DNA of 64,000 nt. Origin: an uncultured Gammaproteobacteria bacterium (GTDB lineage: Bacteria; Patescibacteriota; Microgenomatia; UBA8517). Positions 1-64,000 of this stretch are shown piece after piece (position 1 is the stretch's first letter; each line of letters starts with the position of its first letter). The translations under genes were made by a program, and so were the position numbers. The notes beneath the pieces were generated by a model. It had not been told where the DNA came from. It saw nothing but the letters and a program-made list of their open reading frames with translations, and made no database searches. The stretch covers positions 7,706-71,705 of the forward strand of contig CAYSEQ010000002.1 in assembly GCA_964430475.1 (NCBI GenBank), written 5' to 3'.

Positions 1-2387
1 TGGTAACTGTTAATGATTATCTAGCAAGAAGAGACGCAGGGTGGAATGGACCCACCTTCCATTTATTAGGACTTTCTGTGGGTTCAATTATTCAGGAGGG
101 TAAATCATTTTTATACGATCCAGAATATAACGACCCAAGCCATGGTGATGAACGTCTTGCCCATCTTAAACCAGTTGATCGGAAGTTGGCTTATGAAGCA
201 GATATTACTTATGGAACAAACAATGAATTTGGTTTTGACTATCTAAGGGATAATATGGTCCAGGATCTTGCGCAAACAGTCCAAAGAGGTCATTATTTTG
301 CCATTGTTGATGAGGTAGACTCTGTCTTGATTGACGAGGCGCGGACTCCTTTGATAATTTCTGCACCTGAGACAGAACCAACCGATAAATATTATAAATT
401 TGCCCAACTTGTGGAAAAATTAAACCCTGATACGGATTTTAAGATTGATGAGAAGGTAAAATCAGCAACTCTTACAGAACACGGTATTGCAAGGGTTGAG
501 AAGATTTTGGGTGTTAATAACTTATATGAAAAAGATTGGGACACTATCCATCACATTGAGAATGCCTTAAGAGCCAAGACTCTTTATCTAAAAGATAGGG
601 ATTATATTGTTAAGGATGATCAGGTAATTATAGTAGATGAGTTTACAGGAAGACTGATGTTTGGAAGGCGTTGGAGTGACGGTTTGCACCAAGCAGTTGA
701 GGCAAAAGAAGGTGTTCCGATCCAACAAGAAAGCAAAACACTAGCAACAATCTCCTTTCAAAATTATTTCAGGATGTATGAGGTTTTGTCGGGTATGACC
801 GGCACTGCAGCCACAGAGGCAGAGGAATTTAAGAAAATTTATAAACTTGATGTTGTGGTAATTCCCACCCATAAACCAATGATTAGAAAAGATTTTCCTG
901 ATGTTATCTATAAAACACAAAGGGCAAAATACGGGGCTGTTGTTAACGAGATAGTAGATTGTTATAGAAAAGGTCAACCTGTTTTGGTGGGTACAACTTC
1001 GATTGAAAAAAACGAGATTATAAGCGAATATTTGAAACGCAAAAAAATTCCCCATAATGTGCTCAATGCCAAAAACCATGAGAAGGAGGCAATGATTATA
1101 GCCGATGCTGGCAAACCAAAGGCTGTTACTGTTGCTACGAATATGGCTGGAAGAGGAGTGGATATTGTTTTGGGTGGGGCCTTACCCGATAGAAATCCAG
1201 AAGTTTCTCAAAAAGAGTTTGAGAGTTCAAAAGAGTTTAAAGACTGGTTAAGGCGTCATGAGGAAGTAGTTAAAGCTGGCGGGCTACATGTTATAGGTAC
1301 TGAGCGACATGAATCAAGAAGGATTGATAACCAGTTGCGAGGTCGGGCTGGTAGACAGGGCGATCCTGGCTCCAGTCGTTTTTATTTATCGCTAGAGGAT
1401 GATTTGATGAGGATTTTTGGTGGAGAACAGATAAGTTCTTTGATGGATAGACTTAAAATTCCAGAGGATCAGCCGATAGAGAATAAATTGATAAGCCGTT
1501 CAATAGAACAAGCACAGATTAAAGTTGAAGGCTTTCATTTTGACGCGAGAAAAAGTTTGGTTGAATACGACGATGTTATTAATCAGCAAAGAGAAATTAT
1601 CTATAAGTTAAGGCGTAGGGTTCTTGAATCTGACAATCTTAAAGATGAAGTGGTGGAGAAGCTGAGAAATCAAATCGATAAAATTATCTTGATATCAACG
1701 GATACGAACACGGATAGCGTGGATACAGAAAAGGTTATCGTAAACCTTTTGGATATTGTTCCATTTGATGATTCCTCAGTTAAAAAAATTAAAATTGAGT
1801 TGGGCAAGGTGAACAATAGAGAGGAAATAAAAAATCTTTTGAATAGAATTATTGAGGATGTTTATTTAGCAAGGGAGAAAGATTTGGGGGATAAGTTAAT
1901 GCGACAGGTTGAAAAGTTTGCCTATCTTTCTTCAATAGACAGACATTGGATTGATCATATAGACCATTTAGATGGACTGCGGGAGGGGGTAAGACTCAGA
2001 GCTTATGGACAACGCGATCCTTTGGTTGAATTTAAAAATGAAGCATACGAACTTTTTGAGGGATTAATTGAGAGAATTGACTCCGAACTTGCAAGAAGAA
2101 TATTTAGGATTGGAATTGTGGGACAACCACGCCCCGAAATTCCATTAGAATCCGCAGTAACTAATGTTGATACTTCTGATGACACAGGTCTTGTGGATGC
2201 GGTGATTCCTTCATTAAGCCCTAAGGAAGAGGAAAAAGCTTTTGCCCGTAGTGCGAGGTTAAATCAACCAGAGCCTATTGCGAATAGCCTGAATCCCCGC
2301 ACAACTAGAAAAATTGGAAGAAACGATCCTTGTTGGTGTGGCTCAGGGAAGAAGTGGAAGAAATGTCATTATCCCCAATTGGGATGA
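1..2387 (+). CDS. secA: Preprotein translocase subunit SecA, 3' portion; the 5' end lies upstream of the window
   Basis: Open frame from base 1. SecA motor and helical scaffold motifs (…DEVDSVLIDEARTPLIIS…, …GTERHESRRIDNQLRGRAGRQGDPG…). C-terminal zinc finger CWCGSGKKWKKCH. Ends at TGA. Confidence 0.95.
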   Translation, partial: VTVNDYLARRDAGWNGPTFHLLGLSVGSIIQEGKSFLYDPEYNDPSHGDERLAHLKPVDRKLAYEADITYGTNNEFGFDYLRDNMVQDLAQTVQRGHYFAIVDEVDSVLIDEARTPLIISAPETEPTDKYYKFAQLVEKLNPDTDFKIDEKVKSATLTEHGIARVEKILGVNNLYEKDWDTIHHIENALRAKTLYLKDRDYIVKDDQVIIVDEFTGRLMFGRRWSDGLHQAVEAKEGVPIQQESKTLATISFQNYFRMYEVLSGMTGTAATEAEEFKKIYKLDVVVIPTHKPMIRKDFPDVIYKTQRAKYGAVVNEIVDCYRKGQPVLVGTTSIEKNEIISEYLKRKKIPHNVLNAKNHEKEAMIIADAGKPKAVTVATNMAGRGVDIVLGGALPDRNPEVSQKEFESSKEFKDWLRRHEEVVKAGGLHVIGTERHESRRIDNQLRGRAGRQGDPGSSRFYLSLEDDLMRIFGGEQISSLMDRLKIPEDQPIENKLISRSIEQAQIKVEGFHFDARKSLVEYDDVINQQREIIYKLRRRVLESDNLKDEVVEKLRNQIDKIILISTDTNTDSVDTEKVIVNLLDIVPFDDSSVKKIKIELGKVNNREEIKNLLNRIIEDVYLAREKDLGDKLMRQVEKFAYLSSIDRHWIDHIDHLDGLREGVRLRAYGQRDPLVEFKNEAYELFEGLIERIDSELARRIFRIGIVGQPRPEIPLESAVTNVDTSDDTGLVDAVIPSLSPKEEEKAFARSARLNQPEPIANSLNPRTTRKIGRNDPCWCGSGKKWKKCHYPQLG

Positions 2388-2636
2388 TTTTGCCTAAAAA
2401 CCCGGTGTTTGAACCTAGTCAAGTGTCTCCTACACCTCTAAGGTGTATAAAAAGGTGTATAAATAGGTATGTGAGGTATGTGTAATAGGTATGTAATAAT
2501 ATGTAGAGGAGGCCAAGTGTTTGGATCAAAGGAATTAAATTTTTCTCTGCATAAGTTCAGATACATATTAGACTCATTCAAGGAAAAAGAATGAGTTATC
2601 TATGTAAGAAGGACAAGCTTTATTTTTAAGGGTGTT

Positions 2637-2819
2637 TTGAGGTATTCTAGATTATGGAAGAGCAAAAAGACGAAAGCCTTCAACAATGAACTTATCGATG
2701 ATCTTCTCTTCTACAGTACACAAAGACCACATAATTCCCTAGGCAATCAGGAACCAATGAGAGCTGTAGTAGAATATTTTAAGAAGTCTAATATGTATTG
2801 GACCAATACATGGGGTTGA
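2637..2819 (+). pseudogene. IS transposase C-terminal fragment (end of a DDE integrase core, …YSTQRPHNSLG…)
   Basis: 60-aa ORF matching only the extreme C-terminus of IS3/IS481-type transposases. No upstream catalytic region. Confidence 0.6.
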
Positions 2820-2925
2820 CTGGAAACTCCAATTCAGCTCCTATCAAAATAGGAGGATATCTAGTTGTAATATTCAATATCCTAAATGAAAACAAAACAA
2901 GAAAAGAGAGGAGGTGACAAAAAGA

Positions 2926-3117
2926 ATGGGTGTTGAGAATCCTTCAATTGAAGTGGGTATTGAGCGAAATTCTAAAGTAAAAGCTGAACTGACTCAGCGC
3001 TCAAAAATTGATTTAGTCGAAGCAAAAGATCCCCTAATAGAAGCCAACGGATTTAACGGAACATGTAGTAATAGTGGCAATGGTTGTACAGGATCTTGTA
3101 ACCACTCATCGAAATAA
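2926..3117 (+). CDS. TOMM/LAP precursor peptide: ~45-aa leader plus Cys/Ser/Thr/Gly-rich core (…NGFNGTCSNSGNGCTGSCNHSSK)
   Basis: Small ORF 65 bp upstream of the YcaO gene. Strong SD (GGAGGTGA) 9 nt before the ATG at 2926; the ORF track starts at an in-frame GTG at 2914. The C-terminal 22 aa are 70% C/S/T/G/N. Confidence 0.7.
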   Translation: MGVENPSIEVGIERNSKVKAELTQRSKIDLVEAKDPLIEANGFNGTCSNSGNGCTGSCNHSSK

Positions 3118-3182
3118 AAAACTCTGCCACTAGTAGTAATAAAAGGCATGCGTAGATAATTCCGTCAGGAGGTGATGTCTTT

Positions 3183-4526
3183 ATGGATAGACTTATTCTC
3201 TCTTGGGAGAAAGAACTTGATAATCACCAACTGTTAAAGAATATAAATAATCTCATAAACGATAAGTATATTGTTAAAAATTTTAGTAAATCTCCGAGAT
3301 ATTATGATGAACCAAAGCTATACCAATATTCAGTACAAATTGCGGATACAAGATATAAGTCAGATGCAGATAGAGCTGCTGGTTATAGCGGGGGCGCCTC
3401 TTTTGATGAGAGCAAGGCAATAATTAAAGCTGTTTGTGAAGCAGTAGAAAGGTATTGTCTTGCAATCTATAAAGAAAAAGATCTCATCAGAGCATCTTAC
3501 AGTAAAATAAAAAACAGAAGTATTCCCCTAAAAAACATTATTTCTTTTTCCGCTACCCAGTTGAAAGCGAAAAGTCTATCCAGTTGTAAATATACTGATA
3601 AAACAAATTTTTTCTGGGCAAATGGTAAATCCATATTTGACAATAAGCCAGTTTTAATTCCAGCACAACTAATTTTCGTTCCATATAATTTCAAAAAAGA
3701 GAAAATAATTCGATTGCCAATAAGTACTGGTGCAGCATCTGGTACTTCTTTTACAGGAGCTTTATTGCGGGGAATCTTAGAAATAATTGAGAGAGATGCC
3801 TTTATGATCCATTACTTATCTAATGTTTGTGGAGAGCTTATTGATTTTTCCGACAATGATCGACTTTTAAGCATTAAAAATTATTTTAAAAAATATAGAT
3901 TGGATTTATATTTAATAAATCTACCTACAGACCTAAAAATTTATACATTTTTAACCTTAATTATCGATAAGACAGGTGTGGGTCCAGCCGTCTCAGCGGG
4001 TTTAAAAGCTGGTCTTGATTCACTTGAAACAGCTATTGGCTCCATAGAAGAAGGATGGCATTCAAGACCTTGGATAAGAGACGAGCTTAACAAAAAGCCT
4101 GATTTAAATAAGATTATTTCTGAGGGAAAAACTTTGCATGATATTAAAAAAAGAGGGCTATTTTGGTCTTCAATAGAAATGATAAAGTATGTCGATCCCT
4201 GGATAAATAATAAACGAGTTATAAGATTTAACAAGTTACGTTCTCTTTCTAAAGGTAAGCTCATAAGTGATCTGCATTATATTTTAAGTCTTCTGAGATC
4301 AAAGGGACATAATGTCTATTATGTTGATATAACGAGACCCGAAGTAGAGAAATACAGATTTAAAGTTTTGAAGGCGGTAATCCCTTCTTTACATCCACTA
4401 TATCTGGATGAACCATACCCATATTTAGGAGGTAATCGTATTTATCAATTACCTGTAGGGCTAGGCTACAAAGAAAATGCGTTGACAGAATCGGAACTTA
4501 ATCGGACGCCCCATTTCTTTTTATGA
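3183..4526 (+). CDS. YcaO-domain cyclodehydratase (TOMM D-protein type)
   Basis: Canonical YcaO ATP-binding motif …SGGASFDESKAIIKAVCEAVERYC…. Pro-rich C-terminal motif (…LHPLYLDEPYPY…). SD AGGAGGTGA upstream. Confidence 0.85.
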   Translation: MDRLILSWEKELDNHQLLKNINNLINDKYIVKNFSKSPRYYDEPKLYQYSVQIADTRYKSDADRAAGYSGGASFDESKAIIKAVCEAVERYCLAIYKEKDLIRASYSKIKNRSIPLKNIISFSATQLKAKSLSSCKYTDKTNFFWANGKSIFDNKPVLIPAQLIFVPYNFKKEKIIRLPISTGAASGTSFTGALLRGILEIIERDAFMIHYLSNVCGELIDFSDNDRLLSIKNYFKKYRLDLYLINLPTDLKIYTFLTLIIDKTGVGPAVSAGLKAGLDSLETAIGSIEEGWHSRPWIRDELNKKPDLNKIISEGKTLHDIKKRGLFWSSIEMIKYVDPWINNKRVIRFNKLRSLSKGKLISDLHYILSLLRSKGHNVYYVDITRPEVEKYRFKVLKAVIPSLHPLYLDEPYPYLGGNRIYQLPVGLGYKENALTESELNRTPHFFL

Positions 4527-5263
4527 AGAATCAGAGTAAGTATTATTTTTACAAATTTCATGAAGCTTCAAGTATAAAAAAAGCTAAAAGGTTGCCCTCC
4601 CGCGATAAATGGCCGGAGTCTTGGAAGAGAATTTATTTTAAGGGATATCCTAGATTTGAAAGAATTTATCTGAATAAATCTGCCTGGTTTAATAAAAATT
4701 ATGATTTGATTAACACAATTCTTGAGCGCAGAAGTGTAAGAGAATCTAACTTACCAATGTTTTCCAAGGATGATTTATCTCTGCTTTTATTAGGCGGTGC
4801 TATTACGAAAACTGACTCTAATGTTTTTTATGACTCTTATAGATCGTATCCTTCTGCTGGTGCAAGATACCCTTGTGAAATTTATATTTTTTTAAATAAG
4901 GTTAAAAATTTGAAGGGCGGTCTATATCACTACCATGTCAGGACTCATTCTCTGGAATACCTCTGGCCTATAAATTCCGAAGAAATAAAGAGATGCTTTC
5001 CTAATCAAAATTTCGTAACAAGAAGTAAGGCAATTGTTATAATTACAGCCATTATGAGCAGAAATATTAGTAAATATTCAGAACGTGGCTATAGATTTGC
5101 TTTGTTGGAAGCTGGGCATATAGGCCAAAATGTTTGCCTTATTGCTACCGCTATGGGTATGAGTGCATGTCCAATAGGGGGGTTTCATGACAAAAATCTA
5201 GCAGATTTGATTGACATCGACTCTAATGAAGAGCTGCCTTTATATTGCGTTTCAATTTTATGA
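4523..5263 (+). CDS. SagB-type FMN-dependent dehydrogenase (nitroreductase superfamily; TOMM B protein)
   Basis: N-terminal RRSVRES and the diagnostic …YPSAGARYPCEIY… motif of SagB-like azoline oxidases. 4-nt overlap with the YcaO gene (translational coupling). Confidence 0.8.
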   Translation: MKNQSKYYFYKFHEASSIKKAKRLPSRDKWPESWKRIYFKGYPRFERIYLNKSAWFNKNYDLINTILERRSVRESNLPMFSKDDLSLLLLGGAITKTDSNVFYDSYRSYPSAGARYPCEIYIFLNKVKNLKGGLYHYHVRTHSLEYLWPINSEEIKRCFPNQNFVTRSKAIVIITAIMSRNISKYSERGYRFALLEAGHIGQNVCLIATAMGMSACPIGGFHDKNLADLIDIDSNEELPLYCVSIL

Positions 5264-5285
5264 TAACCTTATGAGAGAAAGAGAT

Positions 5286-7006
5286 ATGCCTAAACCCATA
5301 GAAAAAAAACGACGCATTATGGGGTTTTTGCAACGAACCTTTATCTTTCAAGAGGGGGGAAGGAGTTACTAAGAGAAGCTACATTCTCTATTTATCCTGG
5401 TAGAAAGGTCGCTTTAATTGGGAGAAATGGTAGTGGCAAGACTACCTTGTTAGAGACGATCAACGCTGTAGCAAGGGGTCAAGAGTTACCTGAAGGGGTA
5501 GATGTACGTGGTTCCCTCACAATTCCAAGAAGGACAAAGACTGGCTATCTTCCACAAAGTGTACAAGTAAGTTTCTCCGGAACTGTAAAAGAGTACTTAG
5601 ATTTTTGCGCGGAAGAGGTATCACAAGTTTTCAACAGATATCATGAACTTGAAGAAAAATTAGCTAAGAGAACAGATAATGAGGTCATAAATGAGTTTGG
5701 GGAAATTTTGGGGAAAATGGCCGATCTTAATGCATGGGATTTACCTAAGAATAGAAGATTGATTTTAGAAGGTCTGGGATTATCTGATGAATATTTAAGC
5801 CGAAATATTAAAGAGATTAGTGGAGGGGAATCTACCAAAGTTGCTCTTGCAGGAATTCTATTATCTTCGCCAAACCTAATACTTCTTGACGAGCCGACAA
5901 ATAATTTGGATCCCAGAAGTTTAATCTTTCTTGAGAATTGGATCAGAAATGATATCTCGTCTTTGCTTCTGGTTTCTCATGATAGAGAGTTTTTGGATAG
6001 AACTATAGATGAGATTATTGAGATAGATGAAGCAACCAGAAAAGTTTTGCTTTTTGGAGGCAACTATTCTTTTTATTTTCAAAAAAAGAAAGAAAATTAT
6101 GAGGCTCAACTAAGACAGTTTGAGGAGCAACAAAGAAAAAGAAGGCAGCTCGAAGCAGAAGCTGATAGATTGAGATCGGAAGCCAGAAGATTGGAATCAA
6201 TTTCTACAAACGCCTTCTACAGAGCAAAAGGTGCGGGTTTGGCGAGGCGAGCAAGAGTTCAATTAGAACGGATAGAAAGAGAGCTTACTCAAATTCCTAA
6301 ACCCGAGCCACCTAAAAAACCCACAATCACTGTATTTGAGACAGAAGTAAGACAAGATTTATTAGTGCAAGCAGAAGATTTATCATTCTCTTATACAAAT
6401 AATAAAAAACTGCTCTCTGAAGTGTCATTTATTGTCCATGGTGGCGAAAGAATAGGTATAATTGGGCCTAATGGTTCGGGGAAAACTACTTTGCTAAAGC
6501 TTCTTTTGGGTGAAATACAGCCCACATCAGGCAACGTAACTTTAGCAAGAAGTGCAGTTGTTGGTTATCTTCCCCAAGCAACGACAATTAGCAACCCAAA
6601 AGAGAACGTTTTAGATTTTATTAGGAAAAGAGCATCTCTTTCAGAAGATGATGCTAAAACGTTACTTGGTAAAGTGCTTTTCACCGATCCATCTCATCTC
6701 CGAGTTGGAGATTTTAGTGCCGGCGAGCTGAGAAGAGTTGAACTCGTAGGACTATTTGCTTCTAAACCAAACATCATTTTCCTTGATGAGCCGACTAATC
6801 ATTTAGATATTTATACGATAGAAATGTTAGAAGATGCATTAGATAATTACAAGGGAGGTTTAATAGCAGTATCTCATGATGAGAGATTCCTTAAAAATAT
6901 ACGTCCAAATAGAATAGTTATATTCGAAGGAGAGGGGAATTTGGTAAGCCGGGTTGTCAAGAAGTCCGACGATGTTTCAAAAATTTTTGAAGAAGTGTTC
7001 AGTTGA
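5286..7006 (+). CDS. ABC-F family ATPase: two ABC domains, no TM, charged inter-domain linker. The reading frame is interrupted near the 5' end at an A8 run
   Basis: Walker A GRNGSGKTT (domain 1) and GPNGSGKTT (domain 2). Signatures LSGGE and FSAGE. Arg/Glu-rich linker RQFEEQQRKRRQLEAEADRLRSEARRLE. The ATG at 5286 (after SD GAGAGAAAGAGAT) reads MPKPIEKK, then the frame switches at AAAAAAAA (5302-5309) into …TTHYGVFATNLYLSRGGKELL…. Confidence 0.75.
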
Positions 7007-7424
7007 TATCAAAATGAACTAATCAACACAAGATAGCCTTTAAAGTTATCTAACAAAAGACAAGGTTAGTATTAAGACATTTCTCTAATATGGATACTTA
7101 TACACTCTATAAGCCTAAGCAATCGATAAAGTCAGCAGTTGGAGCTTCCTGGTAGAAAAATTCAGAAGAAGAGAAACATCGCTGACACTCCTATCAAACC
7201 ATGTCAGCAAGAAGGTAGAAAATTCCACCTTCCTCGGAAATTACTCCTAGAGAAGTAATCTCTCATATCGGTTTACTAAGGGTATAAACCCAATATGGGT
7301 GATATTAATTAATATACTAGCACAAAAGAGGTTGGCATTTTGGGAGTTTAACAACATTGTAAAAGACTCAAAGTAATTCACATATTTAAAATAAAAGAGT
7401 TAAAAACACCACAAGATAATCCAA

Positions 7425-7603
7425 TGGATGCAGGGTTCAAGAGGACCGTTAAAGAAGGATTCGTGGAAGTCAATGAGTATTTTGAAGAACACCTGGTAGA
7501 TGCTGATTTAACCAAAGCCAACAATGAACTTAGAGGATGGCTTGTATTCTACAACTTCACCAGACCCCATCAAGCACTTAACTATCTAACACCAATAAGG
7601 TAA
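7425..7603 (+). pseudogene. IS transposase fragment, C-terminal end of an integrase core (…FYNFTRPHQALNYLTP…)
   Basis: Short ORF with only a terminal rve-domain motif. Confidence 0.6.
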
Positions 7604-7699
7604 TACTAGCCAGAGAGTGTCCGTGATGTCCCCTTCTGGTACATCTACTATCTTTTTATGCAAGAAAAAGATTAAGGATGCTAAGGGTTCTTTACTTGG

Positions 7700-8180
7700 C
7701 CTTATCAATAAGTCCCGTAGGTCTTACAATACAAGAAGAATGTATGTTGCCAACCTGTTTTTGAGTTTATCAAAGGCTTAAGAGAAAAATACCCAAGATT
7801 AGGTAAGGAGAAAATCAAAATTCTTCTTGATCAATACTGTCAAGAAAACAATCTCAAAACTATTTCTGTCTCCAAAATTGGCAGGATTATCAAAAAGAAC
7901 AACTGGTTTTTATACCTTGGAAAAAGAACTAAACAGACTGTTAAACAAAACAAGAAAAGAGTCTTTGGTTGGTTAGGTTGATAACCCAGGAGATTTATTC
8001 CAGATAGATACCCTGATTAGATTTGAGCATAAAGTCAAAAGATACATCCTCACTGCCTGTAATGTTGTTTCTAAGTTTTCTTTCGCCTTTGCCTATAAAT
8101 CTCATAGCTCTAAACAACCCTCTGATTTTAAGGTCTATGCTAGGATGATTTTGGAATTTTACAGGAAGAAATTGGATTAA
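7700..8180 (+). pseudogene. Decayed IS transposase N-terminal HTH region and start of the DDE domain, broken over several frames
   Basis: Fragments YPRLGKEKIKILLDQYCQENNLKTISVSKIGRIIKKN and IPGDLFQIDTLIRFEHKVKRYILTACNVVSKFSFAFAYKS lie in different frames with stops between them. Confidence 0.55.
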
Positions 8181-8352
8181 CTTAAAGTCCGACTTCTGAA
8201 GGGAGGATATTTAGCATAAATTCTTCGGGTTTTTCAGTAAAGATTATCCGTTTTCCTAAAGCCTGTGCATAACCAATCTCGATTAAGGCAGACGCTCCTA
8301 CATAGCCATCTTTATCACAGACAATTAGAGCATCGGACCCCTCTATGGAATC

Positions 8353-9445
8353 CTAAAGATACCTTTCAAGCTCAAGGGATGTTGACCTTTCTTCACCTCC
8401 AAAAACTATGAACTCTTCGCCTGGGTTTTTGGGTTCTGTAAATCTTGGGCTCAATACTTCAACCCCTTTATCGTCCAACTGTTTTCTAATTTTCAAAATA
8501 TAATCTAAGTACTTACGGAAGCTTCCCCTTATTGTTACATGGCGAAACTCTTGTCTTGCAACTCCATCTATGAGGTTTGAGTTAGAGGGAATTATTGTCT
8601 CAATTTTATACTTCTGACAAATTGCTTGAGCTATAGCACTACAAGCCCTTGCTCCATGCATCCATCTGGGGTTATCGGGCATAAGTGCCTCTAATTCGGA
8701 CAGGGTTACTTTCGAAAATATTTCATTATTTCTTTTAGCAAAGTCATCAAAAGAAATAAGACTTGGGTGGTCTTTGTCGTTAAATAATTTATTATCTTGT
8801 GGTTTATATGAAGCAATTCGCATATAAGTTAGTTCGCCGCCAGAGTAGAAAGCTAATTTGACTTTATTTTGCAAAGAGGGGAGTTTTTTCTTTATAAATT
8901 CAACTGTTTTTTCGAGACTAAATTTGGAAACTTCTTCATTTATTTCCTGAAATTCAGTCAAAATTGTTCCGACCCCTATTTCAATGTTTTTCGTCTCAAT
9001 CGCCTCTTTTCCTAACATCACAACAAGTTCAGTTGAACTACCGCCAATATTAATTAGAAGAAGTGGATCTTTGACATTTTCGTATTTTCCGACAAGTGTA
9101 ACTTGGAGATAGAAGCTTTCAAGGTCATGCTCTATGATATTAAAGAAAAGGCCAGTTTTCTGGAAAAATTCATCGATAAATTCACGTCTTGTCTTGGGAG
9201 AAAGTTTGCGATAAAGGGCAATCGCATAAAGCTTAATTAGTGTTTTAGGATATTTGTTTTTGACCTCAGAGGTTAATTCATAAAGCTGTTTTTTGTTTTC
9301 TTCTGAAATTCCCTTGTCAGGGTCAAAATTGTCTTTGAATGGAATAGAGCGGCTTAGCAGAAGTTTGGGAGAATTAGAAGAATTCTATAAATCTTAACGG
9401 TAGATGAGCCTATATCAACAAGGATTTTTTATTGTTTCGTTGCAT
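8353..9445 (-). pseudogene. ppx: Exopolyphosphatase / guanosine pentaphosphate phosphohydrolase (Ppx/GppA family) with two apparent frameshifts in the 5' region
   Basis: Minus-strand translation gives MQRNNKK | ILVDIGSSTVKIYRILLILP | KLLLSRSIPFKD…LLLINIGGSSTELVVMLGKEAIE… (Ppx/GppA ATPase motifs). The frame changes at an AAAAAA run (~9425) and at CCCAAAC (~9365). Confidence 0.6.
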
Positions 9446-9881
9446 CTTGTGCTTTACCATCCACAAATGTGTACATATACACATTTGCACAACTAATATA
9501 GTTTATAATTTTGTCAAGATTACTAAATTATGAAAGTCTTTTTTACCTGTTCTACAAAATCAATAGATAAGTATGCTAGTTTTTATAAAGCTACGAGGGA
9601 CAAAATCCTGAAACTTGGATACCAGCTAAGAAGTGATTGGATAGATTATTCCATCAATGTTGCTCAGAGAGGAATACCCGATATCCCCTCCAATACTCTA
9701 TATAAGGAATGAGTGCTATTGTTGTCGCCGATGTAGTAGTAGTTGACGCTACGGTAAGAAGTATGTCTCTTGATCGCCAACTCACATATGCTCTCCAAAA
9801 AGGCAAACCCGCTCTTGTCTTGAGACATAGTTATTTTGTATGTCTTGATTGGAAGTTATTCATCAAATAAAGCTTTTGAAT

Positions 9882-10016
9882 ATGAATAAGTCAGATAGAT
9901 ATAAAGTTTTCGCACTTTTTATTGTGTTTATTTTATTTTTTGGTAGTACAGTGGTGTTTTGGAATAGGTTTGCAAGAGGCAAAAGACTGTTTGATTTTAT
10001 CCATATTTTAAAGTAA
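9882..10016 (+). CDS. Small hydrophobic protein (44 aa, one TM)
   Basis: ORF MNKSDRYKVFALFIVFILFFGSTVVFWNRFARGKRLFDFIHILK. No homology inferred. Confidence 0.2.
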   Translation: MNKSDRYKVFALFIVFILFFGSTVVFWNRFARGKRLFDFIHILK

Positions 10017-10019
10017 TCT

Positions 10020-10920
10020 CTCAATGGTTATGTATCTAGGATTCCCGCCGAGGTTACTAAAACTTCTTTATCAACCCCATCGTCTAAGGAAAATCTGACT
10101 CAGGATTATTTTAGTTTTGTCAGGTTTCCATTAGCTTTATCTCCAGACGGGAATTTTGTTGCATCTTTGGGGATTGTTGCAGTTAAAGGATCAGGTGTCT
10201 TGGTGCTCCGTGTTAATCCTTTGTGGTCAAAGGATAGTGTAAAATATAAAGATATTCCAGATGGCAGACCTTTGTGGCAGTTGCACTATCACCCTGAAAT
10301 TTACAAGTACGATTTGGACTTATACATAAAAGACCTAAGTTATTTTCCGAATGCTGAATCGCTAGGACGATGTATTTAGTCGCAGGATGGACGATACTTA
10401 GCTTTATTGACATTTGATAAGCTGCTTTTATTTAGCTTTGACTATCAAAAAGATAAGTCTTGTTGTAATGAAGAGGAAGTTTTGCCAGAAAGAAATATGT
10501 TAACTTTGGTTGGTAGTCAAGAGATTACTATTCCTTTTGAACTTGACAATAAACCAATTAGAGATTCTCGCATTTTTTTACAGCTGACTCGCGCAAGCTT
10601 TATTTAGGCTTGGTTGATTATTCAGGTAACAATTGGTTGTTGGTTTATGATTTGGTAGCAAAAAAAGCTATCAATTCAAGCTTAACTACTGCTATTGAGG
10701 GGATTGACATTCATAATATCTATCCAGTGTCTAGCTCTTCTGGATTTGCCTACTGGCAACGAAGGTATGATGATGATATTTTTAGGTGGAATTTGGTCTT
10801 GAAAACAAATGTTAGAACACTAACTTACCGCATTCCCATAAAAGGGATAGATGCAGTTGGAAAACTGAAGCTGTATCCTGGGCTTGATAAAGTGTGTTTT
10901 GAATTGGGGGATATCTAACT
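10020..10920 (+). pseudogene. Probable decayed gene: PD40/WD40-like beta-propeller fragments split over three frames
   Basis: Consecutive ORFs in different frames (10167-10379, 10407-10607, 10610-10918). A …LSPDGNFVASLG… PD40-like repeat. Low coding density. Confidence 0.3.
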
Positions 10921-11184
10921 CTATGTTATACTCTATTTATCAATTGAGTACCATGAACGAAATCGCTTCTGGCAGTGGGGTAGATTCATGTTGTGGTGAT
11001 TGGTTGGATAACCGAGGTTGATAATTAAGGAGTCATCAAAGGTATGACAGGACTTTATTAATTGGTTTATTTTAGATATTGCAACAGGCGAGGAGAGATT
11101 TGTCCGGGCAAGCTAGGTCGAAAAGCTAATAAAGATACTTTGGGTTTAGGATCTTTGCATAAATTTTGGAATTATAAAATTCCT

Positions 11185-12438
11185 ATGAGTAGTTTATTTA
11201 AAGACAGTTTAAAAATAGTAGACGAGATTTCTTCGTTTTTAGCTAAGGAATATCCAGACAGTAAAAAATTTATTTCTGCTATCAATTTATTAAGAAAACC
11301 CCAGAGACTGATTAAGGGAAGACTAAAAATTAAGATGGATGATGGCAGGGTGAAGTCTTTCATTGCATTTCGTTCTCAACACAACGACGCAAGAGGGCCA
11401 TTTAAGGGAGGCATACGATTTCACCCCAATGTTAGCGAAGATGAAGTGAAAGCACTTTCTTTCTGGATGACTGTAAAATGTGCTTTGGTTGATATTCCTT
11501 TTGGTGGAGGTAAGGGGGGAGTTGTTGTTGATCCTAAAAAACTTTCAGCAAGCGAATTACAAAGGCTTTCTAAAAAATATGCTGAATTTATTGCTCCTTA
11601 CATCGGAGTGTGGATTGATATTCCAGCGCCTGATGTAAATACAGGTGAGCAAGAAATGGCTTGGATGCTTGAGGCTTACGAGGATAAAGTTGGCCATCAT
11701 GCCCCAGCCACTTTTACAGGAAAGCCAGTTTTTCTAGGAGGTTCGGAAGGAAGAACAGAAGCAACAGGTCAAGGAGCTACCTATGTGCTTAATGAGTATG
11801 TAAAGGTTAAGGGATATAAGAATAAAGACATTGAGGTAGCAGTTCAGGGATTTGGGAATGTTGGATATTGGTTTGCAAAGTTAGCGTATGAACTTGGGTT
11901 TAAGATCGTGGCGGTTTCAGATTCTAAGGGCGCAACTTACAATCCAAAAGGTTTAGATATCGATAAAGTTATGGATTATAAAGAAAAGACTGGATCAGTC
12001 TTTGGTATTTACGAAAAGTTGTCCAATGACGAGCTTTTAAGCTTAGATGTTGATGTACTTGTGCCAGCAGCTTTGGAAAATGTGTTAACAAAAGATAATG
12101 CAGATAATGTTAAGGCGAGGGTTATTTTGGAGGCCGCAAATGGCCCAACCACCAAAGAGGCGGAAGAGATACTTTTATCCAAAAAAGTAGAAATTTTACC
12201 TGATGTTTTGTGTAACGCTGGCGGAGTTGTCGTCTCTTATTTTGAATGGGTGCAGAACTTGCAGGGGGCAAGATGGACAAAAACGGAAGTGAATAAAAAA
12301 TTACATGAAGTTATGATAAAGTCTTTTAAAAAAGTATATGAAATAAGAAGGGATAAAAATATTTCCTGGCGGGAAGCTGCCTATATTCTAGCTATTAAGA
12401 GAATAGTTGATGCGATGATTTTAAGGGGAAGAGTATAA
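11185..12438 (+). CDS. gdhA: NAD(P)-specific glutamate dehydrogenase
   Basis: Motifs KGGIRFHP, FGGGKGGV and the GFGNVG Rossmann motif. 417 aa from the ATG at 11185. Confidence 0.9.
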   Translation: MSSLFKDSLKIVDEISSFLAKEYPDSKKFISAINLLRKPQRLIKGRLKIKMDDGRVKSFIAFRSQHNDARGPFKGGIRFHPNVSEDEVKALSFWMTVKCALVDIPFGGGKGGVVVDPKKLSASELQRLSKKYAEFIAPYIGVWIDIPAPDVNTGEQEMAWMLEAYEDKVGHHAPATFTGKPVFLGGSEGRTEATGQGATYVLNEYVKVKGYKNKDIEVAVQGFGNVGYWFAKLAYELGFKIVAVSDSKGATYNPKGLDIDKVMDYKEKTGSVFGIYEKLSNDELLSLDVDVLVPAALENVLTKDNADNVKARVILEAANGPTTKEAEEILLSKKVEILPDVLCNAGGVVVSYFEWVQNLQGARWTKTEVNKKLHEVMIKSFKKVYEIRRDKNISWREAAYILAIKRIVDAMILRGRV

Positions 12439-12561
12439 AATATTTGTAAAAATTTTTACTCTTTAAATTTTTGAAAGCAACCTAAACTTTTTTTGAGGGG
12501 TTCCCTCATTTATTTGACTCAACTTCGAAAATTCTTTTCTAGTTAAGTAAGATTGATATTC

Positions 12562-13584
12562 TTAAGAGGATTGTTGATATTGTTTCTTGATCTCAGGAAT
12601 TAGATATTTAGAGAATGCTTTTTTGGGAGTATTATAGTTTGGCGTCCAACCCCAATCTTTTTTAGCCTTGGAATCATCAATGTCTGCCGGCCATGAGTCG
12701 ACGATTCTTTGCCTTCCAGGATCAATCTTATAACTTATCTTGTAATTCGGAAATGAATCTTTAACTAGTTTCGAAATTTGTGAGGCTGATACTGAAAATG
12801 CTGATACATTATATATGTTTTGGGAAAGTTTATCTTTGTCTATTTTTAAGATTTGAAGCAAGGCTTTTATAGCGTCGGGCATGACCATAAAAGGGATCTG
12901 AGTGTCTTCTCTGACGAAACATTGGTATGGTTTTCCCTTTGCTGCAGAATGGATCATTTCGGAAGCAAAGTCACTTGTTCCTCCAGAAGGAATCGTGACT
13001 GCAGATATGATTCCTGGAAACCTTATACAGCGGAAGTCTATAAAGTGAGTGAAGGTATTGTCTAAGAGTTTGTAGTATTTTGAGTAATAAATTCCTAATC
13101 TTTCGCAATAAAGCTTGTTTATGCCGTACATAGTGATGGGAGTGTTGAATTCTTCTTCTTTTACTTTAGGATTTTGCATCTTGGTTTTTAAGTTTGGTAT
13201 TCCGTAGACAGCGATGGTTGAAGGAAAGATGAATTTGACGATACCTTTTTGATGGGACATCGCTTTTTGGGCTGCCTCTAAAAGATTGAAAGTCCCATTT
13301 ACATTTACCTCGTGTGCCTTATCTGGAGACTTTTCACCGCTTGTAGAAAGAATTGCTGCAAGGTGAAATATTGTGGTGATTTTATATTCTCTAAAGATTG
13401 TTTCAAGAGCATTTTTATTAAGGATGTCAGCAACGATTGTCTTATAGACAAAAGGTTTAAGAGCCTCATCAAGTTCTTTTATATCCAGAGTGATGATCTT
13501 TTTACCCATTCGCGAAAGTTCTGGTATCAATCCGTGACCTATTTCCCCGTTGGCTCCTGTTATTAGAATTGTGGTAGACTCCAT
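12562..13584 (-). CDS. tdh: L-threonine 3-dehydrogenase (NAD-dependent epimerase/dehydratase-fold, UDP-glucose-4-epimerase-like TDH)
   Basis: N-terminal ILITGANGEIGHGL Rossmann motif. Paired with kbl immediately upstream on the same strand. Confidence 0.7.
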   Translation of the reverse strand: MESTTILITGANGEIGHGLIPELSRMGKKIITLDIKELDEALKPFVYKTIVADILNKNALETIFREYKITTIFHLAAILSTSGEKSPDKAHEVNVNGTFNLLEAAQKAMSHQKGIVKFIFPSTIAVYGIPNLKTKMQNPKVKEEEFNTPITMYGINKLYCERLGIYYSKYYKLLDNTFTHFIDFRCIRFPGIISAVTIPSGGTSDFASEMIHSAAKGKPYQCFVREDTQIPFMVMPDAIKALLQILKIDKDKLSQNIYNVSAFSVSASQISKLVKDSFPNYKISYKIDPGRQRIVDSWPADIDDSKAKKDWGWTPNYNTPKKAFSKYLIPEIKKQYQQSS

Positions 13585-13642
13585 TTACTAAAAGTTTTTA
13601 CGAATAAAATTTATTTTCCGAAAAGGTGTTTTTAATTTAGAA

Positions 13643-14818
13643 TTATATTACCTTTAATTCTTTACCAACTGACTCGAATGCGTTGAGTGCTTCGTCTAGA
13701 TTACTTTTTGAATGTATTGCACTTATAATTACTCTTATCCTTGCTTTTCCCTGTGGGACTGTAGGGTATCCAATTGCTGTTGCAAAGATACCTTTTTCGA
13801 ACAATTTTTTACTAAAATTTTGAGCAATTTTTGCCTCTCCTAACATAATGGGAATAATGGGTGTTTGGCTTTTGCCTATGTTAAAACCAAGTGATGATAT
13901 TTTATCTTTGAAATATTTCGTATTGTCCCAAAGTTTTTTAACAAGAGTTTCGGATTTTTCTAAAATATCCACAGCCTGTATGCAGGCTGCAACATCAGGT
14001 ATAGTTACTGCACTTGAGAAAAGAAATGGTCTTGCCCTTTGTCTTAACCAGTCTATAAGGATTTTTTTGCCAGCCACATATCCACCTACGACTCCGAATG
14101 CTTTACTTAGAGTCCCAACTTCAATATCTACTTTTCCATGAAGGTTAAAAAAGTCAACGATACCCCTTCCAGATTTTCCCAGAACACCTTCGCCGTGTGC
14201 ATCGTCAACCATTAAAAGGCATCCGTATTTTGAGGCAATCTTTGCCAATTCAGGGAGTGGAGCTATATCCCCATCCATACTGAAAACTCCATCGCTGACA
14301 ATCAATTTTCTTCCACTTCCTCTTTTCTTTTTTAATTTTTGTTCTAGGTCTTTGGTGTCTAGATGGTTATATTTAACGATTTCGGCATTACTTAGTCTGC
14401 AACCATCAATAATGCTTGCGTGATTTAGCTCGTCTGAAAAAATAGTGTCGCCTTCTCCTATAATTGCGGGAATGCTAGCTAAATTCGCAACAAACCCAGA
14501 TTGTAGAGAAATTACTGCTTCGACTCTTTTAAATTTTTTAAGTTTTTCCTCAAGTAAAAGATGGAGGCTCGTAGTACCCGAAATAGTCCTCACAGCGGTT
14601 GGTCCTATACCGTATTTGTCAAGTGCTTTTTTGGCGGCCTTGATGAGACTAGGATGGTTTGCCAGACCTAAGTAGTTATTGGAACAAAAATTCAAAACCC
14701 ATTTTCCGTCTACTCTAATTTTGGCACCCACTGCTGAGTCTATTGCCTTTATGTTGATGAAAAGTCCTGAATCTTTAAGCTCCCGCATTTTATTTTCAAT
14801 AAACTTAAGCTTATCCAT
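13643..14818 (-). CDS. kbl: 2-amino-3-ketobutyrate CoA ligase (glycine C-acetyltransferase), PLP-dependent
   Basis: …[14 protein letters not shown]…, PLP-lysine region …[16 protein letters not shown]…. Start taken at MDKLKF (ATG 14818); the ORF track extends to 14857. Confidence 0.85.
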
Positions 14819-14993
14819 AAAAATATTTTGATTGTAGCATTTTTTGCCAAAAAGCAATATAAATAAAATGATTATAAATTTTGAGGATTTTAAAAACTAG
14901 TTCTTGGGTGCTTACAAGAAATTCCTTTTAAGTAAGTAAGATACACCCTTTTGGTGGGAAATAAGTACTTAATTAGTGTTATCATGAAGTAAT

Positions 14994-17450
14994 ATGGAAT
15001 TTCTATCTTGGCACTACTCCCAAGGGATAGATTATTACTTCCGAAGTTTGAATCAAACTCTTGACTTAATTATCAATTATTTTTCATTAGGCCTTCTCTT
15101 AAAGACGCTGTTTGCGCCTTGGAAAAGATTGGTTGAAGTCTATACAAGCCCGGGTTTTAGTTTTCAAAGAAAGTTTGAGGTGTTCATGTTCAATTTGATT
15201 TCTAGAGGAATTGGTGCTTGTGTTAGATTAGCACTTTTTTTTACTGCGATTATTGTAATCTTTTTAGTCGCACTTGGAGGGATAGTTGGGATAGTCTTCT
15301 GGTTAACTTTACCATTTTTTGGCTACCCGGTTTTTAAAAAATTCAAAAAGAGTCCTGAAAATTTTGTTAATGAGCTTATTTTTGAGATAAAATCTACTTC
15401 AAAAAATCCTCTTGAGGTAATCCTAAATTCAGAAGCGGGTAAATTTGTAGCGGAGCATATTGGTGTCTCGGTAGATGAGCTTGTTGGAAAAGCAAAAAAT
15501 TTACCTAAAAATATTGAGACCCTTAATCCTAAAAGGTTTACTGACATCATAAGTTTTTTATTGGATTCGGGAGTTTGGAGTGAAAGTTTTTTTAACGAGA
15601 AAGAAATTGCAAAAGATGATGTAATTCTTGCCTCTTTATGGTGGGATCAGGAAAGAACCAATGAGTCAAAATTGTTAGGAAATGAAGAATACACTCATCC
15701 TAGTATCGCCCTTGATTTAACTTTTGGTTATACGCCAATACTTAATAAGTTTTCAATAGATTTGAGTAAGCCCCAACCTTTTTCTCATCATCTAATAGGA
15801 AGATCAGGCGTGGTCAATAGAATGCAGAGAGCTTTTAGTTCAGGGATGAGTGTAATTTTAGTAGGAGAGCCAGGTGTTGGTAAAAAGACGGTAGTTTTGG
15901 AGTTTGCTAGAAAAGCATCAAGTGGACAATTAGGGAAAGATCTTTCTTTTAAAAAAGTCTTGGAATTTGATTATAACTTTCTTTTTTCAGAAGCAACCGA
16001 TATTAATCAAAAAAAGGCAAATCTTTCAACTATTTTGGCGGAAGCATCTCAGGCAGGAAATATTATCTTAATGATAAGAGATATTCATAGACTGATAAAC
16101 CCCGATGTTGAAGGTTATGACTTTACCGATGTTTTTGAGGAGTATTTAGAAAAGAGAGAGTTAAAGATTATAGCTATCTCGACTGGCTTTGATTATGAGC
16201 GATTTATTGTCCCGAATTTAAGAATCAGAAAATTCTTGGAAAAGATAGAGGTAATTCCGCCTAATAAAGATGAGGCAATGAAGATATTGATTGAGTCAGC
16301 ACAGCGTTGGGAAGATTTAACGGGCATAACTGTTAGTATTCCCGCACTAAGGCATATTATAGAACAATCAGATAGCTATGTTACCGAAACTCCATTTCCA
16401 GAGAAGGCGCTTGAGCTTTTAGATGCTGCGATTACATTTGCAAGGCAAAACAATAAAAAAACTGTGAATATTGACGATGTCAACACTATATTAGCTGAAA
16501 AAACTGGGATATCTTTTGCTTCCCTTGGTGAGAAAGAGAAGGAGAGGTTAAGTCGGATAGAGGAGATTATCCATCAAAGGTTAGTAAATCAAGAGACTGC
16601 GATTGATCTTATAGGTAAAACGTTGAGGTCAAAGATGGTTGGGGTTGTGAAGGAAAAAAGACCTTTGGGATCTTTTCTTTTTTTGGGTCCCACAGGAGTT
16701 GGAAAGACAGAGACAGCTAAGGTATTGGCTAAGGTTTATTATGGAAGTGAAGAGAATATTATACGGTTTGATATGGCTGAATACGCCGGAAGTGAAGGAT
16801 TAGAAAGACTTATTGGTTCTCTTAAGAGAAATGTTCCAGGTGTTCTTACTACAGCGATAAAAAATAGACCTTCAAGTTTGCTTCTTCTTGATGAGATAGA
16901 AAAAGCATCAAAAGAAATTTATGATATCTTCTTAGCCCTTCTAGATGAGGGAATTATTACAGACGCATTTGGAAAAAAGATTGTTTGTAAACACCTTTTT
17001 GTAATAGGTACCTCGAATGCAGGTGCGGAGTACATAAGAGAATTAGTAAACAAAGGGGTTAAGGGAGATAAATTGCAAAGAATGGTGGTAAATTATGTCT
17101 TAGAGAAAGAGATATTTTCGCCAGAGTTTCTTAATCGTTTTGATGGTGTTGTTGTATACGAGCCTTTAGCTAAAGAGCATCTAGTAAAAATTGCTCAACT
17201 TCTACTTTCTGAACTTAGTGAAAATTTAAGAAAGAAAAATATAAATCTAAACTTTTCTGATGAGGTAGCTCAAAAACTCGCTGAAGATGGATACGATCCA
17301 GCATTTGGGGCTCGGCCAATGAGACGAATTGTGAATATCAATATTGGCGATCTTATAGGTACGGCACTCTTGAAAGGTAGTATAAAGCCCGGAGATAAAG
17401 TTAAACTAGTCGCTGGTAGAAAGAAAGGCGAATTTCTTTTAGAGATTTAA
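14994..17450 (+). CDS. Clp/Hsp100-family AAA+ ATPase (two nucleotide-binding domains) with an N-terminal membrane anchor
   Basis: NBD1 Walker A GEPGVGKKT. NBD2 GPTGVGKTETAKVLA. Sensor-2 GARPMRR. Two predicted TM helices in the first ~110 aa (…LALFFTAIIVIFLVALGGIVGIVFWLTLPFFGY…). Confidence 0.8.
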   Translation: MEFLSWHYSQGIDYYFRSLNQTLDLIINYFSLGLLLKTLFAPWKRLVEVYTSPGFSFQRKFEVFMFNLISRGIGACVRLALFFTAIIVIFLVALGGIVGIVFWLTLPFFGYPVFKKFKKSPENFVNELIFEIKSTSKNPLEVILNSEAGKFVAEHIGVSVDELVGKAKNLPKNIETLNPKRFTDIISFLLDSGVWSESFFNEKEIAKDDVILASLWWDQERTNESKLLGNEEYTHPSIALDLTFGYTPILNKFSIDLSKPQPFSHHLIGRSGVVNRMQRAFSSGMSVILVGEPGVGKKTVVLEFARKASSGQLGKDLSFKKVLEFDYNFLFSEATDINQKKANLSTILAEASQAGNIILMIRDIHRLINPDVEGYDFTDVFEEYLEKRELKIIAISTGFDYERFIVPNLRIRKFLEKIEVIPPNKDEAMKILIESAQRWEDLTGITVSIPALRHIIEQSDSYVTETPFPEKALELLDAAITFARQNNKKTVNIDDVNTILAEKTGISFASLGEKEKERLSRIEEIIHQRLVNQETAIDLIGKTLRSKMVGVVKEKRPLGSFLFLGPTGVGKTETAKVLAKVYYGSEENIIRFDMAEYAGSEGLERLIGSLKRNVPGVLTTAIKNRPSSLLLLDEIEKASKEIYDIFLALLDEGIITDAFGKKIVCKHLFVIGTSNAGAEYIRELVNKGVKGDKLQRMVVNYVLEKEIFSPEFLNRFDGVVVYEPLAKEHLVKIAQLLLSELSENLRKKNINLNFSDEVAQKLAEDGYDPAFGARPMRRIVNINIGDLIGTALLKGSIKPGDKVKLVAGRKKGEFLLEI

Positions 17451-17577
17451 GAAAAATGTACCGATAGAGAGTTGAACCTAATTTTCATCTTTAAATTTAC
17501 TTAATTTTTTTGCTACTATGAATTAGGTGCATCTTTTGTATAATTGTACCGCTTTAAAATAATGTCAAGGAGGGAAA

Positions 17578-18768
17578 ATGCCGCTTAGAGTTTTGATGAT
17601 AGGTTGGGAATTACCTCCTTTTAATAGTGGAGGCCTTGGTGAGGCCTGTTTAGGTCTAGCTCGATCTTTGTCCGAGAAAGGAGTCCAGATAACTTTTGTT
17701 CTTCCTAGATCATTGGATCTAAAGTTTCCCTTTATGAAAATTGTTTTTGCAGATGTAGATGAGGATATAAGTCTTCTCCCATCCGTGTATTTGTCAAGTA
17801 AGAGCGATATCTTAATAAAAAATATAACTTGCGACGATTTCCCTCCAGACTATATTAGTGCCTCTCTTAAATTTGCAGAGAAAATGTATAAGGTTTTAAA
17901 AAAAGAGGACGTTGATATTATTCATGCTCACGATTGGCTGTGTTTTCCTGCTGGAATCGTTGCCAAAAATTTTCTTAAAAGACCTTTAATTGCGCACGTT
18001 CACTCCACGGAATTTGATAGAAGTGGGAACCTTGCACCTAACCCCTTTGTTTATGAAATTGAAAAACAAGGGTTTGAGAATGCGGAGAGTGTTGTTGCTG
18101 TTGCTCAAAGAGTTAAAAACATAATAGTAGAAAAATATAATATTCCGGGGGAAAAGATAAAGGTTGTCCACAACGGTATTGATCCTCCCAAGAACGAAAA
18201 TTTACCACCAACCTTAACCTTCTTTAAAAGGATGGGTTATAAAGTGGTTCTTTTTTTGGGGAGAATCACTCTTCAGAAAGGTCCGGAATATTTTGTGAGA
18301 GCGGCTGAGAAAGTTTTAAGATACAACCCCAAAGTTATATTTGTTGTAACAGGTTCTGGAGATATGTACGAATACATGATGGGAGAAGCCGCGCGTCTAA
18401 AAGTTTTGGATAAGTTTATATTTACAGGTTTTCTAAGAGGTGAGGAGAAGAATAGAGTTTACAAAGCAGCCGATCTTTATGTGATGCCATCTGTTTCTGA
18501 ACCTTTTGGTATAACCGCACTTGAAGCTATAGCAAATAATACACCCGTTCTTATATCTAAGCAATCTGGAGTTGCTGAGGTTTTGAACCATGCGCTAAAG
18601 GTAGATTTTTGGGATATAGATGAAACGGCAAATAAAATTCTTTCTGTACTAGCTTATGAGCCACTTCCAATCACTTTAATTAAAGAAAGTACTAAAGAAA
18701 TTAGGAATTTGAGTTGGGAAAATTCAGCTCAAAAGATGTTGGAAATATATCATCAACTTCTTAGTTAA
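17578..18768 (+). CDS. glgA: Glycogen synthase-like glycosyltransferase (GT5/GT4)
   Basis: N-terminal …WELPPFNSGGLGEACLGLARSL… matches the GlgA KTGGL motif. GT-B C-terminal E-x7-E region. Confidence 0.7.
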   Translation: MPLRVLMIGWELPPFNSGGLGEACLGLARSLSEKGVQITFVLPRSLDLKFPFMKIVFADVDEDISLLPSVYLSSKSDILIKNITCDDFPPDYISASLKFAEKMYKVLKKEDVDIIHAHDWLCFPAGIVAKNFLKRPLIAHVHSTEFDRSGNLAPNPFVYEIEKQGFENAESVVAVAQRVKNIIVEKYNIPGEKIKVVHNGIDPPKNENLPPTLTFFKRMGYKVVLFLGRITLQKGPEYFVRAAEKVLRYNPKVIFVVTGSGDMYEYMMGEAARLKVLDKFIFTGFLRGEEKNRVYKAADLYVMPSVSEPFGITALEAIANNTPVLISKQSGVAEVLNHALKVDFWDIDETANKILSVLAYEPLPITLIKESTKEIRNLSWENSAQKMLEIYHQLLS

Positions 18769-18781
18769 ATAATAAAATAAA

Positions 18782-20044
18782 ATGCCAAGTGTTTGTTTTT
18801 ATTTTCAAGTACATCAACCGATACGGGTAAAAAGATATAGAATTTTTGATATTGGCAATGACGCAGATTACTTTAACGATTCTTCAAATTCTAATCTTAA
18901 CAATCAGAAAGTCTTGGCAAAAGTAGCTTTTAAATCTTATCTGCCAGCAAATAAAATTTTTTTGAAACTTCTTAAAAAATATCCTCAACTTAAAATTTCC
19001 TTTTCCTTTTCCGGTGTAATCCTTGAGCAACTTCAGAAAAGCTTTCCAAGAGTGCTTGACTCATTTAAACGCTTGGTGGATACAGGGAGAGTTGAACTTT
19101 TATCCGAAACCTATTATCACTCTCTTGCATTTTTTTATTCTCGTAAAGAGTTTGAAAAGCAAGTCGACCTTCATAAAGTTAAACTTAGAGAAGTTTTCGG
19201 ATACACCCCAAGGGTTTTTAGAAATACTGAACTTGCCTATTCGAATGAGCTTGGAGTTTGGGCTGAAAAAAAAGGTTACAAGGCAATTTTGGCTGAGGGA
19301 TGGGATTCGTTTTTAGGCTGGAGAAGTCCAAACTTCGTTTATAGGCCTATTGGGACTAAAAGGATAAAATTACTTTTAAAAAATTACAGGCTTTCTGATG
19401 ATATTGCCTTTAGGTTTTCAGAAAAAGGATGGAAAGAATGGCCACTGACGGCAAGTAAGTTTGCTTCCTGGATATCAAGTATAAATGGTAACGGGCATGT
19501 CGTTAATCTTTTTATGGATTACGAGACATTTGGGGAACACCAGTGGGAAGATAAAGGGATCTTTGAATTTCTCAAAAATCTACCCAAAGAAATTCTTAAA
19601 GATAAAGATAACGATTTTGTAACAGTCAGCGAAGCAATTGAAAGATACCCTGCGATGGATCTACTTGATGTGCCTAATGTCGTTACTTGGGCGGATACGG
19701 AAAGAGATCTTTCGGCATGGGTGGGAAACGCTATCCAAAATTGTGCCATAAATTTTATTTATCAACTTGAGAAAAAGGTCATCTCGACAAGGGATGAAAG
19801 ACTGATAGAGAATTGGAGAAAGCTCCAGATATCCGACCACTTCTATTATATGTGTACAAAATGGTTTGCCGATGGAGATGTCCACAAATACTTTAATCCT
19901 TATGATAGTCCATACGAGGCGTTTATTAGTTTTATGAACGCAGCTAAAGACCTAGAGCTAAGGGTAGATACTTTTCTAGCGAACAAAACCACAGTCAATA
20001 AGAGAAAAAGTACGATAACAAACCCTAAATTATTTAACTCTTAA
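18782..20044 (+). CDS. Glycoside hydrolase family 57 protein (alpha-amylase / branching-enzyme type)
   Basis: GH57 region I …FQVHQPIR…. Catalytic region …FMDYETFGEHQWEDKG…. Confidence 0.75.
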   Translation: MPSVCFYFQVHQPIRVKRYRIFDIGNDADYFNDSSNSNLNNQKVLAKVAFKSYLPANKIFLKLLKKYPQLKISFSFSGVILEQLQKSFPRVLDSFKRLVDTGRVELLSETYYHSLAFFYSRKEFEKQVDLHKVKLREVFGYTPRVFRNTELAYSNELGVWAEKKGYKAILAEGWDSFLGWRSPNFVYRPIGTKRIKLLLKNYRLSDDIAFRFSEKGWKEWPLTASKFASWISSINGNGHVVNLFMDYETFGEHQWEDKGIFEFLKNLPKEILKDKDNDFVTVSEAIERYPAMDLLDVPNVVTWADTERDLSAWVGNAIQNCAINFIYQLEKKVISTRDERLIENWRKLQISDHFYYMCTKWFADGDVHKYFNPYDSPYEAFISFMNAAKDLELRVDTFLANKTTVNKRKSTITNPKLFNS

Positions 20045-20114
20045 AAAATAAAAAAACTTTCAGAGTTATTTTTAAAATTTTAGGGAATTTAAATTTTAGT
20101 GGTTCAAGGATTCT

Positions 20115-22097
20115 ATGCCAAAATCAATAAATTTAGGAAACGGTAGGGTTTTGATAGGATTTGATCAATTTGGCCAAGTTAAAGACTTGTACTTCCATTA
20201 TCCTGGACTGGAAAATCATGTTAGTCAGCATTTGACCCATAAAATTGGTTTAATGGTTGATGAACAGTTTAGTTGGATAGACGATGGAAAATGGGAAGTA
20301 AGTGTAGGTTGTCTAAAGGATTCTATGGCATCTAACATAGTTGCAAAGAATGTTTCTCTTGGACTTGAAATGTATTTTACTGATTGCGTTTACAACGAAC
20401 GAAATATATTTGTAAGAGAAATAAGGGTGAAGAATGTTTACGACAGAAGACGATTCATTAAACTTTATTTTAACCAACAGTTTAATATTTCCCAGACAAG
20501 AACAGGAGATACGGCTTATTACGATCCTCGAGATAAGGTAATAATCCATTACAAAGGAAGAAGAGTTTTTTTAGTAAATACTCTTTATGAAGGTAGGGCG
20601 TTCGATGAATATAGTGTGGGACTTTTGGGAATAGAAGGAAAAGATGGTACATATAAGGATGCTGAAGACGGGAAACTTTCGGGAAATCCAATAGAACACG
20701 GTCAAGTAGATTCAGTGGTAGGTGTGGGTTTGGATATTCCAGCAAAAGAAGAAGCTTTAATTTACTATTTTATGTGTATTGGAAAATCCATCGAAAGGGT
20801 GAAAAGATTGAATGAGTATGTTTTGGCTCGTCATCCTAAGGCTATCATAAAGTCGACTATAGATTACTGGAGGGCGTGGGTAACTGCAAGGAATTTCAGT
20901 TTTTATGGGTTAGGACCGCAGATGATAGAACTTTTTAACAAATCTTTAATATTTTTAAGAACACATGTTGGTTATAATGGTTCTATCATTGCATCAGGTG
21001 ATTCAGATCTTTTACAGTATGGAAGAGATACCTATGCGTATGTATGGCCAAGAGATGCTGCTTTCTGTGCGATAGCTTTGGAAAAGGCTGGAGACTTTAA
21101 TGCCAGTAGTCGTTTTTTTAAATTTGCTTCTGAAATTATAACCTCTGAAGGATTTTTTATGCACAAATATAGGCCAGACAAAAGTCTTGGTTCTTCTTGG
21201 CATCCGTGGGTAAGAGAAGGGCAAAAAAATTTTCCAATTCAGGAAGATGAAACTGCAGAAGTAATTTACGCACTTTGGCAACATTATGAGCTTTCGAGAG
21301 ATTTAGAATTTATTGAAAGTGTATATAATGGGCTTATAAAAAAGGCTGCGGATTTTATGGTTTCTTATCGCGATGAAAAAACAGGTTTACCAAAAGCAAG
21401 TTATGACCTTTGGGAACAAGATTACGGAATTCATACATTCACCGCATCCGCAGTTTATGGAGCACTTTTAGCAGCAGCAAAATTTGCTAAGCTTTTAGGA
21501 AAATTAGAAAGCGAGAGAAAGTACATTGATACAGCAGAAAGTATTAAGGAGTCTATCATGAAATATTTGTACGATCGTGAAGAAGGTGTTTTTTATAAAT
21601 ATATTAATACAGAGGGTAAACACCCTCAGATTAATAGGACTTTAGATATGTCTTCAGTTTACGGAATATATAAGTTTCAGGTTTTAGCGGCCGATGATGT
21701 GCTCCTTAAAAGGTGTATCGAAAAAACTGTCTCAAAACTTGAGGTGAAAACTCCAATTGGTGGAATCGCGCGCTATGAGGGTGACGCTTACCATTTTAGA
21801 GGCGGAGATATACCTGGAAATCCTTGGGTTATAACAACAATGTGGTTAGCACAGTATTATATTGAAATTGCTAAAAGTGAATCCGATATGGAACCTGTCA
21901 GACGATTAATTTCGTGGGCGGTCAAAAGGGCAAATAGTGCCGGAATCTTGGCGGAACAATATGATCCTTATACAGGTGAACATATTTCTGCTTCTCCCTT
22001 AGCCTGGAGCCATGCAGAATATGTCACAACGATTATTAACTATCTAGAAAAGTTAGAAAAATTAGGAGTCTGCAAAGCATGTTACCCAATTACATAA
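20115..22097 (+). CDS. Glycoside hydrolase family 15 (glucoamylase / glucodextranase-like)
   Basis: …YVWPRDAAFCAIAL…, …DLWEQDYG… and an (alpha/alpha)6-barrel-type C-terminal region. Confidence 0.75.
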   Translation: MPKSINLGNGRVLIGFDQFGQVKDLYFHYPGLENHVSQHLTHKIGLMVDEQFSWIDDGKWEVSVGCLKDSMASNIVAKNVSLGLEMYFTDCVYNERNIFVREIRVKNVYDRRRFIKLYFNQQFNISQTRTGDTAYYDPRDKVIIHYKGRRVFLVNTLYEGRAFDEYSVGLLGIEGKDGTYKDAEDGKLSGNPIEHGQVDSVVGVGLDIPAKEEALIYYFMCIGKSIERVKRLNEYVLARHPKAIIKSTIDYWRAWVTARNFSFYGLGPQMIELFNKSLIFLRTHVGYNGSIIASGDSDLLQYGRDTYAYVWPRDAAFCAIALEKAGDFNASSRFFKFASEIITSEGFFMHKYRPDKSLGSSWHPWVREGQKNFPIQEDETAEVIYALWQHYELSRDLEFIESVYNGLIKKAADFMVSYRDEKTGLPKASYDLWEQDYGIHTFTASAVYGALLAAAKFAKLLGKLESERKYIDTAESIKESIMKYLYDREEGVFYKYINTEGKHPQINRTLDMSSVYGIYKFQVLAADDVLLKRCIEKTVSKLEVKTPIGGIARYEGDAYHFRGGDIPGNPWVITTMWLAQYYIEIAKSESDMEPVRRLISWAVKRANSAGILAEQYDPYTGEHISASPLAWSHAEYVTTIINYLEKLEKLGVCKACYPIT

Positions 22098-22211
22098 AAT
22101 TTCTATTTGGCAAACTTTAGGGGTTTAAAAAGTTTTAACTTTTCGACTCTTTTTTATATTAAAGTGCTCTAAAAATGTTAACGATTAATATTTTAATTAT
22201 TTCAAAATAAG

Positions 22212-23060
22212 ATGTACATAGTTTTTGACATAGGTGGGACAAGAATGAGGATGGCTACTTCTATTGATGGAGAGAACTTAAATAACTTTAGAATAGTTAG
22301 TACACCGAAACGCTTTGAAGAAGCACTTTTATTAATTAAAGAGTATGTTTCTGGATTAGGTTCATTTTCTCAAGACAACCTTGCCTGTTTTGGCATTCCC
22401 GGTATTTTAAGTAAAGATAAAAGTAGTCTAATTTTTGCTCCTAATTTACCCGATTGGGTAGGAAAGCCGATAAAAGATGACTTGGGAAAGATAATAAACA
22501 CAAAAGAGATTTTTATAGAAAATGATGCAAGTCTCGCCGCACTTGGTGAAGCAAGTAAAGGTGCAGGTAGGGATTATTCGATAGTCGCTTTCTTAACAGT
22601 CGGAACAGGAGTGGGAGGTGCTAGGATTGTGAAGAGATTTATTGATGTTTCGGGTTTTGGTTTTGAGCCTGGGCATCAAATTGTAGATGTAGACAGGACA
22701 ATTGATGAAAAATCAGCTGATTTTGAAGGACTTGTATCAGGGTCGGGTCTACTAAAAAGACTTGGAAAACTTCCTCAGGATATTAAGGATAAAAACGTTT
22801 GGGAGGAGGTTGAAAAATTATTGGCTGTGGGTTTTTATAACACGATTCTTTTTTGGTCGCCAGAGGTTTTGGTTGTAGGAGGTGGAATATTCGAAAATTC
22901 GTATCTTTCTTTAGACAGAATAAAACTTCTTACACAAAATCTTTTAAAGAATCTTTCAGTGATGCCTGAAATTAAAAAGGGGGAGTTGGGTGATAAGGCA
23001 GGTTTGGTGGGTGGATTGGTTTATATAAAACAGAAATTTAGTCAACTAACGGAGGATTGA
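22212..23060 (+). CDS. ROK-family sugar kinase (glucokinase-like)
   Basis: N-terminal …VFDIGGTRMRMA… actin-fold ATPase motif. …DASLAALGE… and GxGxGG motifs. Confidence 0.7.
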   Translation: MYIVFDIGGTRMRMATSIDGENLNNFRIVSTPKRFEEALLLIKEYVSGLGSFSQDNLACFGIPGILSKDKSSLIFAPNLPDWVGKPIKDDLGKIINTKEIFIENDASLAALGEASKGAGRDYSIVAFLTVGTGVGGARIVKRFIDVSGFGFEPGHQIVDVDRTIDEKSADFEGLVSGSGLLKRLGKLPQDIKDKNVWEEVEKLLAVGFYNTILFWSPEVLVVGGGIFENSYLSLDRIKLLTQNLLKNLSVMPEIKKGELGDKAGLVGGLVYIKQKFSQLTED

Positions 23061-23315
23061 ATGATTAGTCGTTAAAAATTTTAATTTCTTAATCCTAATT
23101 TCTGATTTTTTAACTTCCAATTTTTTTAAACGCAATCATTTATTCATGCACATAGAATCAAAAGCTACCTGTAAATTGCTACATATGATTCTAAGATTTG
23201 GAAATGTTTAGATTTTTTAAAAATTTGATTTTGAATGAAAGATTCTGTCTTGCCTAATGAAAGTCCTTCCCTATAATAAATTCTTTAGAAAACACAAGTT
23301 TCTTAAATTCAAATA

Positions 23316-23345
23316 GTTGACAGATAAATGGTTATAAGATTATAC
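23316..23345 (+). promoter_or_regulatory. Sigma70-like promoter (TTGACA-N17/18-TATACT) ahead of the 23356 gene
   Basis: ttgacagataaatggttataagattatact lies directly upstream of the ATG. It implies a very short leader. Confidence 0.4.
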
Positions 23346-23355
23346 TCACGAAAAG

Positions 23356-24006
23356 ATGGAAGAAGAAAAAAATCTTCAGTCAGAGACAACACAGGAAACC
23401 GGATCTGAGCTTTCAAAAAAGACTGTGGGATTTCCTGAATTAAAAAAAGATAGAGGAAATCTAGCGAAGGTATTGTTTCTTATTATTGTGGGTATTTTGA
23501 TTTTGGTGGTTGGGATAAATTTACTAAAAACAAAGGGTGTAAAGTTAAGTCTTTCACCTACACCCACCTTGCAGCCTACTCCTTCACCTTATTTTGTAGC
23601 CTCGCCTACCCCAACCGTCGAGGTTAGCAGGGAAAGGATAAGAATTCAAGTATTGAATGGTACTAACATTCCTCAACAAGCAGCCAAGGTTAAGGGTGAA
23701 CTCGAGAGGTTGGGTTATTCGGATATCGAAATAGGAAATGCCGAGAGCCAAAATTATACGATCACCCAGGTAACATTTTCTCCAGATGTACATCAACTCT
23801 TAAAAGATGAAATTTTGCAAAAGCTTGAAAGTCTTTACGCTGAAGTTAAAGTAAATACATCCGCTATCAGGGGTTTTGATATCCAAATAATTACTGGTTA
23901 TCCAAAGGGTTATTCAACCCCTACACCTACAACTTTAGCCTCTCCTACGCCTACAGAATCTATGGAAAGCAACACTTCAACACCCACTCCTTCGCCTAGT
24001 CAATAA
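23356..24006 (+). CDS. Membrane-anchored LytR_C (LytR/CpsA/Psr C-terminal) domain protein with Pro/Thr linkers
   Basis: One TM. …IRIQVLNGTNIPQQAAKVKGELERLGYSDIEIGNAE… LytR_C signature. PTPT low-complexity segments. Confidence 0.6.
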   Translation: MEEEKNLQSETTQETGSELSKKTVGFPELKKDRGNLAKVLFLIIVGILILVVGINLLKTKGVKLSLSPTPTLQPTPSPYFVASPTPTVEVSRERIRIQVLNGTNIPQQAAKVKGELERLGYSDIEIGNAESQNYTITQVTFSPDVHQLLKDEILQKLESLYAEVKVNTSAIRGFDIQIITGYPKGYSTPTPTTLASPTPTESMESNTSTPTPSPSQ

Positions 24007-24035
24007 AAGTAAAGTATATTTATAATTTAAACGCT

Positions 24036-25124
24036 GTGCCTAGATATTTTTACACGAGAAACGGATTAAAACTTAGTTTGCCCCTTTTTTTCCCAGATGC
24101 AACCAGGGGATTTATAAAAACTGTTGATTTTCAGGATGTTGAAAATGCGGGAATCAGCGGGGTTTTGGTTAATACTTATCACCTTTATAAAGAATTGGGT
24201 TTAGAACTTATAAGACATTTTGGGGGGATTAGGGAGTTTGTCGGATGGAAGGGAGCGGTTATATCAGATTCAGGTGGATTTCAGGTAGAAAGTGTTGTCA
24301 AAAAGCAGGGTCAGGGATCAGTCGAAGATTATGGTATCAAGTTTAAGCTTAGAGATGGAAAAAGTTTTATATTTACCCCGGAGAGATCTATCCAGATTCA
24401 AATGGATTTAAATACTGACCTTGTTGTTGTTTTAGATGACTTCACACCGAGTAACGCAAGTTATTCAGAAGCAGAGGAAAGTGTAGCAAGAACTATAAGT
24501 TGGGCAAAGCGGTCTAAGGATGAATTCTTAAGATTGTGTAAGAAAAGGAAGTTAAGAGATAAAGATCGGCCGTATATCATTGGAGTTGTCCAAGGAGGTA
24601 AATATTTGGATTTGAGAAGAAAGTGCCTAGAAGCATTGTTGGAGATTGGTTTTGATGGGCTTGGATACGGTGGTTGGCCGATTAATGAAGAAGGAGTTTT
24701 TGACTATGAAGTTGCAAGGCTAATTTCAAGGGATCTACCAAAAGGATATTTTCTTTATGGACTAGGGGTTGGAAAGCCAGATGACATAGTAGAGTGTTTT
24801 AAATTAGGATATACGATTTTTGATTGCGTTCTTCCCACTCGTGATGCTAGACACAGGAGATTGTATGTTTTTAATGCACCCTCTATGGATAAGATTGATT
24901 TGAATGATAATAGGTTTTACTCATACTATGTTCCTGATCGCGAAAAATATTTAAAAGATAAGGGTAAGGTAAGTAGTGCCTGTGACTGTCTTCTTTGCAA
25001 AAATTATTCAAGAGGCTATCTTGCATATCTTTTTCAATTAAAGGAATCTTCAGCTCTTAGACTTTCAACGATTCATAACCTGCGATTTTACTCAATTTTG
25101 ATGGAGAAACTTCGAAGCTTGTAG
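24036..25124 (+). CDS. tgt: Queuine tRNA-ribosyltransferase (tRNA-guanine transglycosylase)
   Basis: …VNTYHLY…, …LGVGKPDD…, Zn site CDCLLCKNYSRGYLAYL…H. GTG start. Confidence 0.85.
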   Translation: MPRYFYTRNGLKLSLPLFFPDATRGFIKTVDFQDVENAGISGVLVNTYHLYKELGLELIRHFGGIREFVGWKGAVISDSGGFQVESVVKKQGQGSVEDYGIKFKLRDGKSFIFTPERSIQIQMDLNTDLVVVLDDFTPSNASYSEAEESVARTISWAKRSKDEFLRLCKKRKLRDKDRPYIIGVVQGGKYLDLRRKCLEALLEIGFDGLGYGGWPINEEGVFDYEVARLISRDLPKGYFLYGLGVGKPDDIVECFKLGYTIFDCVLPTRDARHRRLYVFNAPSMDKIDLNDNRFYSYYVPDREKYLKDKGKVSSACDCLLCKNYSRGYLAYLFQLKESSALRLSTIHNLRFYSILMEKLRSL

Positions 25125-25147
25125 TAATTTCGTGGTATTATGAATCG

Positions 25148-25621
25148 ATGGACCTTACGAGTATCTTTCAATTTCTAAATAAATCTATCGGGGTTTTTAA
25201 TATTAGAGGCATATCAATAGAACCTACTTACTGGATGGCGGGCACAATTATCTTTCTGGCTTTTCTTTTACTTCTTACTTTAGCACGGCTTAGATATCTT
25301 TATATTCATTGGTCTCTTAATCGGCCTGCACTCTCCTTTTTGTTTTATGGATTTTTACTCGCTTTGATTTTAGAAGGTTTTTTTATAATTGGTGGCAAAA
25401 CTATTCTTACTGAGATTATAGGCTGGAAGAATGCGCCCAAACCTATAAGTACACTTCTTGATCTAGGGAGAGAAAAGCTAGTTCAGGTATTGGGTGTCAG
25501 CCAGGAAATACCTTCCTCGATTGCTAAAGAGGAACCCACCCTTCAAACGATACTAGAGAATTACCAAAAATTATCTACCTCCGATAGGATGAAGGTTCAG
25601 GATACTATCTGCAAACCTTAA
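25148..25621 (+). CDS. Hypothetical membrane protein (2-3 TM)
   Basis: ORF with hydrophobic helices. No recognisable motif. Confidence 0.4.
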   Translation: MDLTSIFQFLNKSIGVFNIRGISIEPTYWMAGTIIFLAFLLLLTLARLRYLYIHWSLNRPALSFLFYGFLLALILEGFFIIGGKTILTEIIGWKNAPKPISTLLDLGREKLVQVLGVSQEIPSSIAKEEPTLQTILENYQKLSTSDRMKVQDTICKP

Positions 25622-25718
25622 AGTAGAGATTGTTCGCTTAAAGAATTTTCATTTAGATTTACTTAGAAACTCGATTTAAAATTTAATAAAACATTTAGTG
25701 ATATACTTCAATTAAATT

Positions 25719-26804
25719 ATGCAGGATACAAAACGTCATTTAGAAAAACTTTTTGAGCGTTTTGAGTCTGTGGAAAAATTTCTAAATTTAGAAGAGAAAA
25801 AATATAGGTTAAAGGAACTAGAAGCTGTTTCAAGCGACCCCGCTTTTTGGAGCGATAAAGAAAAAGCAAAGAATTTGATGCAGGAATTAGGAGATTTAAA
25901 GAAAGAAGTCGAGGAGGTGGAAAATCTGAAAAATGACTTGAAATTACTTTTGGAATTAACAGAAAAAGGGGAGTCTTACGAAGATTTTTTAGATGAAATT
26001 GAAAGTATAGAGAAAAAACTTACTAAAATTGAGCTTGAGACGCTCCTTTCAGGTCCCTACGATTTTAAAAACGCGATAGTTTCTATCCATGCTGGGCAAG
26101 GCGGTACTGAAGCGATGGACTGGGCAAGTATGCTTTATAGGATGTATTTGAGATATTCTGAAAGGAAAGGTTGGGAGACAGAGATCTTAGATTTTTCTCC
26201 TGGTGAGGAGGCGGGTTTAAAAAGTGTAACTTTTAGAGTAAGGGGTAGATACGCTTATGGTTATCTGAAAAGTGAAGCTGGAACACATAGATTAGTAAGA
26301 CAGTCTCCCTTCAACGCAGATAAGTTGAGGCATACCTCATTTGCTTTAGTAGAGGTGTTGCCGGAGCTTGAAGAAAAAGACTTTCCCCAATACGAGATTA
26401 AAGAAGAAGATTTGGAATGGCAGTTTTTCAGGGCCTCTTCCCAAGGAGGGCAAAATGTACAAAAGGTTTCAACCGCAGTAAGGCTTAGACATAAACCAAC
26501 CGATATTGTGGTAACCGCGCAAAGCCAGCGTTATCAGGAACAAAATAGAAAGATCGCTTTAGACCTACTTCGTTCCAAACTTTGGGCTAGAGAAGAAGCG
26601 ATGAAAGAGAAAAAAGTAAAGGAGTTAAAGGGAGAATATCATCCGCCATCTTGGGGAACACAGATTCGCTCTTATGTGCTTCATCCTTATAAGATGGTAA
26701 AAGACTTAAGAACTAATATTGAGGTTTCAAACCCCGAGTCCGTTTTGGATGGAGATTTAGACCCCTTTATTGAGGCAACCCTGAGAAAGTTTGGAAGTAA
26801 GTAA
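25719..26804 (+). CDS. prfB: Peptide chain release factor 2, encoded in a single frame with no programmed +1 frameshift
   Basis: SPF tripeptide (…RQSPFNAD…). GGQ motif (…SSQGGQNVQKVSTAVRL…). Continuous ORF. Confidence 0.9.
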   Translation: MQDTKRHLEKLFERFESVEKFLNLEEKKYRLKELEAVSSDPAFWSDKEKAKNLMQELGDLKKEVEEVENLKNDLKLLLELTEKGESYEDFLDEIESIEKKLTKIELETLLSGPYDFKNAIVSIHAGQGGTEAMDWASMLYRMYLRYSERKGWETEILDFSPGEEAGLKSVTFRVRGRYAYGYLKSEAGTHRLVRQSPFNADKLRHTSFALVEVLPELEEKDFPQYEIKEEDLEWQFFRASSQGGQNVQKVSTAVRLRHKPTDIVVTAQSQRYQEQNRKIALDLLRSKLWAREEAMKEKKVKELKGEYHPPSWGTQIRSYVLHPYKMVKDLRTNIEVSNPESVLDGDLDPFIEATLRKFGSK

Positions 26805-26960
26805 ATTTTTAAATTAAGGTAGGAGGTGGGATTTCCGGTCTCTTAAACTCTACATTGAAATTTCATAGGTTTTCTAGGTAATTTATAAAACTTTGCATTA
26901 AGGTTGTGTTAAGAAATCCTTTTTTATTTTTGTGTATGAAAAAATAGGGCAATTTTGAGG

Positions 26961-27464
26961 TTACCACTTTGGAAATGGCGAAGATTTGGGGCTATCAATA
27001 AGGATTCCGGGGAAAAGGATATTTATAAGCTCAATTGTTTTATAACCTATTTGAATTTTTTCTTTATCATTTCCTCGTTGTTTTTCTGCCTCTATTAGCG
27101 CAGAGATTGCGAATCTATTCCAGTTTACAAGATCGGCTTTGGTGACTAAACTTTCGTCTACTTTTTCTTTTTCAGTGGTGGCTAAGAGTTTAGCAATTCT
27201 TGAGATCTCAAAATGTTTTTCCGAAAGACTTATTCCTGTATTTGGTAGAAAAATAAGTGAGACTACTTCCCAAGCTTCTAAGCCCTTAGTTTTGGAGTAT
27301 TCAAAAAGAAACCTCCACTTTGGATTTGTTTGTGCGAATTCATTAGCTAAGGCATTTAAAATCTTTTTTCTTGTCTTAATATTAGTTTTTTCTTTAATAG
27401 GACTAATTTGCTTATGCATGACTAAGATTATATCAAAATTATTTAAATATTGATCTTTAGACAC
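26961..27464 (-). CDS. Hypothetical protein
   Basis: 167-aa ORF with no recognisable motifs. Confidence 0.35.
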   Translation of the reverse strand: MSKDQYLNNFDIILVMHKQISPIKEKTNIKTRKKILNALANEFAQTNPKWRFLFEYSKTKGLEAWEVVSLIFLPNTGISLSEKHFEISRIAKLLATTEKEKVDESLVTKADLVNWNRFAISALIEAEKQRGNDKEKIQIGYKTIELINILFPGILIDSPKSSPFPKW

Positions 27465-27635
27465 CTTGAACGCAGTAAAATACTTAACAGGTTTATCATC
27501 TATTTTACTTTTGAGGATGTGTACTTTAGGTATTTTAGGGTAAAATTAGAAGTTGAAAAGAACCCTTTAAAAAAAAGATGTTCTTGTTAGTGAATTAAAA
27601 AAATGCTATAAACTTCTTAACTAGAACTTTTTAAC

Positions 27636-28127
27636 ATGGACAACCAACAACAAGAAATTTTGTCAGCACAAAAAACCTCTTCCGGCGGAATTCTAAAAAG
27701 TTTTCCTAAGAATCGATTAGGACCTAAATTATTAAGTATTATTGCCTCATTTATCGTTGTCGCCTTTGGTATTGTTAGTGGTTGGGTGCTTGCTGAAAAG
27801 GTTACCGGAAAAAAATCTCAGAGTACCGTACAACAAAGCCAAACGGATTCAAAGGTTGGTGAGTCCCAAATGCAGGCTGGAATTGAGGATGAATCCATCT
27901 TTGAGAAACAAGCTCCTGAAGGGATACTCGTCAGAGGAGGGATAGATGGTGAAGGGACACATCATTTGGAACGTCCAGGCGGGCCGTCGCAAAATGTCTA
28001 CCTTACTTCAACAGTGATTGATTTAGACAGTTTTGTTGGGAAAAAGGTAAAAGTATGGGGTAATACGATTTCAGGAGTCAAGGCAGGATGGCTGATGGAT
28101 GTTGGTAAAATCAAAGTCATCCAGTAG
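27636..28127 (+). CDS. Hypothetical membrane-anchored protein
   Basis: One N-terminal TM (…LLSIIASFIVVAFGIVSGWVLA…). C-terminal beta-rich domain. Confidence 0.4.
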   Translation: MDNQQQEILSAQKTSSGGILKSFPKNRLGPKLLSIIASFIVVAFGIVSGWVLAEKVTGKKSQSTVQQSQTDSKVGESQMQAGIEDESIFEKQAPEGILVRGGIDGEGTHHLERPGGPSQNVYLTSTVIDLDSFVGKKVKVWGNTISGVKAGWLMDVGKIKVIQ

Positions 28128-28232
28128 TTAAAGTTTTCTTCTTGTAGATTCAAGGTAGAAATTTTAAAAAGATTCTAGCCAAAACCTTTACTATCTGATA
28201 AGCTACTCTTTAAGAGATATTACTGTCCTTAG

Positions 28233-28919
28233 ATGTTAGAGTTTAAAAATGTCACCAAAAGATTTGGCAAGATTACCGCACTTCAAGATGTAAGTTTTCG
28301 AATTGAAGATGGGGAATTTGTATTTGTGGTCGGGTCATCTGGTGCTGGAAAAACTACCCTTATTCGATTGATATTAAGAGAGGTTGTTCCGGATAGTGGC
28401 GAGATTTTACTAGATGATACCCTTTACTCTACACTTAAAAATAAAGACATACCAAAACTCCGCCAAAAAATTGGAGTTGTGTTTCAAGATTTCAAGTTGA
28501 TTCCCGAGAAAACCGTTTCAGAAAACATAGAGGTGGCGTTGGCGGTGATAGGTGTTTCTCAGACTGAGTGGAGAGAACGGGTCGAACATGTATTAAAACT
28601 GGTGGATCTTTCCGATCGTATAGATTTTTTCCCCTCCCAGCTTTCTGGCGGAGAATTACAGAGAGTTGCTATGGCGAGGGCGCTGGTGGTAAACCCCAGC
28701 ATTATTTTAGCTGACGAACCGACAGGGAATTTAGATTGGGAAACAGCAGACCGAATAGTCGAACTTTTTGACAAGATTCATAAAGAAGGAAAAACTATCT
28801 TGATGGCCACGCACAACAGACACATAGTTGATAAAATGGGTAAACGTGTTATTGAATTAAGTCAAGGGAAACTTGTTAGCGACAGTAAGGGGAAAAAGAT
28901 GTATCAACCACGAAAATGA
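28233..28919 (+). CDS. ftsE: Cell division ATP-binding protein FtsE
   Basis: Walker A GSSGAGKTT, LSGGELQRVAMARAL, Walker B ILADEPTGNLD. 228 aa. Overlaps ftsX by 4 nt. Confidence 0.9.
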   Translation: MLEFKNVTKRFGKITALQDVSFRIEDGEFVFVVGSSGAGKTTLIRLILREVVPDSGEILLDDTLYSTLKNKDIPKLRQKIGVVFQDFKLIPEKTVSENIEVALAVIGVSQTEWRERVEHVLKLVDLSDRIDFFPSQLSGGELQRVAMARALVVNPSIILADEPTGNLDWETADRIVELFDKIHKEGKTILMATHNRHIVDKMGKRVIELSQGKLVSDSKGKKMYQPRK

Positions 28920-29830
28920 ATATCCATCTAAAAACAGCTTTTCAGCATATAAGAAGGGCTCCTTTTCAGGCACTTGCCGCGATCTTTGTTTTGGGAATAA
29001 CCTTTTTCGTAATTACTGTGCTTTTAGTAGTTGTTTATTCTTCCGAGAAAGCAATAAAGTACTTTGAAACAAGGCCGCAAGTTATAGCATTTCTTAAAGA
29101 TGATGTAAAAGAGGAAGAACTTTCAAGACTTCAGCAGAAGCTCTCGCGCGACCCGAGAGTTGCCAATGTAAACTTTGTTTCTAAAGAAGAGGCAGTTGAG
29201 ATTTATAAAAAAGCAACCAGTGATAATCCTCTTCTTTCTGAACTGGTCAGCCCGGCAATTTTTCCGGCAAGTTTGGAATTTTCTTTAGTAGATTTGTCTT
29301 ATGCTCAGGAAGTTATTGACGAGTTAAAAAAAGAAGATGTGGTGGATTCTGTAGGTTTTACAGCAAGTTTGGGAGGGGAAGAGTCATTAGTTGATGTGGT
29401 TAATAGGCTTAGGAGGTTTACTTATTATATAAGGTTAGGCGGAGGCATATTTAGTGTTTTCCTTACCACCACCTCATTTCTTGTGCTGATTGTGATAATC
29501 GGCATGCGCATGACAGCAAGACGCGGCGAGATAGAAATATTGGATCTGATTGGTGCAACCAGAGGTTTTATTAGAAGCCCGATAATTTTTGAGGCAATGA
29601 TTTATACGGTTGTAGGGGTTTTGAGTGGATGGCTCAGTGCATTTTTGATTATTCTTTATTCCGCACCATCCCTTATTAAATATTTCGGGGAGATTCCTAT
29701 TCTCCCGCGAGATGCTCTTGGACTTTTTTCTCTTTTTGGTTTGGCACTTTTTGCTGAAATTTTAGTAGGCATTTTGCTTGCACTTCTTGGGAGTATTTTG
29801 GCTGTATCACGGGTGAAATCTATAAAATAA
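28916..29830 (+). CDS. ftsX: Cell division permease FtsX
   Basis: TM1, a large periplasmic loop, then three C-terminal TM helices. Position after ftsE. Confidence 0.85.
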   Translation: MNIHLKTAFQHIRRAPFQALAAIFVLGITFFVITVLLVVVYSSEKAIKYFETRPQVIAFLKDDVKEEELSRLQQKLSRDPRVANVNFVSKEEAVEIYKKATSDNPLLSELVSPAIFPASLEFSLVDLSYAQEVIDELKKEDVVDSVGFTASLGGEESLVDVVNRLRRFTYYIRLGGGIFSVFLTTTSFLVLIVIIGMRMTARRGEIEILDLIGATRGFIRSPIIFEAMIYTVVGVLSGWLSAFLIILYSAPSLIKYFGEIPILPRDALGLFSLFGLALFAEILVGILLALLGSILAVSRVKSIK

Positions 29831-29846
29831 CGTCCCACGCCTTGGG

Positions 29847-31055
29847 ATGGAAAATTGTACGAAATTAAAAATTATCTCAATGCTCAAAGGAGGCTTTCAA
29901 AAGTTTTTGCTTTTCTTAATTTTCACCTTGTGTTTGTTTTTAATTACTCCTTTTGCAAAGTTTACTAATGCAGAAACCGAGACCGAAAAGCTCGAAAGGT
30001 TATCTAGGGAAATAGCCCAATACGAGCAAGAGCTCCAAAGACTTCGTTCCCAAGCCCTAACACTTTCCAATCAAATTGCCCAATATGATGCGCAGATTAG
30101 ACTCACTACCCTTAAAATTGAACAAACTCAAGAAAAGATTGCGCTATTGGGTGGAAGGATTTATCAACTTCAAAACTCTTTAGAAGCCTTAACTCAAGCC
30201 TTTACTTCAAGAGTTGTGAAAACTTATAAGATGAGTAGGGTTAATGATCCATTTTTAATGATTATTACCTCCCCTGATTTGGAGAGCGCTTTTTCCTCCT
30301 TTTATTATCTTAGGAAAATCCAAGAATCTGATAGAGATTTGCTAATAAGATTGCAAAAAGCCCAGAATGTTTATGAGGAAGAAAAAAGCACTCAGGAAGA
30401 GCTACAAAAAGAATTGGAGGAGCAGAAGACTTTTTTAAATGATCAAAAAAGTGCAAAGGCAATCCTTTTGGAACAAACTAAAAATGACGAGAAAAGATAT
30501 CAGGAACTTCTTGCTGCTGCTAAAGCGGAATTTGAGGCAATTCAGGCAATTATTGCAGGAAAAGGTGAAGAAGTTGAGGTGGGAAGGGTTTCACAGGGAG
30601 ATAAAATTGCAAGTATTATTTCAGGTCCTTCCTGTAACTCCAGTGGCAGACATCTACATTTTATCGTGAGCCAAAATGGTGTTACACAAAATCCATTTAA
30701 TTATCTTAAACCCGGAGTGGATTATGAGAATTGTTCGGGTTCATCTTGTGGCTCAGGAGACGGAGATCCTTTTAATCCAAGTGGGTCCTGGGATTGGCCA
30801 ATAATGCCAAAAATAAAGTTTAGTCAAGGTTATGGTTCAACCTGGGCAGTAAGAAATACCTGGGTTGGAAGAATCTATCAATTTCACAATGGTATAGATA
30901 TTGACAGTCTTACCTCTGACGAGGTAAGAGCAGTTGCTTCTGGAACTCTTTTTAGAGGAAGCTATACAGGTGTAAATGGTTGCCGTCTGCGTTATGTTCG
31001 TGTTGACCACGAGAATTCAGACATCGATACCTATTATTTGCATATCAATTATTAA
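29847..31055 (+). CDS. EnvC-like coiled-coil / M23 (LytM) peptidase-domain protein
   Basis: Signal/TM. Long coiled coil (…LERLSREIAQYEQELQRLRSQ…). C-terminal M23 motifs HLHFIV…, FHNGIDID, YYLHIN. Confidence 0.75.
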   Translation: MENCTKLKIISMLKGGFQKFLLFLIFTLCLFLITPFAKFTNAETETEKLERLSREIAQYEQELQRLRSQALTLSNQIAQYDAQIRLTTLKIEQTQEKIALLGGRIYQLQNSLEALTQAFTSRVVKTYKMSRVNDPFLMIITSPDLESAFSSFYYLRKIQESDRDLLIRLQKAQNVYEEEKSTQEELQKELEEQKTFLNDQKSAKAILLEQTKNDEKRYQELLAAAKAEFEAIQAIIAGKGEEVEVGRVSQGDKIASIISGPSCNSSGRHLHFIVSQNGVTQNPFNYLKPGVDYENCSGSSCGSGDGDPFNPSGSWDWPIMPKIKFSQGYGSTWAVRNTWVGRIYQFHNGIDIDSLTSDEVRAVASGTLFRGSYTGVNGCRLRYVRVDHENSDIDTYYLHINY

Positions 31056-31241
31056 ACCTCAATAAGGAATTTAAAAGATATTGATATCCCCTTGAATTTT
31101 TACTTTAAGGAATGTTTTATGGAAATTAAGAGTTTTTTCCTAAATTAAGGATTTTCTTTGAGGGTAGGGGTTTTAAAAATAAAAGGGGTTAAAAATTTAA
31201 GAATAAAAAAGATTTAATCTTTGTCTTTCCCAAGATTAAAG

Positions 31242-31269
31242 TGTATTGATGATTCGAATCATCAATACA
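31242..31269. promoter_or_regulatory. Perfect 28-bp palindrome TGTATTGATGATTC|GAATCATCAATACA, 48 bp upstream of the TrpR-like gene. Candidate operator
   Basis: Read directly from the sequence; the two halves are exact reverse complements. Confidence 0.6.
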
Positions 31270-31317
31270 AGCGTTATTGAAAGTTGTTTTACCTTTAATT
31301 AATAATTATTTAGTATA

Positions 31318-31761
31318 ATGCCGCAAGTTTCGAAGTACCCGATACCCAAAGACATCTATAAAAGAATATTCGATATCTTTCTTAAAACACTTGAGGGTTT
31401 GAAGACTAAAAAGAATCTCGAAGGATTTTTAAATGAATTTTTGACACCCACCGAGCAGGTAATGTTAGCGAAAAGACTAGCAATCGCATTTCTTATCCTT
31501 AAGGGCTACAGTTATAGGGAAATTTCTGAAATACTGCGGGTAAGTATTTCCACTGTTGGTTTTGTCTCTCTGGACTTGAAAGAGGGCACCTACTATAAGA
31601 AGGTTATAGAAAAAGTTTTAAGAAACGAAGAAGTTGAAGATTTTATTGAAAGTGTTGGAGAAAAGGTTGCTACTCTTTTTGCCGCAGCCAGTTCTAAAAG
31701 TGGGTCTTGGAGATATTTGAGGGACGAGATTAGGAAAAGGAGAATGAGGAAAGCCTTTTAG
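31318..31761 (+). CDS. TrpR-like (YerC/YecD family) helix-turn-helix regulator
   Basis: …LTPTEQVMLAKRLAIAFLILKGYSYREISEILRVSISTVG… matches the Trp-repressor-fold HTH. Confidence 0.6.
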   Translation: MPQVSKYPIPKDIYKRIFDIFLKTLEGLKTKKNLEGFLNEFLTPTEQVMLAKRLAIAFLILKGYSYREISEILRVSISTVGFVSLDLKEGTYYKKVIEKVLRNEEVEDFIESVGEKVATLFAAASSKSGSWRYLRDEIRKRRMRKAF

Positions 31762-31769
31762 TATATGTC

Positions 31770-31795
31770 GTACTGGTGATTCGAATCATCAGTAC
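31770..31795. promoter_or_regulatory. Second copy of the palindrome GTACTGGTGATTC|GAATCATCAGTAC (one mismatch), 9 bp after the TrpR-like stop
   Basis: Shares the TGATGATTCGAATCATCA core with the 31242 site. Confidence 0.55.
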
Positions 31796-32027
31796 AGGGG
31801 GAGAGGTTTGGCTAAAGTAGTTTTCAGGCAGAATTTTGGATATTTTAGAGCTTTCTAAATTTTGGATTTTTTGTTTTTCTAATTTGATTTTTTATAGTTG
31901 CACTTTTATTTTATACTCTTTTTAGTTTAAATTTTAAGTTTTTCTAGACTAATCTTTTGGGAATGTTAATTTTTGTAAATTTTATGAAATGAATTTTATC
32001 AAGAAGACTTTCTTACAAAGATAGCTT

Positions 32028-32870
32028 GTGAAGAATCTAATAATTTTTTTATCTTTTGCATGCATTTTTTGTTTCTTTTTGGCTAAAGGAGTAAGTGCAA
32101 AAGTGGTGATCAATGAAGTTTTAGCCAATCCAGTTGCACCCGAGGACGGTTCAGAGTGGGTGGAACTTTATAATTTGGAAGATTCCCCTGTGTCGTTGAG
32201 TGGTTGTGTTCTTTATCTTGATTCCACAACATTAAGTCAAAAAATAACATTTGGTGATGAAGATTTTATTGATAGATTTAGAGTGGTGTCTTGGGATGGA
32301 ACTAAATTGCGAAATGATGGAGACTTAGTCAAGCTAGATTGTGGTGTAGAGATAGATCAAGTGGCATATGGTGATGAACCAGGCGCGGTTGTCCCCGCGC
32401 AAGACGATGGTGTTTCTTTTGGTCGAAGTCCCGATGGAATAGGAAATTTCTATATACTTTCTTCTCTGACTGTTAATGAACCAAATTCGACACCTATTTC
32501 TCCAACGCCTACCCCCACCAGTACACCAACTCCCTCACCAAAACCTACACCTACTCTGACTCCAACACCGACACCAAAAGCAACTTCTACCCCAACCCCC
32601 AAACCCACATCTTCACCGGTTCCAACGTCAAAATCCGAAGGTGAATTAGAAGACAACGAAGAAAATATTTCTCAAGAAGAGAAAGCGTTCACCTTGGGAG
32701 TTCAGGATACTTCCTTAAATAAAACCACCTCAAATCCAGAAGTTCAGGGGGTCCAAGATGAAGAAAGAAGGAATTTTCCTTTCTTGGCAGTAATCTTTAG
32801 CTTATTAGGTATTGGGCTAATCACAATAGCACTTTTACCTATTATAAAAAATCGGATGCAGAGACTATAA
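32028..32870 (+). CDS. Secreted lamin-tail-domain (LTD) protein with Pro/Thr linker and C-terminal TM anchor
   Basis: Signal peptide. …VVINEVLANP…GSEWVELYNLEDSPVSLSGCVLY… LTD motif. PTPTPTSTPTPSPKPTPT linker. C-terminal hydrophobic segment plus basic tail. Confidence 0.65.
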   Translation: MKNLIIFLSFACIFCFFLAKGVSAKVVINEVLANPVAPEDGSEWVELYNLEDSPVSLSGCVLYLDSTTLSQKITFGDEDFIDRFRVVSWDGTKLRNDGDLVKLDCGVEIDQVAYGDEPGAVVPAQDDGVSFGRSPDGIGNFYILSSLTVNEPNSTPISPTPTPTSTPTPSPKPTPTLTPTPTPKATSTPTPKPTSSPVPTSKSEGELEDNEENISQEEKAFTLGVQDTSLNKTTSNPEVQGVQDEERRNFPFLAVIFSLLGIGLITIALLPIIKNRMQRL

Positions 32871-32878
32871 TTTTTAAA

Positions 32879-33316
32879 GTGAGAAAAGGGGTTAACAAAT
32901 TTACAGACAAAAATTTTCTCAAGTATTGGCTTCCAGTTATTATTTGGGCTTTGGTGATTTTTATCTTTTCCTCACACCCAACAGTGAGGACTTCCGAAGT
33001 ACATTGGAAGGATTTTGCAGTCAAAAAGACAGCTCATATAATAGTTTATGCAATACTTTCGGCTCTTTTATATAGAGCCTACAGAAATAGTGGTTTAGAA
33101 GACCAAAAGTCAGGTTTCTATTCGATCTTTACTTCGATAATCTATGGGATTACGGATGAGATTCACCAATCCTTTACACCAGGAAGAGAGCCTACTGTAA
33201 GAGATGTGTTTTTTGATACAATTGGAGCTACCATCTTTGTGTTTGTTGTATGGAAGTTATTACCAAAAGCGCCCTTGAAACTAAGAAACTTGGCAAAGAG
33301 CTTGCAAATTCTTTGA
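32879..33316 (+). CDS. VanZ-family membrane protein
   Basis: …GITDEIHQSFTPGREPTVRDVFFDTIGA… VanZ signature. Four TM helices. Confidence 0.65.
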   Translation: MRKGVNKFTDKNFLKYWLPVIIWALVIFIFSSHPTVRTSEVHWKDFAVKKTAHIIVYAILSALLYRAYRNSGLEDQKSGFYSIFTSIIYGITDEIHQSFTPGREPTVRDVFFDTIGATIFVFVVWKLLPKAPLKLRNLAKSLQIL

Positions 33317-33699
33317 TTAAGAAGTTTAGTAATCCCTATTTTACAATCTCTCTTACCGGTGACCTCGGTTGCGGGAAGACTACATTTGTCCAGGGTTTTG
33401 CTGAATTTTTTGGAATAAAAGGAAGAATCATCTCGCCCACCTTTGTCTTAATTCGGACTTACTCTATTCCTAGAAAATTTAAGCCTTTTAGTAATCTTTA
33501 CCATGTTGACCTTTATCGGTTAAGCGGTAATCTCGATGAGGAGGTCAAAAACATTGGTCTTTTAGATATTTTAGGAAGAAATGGCAACATTGCTCTTATT
33601 GAGTGGGGAGAGAAGATAAAAAATATTTTGCCAAGTAATTCTTTATGGGTGGAATTTGAAAACCTTGGAGCAAATTTAAGAAGGATAAAGATAAAATGA
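33250..33699 (+). CDS. tsaE: tRNA threonylcarbamoyladenosine (t6A) biosynthesis protein TsaE (YjeE ATPase)
   Basis: P-loop …LTGDLGCGKTTFVQG…, …HVDLYRL… motif. 66-bp out-of-frame overlap with the vanZ-like gene. Confidence 0.8.
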   Translation: MEVITKSALETKKLGKELANSLIKKFSNPYFTISLTGDLGCGKTTFVQGFAEFFGIKGRIISPTFVLIRTYSIPRKFKPFSNLYHVDLYRLSGNLDEEVKNIGLLDILGRNGNIALIEWGEKIKNILPSNSLWVEFENLGANLRRIKIK

Positions 33700-34703
33700 G
33701 AAAAATTCTAGTTACTGGCGGGGGTGGTTATATAGGTTCGGTTGCAAGTTATATGTTATTAAAAGGAGGTTTTGAAGTGGTTGTTATTGATAATTTTGAG
33801 AGAGGATTTAGGCAACCACTTGAGGTTTTAGAAAAAGAATTTGGCTCGGATCACATTCGATTTTATAAAGCTGATTTAAAAAATGATTTAGAGACTATTT
33901 TTAAGAAAGAGTCGCCATTCGATGCTGTCATTCATTATGCAGCCCTTTGCTCTGTGGACGAGTCTGTGAGGAATCCAGAAAAGTATTTTTCCAATAATGT
34001 TTGTGGCTCAATTAATCTTTTTTCAAACATGTTGAAATACCATGTCAAAAATTTAATATTTTCATCTACCTGCGCCGTTTATGGAGAGACAGAGTATCTT
34101 CCTGTTGACGAGTATCATCCCGTAAAACCCGTAAATCCTTACGGAACATCTAAAAGAAGTGTTGAAGAGATTATTCAATCTCTTGGTACAGTCAAGGGAT
34201 TAAATTATGTGATACTTCGCTATTTTAATGTTTGCGGTGCAACAAGCGATGGCAGGTTCGGTGATTCCAAAAAGCCTTCAACGCTTTTGGTCCAAAATGC
34301 GGTTCGAGGTGCACTCGGTATAGAGCCATTCTTTTTAACCTGTCCAAGGGTAGATACTTTTGACAGAACCCCGATAAGGGATTATATAAATGTGGAAGAC
34401 TTAAATGAAGCTCATATTTTAGCCCTTAGATATCTTTTAAAGGGTGGAAAAAGCGAAATTATAAATTTAGGAACTGGAGGAGGTTACTCGGTTTTAGAAG
34501 TTGTTAATCGTGTACAAGAGGTCCTTGGGAAAGAATTCAGGATTCGCAAAACGCGACCCAGGAAAGGAGAATATGCAAAGATTTATGCAGATATTAAAAA
34601 GGCAAAGAAGGTATTGGGTTGGCAGCCAAAAAGAAGTTTGGAAGACTCAATTAAATCCCTAGCTCTTTGGTATAAAGAGCATCCCAAGGGCTGGAGTTAT
34701 TGA
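33696..34703 (+). CDS. galE: UDP-glucose 4-epimerase
   Basis: …ILVTGGGGYIGS…, YxxxK (…YGTSKRS…). 335 aa SDR-extended fold. Confidence 0.85.
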   Translation: MRKILVTGGGGYIGSVASYMLLKGGFEVVVIDNFERGFRQPLEVLEKEFGSDHIRFYKADLKNDLETIFKKESPFDAVIHYAALCSVDESVRNPEKYFSNNVCGSINLFSNMLKYHVKNLIFSSTCAVYGETEYLPVDEYHPVKPVNPYGTSKRSVEEIIQSLGTVKGLNYVILRYFNVCGATSDGRFGDSKKPSTLLVQNAVRGALGIEPFFLTCPRVDTFDRTPIRDYINVEDLNEAHILALRYLLKGGKSEIINLGTGGGYSVLEVVNRVQEVLGKEFRIRKTRPRKGEYAKIYADIKKAKKVLGWQPKRSLEDSIKSLALWYKEHPKGWSY

Positions 34704-34721
34704 GGATTAAAGAAAGTTTTT

Positions 34722-35045
34722 ATGAAGCTTTATATTGATACTTCTAATTCTGAAAAAGTTATTGTCGGTCTTGGTGAAAAAAAATTTGAGACTAAAGCCT
34801 TTGTTCAAACCTCGCAAAGGCTTCTTCCATTTATTGCTGAAGTTTTAAAAAAGGAGAAAAAGACACCTAAAGATATAACTGAGATAGAAGTGAATACAGG
34901 ACCAGGTTCATTTACGGGTCTGCGTGTTGGGGTTTCGGTTGCTAATGCATTAGGCTGGGCACTGGGAGTGCCAGTGAATGGGAAGGATTTGAAAAAAGGT
35001 GAAATTGTTGAGATAAATTATCAAGAAGGGGACAAAAAAAACTAA
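34722..35045 (+). CDS. Short TsaB/YeaZ-like protein (N-terminal Kae1/TsaD-fold subdomain only)
   Basis: MKLYIDTSNSEKVIVGL… resembles the TsaB N-terminus. Only 107 aa. Ends right after an A8 run (…GDKKN*). Confidence 0.4.
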   Translation: MKLYIDTSNSEKVIVGLGEKKFETKAFVQTSQRLLPFIAEVLKKEKKTPKDITEIEVNTGPGSFTGLRVGVSVANALGWALGVPVNGKDLKKGEIVEINYQEGDKKN

Positions 35046-35089
35046 GTTCTTCTCTCCAATTTTCCAAATTCCAATTCTCAAAACAATTA

Positions 35090-35200
35090 TTTAATGATTA
35101 ATGATTAATGGTTAATGATTAAAAATTCTTGATTCTAAATTCTTAATTCTAGATTCTAGATTCTAAAATTTTTAACTTTAAACTTTTAATTTATTTGTAA
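35090..35200. repeat. AT-rich microsatellite block: (TTAATGA)x4 followed by (ATTCTARA)-type tandem units
   Basis: ttaatgattaatgattaatggttaatgatta … attcttgattctaaattcttaattctagattctagattctaaaa. Confidence 0.7.
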
Positions 35201-35264
35201 TTTGAGTTTTTATATTTGACTATTTTGAAGTAAGGTGATATATTAACTCAACTTAAAAATTATT

Positions 35265-36224
35265 ATGGGTAGGTTGACCAAACTTTTAACCATCCCTGCC
35301 CTTGCCTTCAGCATTCTTGTATTTGCCTCTAAGGTAATTGCAACAACATCAAGTTACACAGCCAGTGACTTCAGTAAATTTTGCGCTAAAAATCCTGAAA
35401 TTTGTAACAAAGAAGAATATAAAGAAGCAAGTAGCGCCTCTGTTAGCTGTCCCCTTGGTCAAAGTCAGATTATTGATAAGATTTTCGTTCACGCAGGTGA
35501 CGGAAAGACTGTATACGAGTTACCTCATAGCGGATTTTCGTACGACTTGGAAGACGCTGGATCGATGGTTGTTGTGACCCTTTCTGGACACAAGCATAAA
35601 ATAAGTTGGGTTGGAGTTACTTGTCATCCTAAACCTGCAGTCACACCCACATCTACACCAGTACCCACTCCTAGTCCCACAGAAACACCTCTACCTTCGC
35701 CAACAGAGACACCTTCACCAACACCGACTGAAGCTCCTTTGCCCACACCTACACCTACGCCGTCTCCCACTCCAACTGAAGTAGCAAGGGGTGGACTTTC
35801 GGAAGCTGGTGCACCTGTTTGTTCGGATCCTGTTCCTCCTACTCCAACTATCCTCTCACTTACAAGAATTGACAACGATTCATTTAGATTAGTCTGGAGT
35901 AAAGTTACTCCCGCAACTTCCTATAGCATTATTTATGGACCTGCAGGAAATCTAATTTATTCGGTTTTTGATACCGGAGATACCGACAACTTCGTGATCA
36001 ACGGAATTTCGCAAGGTTGTTTTGCTGTAAAATCTGTTAACGGATGTATGCCAGGAGGTTATTCTTCACAAGTTTGTTCAGGGGGGCAGGGAGCGGTTTT
36101 GGGTGCATCAACTTTAGGTGCAACTGGGTCCTTGGATTTCAGTAAAGTATTGTACAGCATCGGCTTTCTTTTAACCGCCATGGGTTTGAGAAGGGAAAGA
36201 TTTTCCAAGAAGATACAAAAGTAA
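35265..36224 (+). CDS. Secreted surface protein with Pro/Thr linker, FN3-like region and a C-terminal sorting signal (LGATG + hydrophobic + RRERFSKK)
   Basis: Signal peptide. PT-rich segment. C-terminus …STLGATGSLDFSKVLYSIGFLLTAMGLRRERFSKKIQK. Sortase gene starts 1 nt after its stop. Confidence 0.6.
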   Translation: MGRLTKLLTIPALAFSILVFASKVIATTSSYTASDFSKFCAKNPEICNKEEYKEASSASVSCPLGQSQIIDKIFVHAGDGKTVYELPHSGFSYDLEDAGSMVVVTLSGHKHKISWVGVTCHPKPAVTPTSTPVPTPSPTETPLPSPTETPSPTPTEAPLPTPTPTPSPTPTEVARGGLSEAGAPVCSDPVPPTPTILSLTRIDNDSFRLVWSKVTPATSYSIIYGPAGNLIYSVFDTGDTDNFVINGISQGCFAVKSVNGCMPGGYSSQVCSGGQGAVLGASTLGATGSLDFSKVLYSIGFLLTAMGLRRERFSKKIQK

Positions 36225-36800
36225 ATGTCTTCTTTTTATTCTTTAATAGAAGAAAGAGGTAAATTTTTCAAAAGAAACACACCTTTATTAATTGGAATTT
36301 TGGTTATTTTCATCGCCTACTTCTACGATGGTTACTATAAAAAAAGAGTTCTTTCTTTTACAGATAGTCCTGCGTTAAGCAAAAAGACCGAGGGAGAAGT
36401 TAAAAAAAGCTTTAAACCCACAAAAGTTAAGATTTCTTCGGTTGGGATAGATTTAGCTATAGAGGAAGGCAATATTAAGGATGGCGTTTGGCAAATTTCT
36501 GAAAATCAAGCTACTCACCTTGATGTTTCCAAAAATCCCGGTGACGGTGGAAATGTAGTTATATATGCCCATAATAAGGGAAATCTTTTTGGACCGCTAA
36601 GGAAAGTAAAGCAAGGCGATGAGATAAAGATTTTAAATAGCAACAATCAAGAATTTATCTATAAAGTAAACCAGACCATCACGGTGACTCCGCAAGAAAT
36701 TGATTATGTGTTGCCAAAAAACGAAGAGACTCTCACACTTTATACCTGTACTGGTTTTCTTGATTCAAAGCGCTTTATTGTTGTTGCAAAACCCCTTTAA
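36225..36800 (+). CDS. Sortase-family transpeptidase
   Basis: N-terminal TM. …VVIYAHN… (His), …TLTLYTCTGF… (TLxTC Cys), downstream Arg (…KRFIVVAKP). Confidence 0.75.
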   Translation: MSSFYSLIEERGKFFKRNTPLLIGILVIFIAYFYDGYYKKRVLSFTDSPALSKKTEGEVKKSFKPTKVKISSVGIDLAIEEGNIKDGVWQISENQATHLDVSKNPGDGGNVVIYAHNKGNLFGPLRKVKQGDEIKILNSNNQEFIYKVNQTITVTPQEIDYVLPKNEETLTLYTCTGFLDSKRFIVVAKPL

Positions 36801-36829
36801 CTTTGTTATACATAAAGGTAAGGGGCTGA

Positions 36830-38290
36830 ATGAAAAGTAAAATTCTTTCCCTTTTTCTTGTAATCTTTGGGGCGTTTTTTTTAGCCAAGCCCGCTCAGGC
36901 TCAATCTCTTCTTTTGAGAACATTTACTTCCTATCCCAAAAAATCTCCAGACGAGGTTATTGTTAAATTCCGCAAGGTGCCAAAAGCCGTCTCCATAAGA
37001 GATTTTGCCTCAAGATATAATATCCCTCTTACGAGTATCACGGAGTATGAGAACTTTGTGACAGTGAAAATTCCAAAAGGCCTTGACACCCAGAACTATT
37101 CTCGGTTTTTGTCAAAGGATCTTGAAGTGGAGTATGTTGAGCCAAACTATATTGCTTATGCTTTTAATGTTCCCAATGACCCTTACTACAGATATCAGTG
37201 GCATTTGGATAATCCTGTTTTCGGAGGCGTATCTGCGGAAGAAGCCTGGGATTTGGCAAATGGCGAAGGAGTAGTGGTTGCGGTAGTTGACACAGGAGTT
37301 GCTTACGAGAATTATACCCAGAGTCGGTCTCGACGCTATGAGAAAGCACCTGACCTTGCCGGAACCTGTTTTGTACAAGGGTACGATTTTGTCAATAAAG
37401 ACACCCATCCCAACGACGACAGTGGCCACGGAACCCATATCACCGGAACGATTGCCCAAACAACTGATAATAATTTAGGTGTTGCCGGTCTTGCCTATAA
37501 GTCTTGCATTATGCCGGTAAAAGTTTTGGGTGCTGATGGTTCGGGTACTTACGCAAATGTTGCAGCAGGTATCCGTTACGCAGTAGATAAAGGTGCTAAG
37601 GTAATAAATTTAAGCCTTGGCGGTCCATCTTCTTCGCAAACCCTACTTGATGCAGTGAAGTATGCTGCCGAGAAAGGAAGCTTGGTGGTGGCAGCAGCTG
37701 GAAATGAGGCAAAAGAGACTCTTTCGTATCCGGCTGCCTACAACGATTATGTGGTGGCAGTGGGCGCAACAAGATACGACGAGACGCTAGCCTTTTACTC
37801 AAGCTATGGAGAGGGTTTGGATTTGGTAGCACCAGGAGGGGATTTAAATGTTGACCAAAACGCCGATGGCTACAAAGATGGAATACTTCAGCAAACCTTT
37901 GGTTCAAATCCCAGGGATTGGGGTTACTACTTCTATCAAGGGACCTCAATGGCAACTCCCCATGTTTCGGCAACCGCTGCGCTTTTAGCCTCTAAAGGTG
38001 TAAGCGATATTTCGCAAATAAAGAATTTTCTTTACCAAAGCGCCCAGGATTTAGGAACTTCCGGATACGATAAGTACTTTGGTTGGGGTTTGCTTGATAC
38101 CCGAAAGGCACTTGAGCTAGCAATGGGAAATTCAGGGTTGACTCCTACTCCTATCCCAAATCCCACTCAGACACCAACCCCGACACCAACTCCTACTCCG
38201 ACTTTAACCCCCACGCCAACTCCCACGCCTACCCCAACAGAGAAGCCTTGGTGGTGTAGATACTTCCCGACTCATCCCTCCTGCCAGTGA
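36830..38290 (+). CDS. Secreted subtilisin-like serine protease (S8) with N-terminal propeptide and C-terminal Pro/Thr tail
   Basis: Asp VAVVDTGV, His HGTHITGTIA, Ser GTSMATPHVS. Signal peptide. TPTPTPTPTPT… tail. Confidence 0.85.
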   Translation: MKSKILSLFLVIFGAFFLAKPAQAQSLLLRTFTSYPKKSPDEVIVKFRKVPKAVSIRDFASRYNIPLTSITEYENFVTVKIPKGLDTQNYSRFLSKDLEVEYVEPNYIAYAFNVPNDPYYRYQWHLDNPVFGGVSAEEAWDLANGEGVVVAVVDTGVAYENYTQSRSRRYEKAPDLAGTCFVQGYDFVNKDTHPNDDSGHGTHITGTIAQTTDNNLGVAGLAYKSCIMPVKVLGADGSGTYANVAAGIRYAVDKGAKVINLSLGGPSSSQTLLDAVKYAAEKGSLVVAAAGNEAKETLSYPAAYNDYVVAVGATRYDETLAFYSSYGEGLDLVAPGGDLNVDQNADGYKDGILQQTFGSNPRDWGYYFYQGTSMATPHVSATAALLASKGVSDISQIKNFLYQSAQDLGTSGYDKYFGWGLLDTRKALELAMGNSGLTPTPIPNPTQTPTPTPTPTPTLTPTPTPTPTPTEKPWWCRYFPTHPSCQ

Positions 38291-38341
38291 GTCTTTGGGA
38301 TTTTAAAAAAGGGTCTCAAGATTAATCCTTAGAAAGCCGTT

Positions 38342-38980
38342 ATGCAAGCCAAAAGTCTTTTTCCTAGTTTTTTGACTGCATTTTTCCTGTTTTTTACAGG
38401 TCTGCCATTTAATTTTGCGGTTGATGAGCGCTTGCCGAAAGTTCCCGAAGTAGAAGTAATTGAGGATAAAGTTTCAAAATCTTTATTTATCGTCTCAAGA
38501 AATTCGGATTTTTCAAGCCAAGATGTAAATTTCTCACCCAATGAAAAGGTTTTTGTAAAGGTTAGTCAAAATTCCGATATACCTGCGAATGCTACACTCA
38601 CTCTTTTGGACCAAGACAAAAAGACTCTTTTTACCCTAAGTATGACTCAGGATAAGAACGAATTTAAAGCTTCTTTTGAGGCTCCGAATAACCAAGGGGT
38701 ATATTATGTCCATATCGAGATAAGAGGCGAGGGTTTGTCTTTCTCCGGGGAGAAAAACATAAATGTTCAGGGCGATTCCTCGGATAATTCAAACACGCAA
38801 AATGTAAAAAGCGAAGCCTCTTCTTTTGTTAGTACTTCTGAAAAGGATTTGGGACAAAGCGCAAATACAGTAGTTCCTGAATTTGCCGAAAATCCTGAAC
38901 CACCAGAAAAAAATATTTTTTTGAGCTTTTTTGAAAGGTTTTTTGCTTGGATTAGAAATCTTTTTTCAATTGGCTCTTGA
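38342..38980 (+). CDS. Hypothetical secreted protein
   Basis: Signal peptide-like N-terminus. No motif. Confidence 0.4.
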   Translation: MQAKSLFPSFLTAFFLFFTGLPFNFAVDERLPKVPEVEVIEDKVSKSLFIVSRNSDFSSQDVNFSPNEKVFVKVSQNSDIPANATLTLLDQDKKTLFTLSMTQDKNEFKASFEAPNNQGVYYVHIEIRGEGLSFSGEKNINVQGDSSDNSNTQNVKSEASSFVSTSEKDLGQSANTVVPEFAENPEPPEKNIFLSFFERFFAWIRNLFSIGS

Positions 38981-39063
38981 CAAAGAATAAATTTATCTGT
39001 AGCTTTATTTATAAACTATAAACGCTTCAGTCTGCCCCTGAAGTATTCCCTTTTTACTTTATT

Positions 39064-39291
39064 ATGAGATTTGCAAAGACGAGCTTTTTAATCCGCGAAA
39101 TTGTCGAGGCTCTTAACTCTCTGGGAGGCTGGGGAAGTTTGGAAATCTTCGTCCAGGATAACAAAGTAACCCAAATCACTAGAAGGGCGATCAAGAAGAC
39201 TAACCACAAGTTACCCTCTCTCGAAGATAAAAAGGAAAAAGAAGAAATTTCTGAAATCCAAAATTCCGATACAATTGTTTCAGTAAGATAG
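39064..39291 (+). CDS. Hypothetical small protein (75 aa)
   Basis: ORF followed by a strong intrinsic terminator. Confidence 0.35.
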   Translation: MRFAKTSFLIREIVEALNSLGGWGSLEIFVQDNKVTQITRRAIKKTNHKLPSLEDKKEKEEISEIQNSDTIVSVR

Positions 39292-39330
39292 CAAAAGAAA
39301 AAAGCGGTCTAATTGCCGACTGCAAACAGA

Positions 39331-39358
39331 GGCGATTCCGTAAGGAATCGCCTTTTTT
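39331..39358 (+). terminator. Rho-independent terminator: 9-bp GC-rich stem GGCGATTCC / GGAATCGCC, loop GTAA, then TTTTTT
   Basis: Read directly from the sequence at 39331-39358. Confidence 0.8.
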
Positions 39359-39554
39359 GGTAATTTGGACTTAAGTTTATAAGACATTTTTAAAAGGATA
39401 AAAAAATGAGAGAAAAAAATTGCCATAAGATTTTCGCCAAAGCGTTTCTAAACAGACTTTCCGTTCGTCTTTCGGAGTTTTCCTTTCTTCGCTGTTGAGG
39501 AAGGTTAAACCCCGATTGATTTGGGAAAGTTGGAAAGGAGGTGAAGAAGAAATT

Positions 39555-40043
39555 ATGGTCAAGAAAATAGCAGCCTTGGCAGGCGGTGCCGCTTTACTCT
39601 TAGGCGCAGCACTTCCAACATTGGCGGGCTTCAATGGTTATTTGTTCAGCAAGGATGTTGCCTTAGTGCAAAATACTGCATATTCAGTTGCTGACACTGG
39701 CGGTAACACCCAAAATGTTACTGCAACCAAAGGTGGCGATGTTGATGATGCTGGTGGGAGTCGCTACATAGACACAGGTGATGCAAGCTCCTACGCTGGA
39801 GCTTTGGTGGTTGCCAATGTCCATAAAGGATGCGGTTGTGAGAGTGGTTTTTACCATAAGGATTTTGCTAAAGTTGAGAACATTGCGGATTCTTATGCAT
39901 TGACAGGTTACAACGCGCAGGATGTTAAGGCCACCAAAGGTGGGGATGTAGATGATGCGGATGGATCAAGAACCATCTACACAGGTGGCGCCACCTCAAT
40001 CGCTAGGGCTTGGACCTTAACCAATATCCATTGGGGTAACTAA
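39555..40043 (+). CDS. Secreted repeat protein (two ~45-aa TGGN…GGDVDDA…TG-A-S repeats)
   Basis: SD AAGGAGGTG 8 nt upstream of the ATG at 39555. Signal peptide MVKKIAALAGGAALLLGAALPTLA. Internal duplication …DTGGNTQNVTATKGGDVDDAGGSRYIDTG… / …TGYNAQDVKATKGGDVDDADGSRTIYTG…. Confidence 0.6.
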   Translation: MVKKIAALAGGAALLLGAALPTLAGFNGYLFSKDVALVQNTAYSVADTGGNTQNVTATKGGDVDDAGGSRYIDTGDASSYAGALVVANVHKGCGCESGFYHKDFAKVENIADSYALTGYNAQDVKATKGGDVDDADGSRTIYTGGATSIARAWTLTNIHWGN

Positions 40044-40160
40044 GCCCTTCTTTGGAAGCTTTCTTGAGTACCGGGGATGGGTTTTCAACAGCGAACCCTC
40101 CCCGGGAAAAGAAAGCAAAAAAGTAGTTAGTAGTTGGTTGTAAGTTGTAAGAATAAAAAA

Positions 40161-43034
40161 ATGAGAAAGAAAATATTTAGAAGTTTAATTTCAATAACTT
40201 TATCTTTTCTTTTGGTTGTTAATCCGGTTGTAGTAAGGGTTGCACTGGGCGAGGAACTAGCCAGTCAGGAACAAAATACCCAAACAGAGTCAACCCTCTC
40301 CTCATCCGAACCTAACTCCCAGGAAACAGCTCAAGAATCAACTTCCCAAACTCAAGAGGAATCCTCTCAACCCCAAGATACAGTCCAAGGTGAGACTCCG
40401 GCTTCTTCCGATGAATCCCAAAGCACTTCTTCAATTGAAACAGGCGACGCAAACGCAACCTCAAGTGTTGATACTACCGCAAATGTCAACGAAGATACTG
40501 CAACCGGAAATCTTGAAAGTGACGAGGGAAGTTGCACTCCTCCCGAAGGGGAAACCTCCTGTCCCGAGGATATTGTTATCTCAAACACGAACGAGGCACA
40601 AGTTTCGGATTCTTCCTCGTCAACTTCTTCAACAGGAAACAATTCAATTTCGCAAACTCAAGGGGATGCAGAAATTGCCACAGGAGATGCGACTTCAAGC
40701 GGGACAATTGACTTGGTTGTCAATGTCAATAGCTTAACTTTTGAAGGAGAAGAAGAGGCAACTACCTCAGGAGAGCCTACCGAAGAGATTGTGGAGTCAA
40801 CGCCTCAGGAAAATTCAGACGAAGGGAAAACTCTTGAGATTGAGAATTCAAATAGTGCAGAGGTTGAAAATAGTCTTGATTCAAGTGCTGATACAGGCAA
40901 AAACCTTACCCAAGAAAACGCCGGGGATTCTTTAATAACTACAGGAGACGCCCAGGCTTTGGCAAATATTGCAAATCTTCTTAACTTAAATATAGTGGGT
41001 TCGGATTTTCAGATAGAGGTTTCAGATTATGAGGAAGGGTTGACAGGAGATATTGACTTCAACCAGCTTTGGAGGAATCTTCTCGTGGATTCGGAATTTG
41101 CAGAAGTAAACATTGATTCAAGCGGAAATATAGTCCTTTTTGATATTCAAAATCAAAATGAGGCGGAATTAACTAACAATGTTGCAGTCTCATCCAATAC
41201 CGGCAAAAACACCTCAGTCTCAAATCAGGGAGATTCTGTTGTAAAAACAGGAGACGCTTATTCTTTGGCAAATGTTGTTAATTTTGTGAATTTAAATCTT
41301 TTCGGTTCAAAGTTTTATCTGGGAATCGTTAATATTTTAAGAATTTTTAACGGAAATCTTATCATCCCCAGGCCGGACTTGATTTTGGATTTTAGTGATA
41401 ATTCCCAAGCAAGTGCTCAAGGGGAAAAGAAAGTCGTTTTTGAAAATCAAAATGAGGCGGAGATTACAGATACATTAACTTCCTCGGCAACAACCGGAAA
41501 CAATACTTCCTCCGAAAACCAAGGGAACAATACCATCACAACCGGCAACGCCCAAAGCCAGGCAAACTCCTTTTCTTTTGTGAATACAAATATTTTTAGA
41601 AATAACTGGTTTTTCTTGGTTATCAATAGCCTCGGAAACCGCGCAGGCAAAGTATTTGGTTGGTTTTCCCCAAGTAGCGTTTCCCAAGCAGAAACAGGTG
41701 CTCCTTTGATTTACGAACAAGGACTATCAGAAGAAGATTCGGAGTTTGAGAGCCAACCCGACCAGGCCCTTATTAACCAAATAACTAGCGAAATAAGCTT
41801 TAGAAACAGCAACAAGGCAACACTTAAAAACAACATCGCTACCTCTGCAAACACAGGTTCAAATATTTCTTTGGGAAATGCCGGAAATTCAAGTATTCAA
41901 ACTGGAAACGCATTTTCTTTGGCAAATCTTTTCAACTTAGTTAATTTGAATGTCTTGGGTTCAAGGTGGTTTTTGGGAGTGGTTAATATCTTGGGAGATT
42001 GGCAAGGAGATACAATTGTTGCCTATCCGGATTTGACCATCGCGATTGGTGGGGGACAGAATGAGGCTGAAGTTGGAAGCACTTTAGAATATCAAGTTGT
42101 TTATAAGAATCAGGGATACGACCTTGCTAAAAATGTTGGAATCAGCCTAACTTTACCAAAGGGTTTGACCTATATTTCGGACACAAGCGGGTTTACGGGA
42201 TTAAGTTCAGGAGATAGAATTGATTGGATTTTGGGTGATTTAGCAGCGCACCAGGAGGGAAGTTTCAGCGTTTTTTTGAGAGTTGAGCCTTCCGCGCTTG
42301 AGCAAGAAAGCACCTCGTTTTTCCCAAGTATCGTCAAAGAAGTTTATGCTGAAACGCAAGGAAAAGAGGCGGTTGTTGTGACCAATGTTCAAATAGGAAC
42401 GCTTGATCCTGAAACCGACCTTAGCAACAATACCTCAAGTTCAAGCCTTACGGTATTCGAGAAAGAAGATACACCTGACAACCGACTTCCGGTTTTGGAA
42501 ATTACTGCCAAAAACAATGTCAACGATTTCGTCTATCCGGGAGATGTTGTGAGTTTTGAGGTGAGAATTGTAAATAGCGGTGAGGTTGAAGCAAGAGATG
42601 CTTATTTTGTTCAGACTCTTCACAACGGTGTCCCGGGGGATTTTGGTAAGGCGGTTATCCAACTTGGCACTCTAAAACCCAAACAAGAAGGCGTTTTAAG
42701 ATTTGGCGTGGCGCTTTCAAATGGCCACACTCTTCCTGAAGGAAGATATCATACCGAAGCTTATGTTGTAGGATATGCCCCGAATGGCCAAGAAGTTCAG
42801 TCAAATACCGCAAGGACAGATTTTAGGATAGTCTACAAGGTTGCAAGTTTATTGATACCTGATGTTAATGCAGAAGAAGACATTCAGCCTGTAAGTAGTG
42901 TTTCTTGCCAAGCTCCTCTAAAGCCGAAAGAAGATATTCTTCCCTTTGTCCTTTTGCTTTTGATGTCTTCTATGTATATCAGTCGATGGGGAAGGGATAA
43001 GCTTGCTTTACGCCAAAATGAGGGCAAAAGTTAA
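40161..43034 (+). CDS. Large (~958 aa) surface protein: acidic S/T-rich N-terminal region, >=6 copies of a ~40-aa TGxN…GD…TGxAxSxANxxNxVNLN repeat, a DUF11-like domain and a C-terminal membrane anchor
   Basis: Repeats such as SSNTGKNTSVSNQGDSVVKTGDAYSLANVVNFVNLNLFGS and SANTGSNISLGNAGNSSIQTGNAFSLANLFNLVNLNVLGS. DUF11-like …GQNEAEVGSTLEYQVVYKNQGYDLAKNVGISLTLPKGLTYISDTSG…. C-terminal hydrophobic stretch. Confidence 0.65.
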   Translation: MRKKIFRSLISITLSFLLVVNPVVVRVALGEELASQEQNTQTESTLSSSEPNSQETAQESTSQTQEESSQPQDTVQGETPASSDESQSTSSIETGDANATSSVDTTANVNEDTATGNLESDEGSCTPPEGETSCPEDIVISNTNEAQVSDSSSSTSSTGNNSISQTQGDAEIATGDATSSGTIDLVVNVNSLTFEGEEEATTSGEPTEEIVESTPQENSDEGKTLEIENSNSAEVENSLDSSADTGKNLTQENAGDSLITTGDAQALANIANLLNLNIVGSDFQIEVSDYEEGLTGDIDFNQLWRNLLVDSEFAEVNIDSSGNIVLFDIQNQNEAELTNNVAVSSNTGKNTSVSNQGDSVVKTGDAYSLANVVNFVNLNLFGSKFYLGIVNILRIFNGNLIIPRPDLILDFSDNSQASAQGEKKVVFENQNEAEITDTLTSSATTGNNTSSENQGNNTITTGNAQSQANSFSFVNTNIFRNNWFFLVINSLGNRAGKVFGWFSPSSVSQAETGAPLIYEQGLSEEDSEFESQPDQALINQITSEISFRNSNKATLKNNIATSANTGSNISLGNAGNSSIQTGNAFSLANLFNLVNLNVLGSRWFLGVVNILGDWQGDTIVAYPDLTIAIGGGQNEAEVGSTLEYQVVYKNQGYDLAKNVGISLTLPKGLTYISDTSGFTGLSSGDRIDWILGDLAAHQEGSFSVFLRVEPSALEQESTSFFPSIVKEVYAETQGKEAVVVTNVQIGTLDPETDLSNNTSSSSLTVFEKEDTPDNRLPVLEITAKNNVNDFVYPGDVVSFEVRIVNSGEVEARDAYFVQTLHNGVPGDFGKAVIQLGTLKPKQEGVLRFGVALSNGHTLPEGRYHTEAYVVGYAPNGQEVQSNTARTDFRIVYKVASLLIPDVNAEEDIQPVSSVSCQAPLKPKEDILPFVLLLLMSSMYISRWGRDKLALRQNEGKS

Positions 43035-43339
43035 GAAATTTTCTAAACTTTTTGGAGAAACTACATTATTAATCTTTGCTATTTTTGTCTTTTTATATTC
43101 TTTATACAAGGTAGGCGTTTATCTTAAGGATTTTGTTTTTTCGTCTCCAGGTTTTTAATTTTTTATTATATATCTGCCCACAGTTTTTATAAGTAACCTG
43201 TAATAAAATTAGAACGCTATACTCAAAAATATTTAAAAGTTTTGCCTCAAAGACTTTTAAATTTGCACTTTAGTCAACTTCCAAAATATTTAAAACAAAA
43301 AAGGGTTGAAACAGATTTTATAAGTGTTTAATATGGATT

Positions 43340-44293
43340 ATGATGAACTTTGCATTAGCTTTAAGACACTATTTTTTTCCGGGACATTCTAACAACCACA
43401 AAGCAAAGATAATTCATTCCTCAAGCATATTCCTTATTTCGTTTATTTTGCTTGTATATCAGTTAATTTTGCAATCGTTTCCGATTATTGGAGTAAAAGT
43501 CCTAGGATACGCTGCATTTATCTCAACGGATGAGGTAATCAAACTTACTAACGCTAAAAGATTGGAAGCCGGTCTCCCGCCACTTTCTTATAATCCAAAG
43601 CTTGCAGAGGCTGCCAGGAAAAAAGGCGAACACATGCTGCAGTATGATTATTGGGCTCATATCGCTCCTGATGGGACTGAGCCTTGGAAGTTTTTTGTTG
43701 ACGAAGGTTATAGGTATAGGTACGCTGGCGAGAATTTAGCCAGGGATTTTTCTAACGCGGCAGATGTGGTGAATGCTTGGCTTGCTTCTCCTTCCCATAG
43801 GGAAAATATGCTTTCTTCTAAATATAAAGAAATTGGAGTTGCGGTTGTTGAGGGAGATTTAGGAGGTGTGGATACTACCTTGGTCGTTCAATTTTTTGGC
43901 ACATCTCAGTCAGGTGTAGTGGCACAGGTTCCAGGAAGCGCTTCTTCTGATCTTAATGCTACCTCAAAAACTACCGAGATCACAATTACTCCTACACCCA
44001 CTTTGATTCCACAGGGGTTTGCTTTTGTCTCTCCTGAGCCTACTAAGATGCCCACCATTGCTTCTTTACCAAGCCAAAAGGAAGGTTTCAGGGTTCTAAT
44101 ATCGCCGTTTCAAACTACTAAAGGTATATCAATTGCTACAACCCTGGTTTTGTTAGTCGTCATGGTAATAGATGGATTGGTAGTTGCAAGAAACAGAATT
44201 CCAAGAGTAGGAGGAAGAACTTTTGCACACCTTGCCTTTTTAGGGATGATATTAGCTATTGTCTTAGTTGCAAGGGCAGGTGAAATATTATAA
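43340..44293 (+). CDS. CAP/SCP/PR-1 (YkwD-like) domain protein with N- and C-terminal TM segments
   Basis: …GEHMLQYDYWAHIAPDGTEPWKFFVDEGYRYRYAGENLA…AWLASPSHRENML… CAP motifs. Confidence 0.65.
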   Translation: MMNFALALRHYFFPGHSNNHKAKIIHSSSIFLISFILLVYQLILQSFPIIGVKVLGYAAFISTDEVIKLTNAKRLEAGLPPLSYNPKLAEAARKKGEHMLQYDYWAHIAPDGTEPWKFFVDEGYRYRYAGENLARDFSNAADVVNAWLASPSHRENMLSSKYKEIGVAVVEGDLGGVDTTLVVQFFGTSQSGVVAQVPGSASSDLNATSKTTEITITPTPTLIPQGFAFVSPEPTKMPTIASLPSQKEGFRVLISPFQTTKGISIATTLVLLVVMVIDGLVVARNRIPRVGGRTFAHLAFLGMILAIVLVARAGEIL

Positions 44294-44306
44294 ATTTTTA
44301 AATAAC

Positions 44307-44567
44307 ATGAAGTCACTCTCAAAACATCTGCCTCACTATCTTCCACTTTTAGGGATATTGCTGTTGGGTTTTTTGGGATTTGTGAGTTTTTCCTATGATA
44401 AAGAATTTCAAGCAGCTTTGGTAATTTCAACCGCAGTAGGTTATTTAAGTTGGGGATTAGTGCATCACTATATTCATAAAGATTTGCACACTTCAGTGAT
44501 TGTTGAGTATTTGGCAATTGCCACACTTGGAGTTGTTGTTGCTTTTTCTATAATCTTTAGAGGTTAA
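44307..44567 (+). CDS. Hypothetical small membrane protein (3 TM)
   Basis: Hydrophobic ORF. Start chosen at MKSLSKH. Confidence 0.35.
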   Translation: MKSLSKHLPHYLPLLGILLLGFLGFVSFSYDKEFQAALVISTAVGYLSWGLVHHYIHKDLHTSVIVEYLAIATLGVVVAFSIIFRG

Positions 44568-45510
44568 TCTTTTTAAGAAATTCCCTAAATTCCTTTCCTA
44601 TATCCTCTCTTTCAAGTGCGAATCGGACTTGGGTTTGCATGTAGTGTAGTGGGTCTCCAGTCGTTAACCATTCTCCTTCAACCGGTTGAGCAATTACCCT
44701 TTTACCCTTTTTTGCAAGATTATTGAGAACATCCGAGACCCAAAGTTCATTATCTTTACCGGTCTTGGTTTTTTTCACTTCTTTGATTACATCGTAGGTA
44801 AAGACAAATCTGCCGAATTGTGCCATGTTTGAGGGATTCTTACCCAATGGCATTTTTTCCAGTAAACTCTCGATTTCGTATTTGTATTTAGCCCGTTTTT
44901 TGTATTTTACAGTCCCGTATCTTTCAACCTCTGAGTCTGGAACCTCTTGAACTGCCAGGATTGCTGAGGGTATTTCCTTATAAAAGACATTGATAAGTTG
45001 TTGAATGACGGGCTTTTTAGAAATTGTCAAGTCGTCACCAAACATGTATACGAAGACCTCGCTGCGATCAATAAGAGGTGCTGCTACAAGAAGCGGTGTT
45101 GCGTTTCCATAAGGGAGGTTTTTCTTCTGTCTTACATAAATAAAGTTTGCAAGATTCGGAATTCCTTTTATCGTTTTGAGTAAGTTTTTCTTGTTATTGC
45201 TATCCAATATCTTTTCAAGCTCCACATGGCTATCAAAATAATCCTCCATTATCCACTGTCCTAGTCGAGTAACTATTATTATGTCTTCTATTCCTGAGGC
45301 GACACACTCCTCAACTAGATGATGAATTATTGGTTTATCAATAATCGGAAGCATTTCTTTGGGCTGATTTTTGGTTGCTGGTAGGAACCTTGTCCCATAA
45401 CCGGCAGCGGCAATGATTGCCTTTTTGATTTTGATTTCTCGATAAGGGGAAGAAGAGGTATTTTTTCTTTGTTTGCCAGTAAGCAAGGTTTTTTCTTTCG
45501 CCTTTTTCAT
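44557..45510 (-). CDS. galU: UTP--glucose-1-phosphate uridylyltransferase
   Basis: …AIIAAAGYGTRFLPATKNQPKEMLPIIDKPIIHHLVEE… GalU N-terminal signature. Confidence 0.85.
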   Translation of the reverse strand: MKKAKEKTLLTGKQRKNTSSSPYREIKIKKAIIAAAGYGTRFLPATKNQPKEMLPIIDKPIIHHLVEECVASGIEDIIIVTRLGQWIMEDYFDSHVELEKILDSNNKKNLLKTIKGIPNLANFIYVRQKKNLPYGNATPLLVAAPLIDRSEVFVYMFGDDLTISKKPVIQQLINVFYKEIPSAILAVQEVPDSEVERYGTVKYKKRAKYKYEIESLLEKMPLGKNPSNMAQFGRFVFTYDVIKEVKKTKTGKDNELWVSDVLNNLAKKGKRVIAQPVEGEWLTTGDPLHYMQTQVRFALEREDIGKEFREFLKKINL

Positions 45511-45610
45511 ATGTGTTAGTTTTATTTTTTTATTCCAAGTCCAGATGCATTATATCACTATTGAAATTTGCCTGTTAATCTTAGAAAGGATATAATTTTA
45601 CTATAAATTT

Positions 45611-46108
45611 ATGAAAAATAATCAATTTTTTAGTCCAACAAAGGGATCAATAAGCGCGTTAGAAATGATTGACGAGATCGCCTCATTTATTGATGAGGAA
45701 CCGAGTAAATTTTACCGACTGGTTATTGGTACAGACAGTCAGGTAAGAAAAATTAATGGAGAGTCTGAAATTGATTTTGTTACTGCGATTGTGGTTCACC
45801 GAATTGGAAAAGGAGGGAGGTATTTTTGGAAAAAGGAAAAAAGGAATGGGCGTCCTCCGGTTCTACGCGATAAAATTTACACAGAGACACTAATTTCTCT
45901 TGATGTTGCCCAAGAGATAGTTCCTAAGATTAGAAAACTTATTTCTCCAGGAAAATACGACCTTGAGATCCATATAGATGTGGGGTCTTTGGGTCCAACA
46001 AGGGAGATGATTCGTGAAGTAGTTGGAATGGTGAATGGAAATGGGTTTATAGCAAAAACGAAACCAGATTCGTGGGGAGCCTCAACGATCGCAGATAAAC
46101 ATACATAA
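45611..46108 (+). CDS. Hypothetical protein preceding archease-rtcB
   Basis: 165-aa ORF (…LVIGTDSQ…DFVTAIVVHR…). No confident family assignment. Confidence 0.4.
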   Translation: MKNNQFFSPTKGSISALEMIDEIASFIDEEPSKFYRLVIGTDSQVRKINGESEIDFVTAIVVHRIGKGGRYFWKKEKRNGRPPVLRDKIYTETLISLDVAQEIVPKIRKLISPGKYDLEIHIDVGSLGPTREMIREVVGMVNGNGFIAKTKPDSWGASTIADKHT

Positions 46109-46167
46109 TCTAGGTTTTTTAAGTCTTAAGGGACTTGCCTTCCCTTATATAAAAAGACTTAATCCAG

Positions 46168-46602
46168 ATGAAATTTAATTTTTTGGCCAATGTAGCAACC
46201 TCGGATCTTGCATTTGAGGCCTTCGGAAAGGATTATAATGAGCTTTTTGGAAATGCAGCGCTAGCTTTAGAATCTGCACAAGTTGATTTGGCAAGTGTCA
46301 AACCTAATATTGTTAAAAAGATTAAGATTAAGGGTGGATCTTTAGAAGATCTACTTTTTTCTTTTCTTGAAGAATTGGTATTTCTTAAGGATTCCGAGCA
46401 AATGTTATTTAGTCAAGTAAGTTGCATAGTTGAGACGGATGACGCTAACTTCATTTTAAAAGCTAAACTTAGGGGTGAACGAATTAATCCCCAAAAACAT
46501 AAATTAGGAGTTGATGTAAAAGCAGTAACTAAGCACTTATTTAAAATTGAAAAAAGACCTCTTAAAAAAGATCTTATGTGTAGGGTAGTCTTAGATGTAT
46601 GA
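46168..46602 (+). CDS. Archease (RtcB activator)
   Basis: 144 aa. Position directly upstream of rtcB. N-terminal …DLAFEAFG… resembles the archease HTADxA/E region. Confidence 0.6.
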   Translation: MKFNFLANVATSDLAFEAFGKDYNELFGNAALALESAQVDLASVKPNIVKKIKIKGGSLEDLLFSFLEELVFLKDSEQMLFSQVSCIVETDDANFILKAKLRGERINPQKHKLGVDVKAVTKHLFKIEKRPLKKDLMCRVVLDV

Positions 46603-46687
46603 GACTTCGTTGAAATTTTCTTCTTCAGAATTCTTCAAGCCCTGTCCTTTTGTTTAAAAAAAGAAGTGATAAAATAAAGCAAAAAAT

Positions 46688-48151
46688 ATGGAAGCAAAAC
46701 TTTTTGAGAGATTCAAAAAGGTTGAAGAAGGAATTTGGGAATTACCTAAAACATACCGAAAGGGGATGAAAGTTCCAGTCAGGATTGTTGCGACGGAAAA
46801 AATTTTAAAAGAGTTAGACGATGGAGCGGTTGATCAGGCTGTCAATGTCGCACAATTACCAGGAATTGTTGGTGCTTCCTGGATGATGCCTGATGCGCAT
46901 TGGGGATATGGTTTTCCTGTTGGGGGTGTGGCGGCATTTGATCTTGAAACTGGCATAATATCCCCAGGAGGAATTGGATTTGATATAAATTGCGGAATGA
47001 GATTGTTAATTACTAACCTCAGTGAAAAAGATATCAAACCCAAAATCTCCAAACTAATTGATCATCTTTTTTCTTCTATTCCCATTGGAGTCGGTGCTTC
47101 AGGGTCTATTAGACTTAATACTTCAGAGTTTAAGGAGGTGATGTTTAAAGGAGCTTCCTGGGCAATAGAAAAGGATTTGGGTTGGGATGAAGATATTTTT
47201 GCCATTGAAGAGAATGGAGTCATTAGTGGGGCAGATCCGGATGCTATTTCGGAGAAGGCTACATTAAGAGGAATAAATCAGCTTGGGACATTGGGGAGTG
47301 GAAATCATTATCTTGAGGTTCAGAAAGTGGAAAGGGTTTTTGATTCAAAAAGAGCAAGCGAATGGGGTATAGAGTCTGAAGGTCAAGTTGCAGTAATGAT
47401 TCATTGTGGGAGTAGAGGTTTTGGACATCAGGTAGGGAGTGATTATCTAAGTTTGTTTGAAAAGGCGATGGAAAAGTACGGGATAAAAGTACCCGATAGA
47501 CAGCTGGCTTGCGCGCCAATTAACTCCCCTGAAGGCAAGCGCTACCTTTCAGCTATGGCATGTGCAGCGAATAATGCCTTTTGCAATCGCCAAATAATTA
47601 CCCACAAAGTCAGAGAAGTTTTTTCGTATATTTTTGGAGTGTCTCCAAGGAAACTGGGAATGAAGCTCGTATACGATGTAGCTCATAATATAGCAAAGAA
47701 AGAAAGTTATAAGGTTAGTGAGACTGGTTCAGAAATTAATTCCACAAAAGACAAAGAAATAAAAAATTTTGAGAAAGACTTAATGGTGCATCGAAAAGGG
47801 GCTACGCGTGCATTTCCTGATCAGCCTGTAATTATTGGCGGTTCAATGGAAACAGGGTCCTTTCTTTTGGTCGGGACATTGGATGCCGTAAAGAAGACTT
47901 TTGGATCAACCGCTCATGGGTCAGGTAGAACAATGAGCAGAACGAGGGCCAAAAAGATTATTGAGGGTAGGTCTTTACAGAAGAATATGCTTTCAAGGGG
48001 CATTTATGTGAAATCTGCATCGTTTTCCGGGCTTGCCGAAGAAGCAGGTATTGCTTATAAGGATATCTCAGAGGTAGTTAAGAGTGTTTCCCTAGCTAAT
48101 ATTTCCCAACCTGTAGTGTCTTTTAAGCCTTTAGGTAATATAAAAGGTTAA
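46688..48151 (+). CDS. rtcB: RNA-splicing ligase RtcB (3'-phosphate/5'-OH RNA ligase)
   Basis: …GFDINCGMRL…, …GSGNHYLEVQ…, …HCGSRGFGHQV…, …AHNIAKKE…, …HGSGR… metal- and GMP-histidine motifs. Confidence 0.9.
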   Translation: MEAKLFERFKKVEEGIWELPKTYRKGMKVPVRIVATEKILKELDDGAVDQAVNVAQLPGIVGASWMMPDAHWGYGFPVGGVAAFDLETGIISPGGIGFDINCGMRLLITNLSEKDIKPKISKLIDHLFSSIPIGVGASGSIRLNTSEFKEVMFKGASWAIEKDLGWDEDIFAIEENGVISGADPDAISEKATLRGINQLGTLGSGNHYLEVQKVERVFDSKRASEWGIESEGQVAVMIHCGSRGFGHQVGSDYLSLFEKAMEKYGIKVPDRQLACAPINSPEGKRYLSAMACAANNAFCNRQIITHKVREVFSYIFGVSPRKLGMKLVYDVAHNIAKKESYKVSETGSEINSTKDKEIKNFEKDLMVHRKGATRAFPDQPVIIGGSMETGSFLLVGTLDAVKKTFGSTAHGSGRTMSRTRAKKIIEGRSLQKNMLSRGIYVKSASFSGLAEEAGIAYKDISEVVKSVSLANISQPVVSFKPLGNIKG

Positions 48152-48256
48152 TATTGAGTCTTTATCGGAAGTGTTATAAGATAATTACGCGATAAAATTG
48201 ATCCGGTTTCACTATTCTATATAGTGTCAGGTCCATTTTAATCAGTTTATCAAAGG

Positions 48257-49336
48257 ATGAAAGCCATAATTCCAACAGGTGGAAGAGGCACAAGAATGCA
48301 GCCTCTGACATTTTCCACAAACAAGCATTTTATTCCTGTTGCTAATAAACCCTTAATCTTTTATCCAATTGAAACCGTAGCAGAAGCCGGTATTAAAGAT
48401 GTGGCAATAACTTATAATCCTGGTTGGCTTGATTTTGTCAAAAAATATTTAGGTGACGGAAGTAAATGGGGTTTAGAATTTACCTATATACTTCAAGAGG
48501 AGCCAATTGGTTTAGCCAATATTATTGAAGTTTGCGAGCAATATATCCAAAAGGATAGATTTTTACTACATCTAGGAGATAATATTTTCACAGAAGGGAT
48601 AAAGGAATTAGTTGGATATTTTGAGAGAGAAAAACCTCAAGGTTTGGTCGCAAAAGTAATACATCCAGAAAATTTTCGTCTGGGTGTTCCTGTATTTGAT
48701 AAAAGAGGTAGGTTGAAAGATTATCTCGAAAAACCTAAAAATCCTCCGAATAAGTATGCTATTCCAGGAATTTATTTTTTTGATAGCGTGGTTTTTGGTT
48801 GTTTCAAAGGTAAGGATAGGATAAAACCTTCTGAAAGAGGAGAATACGAGATTGTTGAACCTTTTAAATGGCTTATAAAAAGAGGCTTTCGTGTTGATGT
48901 TGTTGAATATAAAGGGAAGTGGCTAGATCCTGGAAAATTTGATGATTGGATTGAATCTAATCAGTTTCTTTTAGACAAGAACACCTCTTTCCAAATTAAA
49001 AGTAAAGTCGGAAAAGATAGCAAAATAGTTGGCCGAGTTAGTATAGGCTTGAGGTGTAAGATTAAAAATTCAGAAATAAGAGGCCCTGTGATTATTGGAG
49101 ATGATGTACTTATTATTGATTCTTATATTGGACCATACACCTCAATTGACGACGGATGTTTAATTGAAAAAAGTAGAGTTGAGAATAGTGTTTTGATGCA
49201 GAATGTAAAAATTGTAAAAGTAAATCAGTCTTTAGATAATTGTCTTATTGGGACACAAAGCGAGATTAAGGAATCAGATGGTCATTCAAATTGCTTAGAG
49301 CTTTTTGTGGGAGAAAAAAGCATTATAAGACTATGA
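48257..49336 (+). CDS. Sugar-1-phosphate nucleotidylyltransferase (long-form RmlA-like with C-terminal left-handed beta-helix)
   Basis: …AIIPTGGRGTRMQPLTFSTNKHFIPVANKPLIFYPIE… N-terminal NTP-transferase motif. Hexapeptide-repeat-like C-terminus. Heads the rmlBCD operon. Confidence 0.7.
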   Translation: MKAIIPTGGRGTRMQPLTFSTNKHFIPVANKPLIFYPIETVAEAGIKDVAITYNPGWLDFVKKYLGDGSKWGLEFTYILQEEPIGLANIIEVCEQYIQKDRFLLHLGDNIFTEGIKELVGYFEREKPQGLVAKVIHPENFRLGVPVFDKRGRLKDYLEKPKNPPNKYAIPGIYFFDSVVFGCFKGKDRIKPSERGEYEIVEPFKWLIKRGFRVDVVEYKGKWLDPGKFDDWIESNQFLLDKNTSFQIKSKVGKDSKIVGRVSIGLRCKIKNSEIRGPVIIGDDVLIIDSYIGPYTSIDDGCLIEKSRVENSVLMQNVKIVKVNQSLDNCLIGTQSEIKESDGHSNCLELFVGEKSIIRL

Positions 49337-50340
49337 AACTTTTAGTGACCGGTGGAGCTGGTTTTATTGGCTCAAATTTTATTCGTTATTGGTTGCAAAA
49401 CTACCCCAACGATAAGATCATAAATTTAGACAAACTTACCTACGCTGGTAATCTTTCTTCTACTAGGGATTTTTCTTCCAATAAAAATTATACCTTTGTG
49501 AAAGGGGACATTTGTGATCCTAAGATAGTTGGCGAGCTTATGGGTGGTGTGGACTATGTAGTTCATTTTGCTGCGGAAACTCATGTGGATAGATCTATAT
49601 TCAACCCCTTTATTTTTGTGAAAACAAATGTTTTGGGGACACAGGTTCTTTTGGAAGCTGCCCTAAAAAATAGAGTGAAAAGATTTCATCATGTATCTAC
49701 TGATGAGGTTTTTGGTTCCCTTCCTCTGAAAGGAAAGGAAAAATTTAGTGAAAAAACTTCTTATAATCCCAGAAATCCCTATTCAGCAAGTAAAGCTGCT
49801 GCAGATTTTTTGGTAAGAAGCTATCACGAAACTTATGGTTTGAATGTGACAATCACTAACACTTCCAATAATTTTGGTCCTTACCAGGATCCAGAGAAAT
49901 TTATTGCCCGATCAATAACCAATCTTATTGAGGGTGAGCCTATAAAGATATATGGTCAAGGCAAGAATATTCGCGACTGGCTTTATGTTGAAGATCACTG
50001 TCGTGCTATTGACTTGGCTTTGAAGAAGGGCAGAGATGGAGAAACCTACCTTGTAGGCGGATTAACAAAGGATCTAACCAACCTGGATGTTGCTGAAAAG
50101 TTATTGAAGATTTTTGGTTATAATAAGTCCTATATTAAATTTGTTAAAGATAGATTAGGTCATGATCAGCGCTATTCCATCAACTGGAGAAAGATAAAGA
50201 AAGAATTAGGATGGGAACCAAAGCATGATTTTGATATCTGGCTTAAGAAAACCGTTGATTGGTATAAGGAAAATGCTTGGTGGTGGAAACCGTTAAAAAG
50301 AAGAGCAGAGAAATTTTACCAAATTACTGGGCAAAATTAA
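49333..50340 (+). CDS. rmlB: dTDP-glucose 4,6-dehydratase
   Basis: …LLVTGGAGFIGSNF…, …HFAAETHVDRS…, YSASK catalytic motif. Confidence 0.9.
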   Translation: MKLLVTGGAGFIGSNFIRYWLQNYPNDKIINLDKLTYAGNLSSTRDFSSNKNYTFVKGDICDPKIVGELMGGVDYVVHFAAETHVDRSIFNPFIFVKTNVLGTQVLLEAALKNRVKRFHHVSTDEVFGSLPLKGKEKFSEKTSYNPRNPYSASKAAADFLVRSYHETYGLNVTITNTSNNFGPYQDPEKFIARSITNLIEGEPIKIYGQGKNIRDWLYVEDHCRAIDLALKKGRDGETYLVGGLTKDLTNLDVAEKLLKIFGYNKSYIKFVKDRLGHDQRYSINWRKIKKELGWEPKHDFDIWLKKTVDWYKENAWWWKPLKRRAEKFYQITGQN

Positions 50341-50894
50341 TGCATAGAAATAAATCTTCTTATATAGTTGAAACCTCTATACCTGGTCTTTTGGTTATCA
50401 AAAAGCCTACTTTTAATGATAAAAGAGGTTTTTTTAGAGAAGTGTTTCGTTTAAAGGAGTTAGCGGAGTGTGGTGTTGAGTTTAAACCCGTTCAGATGAA
50501 CCATTCATTTTCTCAGCCTAGAGTGATAAGAGGACTTCATGCCGAAAATTGGAATAAACTAGTTTATCCAATAAGTGGAAAAATGTTTGCTGCAGTTGTA
50601 GATATTAGACCTGAGAAAAAAAGTTTTGCCAAGGTTGAGACATTCATTTTTGACGAAAGAGATCCATTTGGGCTATTTATTAGCAAGGGTTTGGCAAATT
50701 CAATATGTGTAATCGGTGATGTAGGGGTTCATTACATTTATCTTGTAGACGCCTATTATGATGGTAAAGATACGAGGGCTATTTCGTGGGATGATCCAGA
50801 TTTGTCTATTGATTGGCCTGTTAAAAATCCAATATTATCAGATAGGGACAAGAATAATCCGAGGTTAAGGGACATCTTTCCTGAAAAATTTTAA
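50340..50894 (+). CDS. rmlC: dTDP-4-dehydrorhamnose 3,5-epimerase
   Basis: …FNDKRGFFREVF…, …RGLHAE… cupin motifs. The ATG overlaps the rmlB TAA by 1 nt. Confidence 0.85.
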   Translation: MHRNKSSYIVETSIPGLLVIKKPTFNDKRGFFREVFRLKELAECGVEFKPVQMNHSFSQPRVIRGLHAENWNKLVYPISGKMFAAVVDIRPEKKSFAKVETFIFDERDPFGLFISKGLANSICVIGDVGVHYIYLVDAYYDGKDTRAISWDDPDLSIDWPVKNPILSDRDKNNPRLRDIFPEKF

Positions 50895-50899
50895 AAAGT

Positions 50900-51811
50900 A
50901 TGAGAGGTCTAACATTGGTAATTGGTTCAGAGGGTTTGGTGGGATCGCGATTTGTGGAAATATCTGAAAATAGAAGCGCATTTATACTTCCAAGACAGGT
51001 GGAACTAGATATAACAAAATTCTCAGAAATTAAGGCTGTGATCTCTTCATATAATTTTACAAGTGTGGTGAATTTTGCCGCTTTTACAGATGTTTCTAAA
51101 GCAGAGGAACAAAGGGGAGATAAAAATGCCGAATGTTGGCAAGTAAATGTTGAGGGTGTGAAAAACTTGGTTGAGGCAGTAAAGCCTTATAAAACACGGA
51201 TCCATTTTATTCAAATTTCAACCGACATGGTATTTCCCGGAACGAAGGACGATCCAGGACCTTATCTTGAGAATCATCCTCTGGATCATGATCTAAGTCA
51301 ACTTTCATGGTACGGTTATACCAAGGCGGAAGCCGAGAAAATAATTCGGAATGAATTGGGTTTATTTTCGACAGTGGTAAGAATTAGCTATCCTGTCAGA
51401 GCAAGGTTTGATGCAAAACTTGACTATATTCGAAAGATTCTAAATCTATTTGATGAAGGGAAACTCTACCCTATGTTTTCTGATCAGCAGATTTCTATTA
51501 GCTTTATAGATGAAGTGTGCAAAGCTTTGGATATTATTATTTCACAGAATCATAGAGGCACTTTTCATGTTAGTTCAAGAGATACAACCACACCCTATGA
51601 ATTAGCATCTTATGTTTTAGAAAAATTAAGAGGAGTAAAAGAAGTTGTTATGCCAACCACACTCGATCAATTTTTGCTTCAGGGGAATAACCCTCTACGT
51701 TATCCCAAATATGGTGGTTTGAGTGTTTCTATTACACAGCATAAATTAGGGGTAACCTTCAGCTCTTGGAGAGAAATAGTGGATAAAATAATTACTCAAG
51801 GTCTAAACTAA
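50900..51811 (+). CDS. rmlD: dTDP-4-dehydrorhamnose reductase
   Basis: …LVIGSEGLVGSRF… Rossmann motif, YGYTKAEAE catalytic YxxxK. 303 aa. Confidence 0.8.
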   Translation: MRGLTLVIGSEGLVGSRFVEISENRSAFILPRQVELDITKFSEIKAVISSYNFTSVVNFAAFTDVSKAEEQRGDKNAECWQVNVEGVKNLVEAVKPYKTRIHFIQISTDMVFPGTKDDPGPYLENHPLDHDLSQLSWYGYTKAEAEKIIRNELGLFSTVVRISYPVRARFDAKLDYIRKILNLFDEGKLYPMFSDQQISISFIDEVCKALDIIISQNHRGTFHVSSRDTTTPYELASYVLEKLRGVKEVVMPTTLDQFLLQGNNPLRYPKYGGLSVSITQHKLGVTFSSWREIVDKIITQGLN

Positions 51812-51959
51812 TCCCCTGAGCTTGATATTGAATTGATCCTTTTGTAAAATACTTTAACCTAGATTAAATTTCACTGCCTCATAAGTTTTAAGATTTCTCA
51901 CAAATTTTAATAAAAAATCTTATTTAGTTGATCTTTTCTGCATTATCTAAATTCTAAAG

Positions 51960-54900
51960 ATGAGTGATTTGGAAATAATTGTACCTATTAGTGAGGAGGT
52001 TAGTATTAGTAAAATTGAAGAATTTTACCAGAGATTAGATTTTTCTTTGGTATCCGCTGGAATAGATTACAAAGTAATTTTTGTAGACATTTCATCTAAA
52101 GATTCCGTGAAAGATATTGTTCGTCACCTCACTAATAGTCACTTAAGTTTTCCTTATGAGTTTAATTTAGGAAAGAATAATCTAATTTATCACGCAAGTT
52201 TACATAAGAAGAAAGCAAATTCTAGAAATGGCAAGATAGAACTTTTTTTAAACAAAGTAAAAGAGAATGGGGTGTCTCAAATATTAGAAGCATTTAAGTC
52301 AACAACTTCCCCATATCTTGCCTTGATTGACAGCAATTCTCAGTACCCTCTAGAGGCTATAGCTAAAATGTATTCGCTTCTTAAAGATTATGATGTAGTT
52401 GTTCCTAAAGTTAAAAAATATACTACACCTACATTTCAGCCAAAATTTACTACTAAATTATATCGCTTTTTTAAGGCAAAGGTGTTTAAAAAGTCGGATA
52501 TGGATATTCAGTTCGATCTTGGACTTTTCAGAAGAGACCTTGTCGAAATTCTGTATGAGGTTGGAATAGAAGAACAACATAATTTGGGCTTAGCCCTACT
52601 TCTTACAGCCCAAAAAGTTGGTATGAAAATAGGTTCGGTAGATGAAGAGTTTCAGGGAAGAAAGGAAAATACTTCGATTTTAAATTTTCTCAAGTCATCT
52701 CTAAAATCAAGGTCTGAAAATACAAACTCCATTGTCAATCCTACATATCAAAAATTTAATAAAAATGGCAAAGTTTTTTACAAAGGTAAAGAATTTATCA
52801 CTTACACCGATCTGCCTTTTGGTCTTTCAGCTATAAAAGTATTAACCCTATGGCAAAAAATTTTTTTACTTAGTTTTATTTATTTTTTGCTTTTTGGGTT
52901 TTTTTTAAACATCTCTTATACTTTAGTTTTAATTTTTGCATTTTTTACGATTTTATATTTTTCAGATTTGGTATTTACAATTTTTATTCTTTATAAAAGT
53001 GTGTCTTCTTCACCTGAGATTAGGTTTAAAAAAATAGAGCTTCAGAATCTTGAGGAAAAAAATCTACCTATTTATAGCGTTATCTGCCCATTGTACAAAG
53101 AGGTAGAAGTTTTACCAGATTTCATTGGTGCCATAAGCAAGATAGATTGGCCAAAGGATAAGCTTGATGTAATTTTGATTTTAGAAGAAGATGACTATGA
53201 AACAAGAACCGCACTTAAGGATTTTAGCCTTCCTGAGTATTTTAGAATTTTAGTTGTTCCAGATTCGCTACCCAAGACAAAGCCAAAGGCTTGCAACTTT
53301 GGCCTTATGCATGCAAGGGGAGAATATTTAGTAATTTACGATGCAGAAGATAGACCCGAGCCGCTTCAATTGAAAAAAGCTTATTTAGCATTTCAAAGGG
53401 TTGGGCAGGATGTGGTTTGCCTTCAATCAAAACTAAATTATTATAATTCAGATCAAAATTTACTTACTAAACTTTTTACAGCGGAGTATTCGTTGTGGTT
53501 TGATTTAATTCTTCCAGGTTTACAGTCAATAAATACTATTATTCCGCTTGGAGGTACAAGCAACCACTTTAGGGTAGATGCATTGTGTAAATTAAGAGGT
53601 TGGGATCCTTTCAATGTTACCGAAGATTGCGATTTGGGTGTCAGAATTTTTAAAAGTGGTTATAAAACTGCCATTATTGATTCCACAACATTTGAGGAAG
53701 CAAATAGTAATGTCAAAAGTTGGATCAGGCAGCGCTCACGCTGGATTAAAGGTTATATTCAAACCTATCTGGTGCACACTAGGAACCCGTTGGATTTTGT
53801 TAGGAAACACAAATTTCATGCGTTACTTTTTCACTTGATTATCGGTGCTAGGACGGTTTTTGTCATTCTAAATCCGATTCTTTGGATTCAAACCTTATCT
53901 TACTTTCTTTTCCATGATATTTTTGGTCCAATTATTGAATCTTTCTATCCTGCACCCATTTATTATTTTGCTGTAGTTTGTCTAGTGTTTGGGAATTTTT
54001 TATACCTTTACAACTTCATGATTGGTTGCGCAAAAAGAAGGTATTGGTACTTGGTAAAGTATATGTTTTTTACACCATTTTATTGGTTAATGTCCAGCAT
54101 CTCAGCTTTGATCGCCTTTTATCAATTAGTTAAAAAACCTTACTTTTGGGAAAAAACTCAACACGGTTTACATTTAGGTATTCTTGATAGGCAAATCTTT
54201 AGTCCATTTACAGAGCTTACTCCTAAAAGTAACATTCTTAATCCTTTTAGATTCCTTAAGTTTATTTTCATAGTTGCAAAGAAAAATTTTTTAGATTTTG
54301 CCTATTTGTTCGATGATCTTAAGATTTCTTATTATCTTAAGGAAGGTAGGATCAAGATTTTGATATTTAACTGGCGGGACATTAAACATAAATGGTCAGG
54401 AGGGGCGGAGGTATATGTTCATAACTTAGCCAAAGAGTGGGTTAAAAGGGGTCACAAAGTAACTATTTTTTGCGGTTGGGATGGTGAGGGTAGAAGGGAC
54501 GAGATTATTGATGGCGTAAAGGTTATAAGACGAGGTGGTTTTTACACTGTTTATCTTTTTGCTTTTTTGTATTATATTTTCAAATTTAGGGGAATTTTTG
54601 ATGTTGTTATAGATAGCGAGAATGGCATTCCATTTTTCTCTCCCCTTTTTGTTAGGATACCTAGTATTTTATTAATCTATCATGTACATCAGGAAATTTT
54701 TAGAAAGTATCTCCCTTTTCCGTTGGCTAATTTGGCAAGTTTTCTAGAATCAAGATTAGTTCCTCTTGTCTATAAAAAATCTTCTGTGGTAACCATATCG
54801 CAGTCTTCGAAAAACGAAATTGTTCAGCGAGGTTGGATTGACGAGGAGAGAATCAGCATAATATACCCCGGTACTGATAAAAAACTTTTTGTACAGTCTC

Positions 54901-55496
54901 CTAAAACGGAGTATCCTTCTTTTATATATTTAGGCAGGCTTAAACCATGGAAGCGCGTAGATGTTGCAATTAAGGCTTTTTCTTTAATTTCTAAAAAATT
55001 TCCTGAAGCAAGATTTACTGTTGCAGGTTTTGGAGAAAGTTTGCCAAGTTTAGTAAAGCTTGTCAGAGATTTGGGTCTAAAAGATCAAGTTGATTTTATA
55101 GGTGAGGCTCCAGAGGATAAAAAAGCCTTGCTTTTTTCTAAAGCTTGGGCTGCGATTCAACCGTCGTTATTTGAAGGATTTGGTATTACCGTGATTGAAG
55201 CAAATGCTTCTGGTACATGCGTTATCGCATCGGATACTTCCGGACTGCGGGATTCAGTTGTAAATGCTAAGACAGGGATCCTTGTCCCAGTAGATGATAT
55301 TGAAAAGCTAAGCCAGGCTATGGAAAGGATTATCGTTGATTCTCAATTACGTGAGAGTCTATCAAATGCAGCGAGAATCTGGGCAAAAAATTTTGATTGG
55401 GAAGTTTCTGCAAAGAAGTTTGAGGAGATTATAAAGAAAGTGGTCTTTATAAGTCAGGTTCTACCTGAGTATAGCTTTATCGGCATCCGTGTCTAA
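51960..55496 (+). CDS. Tri-domain membrane glycosyltransferase (1178 aa): GtrB/DPM1-like GT2 domain, multi-TM processive GT2 (cellulose/chitin/PNAG-synthase-like) and C-terminal GT4 domain
   Basis: Domain 1 …LEIIVPISEE…DYDVVVPKVKK…. Domain 2 …YDAED…, …TEDCDLGVRI… and …QRSRWIKG… (D,D,TED,QxxRW) between TM blocks. Domain 3 …EGFGITVIEANASGTCVIASD… (GT4 E-x7-E). Confidence 0.8.
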   Translation: MSDLEIIVPISEEVSISKIEEFYQRLDFSLVSAGIDYKVIFVDISSKDSVKDIVRHLTNSHLSFPYEFNLGKNNLIYHASLHKKKANSRNGKIELFLNKVKENGVSQILEAFKSTTSPYLALIDSNSQYPLEAIAKMYSLLKDYDVVVPKVKKYTTPTFQPKFTTKLYRFFKAKVFKKSDMDIQFDLGLFRRDLVEILYEVGIEEQHNLGLALLLTAQKVGMKIGSVDEEFQGRKENTSILNFLKSSLKSRSENTNSIVNPTYQKFNKNGKVFYKGKEFITYTDLPFGLSAIKVLTLWQKIFLLSFIYFLLFGFFLNISYTLVLIFAFFTILYFSDLVFTIFILYKSVSSSPEIRFKKIELQNLEEKNLPIYSVICPLYKEVEVLPDFIGAISKIDWPKDKLDVILILEEDDYETRTALKDFSLPEYFRILVVPDSLPKTKPKACNFGLMHARGEYLVIYDAEDRPEPLQLKKAYLAFQRVGQDVVCLQSKLNYYNSDQNLLTKLFTAEYSLWFDLILPGLQSINTIIPLGGTSNHFRVDALCKLRGWDPFNVTEDCDLGVRIFKSGYKTAIIDSTTFEEANSNVKSWIRQRSRWIKGYIQTYLVHTRNPLDFVRKHKFHALLFHLIIGARTVFVILNPILWIQTLSYFLFHDIFGPIIESFYPAPIYYFAVVCLVFGNFLYLYNFMIGCAKRRYWYLVKYMFFTPFYWLMSSISALIAFYQLVKKPYFWEKTQHGLHLGILDRQIFSPFTELTPKSNILNPFRFLKFIFIVAKKNFLDFAYLFDDLKISYYLKEGRIKILIFNWRDIKHKWSGGAEVYVHNLAKEWVKRGHKVTIFCGWDGEGRRDEIIDGVKVIRRGGFYTVYLFAFLYYIFKFRGIFDVVIDSENGIPFFSPLFVRIPSILLIYHVHQEIFRKYLPFPLANLASFLESRLVPLVYKKSSVVTISQSSKNEIVQRGWIDEERISIIYPGTDKKLFVQSPKTEYPSFIYLGRLKPWKRVDVAIKAFSLISKKFPEARFTVAGFGESLPSLVKLVRDLGLKDQVDFIGEAPEDKKALLFSKAWAAIQPSLFEGFGITVIEANASGTCVIASDTSGLRDSVVNAKTGILVPVDDIEKLSQAMERIIVDSQLRESLSNAARIWAKNFDWEVSAKKFEEIIKKVVFISQVLPEYSFIGIRV

Positions 55497-57402
55497 AATG
55501 AAAATTCTTTTTTCAAATTATGACGATATAAAAAATCCTTACTACGGAGGAGGCGGAGCTTTTGCGATACATGAAGTGGCAAAAAGGCTTGCAAAGAAGC
55601 ATTTAGTAAAAGTTGTAACTGGTAGTTATCCTAATGCCAAGGATGAGATTATAGATGATGTTTTTTACAAAAGAATAGGACCTTCTTTGGTAGGTCCGAG
55701 AATTGGCCAAATCTTATATCATCTGTTTCTACCGATCTTTATTAGGAAAGAGGAATTTGATATTCTCTTTGAAAGCTTTACACCGCCGCATTCAACCTCA
55801 TTCACACCTATTTTTACAAGAAAACCTGTCGTGGGTATTGCTCACATGCTGGCATCTGAGGATATGCAAAGGAAGTACAAGTTACCTTTTGGCTTGGTTG
55901 AAAAAATTGGACTTAAATTTTATAAGGATATAATTGTTGTTAATCCCGAGATTAAAAAGGACATATTAAAAGCGAACCTTAAGGCTAGAGTAAAAGTTAT
56001 ACCAAATGGGGTCGATATACCTAAAAAGAGAAAAGTTAATTCAAAAAAAGAACACATACTCTTTATAGGCAGAGTTGAAGTAAATCAAAAGGGATTAGAT
56101 CTATTGTTGGAAGCTTTCAGGAAAGTTTTATCTAGCAAAACAAAGATAAGATTGGTGATTGCAGGAGGAGGTTTAGAGAAAGAAATAAAATCTTTAAAGA
56201 AACAAGTTTCTTTATTGTCGCTTAACAAAAAAGTAAAAATATTGGGACGGGTTGAAGGGGCTTTAAAACAGAAAATCTTTGAAAAAGCATTTTTTGTTGT
56301 CATTCCCTCAAGATTTGAGACTTTTTCAAGAGTTGCCTTGGAAGCGTGTAGCTTTTCGCTTCCAGTGTTATGCTTTGACATCAAGGGCTTAAAATGGTTG
56401 CCTAAAAGTCTTTCTTTGAAGGTTAGACCTTTTGATGTTGATGAACTCTCCAAAGGTATATTAAAGCTTTATTCTGATAAGAAATTGAGAAAGAAGTTAT
56501 CAAGAGGTGCGTTCGAATTCTCTAAAAAGTTTAATTGGGAGGAAATTTCAAAGGAATATGAAGAATATGTTTATAAGTTTTACCCTTTTTCTAGAAAAGA
56601 AAGAAATTTTGAAAAAGTACTTAAAAGGATTATTTCGGGGAAAAAAGAATGTTTCTTTATTTCTCCTCATCTAGACGACGCTATTTTTTCAGTGGGGGGA
56701 ATAATTTCTTACCTTGCGGGTAGGACAAATGTGTACATCATAAATGTCTTTACCAAAGCCTCAAGAGGTCCTTATACACTATCTGCAAGAAGAGCAATTT
56801 TAGGTAAAGCTAAAGATGCCCAAGATCTTTATCGTATAAGAAAGATTGAAGATAAAAGGGTATTTGAGAGTTTGGGAGTAAAATCTTTGAATTTGGGATT
56901 TACTGAAGCTTTATATCGGAGAACTAATATCAGAAAGCTTAAAAAATTAACCATGTTTTTAGGAAAAGTTTTCCCGGAGTTTCTCTTTCTTTACCCAACT
57001 TATTGGTTTCATATAAATAGAGGTAAGATTCATCAAGAGGATAACGAACTAATTGAGAAAATTTCTAAGAAATTAAGAAAGCTTATTCCAAAAAGAAAAA
57101 AAGTTTTAATTTTTTGTCCTCTTGCAGACAACAGCCATGTTGATCATCTGTTGGTGAAGGAGGCTGTATGTAGGAATTTCAAGAATGTTTGGTTTTGGCA
57201 GGACTTGCCCTATCTAGCCGGTAAGGAATTTGAAATCTCTCAGAAATTTTCAGGTAGCCGTTACTTATTTAGGGTACATCCAGAGGTAAAAAAGCCGCTT
57301 ATATCTTTTTACAGATCTCAGCTTCCTAAAAGTTTAGAAAAGATGAAGTGTGAATTGTTTATGAATGAAAACGTCTGGATAGATTCCAAGAAAAATTTAT
57401 GA
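55489..57402 (+). CDS. Bifunctional GT4 glycosyltransferase / PIG-L (LmbE-like) N-acetylglucosaminyl deacetylase fusion
   Basis: N-terminal GT4 (…YYGGGGAFAIHEVAKRLAKKH…, E-x7-E region). C-terminal PIG-L motifs …FFISPHLDDAIFSVGGIIS… and …ADNSHVDHLLV…. Confidence 0.75.
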   Translation: MSKMKILFSNYDDIKNPYYGGGGAFAIHEVAKRLAKKHLVKVVTGSYPNAKDEIIDDVFYKRIGPSLVGPRIGQILYHLFLPIFIRKEEFDILFESFTPPHSTSFTPIFTRKPVVGIAHMLASEDMQRKYKLPFGLVEKIGLKFYKDIIVVNPEIKKDILKANLKARVKVIPNGVDIPKKRKVNSKKEHILFIGRVEVNQKGLDLLLEAFRKVLSSKTKIRLVIAGGGLEKEIKSLKKQVSLLSLNKKVKILGRVEGALKQKIFEKAFFVVIPSRFETFSRVALEACSFSLPVLCFDIKGLKWLPKSLSLKVRPFDVDELSKGILKLYSDKKLRKKLSRGAFEFSKKFNWEEISKEYEEYVYKFYPFSRKERNFEKVLKRIISGKKECFFISPHLDDAIFSVGGIISYLAGRTNVYIINVFTKASRGPYTLSARRAILGKAKDAQDLYRIRKIEDKRVFESLGVKSLNLGFTEALYRRTNIRKLKKLTMFLGKVFPEFLFLYPTYWFHINRGKIHQEDNELIEKISKKLRKLIPKRKKVLIFCPLADNSHVDHLLVKEAVCRNFKNVWFWQDLPYLAGKEFEISQKFSGSRYLFRVHPEVKKPLISFYRSQLPKSLEKMKCELFMNENVWIDSKKNL

Positions 57403-58484
57403 ATAATTTAGAGGTTCAAATAATTAAAAAAATAGACAAGGATTTTTTAAAGAAATGGTATAAGATTTGGAAAAATGCTTATAACCGTCAGTTTTATAAC
57501 TCTCCTGAATGGTTTATTTCAGCACTTAAGGTCTTTGAAGCGAAGGACTATTTAGTTTTTACAGTGTCTAAGGACTCTGAAGTAAAATTAATACTTCCTT
57601 TAATTGGAAAGAAATTTTTGGGGAGGAAAATTTATATGAGCCCTGGCGAAAAATTTTTGGATAAAACTACAATTCTTTTAAAAGATAAAGATTTTGATGT
57701 CTTGAAGGCAGTTTTTAAGAAGTTGGCAAATTTTGGAAATTTTTACTTAAGTGAAGTTGACGATTGGGTGAAAGAAGAGTTTGAAGAAACAAGAATTGGC
57801 GGTAAGACTTTTATTTCTTCAGAATCCTTTTATTTGCCTTTGGAAGAAGCATTTGAATTTTTATCCAAAAAACAAAAAAGTAAGATAAAGAATAAATATA
57901 TAAAAAATAAAAAAAGACTTACCTTTCTTCGTTTAAGAGGGGAAAAAATAATCAATCGCATTGATGATATTCTGAAAATTGATTACTTGAGTAGTAAGAG
58001 AGAAAAAAGCAGAGAAACTTTTTCTGACAAGAATTCAATTAGGTTATTAGAGATTATCTCCAAACATTCCAAGGAGAGTAAGCCGGATTTAAGCATATTA
58101 TATTTTGACCGTTTTCCGGTTGTTTTTAGCTTCGGAGTAATTTCCGATGGGGTCTACCATGCGAAGTACACCTCTTTTGTTAAAAAGTTTGCTTTTCTTT
58201 CACCCGGCAAACTCTTGCTTTACATGCTTTTACCTAAACTTAGGGCTGAAGGTGTAAAAATTTTTGACTTCTCGAGAGGAGACAGTACCTTGAAAAAGGA
58301 ATTTACTCCTTATTTTGAAAAATATTATGATATTTTTTACTCTAAAGATAAATTTTTAGCCCTTTTATTGCCAAATTTGATTCTTCTAAAAGATTTTATC
58401 ATTGGTCATGAAAAGCTTTATCAATTTTTACTTTTTATACGAAGGTATGTTAAACTTTTCGGCTCATTTTTGAAAATTTTTTAA
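57399..58484 (+). CDS. FemAB-like / CelD-like GNAT acyltransferase (Acetyltransf_6 family)
   Basis: …WYKIWKNAYNRQFYNSPEWF… N-terminal signature. ~360 aa two-lobed GNAT architecture. Confidence 0.55.
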   Translation: MNNLEVQIIKKIDKDFLKKWYKIWKNAYNRQFYNSPEWFISALKVFEAKDYLVFTVSKDSEVKLILPLIGKKFLGRKIYMSPGEKFLDKTTILLKDKDFDVLKAVFKKLANFGNFYLSEVDDWVKEEFEETRIGGKTFISSESFYLPLEEAFEFLSKKQKSKIKNKYIKNKKRLTFLRLRGEKIINRIDDILKIDYLSSKREKSRETFSDKNSIRLLEIISKHSKESKPDLSILYFDRFPVVFSFGVISDGVYHAKYTSFVKKFAFLSPGKLLLYMLLPKLRAEGVKIFDFSRGDSTLKKEFTPYFEKYYDIFYSKDKFLALLLPNLILLKDFIIGHEKLYQFLLFIRRYVKLFGSFLKIF

Positions 58485-58486
58485 CT

Positions 58487-60100
58487 ATGAAAAGGTATTT
58501 AAGTAATTTATTTTTAGTGTTTTTCTGTATGGCGATTCTCGTTCTCATTATAAGGGGTATTTCTGGAAATCCTAGCGAGGAAGACCTTAATAAAATGGAG
58601 TGGAAAGAAGAAGGACCTTTTGAACTTTCAAATGAAAGAGGAAGATTTGCACTTCTTTATTCCTGGATTGAAAATCATTCTTTGTATTTTTCTAAGAATT
58701 TAGCCCTTTTTGCTTCCCCGGATTTGGCGTATAAGGATGGGAAATATGTTTCTCTATTCAATCCCGGCGTTTCTTTTATGGCAATTCCAGGATACATGTT
58801 AGGTAAAATTTTAGGTATTTCACAAATATTTACATTCCTTATTATCTCACTTTTTGCTTCGTTGAATGTAGTTTTAGTGAAGAATATTTCCAGGAAAATT
58901 GGTGCGAGCGACAGAATCTCGACGATCGCTTCGTTAATCTTTCTTTTTGCCACACCCGCTTTAGTTTACGCAACCAGCTTTTACCAACATCACATCTCTA
59001 CATTTTTATTGCTTCTAAGTATATATCTACTTTTGGAAAAAGTAGGTATTTTTACCCTTTTTCTAGTCTTTTTTTTATATGGAGTTTCGATAACAGTTGA
59101 TTATCCAAATGTCTTTTTAATGTTTCCTATTGTAGTTTATTCAATGAGCAGGTTTTTTATTATAGTGAAAACCTCAGCGAACTTCCAAATAGTATTTGAC
59201 CTTAAAAAGTTGATTTCTCTTACAGGGGTATTAGTGCCACTACTTTTTTTGTTTTGGTTTAATAAAGTCTCATATGGCTCGGCATTATCAATATCAGGTG
59301 CAGTTCAAAGAGTAACGAAAATAGATCCACAGGGAAATCCGATCAGAGATGAAAATATAGCTAATATTGCAAGTGATACCATAGACCGAGGTTTAAGTTT
59401 TTTTAAAACAAGAAATATACCTAGGGGGATTTATACTCTTATTCTAAGCGAGGATAGGGGGGTAATCTTTTTTGCTCCGGTTCTTATTTTTTCTCTAATC
59501 GGAATACTAGAATTTGGAGAAAAAAGAAGAAAGATCTTTTTACTTCTGGCTTCCATTATTTGTATTAATGTTCTGCTTTATAGTATGTGGGGAGACCCAT
59601 GGGGTGGTTGGTCTTTTGGCTCGCGTTATCTTATACCAAGTTATGCGATAGTCTCTATCTTTATTTCCAGACTTTTTATGAAGCTAAAAGGGGACAAACT
59701 ATTTCTGGGAGTATTTTTTTTAGCTTCAGTTGTGTCCATCTTTATCAATTTGCTAGGGGCAATAACTTCCAAGGCTAATCCTCCCAAAGTTGAAGCAGAG
59801 AGCCTTACCGCGTTGTCAGGAATTGAGCAAAAGTATACTATTGAGCGAAACCTAGATTTTCTATTCGAAAAGGGCACGAAGTCTTTTGTTTACGAAAAAT
59901 ATTTAAAGGATTTTCTTACTCCATGGGAATATTATTTTTTGGTCTCTTTCCTGATTTTGATACCCTATGGAATCTATTTCTTTAAAATATCGCGTTTGGC
60001 AAAATCTCCAGTTTTTGAGTTGGTCTTGGTAAAGAACAAGGGTTTGAATGACCTAAAACTAGAATTAAGACTTTTTAGTAAGGAAAAGCTTTTTAAGTAA
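58487..60100 (+). CDS. Polytopic membrane protein, GT-C-fold glycosyltransferase-like (PMT/ArnT/GT39/GT83-like)
   Basis: More than 10 predicted TM helices, with loops between them. Confidence 0.5.
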   Translation: MKRYLSNLFLVFFCMAILVLIIRGISGNPSEEDLNKMEWKEEGPFELSNERGRFALLYSWIENHSLYFSKNLALFASPDLAYKDGKYVSLFNPGVSFMAIPGYMLGKILGISQIFTFLIISLFASLNVVLVKNISRKIGASDRISTIASLIFLFATPALVYATSFYQHHISTFLLLLSIYLLLEKVGIFTLFLVFFLYGVSITVDYPNVFLMFPIVVYSMSRFFIIVKTSANFQIVFDLKKLISLTGVLVPLLFLFWFNKVSYGSALSISGAVQRVTKIDPQGNPIRDENIANIASDTIDRGLSFFKTRNIPRGIYTLILSEDRGVIFFAPVLIFSLIGILEFGEKRRKIFLLLASIICINVLLYSMWGDPWGGWSFGSRYLIPSYAIVSIFISRLFMKLKGDKLFLGVFFLASVVSIFINLLGAITSKANPPKVEAESLTALSGIEQKYTIERNLDFLFEKGTKSFVYEKYLKDFLTPWEYYFLVSFLILIPYGIYFFKISRLAKSPVFELVLVKNKGLNDLKLELRLFSKEKLFK

Positions 60101-60116
60101 GGTACTGCTTTTAAAA

Positions 60117-61745
60117 ATGGAAATTTTTGTTAAAGATTTTACTTTCTTTTTAATTTTAGACAGGAGAAAAATTTTCAATTTTTTCAAAAAAATTGAAAAA
60201 ATCTTGCCTTTGGTGATTGTTGTCTTTCTTTTTGTACTGTCCCTTTTTGCATCTTTCTTGTTTTACAATAATGGACTCTCTCTTGCTTACAATGATGCTC
60301 GATCACACTTAAATATTGCAAGAAGGGTTGTTGAAGGGCTAAAAACAGGTGCTGCACAGCTTGGGAGTGTTTGGCTTCCCTTACCCCATGTCCTTATGTT
60401 ACCAACTATCTGGAATGACTTTTTTTGGCATTCCGGAGCCTCGGGTACACTAGTTTCTCTAGTCTCATTTATTTTAACTGGTATTTTTATTTACAGATTC
60501 CTAGAAAAGTTAAAGGTAAGAATTTTTGGGAGGATTTTTGGTGTTTTGGTTTTCAGCACAAATCTAAATATTTTATATTTGACTTCTACGGCAATGACCG
60601 AGATGCTACTTTTAGCAACTCAAACTTTAAGTGTTTATTATCTTGTAATCTGGGCGAGAAAGGAAAGAATGCTAGACTTGCTAAAAAGTGCTTTTTGGGT
60701 AATGTTAGCTACACTTACGCGTTATGATGGTTGGTTTCTTTTTGTCTTTTGTACTTTTCTTATTGGGATTATTGGTTTAAGAAAAAGGGTGTTAAAAGAG
60801 GTAGAGGGATATCTATTTTTCTTTTTAACTTTGGCTGGATTTGGCATCTTTTTGTGGTTTTTGTGGAATCTGGTAATTTTTAAAGATCCCCTTTATTTTG
60901 TTTATGGCCCTTATTCTGCTTATGCACAACAGTTGGGCTTAGAAAAAGCAGGGGAGTTACTGACGAAGGGTAATCTTTTAGCATCTTTGAAAACATATTT
61001 TTACGCAATCTTTTATAACCTCTATACAATACCAGTGTTTATCGGTTTTAGTGGTATTTTTATCTTGTACTTTGACAAGAGTTTGAAAAAAAGTGTGAGA
61101 CTTGCTACCTTAGCCTTGTTAGCCCCTATCCTTTTTAACATTATTGCTCTTTATTTAGGACATTCAGTTTTGTTCCTTCCAGAAGTAGTTGGGAAGACTT
61201 GGTTTAATGTAAGGTATGGGATGTTGGCTGCACCTGCAATTTGTATAGGAATAGGTTTTATCGTGGATAGACTAAGAAGATATTCACCAATATTAATTGG
61301 TTTAATTCTTTTTACATTGTTTTTTGCGTTTTTGGGTTTTGACGCAGTGACAATTGATGATGCACTTTATGGAGCAAGTCAAAAAAATGTAAAAGAAGTA
61401 TCCTCATGGCTTAGAGGAAATGTATCCAAAGAACCGGGTTTTGTTTTGATTTCTGCGGCAAGTCATGATGCGATCATTTTTTCCTCTGGATTGCCGATGA
61501 AACGTTTTATTCATGAGGGTACCGGAGATTATTGGAAGCTTGCAGTTGAGAATCCCAACAGGTGGGTTAAATGGATAGTTATGCGAACTTACGATATGAA
61601 TGATTTAACTTACAAGGAAGTGCATGATGCAAGTGGGTTTAAATATTTTGAACTTGTGGAGCATTATCCTTTTGCTGACATCTATCAACTAAAAAAAGAT
61701 TATTGGAGTGAGGTTGTGACAACACCGGTTTTGTCAAGAAAATAA
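60117..61745 (+). CDS. Second polytopic GT-C-like membrane protein
   Basis: About 10 TM helices in the N-terminal two-thirds plus a C-terminal soluble domain. Adjacent to and co-oriented with the 58487 gene. Confidence 0.5.
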   Translation: MEIFVKDFTFFLILDRRKIFNFFKKIEKILPLVIVVFLFVLSLFASFLFYNNGLSLAYNDARSHLNIARRVVEGLKTGAAQLGSVWLPLPHVLMLPTIWNDFFWHSGASGTLVSLVSFILTGIFIYRFLEKLKVRIFGRIFGVLVFSTNLNILYLTSTAMTEMLLLATQTLSVYYLVIWARKERMLDLLKSAFWVMLATLTRYDGWFLFVFCTFLIGIIGLRKRVLKEVEGYLFFFLTLAGFGIFLWFLWNLVIFKDPLYFVYGPYSAYAQQLGLEKAGELLTKGNLLASLKTYFYAIFYNLYTIPVFIGFSGIFILYFDKSLKKSVRLATLALLAPILFNIIALYLGHSVLFLPEVVGKTWFNVRYGMLAAPAICIGIGFIVDRLRRYSPILIGLILFTLFFAFLGFDAVTIDDALYGASQKNVKEVSSWLRGNVSKEPGFVLISAASHDAIIFSSGLPMKRFIHEGTGDYWKLAVENPNRWVKWIVMRTYDMNDLTYKEVHDASGFKYFELVEHYPFADIYQLKKDYWSEVVTTPVLSRK

Positions 61746-61821
61746 TTTAAGGGATAATTTTGATAAAAAGAATATTAGTATTCCGAAGGTTTTTAGTTAA
61801 GTGGTATTTTAAGCTAGAAAC

Positions 61822-63135
61822 TTGAAAATGCTGAACCCTTTTCTTAAAAATTCTAACAACCTTAAGATGTTTTTTATATTCCTAAAAAACTTTAGAAAAA
61901 TTTGGCTATCTCTTTTAGCGATTTTTTTGGGAATGTCTTTTTTACTAAAAAGTGTCTATGCAAATACAACATATTGGGAGATTCAGTCCATAGATACGAT
62001 GAAATTTTCACGGGATCTAGCAAGAGAAAAAAAGGCTGATTTAAGTTTCGATAGAGAAATTGAGGACCAAATTTCCCAAATTGCTTTTTTGGGTGCAACC
62101 CATGTTGTTCTGGGAACTCCCTACGATGAAGAATTTCTACCTTTTTTAAAACGCTGGGTTGTGATGGCAAGAAAGTATGGTCTAAAGATCTGGTTTAGGG
62201 GAAACTTTTCTGGCTGGGAAGGATGGTTTGGTTATCCAAGGATTACGCCTGAGCAGCATATTGAAGAAACTCAAGAATTTATCCTAAAAAACCCAGATTT
62301 ATTTGAAAATGGGGATATTTTCACTTCTTGTACAGAGTGCGAAAATGGTCGCGTCTTTGACCCTTTTAGAGCTGACCAATTGTTGGAATTTCGTAAATTT
62401 CTGATTGAAGAATATAAGGTTGCAAAGAGAGCATTTGAAAGTTTGGGGAAAGATGTCAAAACAAATTTCTATCCAATGAATCTAGATGTGGCGAAATTGG
62501 TAATGAATAAAGATACTCTCAATTCTTTGGAAAAAGTTGTAGTTTTAGATCATTATGTTGATACACCCCAAAAATTAGTTAATGATATTGACGAGATTCA
62601 TGTTCAAACAAATGCCAAGATAGTTTTGGGAGAGATAGGTGTTCCGATTCCAGATATTCATGGCGAGATAAGTGAAGGAAGACAAGCCGAGTGGCTAAGC
62701 GAGACACTTGAACTTTTGTCTTACAAAGATTTCCTTTTAGGTTTAAATTATTGGGTGAATAAGGGTGGGTCTACTGAGATTTTTTATAAAGATGGTAGAT
62801 TAAAACCTGCGGGTTTTGTGGTTAAAGATTACTTTAAGCCAGTGATTTACGAAGGCCGCATAGTTAACCAATTTGGTATTCCGGTTAAAAACGCTGAAGT
62901 TAATTTTCTCTCAAAAAAAATCATTAGCGATTCAAAAGGGCATTTTCTTTTGCCTTTAGTTCCTTCCGCGCAGAAAATATCTATCCTTGCGGATGGTTAT
63001 CAAAAAACTGAAGTCCAAGTTAAGGACTTGCCCAAAAAAGATATTGTTTTAGTTAAGGACAACCTTTTTTTCAAGATTTTTAGTCTTATTCATGTTTTCT
63101 TATTGCAAGCTTTTTCGAAGGCTTTCCAAGAATAG
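61822..63135 (+). CDS. Secreted TIM-barrel glycosidase-like protein (GH5/GH113-like) with C-terminal carboxypeptidase-regulatory-like domain
   Basis: N-terminal TM/signal. …KIVLGEIGVP… candidate nucleophile region. C-terminal …GRIVNQFGIPVKNAEVNF… CarbopepD_reg-like motif. Confidence 0.4.
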   Translation: MKMLNPFLKNSNNLKMFFIFLKNFRKIWLSLLAIFLGMSFLLKSVYANTTYWEIQSIDTMKFSRDLAREKKADLSFDREIEDQISQIAFLGATHVVLGTPYDEEFLPFLKRWVVMARKYGLKIWFRGNFSGWEGWFGYPRITPEQHIEETQEFILKNPDLFENGDIFTSCTECENGRVFDPFRADQLLEFRKFLIEEYKVAKRAFESLGKDVKTNFYPMNLDVAKLVMNKDTLNSLEKVVVLDHYVDTPQKLVNDIDEIHVQTNAKIVLGEIGVPIPDIHGEISEGRQAEWLSETLELLSYKDFLLGLNYWVNKGGSTEIFYKDGRLKPAGFVVKDYFKPVIYEGRIVNQFGIPVKNAEVNFLSKKIISDSKGHFLLPLVPSAQKISILADGYQKTEVQVKDLPKKDIVLVKDNLFFKIFSLIHVFLLQAFSKAFQE

Positions 63136-63340
63136 CCATTGGCCTTTCTCTCCACACTCCGTCTTGTTCGTATTTTAGGGTATATATATGTAGTAGGATC
63201 CATCCCTTTTTGAGAAGTTTATTAACTTCTCTTCTTCCCCGAAATTCTAAATTCCTTCCTATAACCTCTTTTATATTAAGTTGCCAGAGAGGCAATATTT
63301 GAACTAGGTGAGCGTAATCTGAATTTTCTTTCTTTCTCAT
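63086..63340 (-). CDS. Hypothetical small protein (84 aa) start-stop coupled to the CapA-like gene
   Basis: Its start abuts the stop of the upstream minus-strand gene. Confidence 0.3.
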   Translation of the reverse strand: MRKKENSDYAHLVQILPLWQLNIKEVIGRNLEFRGRREVNKLLKKGWILLHIYTLKYEQDGVWRERPMAILGKPSKKLAIRKHE

Positions 63341-64000
63341 TTATATTAGAACATCAATTATAATCTTATTGTCGTGTAAACGGACTTTTGGAATATAATC
63401 TTTGCTTAGTTCGAGCATCTTTTGATTGACAAGTTTAGCTTCTTTGCCTTTTAACTTTATCAATTTTGTTTCCAGTTTATGATTTTTGCTAAAGGTCACT
63501 TGAATTCTGATGGGTTTTAGGACAACTTTTATGGCTTTTTTGTTTTCCAAAACAACTTGATATAAAAAAGACTCGTCATTTCTTAATATAGGATCGACAG
63601 CGTAGTCATCAATCATTTCTCCACAATCATAAAAGATGATACCTCCATTGTATATCTCTACTCGCTGGAAGACATGCGACGAGTGGCCATGGAATATATC
63701 AACACCTGCGTCTATAAGAGCGTGGGCAAACTCCACATGGTGTTTGGGGGGTATTCTTACCATATTTGGTCCCCAATGGCCGGAAACTATAACGAAGTAT
63801 CCTTCTTTTTTAGATATTAATATATGTTTTAAAAGATCTTTGAATCTTCTATCATTTTGGTCTATCGGGATGTAATTTATGCCAGGACCGTTAAGTGTTG
63901 CCTCCCATCCGGGTTCATTGTCGCTGAATGCAAAGACTCTAAACTTTATTCCTCGCATTTCAATATCTGCAGGCATTTTGGCATCTATTTTTTTATTTCC
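63341..64000 (-). CDS. CapA/PGA_cap-family metallophosphoesterase, C-terminal part; the N-terminus extends beyond the window end
   Basis: …VIVSGHWGPN…, …DIFHGHSSHVFQ… calcineurin-like motifs. The frame stays open upstream of M at 63976 through to position 64000. Confidence 0.6.
   Translation of the reverse strand, partial: GNKKIDAKMPADIEMRGIKFRVFAFSDNEPGWEATLNGPGINYIPIDQNDRRFKDLLKHILISKKEGYFVIVSGHWGPNMVRIPPKHHVEFAHALIDAGVDIFHGHSSHVFQRVEIYNGGIIFYDCGEMIDDYAVDPILRNDESFLYQVVLENKKAIKVVLKPIRIQVTFSKNHKLETKLIKLKGKEAKLVNQKMLELSKDYIPKVRLHDNKIIIDVLI

Follow-up and report, generated by a model that had tools for sequence, protein, structure and literature searches.

The described enzymes closest to the protein analysed here, in sequence and in structure, are membrane-integrated GT2 synthases. 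BcsA (E. coli 7lby and 9b8v; R. sphaeroides 4hg6 and 4p00) carries a GT-A domain with DxD, TED and QxxRW motifs, the last of these on an interface helix followed by transmembrane (TM) helices. PgaC/IcaA is small, with two TM helices at its N terminus and a TM bundle at its C terminus; it works with the partner PgaD/IcaD and is encoded together with a sugar de-N-acetylase. Class I hyaluronan synthases (HAS; Chlorella virus 7sp9, Xenopus HAS1 8smn) and Chs1 adopt the same membrane-integrated GT2 fold, and PcManGT (6yv7), an archaeal 'minimal cellulose-synthase-like' mannosyltransferase without fused modules, has few TM helices. TED and QxxRW motifs also occur outside processive enzymes. Three-component extracytoplasmic glycosylation systems (GT2, flippase and GT-C) consist of separate small proteins, none fused to a synthase; what polyprenyl-phosphate-sugar synthases make are not primers but donors that serve decoration beyond the membrane. 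E. coli NfrB is a GT2 synthase with DxD, TED and QxxRW motifs and an MshEN c-di-GMP receptor, and synthesizes the N4 glycan receptor (PMC8669469, PMC5013675). XagB belongs to the Xanthomonas xagABCD system for a biofilm polysaccharide, and fusion of XagB to other GT modules has not been reported; in iron-oxidiser genomes, xagB-like genes adjoin a bcsB-like gene (PMC4643136).

Here we analysed a 64,000-nucleotide window from a Microgenomates (Woesebacteria-like) genome, in which a single gene encodes a real fusion membrane protein of 1178 residues within a conserved, putative envelope glycan locus (Table 1). We assign a probability of roughly 55% to the reading that its core is a working BcsA-type synthase and its GT4 module intact, while the N-terminal module is dead and a flippase domain has been lost.

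Table 1 Features of the fusion gene and its neighbourhood (window positions, 5' to 3'; residues refer to the fusion protein)
Feature	Position (nt)	Strand	Remarks
rmlA, rmlB, rmlC, rmlD (dTDP-L-rhamnose synthesis)	48257..51811	+	Directly upstream of fusion gene
Fusion gene, N-C-GT4	51960..55496	+	1178 aa; N, degenerate GtrB/DPM1-like GT2; C, synthase-like GT2 with TM helices
Module N, aa 1-260	51960..52739	+	Polyprenyl-phosphate glycosyltransferase-like GT-A domain, degenerate motifs
C: hairpin YKGK.FIT.T and two N-terminal TM helices, aa 268-349	52761..53006	+	Conserved; invariant D336 within TM2
C: GT-A catalytic domain, aa 365-610	53052..53789	+	LEEDD, DAED, TED, QRSRW
C: C-terminal membrane part, aa 611-740	53790..54179	+	Helices 619-650, 665-692, 696-725; loop W730-E-K-T-x-H-G736
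Linker, aa 741-797	54180..54350	+	Poorly conserved, low pLDDT; amphipathic helix 762-782
GT4 module (GT-B, retaining type), aa 798-1165	54351..55454	+	EX7E at aa 1072-1080 (nt 55173-55199)
GT4 fused to PIG-L de-N-acetylase, 637 aa	55489..57402	+	Start overlaps fusion gene stop
Acetyltransf_6 (FemAB-like/GNAT) protein	57399..58484	+	Downstream of fusion gene
M537, polytopic membrane protein	58487..60100	+	Weak GT-C-like matches; conserved downstream of fusion gene
M542, polytopic membrane protein	60117..61745	+	Weak PMT_2 match; conserved partner of C module
CarboxypepD_reg-domain protein, 437 aa	61822..63135	+	Conserved last gene of cluster

The catalytic domain of the central module (C) is the best conserved part of the protein, with ~72% mean identity in proteins that are ~50% identical overall. 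LEEDD (D412), DAED (aa 461-464), TED (aa 554-556, nt 53619-53627) and QRSRW (aa 591-595, nt 53730-53744) are invariant across 56 homologues. Glyco_tranf_2_3 and Glyco_trans_2_3 (Pfam) match aa 372-677 with E values of 1e-16 to 1e-21. Hydrophobic helices flank the domain on its N-terminal (aa 297-349) and C-terminal (619-650, 665-692 and 696-725) sides, as the initial annotation had proposed; four are clear TM helices (2+2), accompanied by one further hydrophobic helix. BcsA and HAS have more, a counterpoint to a BcsA-type reading, and PcManGT has a similarly small number. By resemblance of pattern, the invariant W-E-K-T-x-H-G that follows helix 696-725 may correspond in position to the WGT(R/K) gating loop of HAS and Chs.

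A profile of the family aligned to E. coli BcsA with all motifs in register (E 1.6e-19). In the HMMER alignment to 7lby, DAED pairs with DCDH, VTEDCDLG with VTEDAHTS and QRSRW with QRIRW; the profile also matches R. sphaeroides BcsA (8e-11) and HAS1 (5.6e-7). An AF2 model of C alone (pLDDT 80, pTM 0.84) is predicted to have the membrane-integrated GT2 fold, in which interface helices and a TM bundle support the GT domain; as in BcsA, QxxRW lies on an interface helix and TM helices come after it. Its best Foldseek match is BcsA 9b8v (E 1e-14, TMq 0.61), followed by the Chlorella-virus and Xenopus HAS and then by PcManGT and Chs1; the BcsA and HAS matches reach TMq 0.5-0.6 over ~440-480 aligned columns. 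Identity is low, ~20% to BcsA and 13-15% to HAS and Chs1 (Foldseek E 1e-14 to 1e-8), and alternating donors are unsupported here. The initial annotation had read TED/QxxRW as the signature of processive beta-glycan synthases: motifs and fold do match, but the motifs are not unique to processive enzymes, and processivity of C is inferred.

The best curated families for C are PgaC_IcaA, covering model positions 36-392 of 407, and then CelA. Both lie far below their NCBIfam cut-offs (TIGR03937, 67.5 versus 422.3 bits; CelA/BcsA TIGR03030, 58.6 versus 699.1, and NF008558, 52.6 versus 992), a further counterpoint, and the protein is an orthologue of neither PgaC nor BcsA. Unlike BcsA, it bears the extra N and GT4 modules. 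A Pfam scan of the protein found no PilZ domain, and none of the downstream cluster genes scanned matched a BcsB-like family. C resembles PgaC/IcaA in its small size and in the arrangement of its TM helices. As in pga/ica, the cluster includes a sugar de-N-acetylase, here a PIG-L enzyme joined to a GT4; it has no PgaD/IcaD partner.

Distant relatives and natural gene arrangements give further context. Chloroflexota relatives of C (50% identical over 453 aa) lack the MOP and GT4 modules found elsewhere in the family and carry up to six MshEN stretches. An M542 homologue and a BcsB-like gene, the latter seen in the Chloroflexota locus only, lie downstream of the C orthologue. This follows the logic of NfrB, although MshEN is C-terminal in NfrB, and N-terminal and repeated in the Chloroflexota proteins; our protein has no MshEN match in a Pfam scan and scores only 15-18 bits against NfrB-type NCBIfam models. 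The Chloroflexota locus also resembles the xagB/bcsB pairing of iron oxidisers, and JGI names several homologues 'glycosyltransferase XagB'. M542 adjoins C in both Microgenomates and Chloroflexota, and among the representative-library proteins with the best scores that were examined, 22 relatives have it fused to C. Within the family, genes naturally split as [N~C][MOP~G4] or as [N][C~MOP~G4] also exist. Together, the split genes, the Chloroflexota MshEN and BcsB-like loci and the C-M542 fusions favour an envelope-glycan machine of the synthase type.

The core module is present in at least 576 species representatives of GTDB, nearly all of them Patescibacteria/Microgenomates. In a census of 86 loci, the commonest architecture was the four-module N-C-MOP flippase-GT4 (41 loci), followed by C-MOP-GT4 (13), N-C (12), N-C-GT4 (10) and C-GT4 (5). 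The MOP domain, present in 54 of the 86, lies directly C-terminal to C and comprises ~12 hydrophobic segments; PF01943 scores 31 bits in one homologue (P0034). In most relatives this ~400-aa flippase-like domain is inserted at the position of our protein's linker, where no MOP (Wzx/PST) domain was found and 57 residues alone separate C from GT4.

With a Wzx-type flippase fused right behind C in most relatives, a lipid-linked pathway is at least as good a fit as a synthase channel. The principal alternative, which we consider possible but clearly the less probable, is that C is a membrane-embedded GT2 that is not processive and transfers one sugar onto a lipid or lipid-linked acceptor, as do PcManGT, beta-monoglucosyl-diacylglycerol synthase and glucosylceramide synthase. 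With GT4 it would then build a short lipid-linked glycan or glycolipid, which would be flipped (by the fused MOP in relatives, by another factor here) and completed outside by GT-C-like proteins, following the logic of lipomannan/LAM or O-antigen. Besides the position of MOP, which in split genes remains joined to GT4, this would suit the 2+2 TM helices and the glucosylceramide synthases, which also bear D,D,D,(Q/R)xxRW. PcManGT has a TM-score of 0.69 on the target and was the top phmmer match when the central segment was searched alone, although its sequence similarity does not extend beyond the GT domain's first half. GT4 resembles the lipid-acting PimA and weakly matches MGlcDAG-synthase, and an XagB-like protein has been auto-annotated as beta-monoglucosyldiacylglycerol synthase (PMC4643136). 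Against single addition, the best sequence and structure matches, membrane part included, are the processive BcsA, HAS and PgaC; a scan of genes in and around the cluster revealed no initiating phosphoglycosyltransferase; and the Chloroflexota orthologues, free of MOP and GT4, combine a neighbouring BcsB-like gene with MshEN/c-di-GMP control, the hallmark of secreted-polymer synthases (PMC8669469).

Module N is homologous to the DPM1/GtrB/ArnC polyprenyl-phosphate glycosyltransferases. Glycos_transf_2 matches aa 85-195 (38 bits, N-terminus scanned alone), and the nearest solved structures are DPMS 5mlz (E 0.008) and ArnC 9hwj. The N domain of an intact homologue scores 70.7 bits with ArnC, 62 with PgfS and 57 with AglJ, all below the equivalog cut-offs, and also matches Dol-P-hexose transferase. 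These families (GtrB, ArnC, DPM1, PgfS, GacI) and the three-component systems are its nearest counterparts; relatives of our protein likewise add a flippase domain and GT-C-like partners, and one is an N-C-PMT_2 protein with a GtrA gene after it.

The VDD.S.D, D.DLQYPPE and D.QSGLK motifs are kept in 45 of the 47 homologues that have an N domain and are degenerate only in our protein and one relative. Neither the canonical DxD (D-A/G-D-LQ-H/Y-PP) nor VDD.S.D was found in our N module, which reads VDISSKD, DSNSQYP (DSN at aa 124-126, nt 52329-52337) and DIQFDLGLF, the substitutions being DD to DI, D.D to DSN and QSG to QFD. The degenerate DxD region noted in the initial annotation (ALIDSNSQYP, aa 121-130) is thus corroborated by motif comparison and, for the DPM1/GtrB-like assignment, by structure matches. 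The identity that this domain shares with relatives is down to 0.32; P0004 stands at 0.25 and every other homologue at 0.41-0.55. The protein clusters with other decaying or N-less forms, and its sister lineages have lost the domain. The N domain is most likely dead, although Asn can sometimes stand in for Asp in metal sites.

It had further been proposed that one polypeptide could prime, polymerise and decorate a polysaccharide, with N, C and GT4 all active. Three GT folds do lie in one chain, D43, D124 (the first Asp of DxD) and D182 are retained, and N is still predicted to fold with moderate confidence, apart from a low-confidence insertion at aa 61-90. Set against the substituted near-invariant motifs, the accelerated divergence of N and its loss in sister lineages, this proposal is improbable; as written it is also unlikely because the N family makes polyprenyl-phosphate-sugar donors rather than primers and N itself is most likely dead.

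The C-terminal GT4 is intact: both Rossmann halves exceed Pfam cut-offs across aa 814-1140 (Glyco_transf_4, PF13439, 64.6 bits, E 1e-17; Glycos_transf_1, PF00534, 142.6 bits, E 1e-41). Its E-x7-E motif (EGFGITVIE) is invariant among homologues, as are R993, K998, E1072 and E1080. Foldseek retrieves MshA, BshA and PimA (TMt ~0.8). With these and PglA it has in common the GT-B fold, EX7E and an R/K phosphate-binding motif; unlike them it is tethered to a membrane synthase, and all curated equivalog scores fall far below cut-offs.

The modules belong to one uninterrupted gene, with an ATG start and zero internal stops. Scanned domain by domain, the protein matches Glycos_transf_2, then Glyco_tranf_2_3/Glyco_trans_2_3, then Glyco_transf_4 and Glycos_transf_1, in the order first proposed, and the motif strings of the initial annotation lie where it had placed them (for C, TEDCDLG at aa 554-560 and QRSRWIKG at aa 591-598). 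An identical 1178-aa protein occurs in an NCBI assembly (148.6 kb contig) and in a Logan assembly of SRR11582147, and at least 28 homologues (47-57% identity) share the N-C-GT4 layout over their full length; the fusion therefore did not arise from genes merged in sequencing or assembly. Although split versions exist in other genomes and the C-GT4 junction is low-confidence and poorly conserved, the joining of separate genes through a frameshift or assembly error is a negligible prospect given this recurrence, the even longer fusions at 41 loci and an N-to-C junction that is a conserved beta-hairpin. The initial annotation had known of no characterised three-module fusion like this one; the fusion is real, yet hardly rare given the spread of its core. 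The whole-protein model (pTM 0.60) says little about domain packing.

In the reading we favour, the protein is located in the cytoplasmic membrane and C (aa ~270-740) would be its working core, an XagB-like GT2 of the BcsA/PgaC/hyaluronan-synthase type. Its cytoplasmic GT-A domain would bind a UDP-sugar through LEEDD and DAED, the TED aspartate would act as catalytic base and the QRSRW tryptophan would hold the acceptor end. C would extend a beta-linked glycan and at the same time pass it into or across the membrane, along a path between the helices of C and, probably, of M542. GT4 may add an alpha-linked sugar at the cytoplasmic face, with a lipid or primer as acceptor or else to create a branch. 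N would descend from a polyprenyl-phosphate sugar synthase of GtrB/ArnC/DPM1/PgfS type, which in relatives may supply extracytoplasmic glycosylation via the fused MOP flippase and GT-C-like proteins. Here its nucleotide and metal motifs have decayed and the flippase domain appears deleted, which suggests that the protein is a reduced two-enzyme derivative (dead N-C-GT4) of an ancestral four-module enzyme.

The cell envelopes of candidate-phyla-radiation bacteria are barely known, and few such organisms are cultivable. The fusion family has a widespread core and a fixed locus, which it shares with rhamnose genes, an acyltransferase, a sugar de-N-acetylase and two membrane partners that are conserved; it is a strong candidate for the machinery behind the main glycan of their surface. 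More tentatively, and with odds well short of even, the N-C-MOP-GT4 family could be a one-polypeptide assembly line that couples a synthase-type polymerase and exporter to a lipid-linked decoration route (polyprenyl-P-sugar synthase, Wzx-like flippase and GT-C-like M537/M542), making the principal wall glycopolymer, perhaps with rhamnose and glucosamine in it, of these ultra-small bacteria. If so, the family would combine in one hybrid two pathways that every characterised bacterium keeps apart. The ways in which N, C, MOP, GT4, M542 and MshEN are naturally fused or split serve as a Rosetta stone for cooperating activities, and for cryo-EM and in vitro polymerisation the family offers a target in a single chain. 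The copy analysed here gives an evolutionary snapshot, with one module in decay and another already deleted.

The initial annotation had placed three glycosyltransferase (GT) modules in one reading frame. Pfam locates all three regions, giving a GT2, a synthase-type GT2 and a GT4 in that order, every quoted motif string is found in the protein, and hydrophobic helices flank the central domain on both sides. The protein is recorded identically in an NCBI assembly and in a Logan assembly of run SRR11582147, and at least 28 homologues at 47–57% identity share its end-to-end three-module layout. The objection that separate genes were joined by error therefore fails, and an assembly artefact is ruled out by the same data together with the architecture census described below. 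An Rfam search of the window gave no match, and promoter and terminator scans returned matches no better than in shuffled sequence.

Features of the fusion protein and of its surroundings in the window (nucleotide positions unless marked aa)
Feature	Position	Strand	Remark
DUF11 repeat protein (966 aa) and CAP-domain protein	40134–44293	+	upstream
RNaseH-like protein, archease, RtcB (RNA ligase)	45611–48151	+	
Fusion ORF	51960–55496	+	ATG start, 1178 codons, uninterrupted
Weak GT2	aa 85–195		Pfam, 38 bits if N-terminus scanned alone
ALIDSNSQYP	aa 121–130		
Hydrophobic helices either side of central domain	aa 297–349; 619–650, 665–692, 696–725		
D336	52965–52967		
Strong GT2, Glyco_tranf_2_3/Glyco_trans_2_3 type	aa 372–677		Pfam
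TEDCDLG	aa 554–560		
QRSRWIKG	aa 591–598		
Complete GT4, Glyco_transf_4 + Glycos_transf_1	aa 814–1140		Pfam E 1e-17 and 1e-41
E-x7-E (EGFGITVIE)	aa 1072–1080		
GT4 fused to PIG-L de-N-acetylase	55489–57402	+	second GT4
Acetyltransf_6/FemAB-like protein	57399–58484	+	
M537	58487–60100	+	
M542	60117–61745	+	

A pattern scan for the central module (C) over one genome per GTDB species identified at least 576 relatives; among the matches listed, almost all are in Patescibacteria, the host groups being Woese-, Gottesman-, Roizman-, Davies-, Ames- and Levybacteria. Using a local HMM for each module, we typed the gene in 86 loci. The most frequent form, N–C–MOP–GT4 (41 loci), carries a Wzx-type flippase domain (MOP) between C and GT4; the others are C–MOP–GT4 (13), N–C (12), N–C–GT4, as in the window (10), C–GT4 (5) and C only (3, some truncated by contig ends). 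With so many relatives, and 41 of 86 loci encoding an even longer protein, the idea that the fusion is unusual finds no support. The MOP insertion (~400 aa, ~12 hydrophobic segments) falls after aa 748–756, in the low-confidence linker of the window's protein, and the copy in the homologue P0034 scores high enough to pass Pfam's cut-off for Polysacc_synt, a Wzx-type family. Natural gene splits occur in several genomes, as [N~C][MOP~GT4], [N][C~MOP~GT4] and [N~C][MOP][GT4]. The census, the insertion site and these splits indicate that the window's protein is a reduced derivative, with its flippase module missing and its N-terminal (N) module decaying.

Further fusions occur in the family: the 1497-aa P0020 has an additional GT2 at its C-terminus, and the 1389-aa P0103 an RmlA-like nucleotidyltransferase, which ties the enzyme directly to sugar-nucleotide supply, probably of a dTDP-sugar. 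Many metagenome-assembled genome (MAG) records of GTDB representatives with this Patescibacteria-type locus (L008, L011, L012, L015, L018–L020 and many others) bear the titles 'uncultured Gammaproteobacteria', 'Pseudomonadales' or 'Bdellovibrionales', which look unreliable.

Among solved structures, the N module is closest to Pyrococcus dolichol-phosphate mannose synthase and to ArnC, and in a homologue whose N domain is intact, that domain matches the curated families ArnC, PgfS, dolichyl-phosphate hexose transferase and AglJ, which points to descent from polyprenyl-phosphate sugar synthases. The canonical motifs VDD.S.D, D(G/A)DLQYPPE and D.QSGLK(V)F are present in 45 of the 47 homologues with an N domain. 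The window's protein instead reads VDISSKD, DSNSQYPLE and DIQFDLGLF, bearing out the degenerate DxD region first noticed; only P0004 is comparably degenerate. Mean N-domain identity to relatives is 32% for the window's protein and 25% for P0004, with all others at 41–55%, mostly 45–55%, while the remaining modules of the window's protein are conserved on a par with relatives. In a rough NJ tree of C plus GT4, it groups with P0004 (ELN), P0002 (DSD) and P0005 (EAD), next to forms without any N domain. The decay is specific to this lineage, and the N domain is most likely inactive here. A correlation of the decay with loss of MOP is not supported: most N–C–GT4 forms keep canonical N motifs. The domain calls of the initial annotation stand, and its proposal that one polypeptide primes, polymerises and decorates a polysaccharide is not supported, the N module being a decayed and probably inactive descendant of another enzyme class.

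A central-module profile from 16 family members (aa 270–745 of the window's protein) matched E. coli BcsA (E 1.6e-19), R. sphaeroides BcsA (8e-11) and Xenopus HAS1 (5.6e-7). The alignment to BcsA pairs DAED with DCDH, VTEDCDLG with VTEDAHTS, QRSRW with QRIRW and KPKACN.GL with AKAGNINNAL, so that TED and QxxRW are both in register. When the module was modelled by itself with AF2 (pLDDT 80, pTM 0.84), the best Foldseek match in the PDB was again BcsA (E 1e-14, TM-score 0.61 on query), followed by Chlorella-virus and Xenopus hyaluronan synthases and then by archaeal PcManGT and yeast Chs1. The best NCBI curated families are PgaC/IcaA (67.5 bits, model positions 36–392 of 407) and CelA, and the module scores far below both cut-offs. 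Profile alignment, model comparison and curated scores together show the fold and catalytic signature of membrane-integrated GT2 synthases, with orthology to no characterised one. Orthology to BcsA or PgaC was rejected on these scores, with no PilZ and no BcsB-like match among the cluster genes scanned.

Conservation in the family is highest in the catalytic domain (~72% mean identity versus ~50% for the whole protein). Many polar and aromatic residues are invariant in the membrane helices of the module, and beyond its last helix lies an invariant loop, W730-E-K-T-x-H-G736, which in pattern resembles the FxVTxK/WGTR gating loops and may correspond to them. D336, inside the second predicted TM helix, is invariant in 56 of 56 aligned homologues and might bind a lipid phosphate or a cation.

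The GT4 module is intact, with two Rossmann halves and R993, K998 and both glutamates of E-x7-E (E1072, E1080) invariant. Its fold resembles MshA, BshA, PimA and PglA (TM ~0.8 on targets), and it reaches the cut-off of none of the curated GT4 families. A PelF/PelG-like reading of MOP–GT4 was set aside: PelF is absent among the best 25 families for the fusion protein, and scores only 27 bits (cut-off 100) against the neighbouring GT4 gene product. GT4 must face the cytoplasm. From this, from the cytoplasmic termini of MOP and from the amphipathic helix 762–782 with its five charges, we infer an interfacial position for helix 696–725 and a cytoplasmic one for the WEKTxHG loop.

Run in full with HMMER against 1.84 billion representatives, the profile of the central module matched 2979 clusters at E ≤ 1e-30. 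Among the best-scoring are Chloroflexota proteins (for example P0169, MCC7104120.1, at L086:10001–13930), which match the central module of the window's protein at 50% identity over their C-terminal 450 aa, end 16 residues past WEKTDHG and begin with up to six stretches of MshEN, a c-di-GMP receptor domain. Next after the gene for MCC7104120.1 comes one for an M542 homologue, a membrane protein of 539 aa (hhalign 99.4%, E 1.4e-21), and then one for a BcsB-like protein; M537 is not the Chloroflexota partner. The Chloroflexota set has the look of a polysaccharide synthase system under c-di-GMP control that has yet to be described. E. coli NfrB, a c-di-GMP-activated exopolysaccharide synthase (PMC8669469), likewise fuses MshEN to a DxD/TED/QxxRW GT2, and the original definition of MshEN already mentioned its fusion to glycosyltransferases (PMC5013675).

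Of the best-scoring representative-library proteins examined, 22 relatives have C fused directly to an M542-family domain. In four of the 22 an N-like GT2 precedes C as well, and for one of the four a GtrA-type flippase gene comes next. Such Rosetta-stone fusions link C to M542, and N to a flippase and GT-C-like proteins. M542 adjoins the synthase module in both Microgenomates and Chloroflexota, and its family (also L086:13927–15546, P0165, P0158 and others) is the most constant partner of that module.

In the reading we favour, with a probability of about 0.55, the central module would act as a polymerase of the synthase type, elongating a β-linked glycan from a UDP-sugar at the cytoplasmic face and passing it across the membrane with the assistance of M542. 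GT4 would add an α-linked sugar that serves as a primer, an anchor or a branch. The N module would be what is left, in inactive form, of a pathway for lipid-linked sugar donors, which in relatives would supply extracytoplasmic decoration via the fused flippase. The main rival, which we consider less likely, has the central module transferring sugars singly to an acceptor on a lipid, the product being flipped afterwards, a possibility favoured by the flippase fusion in relatives, the few TM helices of the module and its likeness to PcManGT, and opposed by the BcsB/MshEN context in Chloroflexota.

Woesebacteria-like genomes share the gene order of the locus: CAP-domain protein, RNaseH-like protein, rmlABCD, fusion gene, in many cases a second GT4, and then an Acetyltransf_6/FemAB-like protein, M537, M542 and a CarboxypepD_reg protein; in relatives, a sortase gene lies farther upstream. 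M537 and M542, polytopic membrane proteins of ~540 aa each, gave only weak GT-C-type matches (PMT_2; LA_3751/LA_3752 putative glycosyltransferase family), and profile searches found no solved structure for either. A reading of the two as paralogues is not supported (hhalign probability 21%), and the CarboxypepD_reg protein, lacking similarity to BcsB, was rejected as its analogue. At least 50 related loci encode a de-N-acetylase: PIG-L in 17 (the window's locus counted once), and CE4 in 33, one locus having both. By analogy with MshA/MshB/MshD, PIG-A/PIG-L and NodC/NodB/NodA, the window's GT4–PIG-L and FemAB-like pair would transfer GlcNAc, remove the acetyl group and re-acylate the amine. To judge from the rml genes beside the fusion gene and from the conserved de-N-acetylase, the finished glycan may contain rhamnose and glucosamine.

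In the case of a 954-aa C–GT4 relative, rmlB and rmlD are each broken into two ORFs (L002:7331–9585). These are possibly pseudogenes, in which case that genome would seem to be losing its rhamnose supply. The RNaseH-like, archease and RtcB genes of the window lie between surface-protein genes and the rml operon, and the archease–RtcB pair is missing from several syntenic loci. Farther upstream, the DUF11 and CAP-domain genes, joined by sortase in relatives (L002 and L003), look like a cell-surface island.

Every module belongs to a known kind, and public databases already list homologues under the names 'glycosyltransferase' or 'XagB'; the literature searched, whose coverage is incomplete, gave no description of the fusion in the candidate phyla radiation (CPR), Microgenomates or Woesebacteria. 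Within its family the copy in the window is degenerate; the fusion family as such is a good experimental entry into CPR envelope biogenesis.

What the first reader, a model, noticed from the sequence alone, without database searches (positions are those of the whole stretch)
55489..58484. GT4-PIG-L deacetylase fusion followed by a CelD/FemAB-like GNAT: a MshA/MshB/MshD-like trio
The 637-aa protein fuses a retaining GT4 to a PIG-L/LmbE deacetylase (…SPHLDDAIF…, …HVDHLL…). The next gene, overlapping by 4 nt, is a FemAB/CelD-like acyltransferase. The same logic makes N-acylated glucosaminides: GT4 installs GlcNAc, PIG-L exposes the amine and a GNAT/Fem-like enzyme acylates or aminoacylates it. 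That is the scheme of mycothiol and bacillithiol biosynthesis (MshA/BshA, MshB/BshB, MshD). Here it is physically fused and embedded in a polysaccharide locus. Possible products are a GlcN-containing repeat unit, a glycolipid head group or an aminoacyl-glucosamine modification of the rhamnose glycan.
Basis: inference. Interest (0 to 1): 0.6.

Follow-up and report, generated by a model that had tools for sequence, protein, structure and literature searches.

The report
Sugar re-acylation module in CPR glycan operon
A Patescibacteria (CPR) operon encodes a sugar-adding enzyme fused to a de-acetylase, followed by a FemX-like transferase; together they probably turn an N-acetyl-glucosamine in a cell-surface glycan into an amino-acid-decorated glucosamine, and nobody has characterised this widespread cassette.

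Summary
ORF 55498-57402 is a GT4 glycosyltransferase fused to a PIG-L/LmbE deacetylase with all catalytic motifs. It overlaps by ATGA with a 361-aa Acetyltransf_6 protein.

The order "install HexNAc, remove the acetyl, re-acylate the amine" is strongly supported by comparative evidence.
- The three activities occur in every fusion combination: GT4-PIGL, GT2-GT4-PIGL, PIGL-AcT6, AcT6-GT4 and PIGL-AcT6-membrane protein.
- In 48 cassette loci from different species, the GT4 is adjacent or fused to PIG-L in 41.

It is not a mycothiol or bacillithiol pathway.
- MshA/BshA model cut-offs are missed by far.
- The nearest solved PIG-L relative is the teicoplanin deacetylase Orf2*.
- The window has no Cys ligase.
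- The module sits in a conserved Patescibacteria cassette: rmlABCD, a multi-GT, GT4, PIG-L, 0-2 AcT6, two GT-C-like membrane proteins and a single-pass protein.

The AcT6 model (pLDDT 90) best matches aminoacyl-tRNA-dependent tandem-GNAT transferases: FemX, MprF, and Sbb17/Sba18, which glycylate an amino sugar. It does not match MshD.

Best reading: aminoacyl-tRNA-dependent N-aminoacylation of a membrane-bound GlcN residue. This step is inferred, not shown. AcT6 is present in only 18/48 cassettes, so it is an accessory. I rate this a new variant of a known kind.

The parts
48257..49336 (+). Sugar-1-phosphate nucleotidyltransferase with a C-terminal left-handed beta-helix domain (RmlA-like). 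It is the first gene of the operon after RtcB.
   Evidence: Pfam NTP_transferase E 1.7e-40 plus LbH_EIF2B. The same gene sits at the same position in L004.
49291..51811 (+). rmlB (49291-50340), rmlC (50277-50894) and rmlD (50900-51811): dTDP-rhamnose synthesis.
   Evidence: Pfam GDP_Man_Dehyd/Epimerase, dTDP_sugar_isom and RmlD_sub_bind. Conserved upstream of the cassette in L001-L004 and L009.
51960..55496 (+). 1178-aa multi-domain glycosyltransferase. It has GT2 (about aa 83-195), a membrane-embedded PgaC/CelA-like GT2 (aa 353-725, hydrophobic segments near 301-319 and 619-690) and GT4 (aa 814-1140).
   Evidence: Pfam. NCBIfam weak PgaC_IcaA/CelA hits. Hydropathy. A homologous multi-GT ending in the same GT4 subtype lies upstream in most of the 48 cassette loci listed (not counted).
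55498..56604 (+). GT4 (retaining GT-B) domain of the fusion protein, inferred to be a HexNAc (GlcNAc) transferase. The EX7E motif ETFSRVALE lies at aa 277-285.
   Evidence: Pfam Glyco_transf_4 plus Glycos_transf_1. EX7E motif. The same GT4 subtype is immediately upstream of (38) or fused to (3) PIG-L in 41/48 cassette loci. No hydrophobic segments.
56626..57402 (+). PIG-L/LmbE (CE14) de-N-acetylase domain of the fusion protein. SPHLDD lies at nt 56662-56679 (H394, D396, D397). HVDH lies at nt 57136-57147 (H550, D552, H553).
   Evidence: Pfam PIG-L, 46.7 bits. Best solved relatives are 6iiy and teicoplanin Orf2* 2x9l, E about 1e-13, with motifs aligned. Motifs are conserved in all 27 homologues, and 30 columns are invariant in A4.
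57399..58484 (+). 361-aa Acetyltransf_6 tandem-GNAT (FemX/MprF-like) transferase, the predicted N-(amino)acyltransferase. Invariant K299 lies at nt 58293-58295. A basic helix spans aa 154-175. A hydrophobic/basic C-terminal helical extension spans aa 318-360.
   Evidence: Pfam PF13480. AF2 pLDDT 89.9. Foldseek top hits are aa-tRNA-dependent transferases. K299 is invariant in 157/157. Fused to PIG-L in 18 representatives and to GT4 in 3.
58487..60100 (+). 537-aa polytopic membrane protein ('MEM1'), probably GT-C fold. Conserved E46, R53 and D79 lie in the first external loop region.
   Evidence: About 10 hydrophobic segments. NCBIfam LA_3751/LA_3752 putative GT, E 1.3e-11 but below cut-off. A low-confidence AF2 model whose top 23 Foldseek hits are all GT-C enzymes. 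Fused C-terminally to PIGL-AcT6 in P0180 and P0210 and to PIG-L in L085.
60117..61745 (+). 542-aa polytopic membrane protein ('MEM2'), a distant paralogue of MEM1, GT-C-like. It always follows MEM1.
   Evidence: Pfam PMT_2 E 1.5e-4, below cut-off. NCBIfam LA_3751/2 weak. At least 8 hydrophobic segments. The MEM1-MEM2 pair is present in 46 of the 48 cassette loci.
61822..63135 (+). 437-aa protein with one N-terminal hydrophobic segment and a C-terminal Ig-like (CarboxypepD_reg-like) domain. It is the conserved last gene of the cassette; its role is unknown.
   Evidence: Pfam weak CarboxypepD_reg/CooC_C. Hydropathy. A gene of 415-431 aa at the same position in L001, L004, L005 and L007.

Best explanation
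The two genes are the 'N-re-acylation module' of a conserved Patescibacteria (CPR) cell-surface glycoconjugate operon.

**Proposed steps**
1. The cytoplasmic GT4 domain transfers an N-acetyl-hexosamine, most likely alpha-GlcNAc from UDP-GlcNAc. The acceptor is a membrane-bound intermediate (a lipid or lipid-linked oligosaccharide) that the upstream GT2-GT2-GT4 enzyme and the dTDP-rhamnose genes help to build.
2. The fused zinc-dependent PIG-L domain removes the acetyl group, giving a free GlcN amine.
3. The overlapping gene encodes a FemX/MprF-type tandem-GNAT transferase. It is probably held at the membrane by its C-terminal helices. It acylates that amine, most likely with an amino acid taken from aminoacyl-tRNA.
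4. The modified intermediate is then handled by the two downstream GT-C-like membrane proteins on the outer face of the membrane.

**Shown here**
- Domain identities.
- Intact catalytic motifs.
- Conserved synteny and multiple independent gene fusions that link GT4, PIG-L, AcT6 and the first membrane protein.

**Inferred**
- The sugar identity.
- The acceptor.
- The aminoacyl-tRNA donor.
- The GT-C assignment.
- The final product.
For: **Domains and motifs**
- Pfam matches are above cut-off for every domain.
- PIG-L H394/D396/D397 and H550/D552/H553 align to Orf2* H16/D18/D19 and H161/D163/H164. They are conserved in 27/27 homologues, apart from one NVDH variant.
- The GT4 domain has an EX7E motif.

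**Functional linkage by fusion**
- GT4-PIGL, GT2-GT4-PIGL, GT4-PIGL-GT2 and PIGL-GT2-GT4.
- GT2-AcT6-GT4 followed by a stand-alone PIG-L.
- 18 PIGL-AcT6 fusions and 3 AcT6-GT4 fusions among 159 AcT6 representatives.
- PIGL-AcT6-MEM1 triple fusions, 34-47% identical to the window's 537-aa protein.
- A PIGL-MEM1 fusion.

**Synteny**
- The operon is identical in relatives at 47-53% identity.
- Of the 80 best-matching PIG-L loci kept from the species-representative genome collection, 48 carry the cassette. GT4 is adjacent or fused in 41 of these and AcT6 is present in 18.
- Of 7 AcT6-seeded metagenome loci, 5 have PIG-L directly upstream. One has a CE4 deacetylase instead.

**Aminoacyl-tRNA donor**
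- The AF2 model has pLDDT 89.9.
- The top 25 Foldseek PDB hits are all aminoacyl-tRNA-dependent tandem GNATs. They are MprF/aaPGS, FemX (TM 0.64-0.67), and Sbb17/Sba18 bound to the amino sugar streptothrisamine. Acetyl-CoA tandem GNATs rank lower (TM 0.4-0.5).
- A Lys (K299) in a G-x4-K-x2-F-T motif is invariant in 157/157 sequences. A conserved basic inter-domain helix has a median net charge of +5.
- Seven cassettes carry two divergent AcT6 paralogues (about 25% identity, both keeping the Lys motif). That fits Fem-like stepwise addition.

**Membrane location**
- The fusion protein has no hydrophobic segments. AcT6 has a hydrophobic C-terminal extension, like the extension HfsK needs for membrane association (PMC5362036).

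**Established chemistry**
- All characterised PIG-L/LmbE enzymes act on GlcNAc glycosides made by a preceding GT: PIG-A/PIG-L, MshA/MshB, BshA/BshB, teicoplanin GtfA/Orf2*. This is my knowledge of the families.
Against: - No biochemical datum exists for any member.
- Donor-sugar specificity of GT4 enzymes cannot be read from sequence.
- AcT6 has no sequence-level match to FemX, MprF or Sbb17. The link is fold-level only, at about 11% identity.
- I could not superpose structures, so the equivalence of K299 to FemX Lys305 rests on the motif alone.
- From my recollection, not from reading the paper retrieved, at least one PF13480 member (Brucella BspF) is reported to use acyl-CoA.
- The closest solved PIG-L relative, Orf2*, feeds a fatty-acyl transferase, not an aminoacyl transferase.
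- 30/48 cassettes lack AcT6. In those the slot holds GT2, GrpB or kinase-like genes. The free amine may therefore be the usual end product, or the amine may not be the only thing modified.
- The GT-C assignment rests on sub-threshold profile hits and a pLDDT-58 model.
- No initiating phosphoglycosyl transferase or flippase was found in the window.
Confidence: 0.55

Rival explanations
1. The first two steps are the same (GT4 adds GlcNAc, PIG-L deacetylates). The Acetyltransf_6 enzyme then uses an acyl-CoA or acyl-ACP donor to attach a non-acetyl acyl group (fatty acyl, hydroxyacyl, succinyl and the like) to the amine. The result would be an N-acyl-glucosamine glycolipid or lipoglycan, as in teicoplanin lipidation or lipid A (LpxC/LpxD).
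For: - The PIG-L domain's nearest solved relatives are Orf2* and Dbv21. Their product is N-acylated with a fatty acid (family knowledge).
- Tandem GNATs that use acyl-CoA also appear in the Foldseek list: 2wpw and VipF.
- The donor of HfsK, the closest polysaccharide-associated relative by description, is unknown (PMC5362036).
- From my memory, PF13480 includes an acyl-CoA-using effector.
Against: - All 25 best structural matches are aa-tRNA-dependent enzymes. CoA-dependent tandem GNATs score clearly worse, TM 0.4-0.5 against 0.6-0.67.
- Two divergent tandem paralogues occur in 7 cassettes. These are hard to explain if one acylation caps the only amine.
- The invariant Lys and the basic helix fit the Fem/aaPGS pattern.
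- CPR genomes generally lack fatty-acid synthesis (general knowledge, not tested here).
Confidence: 0.22
2. The essential product is free glucosamine, a cationic amine on the surface glycan, as in the Arn/Lgm/NaxD lipid A modifications or PNAG. The AcT6 gene would be an unrelated or loosely coupled accessory, for instance a peptidoglycan-bridge Fem transferase or a protein acyltransferase that happens to sit in the operon.
For: - 30/48 cassettes have GT4 and PIG-L but no AcT6.
- The triple-fusion locus L005/L006 goes straight from PIG-L to the membrane proteins.
- The best fold match by TM-score is the peptidoglycan enzyme FemX.
Against: - Direct PIGL-AcT6 fusions in 18 representatives, AcT6-GT4 fusions and PIGL-AcT6-MEM1 fusions argue for action on the same substrate.
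- When present, AcT6 usually sits 0-106 nt after PIG-L.
- 5/7 AcT6-seeded loci have PIG-L upstream, and one has a CE4 deacetylase.
- No mur or peptidoglycan genes are adjacent.
Confidence: 0.13
3. One reading: a low-molecular-weight thiol (mycothiol/bacillithiol-like) or other soluble GlcN-conjugate pathway, with the trio standing in for MshA/MshB/MshD.
For: - GT4 followed by PIG-L is the MshA/MshB and BshA/BshB order.
- There are weak NCBIfam hits to the BshA and MshA models.
Against: - The scores are 57 and 51 bits, against equivalog cut-offs of 274 and 462.
- No PDB-level similarity to MshB or BshB.
- No Cys ligase in the window.
- AcT6 is not MshD-like in sequence or among the best fold hits.
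- The module is fused to and always accompanied by polytopic membrane proteins and multi-GT enzymes.
Confidence: 0.03

Closest known systems
Teicoplanin/A40926 sugar tailoring: a GT adds GlcNAc, the Orf2*/Dbv21 PIG-L deacetylase removes the acetyl, and an N-acyltransferase re-acylates
   Same: - Identical three-step logic on a glycoside-bound GlcNAc.
- Orf2* is the nearest solved relative of the window's PIG-L domain (E about 1e-13).
- The ISPHLDDA and H-x-D-H motifs are shared, along with W-x-D-x-P-Y (WQDLPY here, WEDLPY in Orf2*).
   Different: - The acceptor there is a soluble peptide aglycone, the GT is GT1, and the acyltransferase is not an Acetyltransf_6/FemX-type enzyme (my knowledge).
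- Here the GT is GT4, it is fused to the deacetylase, and the context is a membrane glycoconjugate operon.
FemX/FemAB, MprF (aa-PG synthase) and Sbb17/Sba18/Orf11 (BD-12 pathway): aminoacyl-tRNA-dependent tandem-GNAT transferases
   Same: - Best structural matches of the AcT6 model.
- Tandem GNAT architecture, a conserved Lys near the C-terminus of domain 2, and a basic helix.
- Orf11/Sba18 aminoacylates an amino-sugar amine using Gly-tRNA (PMC12945691). That is the same chemistry proposed here.
   Different: - No detectable sequence similarity: about 11% identity, and no Pfam FemAB or PDB sequence hit.
- The acceptors differ: a peptidoglycan precursor, phosphatidylglycerol, or an antibiotic intermediate.
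- tRNA use by the CPR enzyme is untested.
Caulobacter holdfast HfsH (deacetylase) plus HfsK (FemX-like tandem GNAT)
   Same: - A polysaccharide pathway in which a FemX-like N-acyltransferase is proposed to acylate amines exposed by a deacetylase.
- HfsK needs a short C-terminal extension for membrane association (PMC5362036). The window protein has an analogous C-terminal helical extension.
   Different: - HfsH is a CE4 enzyme, not PIG-L.
- The HfsK donor and acceptor are unknown.
- HfsK is regulated by c-di-GMP.
- I could not compare the sequences directly.
Pseudomonas aeruginosa LPS core operon wapO-wapH-mig14-dnpA and the GalN(L-Ala) residue
   Same: - A glycosyltransferase, a PIG-L family deacetylase (DnpA) and Mig-14 lie in one operon (PMC13552734).
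- From my recollection, Mig-14 belongs to the same GNAT superfamily.
[quoted passage not shown]
   Different: - This is Gram-negative LPS, the genes are not fused, and the Pfam family is Mig-14 rather than Acetyltransf_6.
- None of the steps after WaaG is demonstrated.
- Relatedness of Mig-14 to the window protein was not tested here.
GPI anchor (PIG-A GT4, PIG-L, then GT-C mannosyltransferases), and the Arn/Lgm/NaxD pathways (lipid-linked amino sugar is deacylated, then a GT-C transfers it)
   Same: - A cytoplasmic-face GT, then a de-N-acylase acting on a lipid-bound sugar, then GT-C enzymes on the other face.
- The MEM1 model's hits include ArnT and GPI mannosyltransferase I.
   Different: - None of those pathways re-acylates the amine with a Fem-like enzyme.
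- The lipid carrier and acceptor here are unknown.
- The GT-C assignment is weak.
Mycothiol/bacillithiol biosynthesis (MshA/B/C/D, BshA/B/C)
   Same: A GT4 followed by a PIG-L family deacetylase acting on a GlcNAc glycoside.
   Different: - Equivalog thresholds are not met.
- There is no Cys ligase.
- The third enzyme is of a different family and would act on a different amine.
- The context is a membrane glycan operon.

Membership tests
PIG-L/LmbE deacetylases (Pfam PF02585, CAZy CE14) | Profile match above the curated threshold | tested here: met
   46.7 bits against a cut-off of 28.2, E 5.8e-12, residues 390-561.
PIG-L/LmbE deacetylases (Pfam PF02585, CAZy CE14) | Zinc ligands and catalytic residues: N-terminal (A/S)PHxDD and a later HxDH | tested here: met
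   SPHLDD (H394/D396/D397) and HVDH (H550/D552/H553) align with Orf2* H16/D18/D19 and H161/D163/H164. They are conserved in 27 homologues.
PIG-L/LmbE deacetylases (Pfam PF02585, CAZy CE14) | De-N-acetylation of a GlcNAc glycoside | not testable with these tools
   Needs an enzyme assay.
GT4 retaining glycosyltransferases | Two Rossmann-like halves (Glyco_transf_4 plus Glycos_transf_1) and an EX7E motif | tested here: met
   Pfam E 2.6e-14 and 5.6e-28. ETFSRVALE at aa 277-285.
MshA / BshA (NCBIfam equivalogs TIGR03449, TIGR03999) | Score at or above the equivalog cut-off | tested here: not met
   50.9 bits against 462.5, and 57.2 bits against 273.7. Many unrelated GT4 models score as well or better.
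MshB / BshB | Closer to MshB/BshB than to other PIG-L subfamilies | tested here: not met
   phmmer against all PDB sequences finds Orf2*, Dbv21, 6iiy and diacetylchitobiose deacetylases. No chain named as MshB or BshB appears at E<=10.
MshD (acetyl-CoA:Cys-GlcN-Ins acetyltransferase) | Sequence or best-fold similarity to MshD, with a Cys ligase supplying the substrate | tested here: not met
   No NCBIfam hit for the 361-aa protein. The top 50 Foldseek hits list no entry described as MshD. No Cys-ligase-like gene in the window.
Acetyltransf_6 (PF13480; CelD/BcsL, HfsK-like) | Profile match above the curated threshold | tested here: met
   43.5 bits against 22. All 13 aligned homologues match, best E 1.3e-16.
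FemABX-type aminoacyl-tRNA-dependent transferases | Tandem GNAT fold | tested here: met
   AF2 pLDDT 89.9, pTM 0.83. FemX TM 0.64-0.67, MprF and Sbb17/Sba18 E about 1e-11.
FemABX-type aminoacyl-tRNA-dependent transferases | Sequence membership (Pfam FemAB PF02388 or a PDB sequence hit) | tested here: not met
   No FemAB hit even at E<=10. No PDB sequence hit with a single sequence or a profile.
FemABX-type aminoacyl-tRNA-dependent transferases | Catalytic Lys equivalent to FemX(Wv) Lys305 | tested here: inconclusive
   K299 is invariant in 157/157 in a G-x4-K-x2-F-T motif at the end of GNAT domain 2. No structural superposition was possible.
FemABX-type aminoacyl-tRNA-dependent transferases | Use of aminoacyl-tRNA as donor | not testable with these tools
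   Needs an in vitro assay with charged tRNA.
GT-C glycosyltransferases (for the two downstream membrane proteins) | Polytopic GT-C fold with an acidic residue in the first external loop | tested here: inconclusive
   - Sub-threshold PMT_2 and LA_3751/2 hits.
- Hydropathy segments: about 10 in the 537-aa protein, at least 8 in the 542-aa protein.
- A pLDDT-58 model whose top 23 hits are GT-C, but with E of only 1e-3 to 0.5.
- Invariant D79 and R53.

The most novel reading that the evidence does not exclude
The Acetyltransf_6 enzymes of this cassette would be a new, widespread class of aminoacyl-tRNA-dependent transferases. They would build amino-acid or short-peptide side chains on glucosamine residues of a lipid-linked surface glycan. 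Cassettes with two paralogues would add stepwise, as FemX/A/B do. CPR bacteria would then have a peptide-decorated ('Fem-ylated') envelope glycoconjugate assembled by a dedicated pair of GT-C enzymes. The same deacetylase-plus-tandem-GNAT logic would explain unsolved N-aminoacyl amino sugars elsewhere, for example P. aeruginosa core GalN(L-Ala) via DnpA and Mig-14, and Caulobacter holdfast via HfsH and HfsK.
Probability: 0.4. Interest if true: 0.8.

Novelty: new variant of a known kind. Interest (0 to 1): 0.6.

Why it matters
**Scale.** Patescibacteria/CPR make up a large share of bacterial diversity, and almost nothing is known about their envelope glycans. This cassette turns up in 48 of the 80 best-matching PIG-L loci from different species (185 relatives were found). 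The record titles name the Woese-, Ames-, Levy-, Roizman-, Shapiro-, Moran-, Giovannoni-, Dojka-, Pacei- and Saccharibacteria lineages. It is probably a major surface structure of organisms that live attached to other cells.

**A testable pathway.** The fusions give an unusually clear, experimentally testable order of steps: HexNAc, then HexN, then N-(amino)acyl-HexN.

**If the donor is aminoacyl-tRNA.** tRNA-dependent, non-ribosomal aminoacylation would extend from peptidoglycan, lipids and antibiotics to surface polysaccharides.

**A lead for two open problems.** The result would suggest a candidate enzyme type for the L-alanyl transferase of the P. aeruginosa LPS core and for the function of HfsK.

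Tried and rejected
**Sequence-level links that were not found**
- AcT6 against solved Fem, MprF or MshD structures: no hit with a single sequence or a profile.
- Pfam scans of 13 homologues at E<=10 give only Acetyltransf_6.
- NCBIfam has no hit for AcT6, so it matches none of NCBI's curated family models.

**Searches that gave little**
- The word-indexed homologue search for AcT6 found only 7-13 proteins. The exhaustive profile search was needed to see the family: 249 representatives at E<=1e-30 and 5219 at E<=1e-3.
- The metagenome scan seeded with AcT6 returned only 7 loci.

The 3-sequence model is poor, pLDDT 58.
- The profile of that family finds nothing in the PDB by sequence.

**Readings rejected**
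- An anti-phage 'conflict-system GT4' reading, suggested by the PF20706 hit. PADLOC gives no hit for any cassette protein, and PF20706 simply overlaps the stronger generic GT4 matches.
- A mycothiol/bacillithiol pathway (see the rival explanations).
- A peptidoglycan Fem transferase, because of the fusions to PIG-L, GT4 and MEM1.

**Other negative results**
- No tRNA genes or Rfam families in the window.
- Literature searches for the cassette in CPR found nothing.

Full report

Yes. The window has a run of tightly packed + strand ORFs from 46688 to 63135.
- The ORF read from GTG 55489 translates to 637 aa and contains FFISPHLDDAIFSVGG and NSHVDHLLVKE.
- Pfam places Glyco_transf_4 at residues 21-177, Glycos_transf_1 at 177-341 and PIG-L at 390-561. 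All are above the curated cut-offs.
- The next ORF (57399-58484, 361 aa) matches Acetyltransf_6/PF13480 at 194-299.
- The two genes share ATGA at 57399-57402.
- One correction: the start is almost certainly ATG 55498, giving 634 aa. That is the public gene call. It follows the upstream TAA by one base.

**2. Organism and conservation**

The window has no tRNA or Rfam hits. G+C is about 35%.
- The named close homologues of the fusion protein come from Microgenomates/Woesebacteria-type Patescibacteria, i.e. CPR.
- 27 cluster representatives at 39-55% identity carry GT4+PIG-L in one polypeptide.
- In all of them the [SA]PH[LPF]DD and HxDH motifs are intact. The one exception has NVDH.

**3. PIG-L domain**

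- Against all PDB sequences, the best relatives are '6iiy deacetylase' and the teicoplanin pseudoaglycone deacetylase Orf2* (2x9l, E about 1e-13), then Dbv21.
- The alignment puts H394/D396/D397 on Orf2* H16/D18/D19, and H550/D552/H553 on H161/D163/H164.
- PDB entry 2xad differs from 2x9l by Asn at position 164, the residue aligned with H553.
- No chain named as MshB or BshB is detected.
- The domain therefore looks like a catalytically competent CE14 enzyme of the Orf2*-like subfamily.

**4. Acetyltransf_6 protein**

- It has no NCBIfam hit and no sequence hit in the PDB, even with a profile.
- An AlphaFold2 model built from 13 homologues is confident: pLDDT 89.9, pTM 0.83. It shows two alpha/beta GNAT-like halves plus C-terminal helices at 318-360.
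- In Foldseek against the PDB, the 25 best hits are all aminoacyl-tRNA-dependent tandem-GNAT transferases:
  - the MprF/aminoacyl-phosphatidylglycerol synthase catalytic domain;
  - Weissella FemX, with the best TM of 0.64-0.67;
  - Sbb17/Sba18, 'aminoacyl-tRNA-dependent peptide synthase', solved with the amino sugar streptothrisamine.
- Acetyl-CoA tandem GNATs follow with a lower TM of 0.4-0.5.
- The review PMC12945691 describes this enzyme class, FemX Lys305, and Orf11, which glycylates streptothrisamine from Gly-tRNA.
- An exhaustive profile search shows a sizeable family: 249 representatives at E<=1e-30.
- Across 159 members, K299 (G-x4-K-x2-F-T) is invariant in 157/157. G294, S198, K200 and P269-G270-K271 are nearly invariant. 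The inter-domain helix at 154-175 (FLSKKQKSKIKNKYIKNKKRL) is consistently basic, with a median net charge of +5.
- Equating K299 with FemX Lys305, and the basic helix with the tRNA-binding helix of Fem/aaPGS enzymes, is inference. I could not superpose structures.

**5. Are the three activities functionally linked?**

This is the strongest result.

*Fusions*
- GT4-PIGL.
- GT2-GT4-PIGL, GT4-PIGL-GT2 and PIGL-GT2-GT4.
- GT2-AcT6-GT4 (P0088), followed by a stand-alone PIG-L.
- 18 PIGL-AcT6 fusions and 3 AcT6-GT4 fusions among 159 AcT6 representatives.
- P0180 and P0210 are PIGL-AcT6 fused to a homologue of the window's next gene, the 537-aa membrane protein, at 34-47% identity.

*Synteny*
- Relatives at 47-53% identity have the same operon. 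Its order is RtcB, rmlABCD, a big GT2/GT4 protein, GT4-PIGL, AcT6, two membrane proteins of about 540 aa and a protein of about 415 aa.

*Wider sample*
- Searching species-representative genomes with the PIG-L domain gave 185 relatives. I analysed the best 80 loci with my own HMMs.
- 48 loci carry the cassette, defined as PIG-L plus MEM1/MEM2.
- In 41 of these the same GT4 subtype is immediately upstream (38) or fused (3).
- AcT6 is present in 18. Seven of those have two copies. It usually lies 0-106 nt after PIG-L.
- The 32 non-cassette loci include Actinoplanes, other Actinomycetota and Chloroflexi, plus some Patescibacteria and cassette fragments on short contigs. Three or four of those fragments (L012, L030, L036, and a truncated PIGL-AcT6 ORF in L018) carry AcT6. 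The actinobacterial and Chloroflexi loci have none, apart from one weak partial hit (L079).

*Reciprocal test*
- Of 7 AcT6-seeded metagenome loci, 5 have PIG-L directly upstream.
- One is cut by the contig end.
- One (L094) is a different exopolysaccharide locus that has a CE4 deacetylase instead.

*Tandem copies*
- The tandem AcT6 copies are divergent, at about 25% identity. Both keep the Lys motif.

**6. Surroundings**

- The 1178-aa upstream protein is GT2, then a membrane-embedded PgaC/CelA-like GT2, then GT4.
- The 537- and 542-aa proteins are polytopic. They give sub-threshold hits to PMT_2 and to the LA_3751/LA_3752 putative glycosyltransferase family.
- A 3-sequence AF2 model of the first one is poor (pLDDT 58, pTM 0.65). 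Its top 23 Foldseek hits are nevertheless all GT-C enzymes: ALG3, Pmt4, PglB, ArnT, AftB, STT3 and GPI mannosyltransferase I. The E-values are only 1e-3 to 0.5. I treat GT-C as probable, not established.
- The last gene encodes a single-pass protein with an Ig-like domain.
- The fusion protein has no hydrophobic segment, and AcT6 has only the hydrophobic C-terminal helices.
- Because PIGL-AcT6 is fused to the N-terminus of the membrane protein in some species, the deacetylation and acylation very likely happen on a membrane-bound intermediate at the cytoplasmic face.
- The rest of the window has no Cys ligase, no Wzx/Wzy or ABC exporter and no initiating phosphoglycosyl transferase.
- No PADLOC defence model matches.

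**7. Mechanism**

*Best model (confidence 0.55)*
1. GT4 adds GlcNAc.
2. PIG-L exposes the amine.
3. The Fem-like enzyme aminoacylates it from aminoacyl-tRNA.
4. GT-C enzymes then use or extend the product outside the membrane.

*How firm each step is*
- Steps 1-2 rest on strong family precedent plus adjacency and fusion.
- The existence of a third, coupled acyl-transfer step rests on the fusions.
- The aminoacyl-tRNA donor rests on fold ranking, the invariant Lys, the basic helix and the Fem-like tandem paralogues.

*Main rival (0.22)*
- Acyl-CoA/ACP-dependent N-acylation, as in teicoplanin. This would fit the Orf2*-like PIG-L.

*A nuance*
- 30/48 cassettes lack AcT6.
- In these the slot holds small GT2 genes, GrpB-like nucleotidyltransferase-fold proteins, APH/choline-kinase-like proteins or a CE4-GrpB fusion.
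- The GlcN amine, or the residue generally, therefore looks like a hot spot for lineage-specific decoration. Free GlcN may be the default product.

**8. Comparison with known systems**

The cut-offs are not met. There is no MshB/BshB-level similarity and no Cys ligase. MshD also acts on a different amine.
- Closer analogues:
  - teicoplanin tailoring, which has the same three steps and the nearest PIG-L relative;
  - Orf11/Sba18, aminoacyl-tRNA transfer to an amino-sugar amine;
  - Caulobacter HfsH/HfsK, where a FemX-like tandem GNAT with a membrane-targeting C-terminal extension is proposed to acylate amines exposed by a deacetylase (PMC5362036);
  - the P. aeruginosa core operon wapO-wapH-mig14-dnpA (PMC13552734). 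Its product contains GalN(L-Ala), and the alanyl transferase is explicitly unknown (PMC10579960).
- The overall GT4, PIG-L, GT-C layout also recalls GPI-anchor assembly and the Arn/Lgm/NaxD lipid A amino-sugar pathways (my knowledge).
- I found no paper describing this CPR cassette. The searchable library is incomplete.

**9. Verdict**

- This is a new variant of a known kind. The deacetylate-and-re-acylate logic is familiar. Here it uses a fused GT4-PIG-L and a Fem-like transferase, inside a widespread, uncharacterised CPR surface-glycoconjugate cassette.
- Interest: 0.6.

Noticed in passing
window 3183-5263 (+): A YcaO cyclodehydratase gene (3183-4526) overlaps by 4 nt with a nitroreductase-family (dehydrogenase-like) gene (4523-5263). 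This is the enzyme pair of azol(in)e-type RiPP (TOMM) clusters, or of a ribosomal-protein-modifying YcaO. I did not look for a precursor peptide.
   Followed up: no
window 36225-43034 (+): Sortase (36225-36800), subtilase S8 with a fervidolysin-like prodomain (36830-38290), two ORFs with no Pfam hit, and a 966-aa DUF11-repeat protein (40134-43034). This looks like a sortase-dependent surface-protein or pilus module.
   Followed up: no
window 45611-48151 (+): RNaseH-like (PF04308), archease and RtcB RNA ligase lie directly upstream of the glycan operon. RtcB is also the upstream neighbour in relatives L001-L004, so this junction is conserved in these Microgenomates-type genomes.
   Followed up: partly
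window 48257-49336 (+); L004 820-1899: The 'RmlA' of this operon is a 359-aa nucleotidyltransferase with a C-terminal left-handed beta-helix domain, like GlmU or archaeal bifunctional sugar-1-P nucleotidylyl/acetyltransferases. It might supply UDP-GlcNAc as well as dTDP-glucose. In L001 the equivalent gene is a plain 239-aa enzyme.
   Followed up: no
L009 9927-10505; L044 10668-11291; L045 10653-12347; L040 10736-11647; L034 11664-13022; L024 10734-11663; L015/L022/L035 PIG-L C-terminal extensions: In cassettes without Acetyltransf_6, the slot after PIG-L holds other candidate decorating enzymes. These are GrpB-like nucleotidyltransferase-fold proteins, APH/choline-kinase-like proteins, a CE4 deacetylase-GrpB fusion, and small GT2 enzymes of about 300 aa (sometimes fused to PIG-L). 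This suggests lineage-specific decoration at the same residue.
   Followed up: partly
L011, L016, L017, L021, L022, L029, L033 and others (genome contigs record titles): Many TPA-assembled MAGs titled 'uncultured Gammaproteobacteria', 'Pseudomonadales' or 'Bdellovibrionales' carry the complete CPR-type cassette at 37-48% identity to the window's PIG-L domain. The titles look like taxonomic mislabels of Patescibacteria bins. I did not verify this.
   Followed up: no
L060, L066, L067, L070, L082 (Actinoplanes/Paractinoplanes): Orf2*-like PIG-L genes in actinomycetes have a GT4-like gene convergently adjacent and no Acetyltransf_6. These are a non-CPR branch of the same PIG-L subfamily that also pairs with a GT4. 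Their context was not analysed further.
   Followed up: no
L094 4657-10975: A non-cassette polysaccharide locus in which the Acetyltransf_6 gene travels with a CE4 deacetylase, a carbamoyltransferase, a radical-SAM enzyme, GT2/GT4 genes and a methyltransferase. This is another deacetylase plus Fem-like pairing outside the PIG-L context.
   Followed up: partly
window 17578-23060 (+): An alpha-glucan module: a glycogen-synthase-like GT4/GT5, GH57, GH15 glucoamylase-like and a ROK kinase.
   Followed up: no
window 63341-63976 (-); L004 15779-16780: A PGA_cap (CapA-like, poly-gamma-glutamate capsule synthesis family) gene lies convergent to the end of the cassette. The same arrangement is seen in L004.
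   Followed up: no
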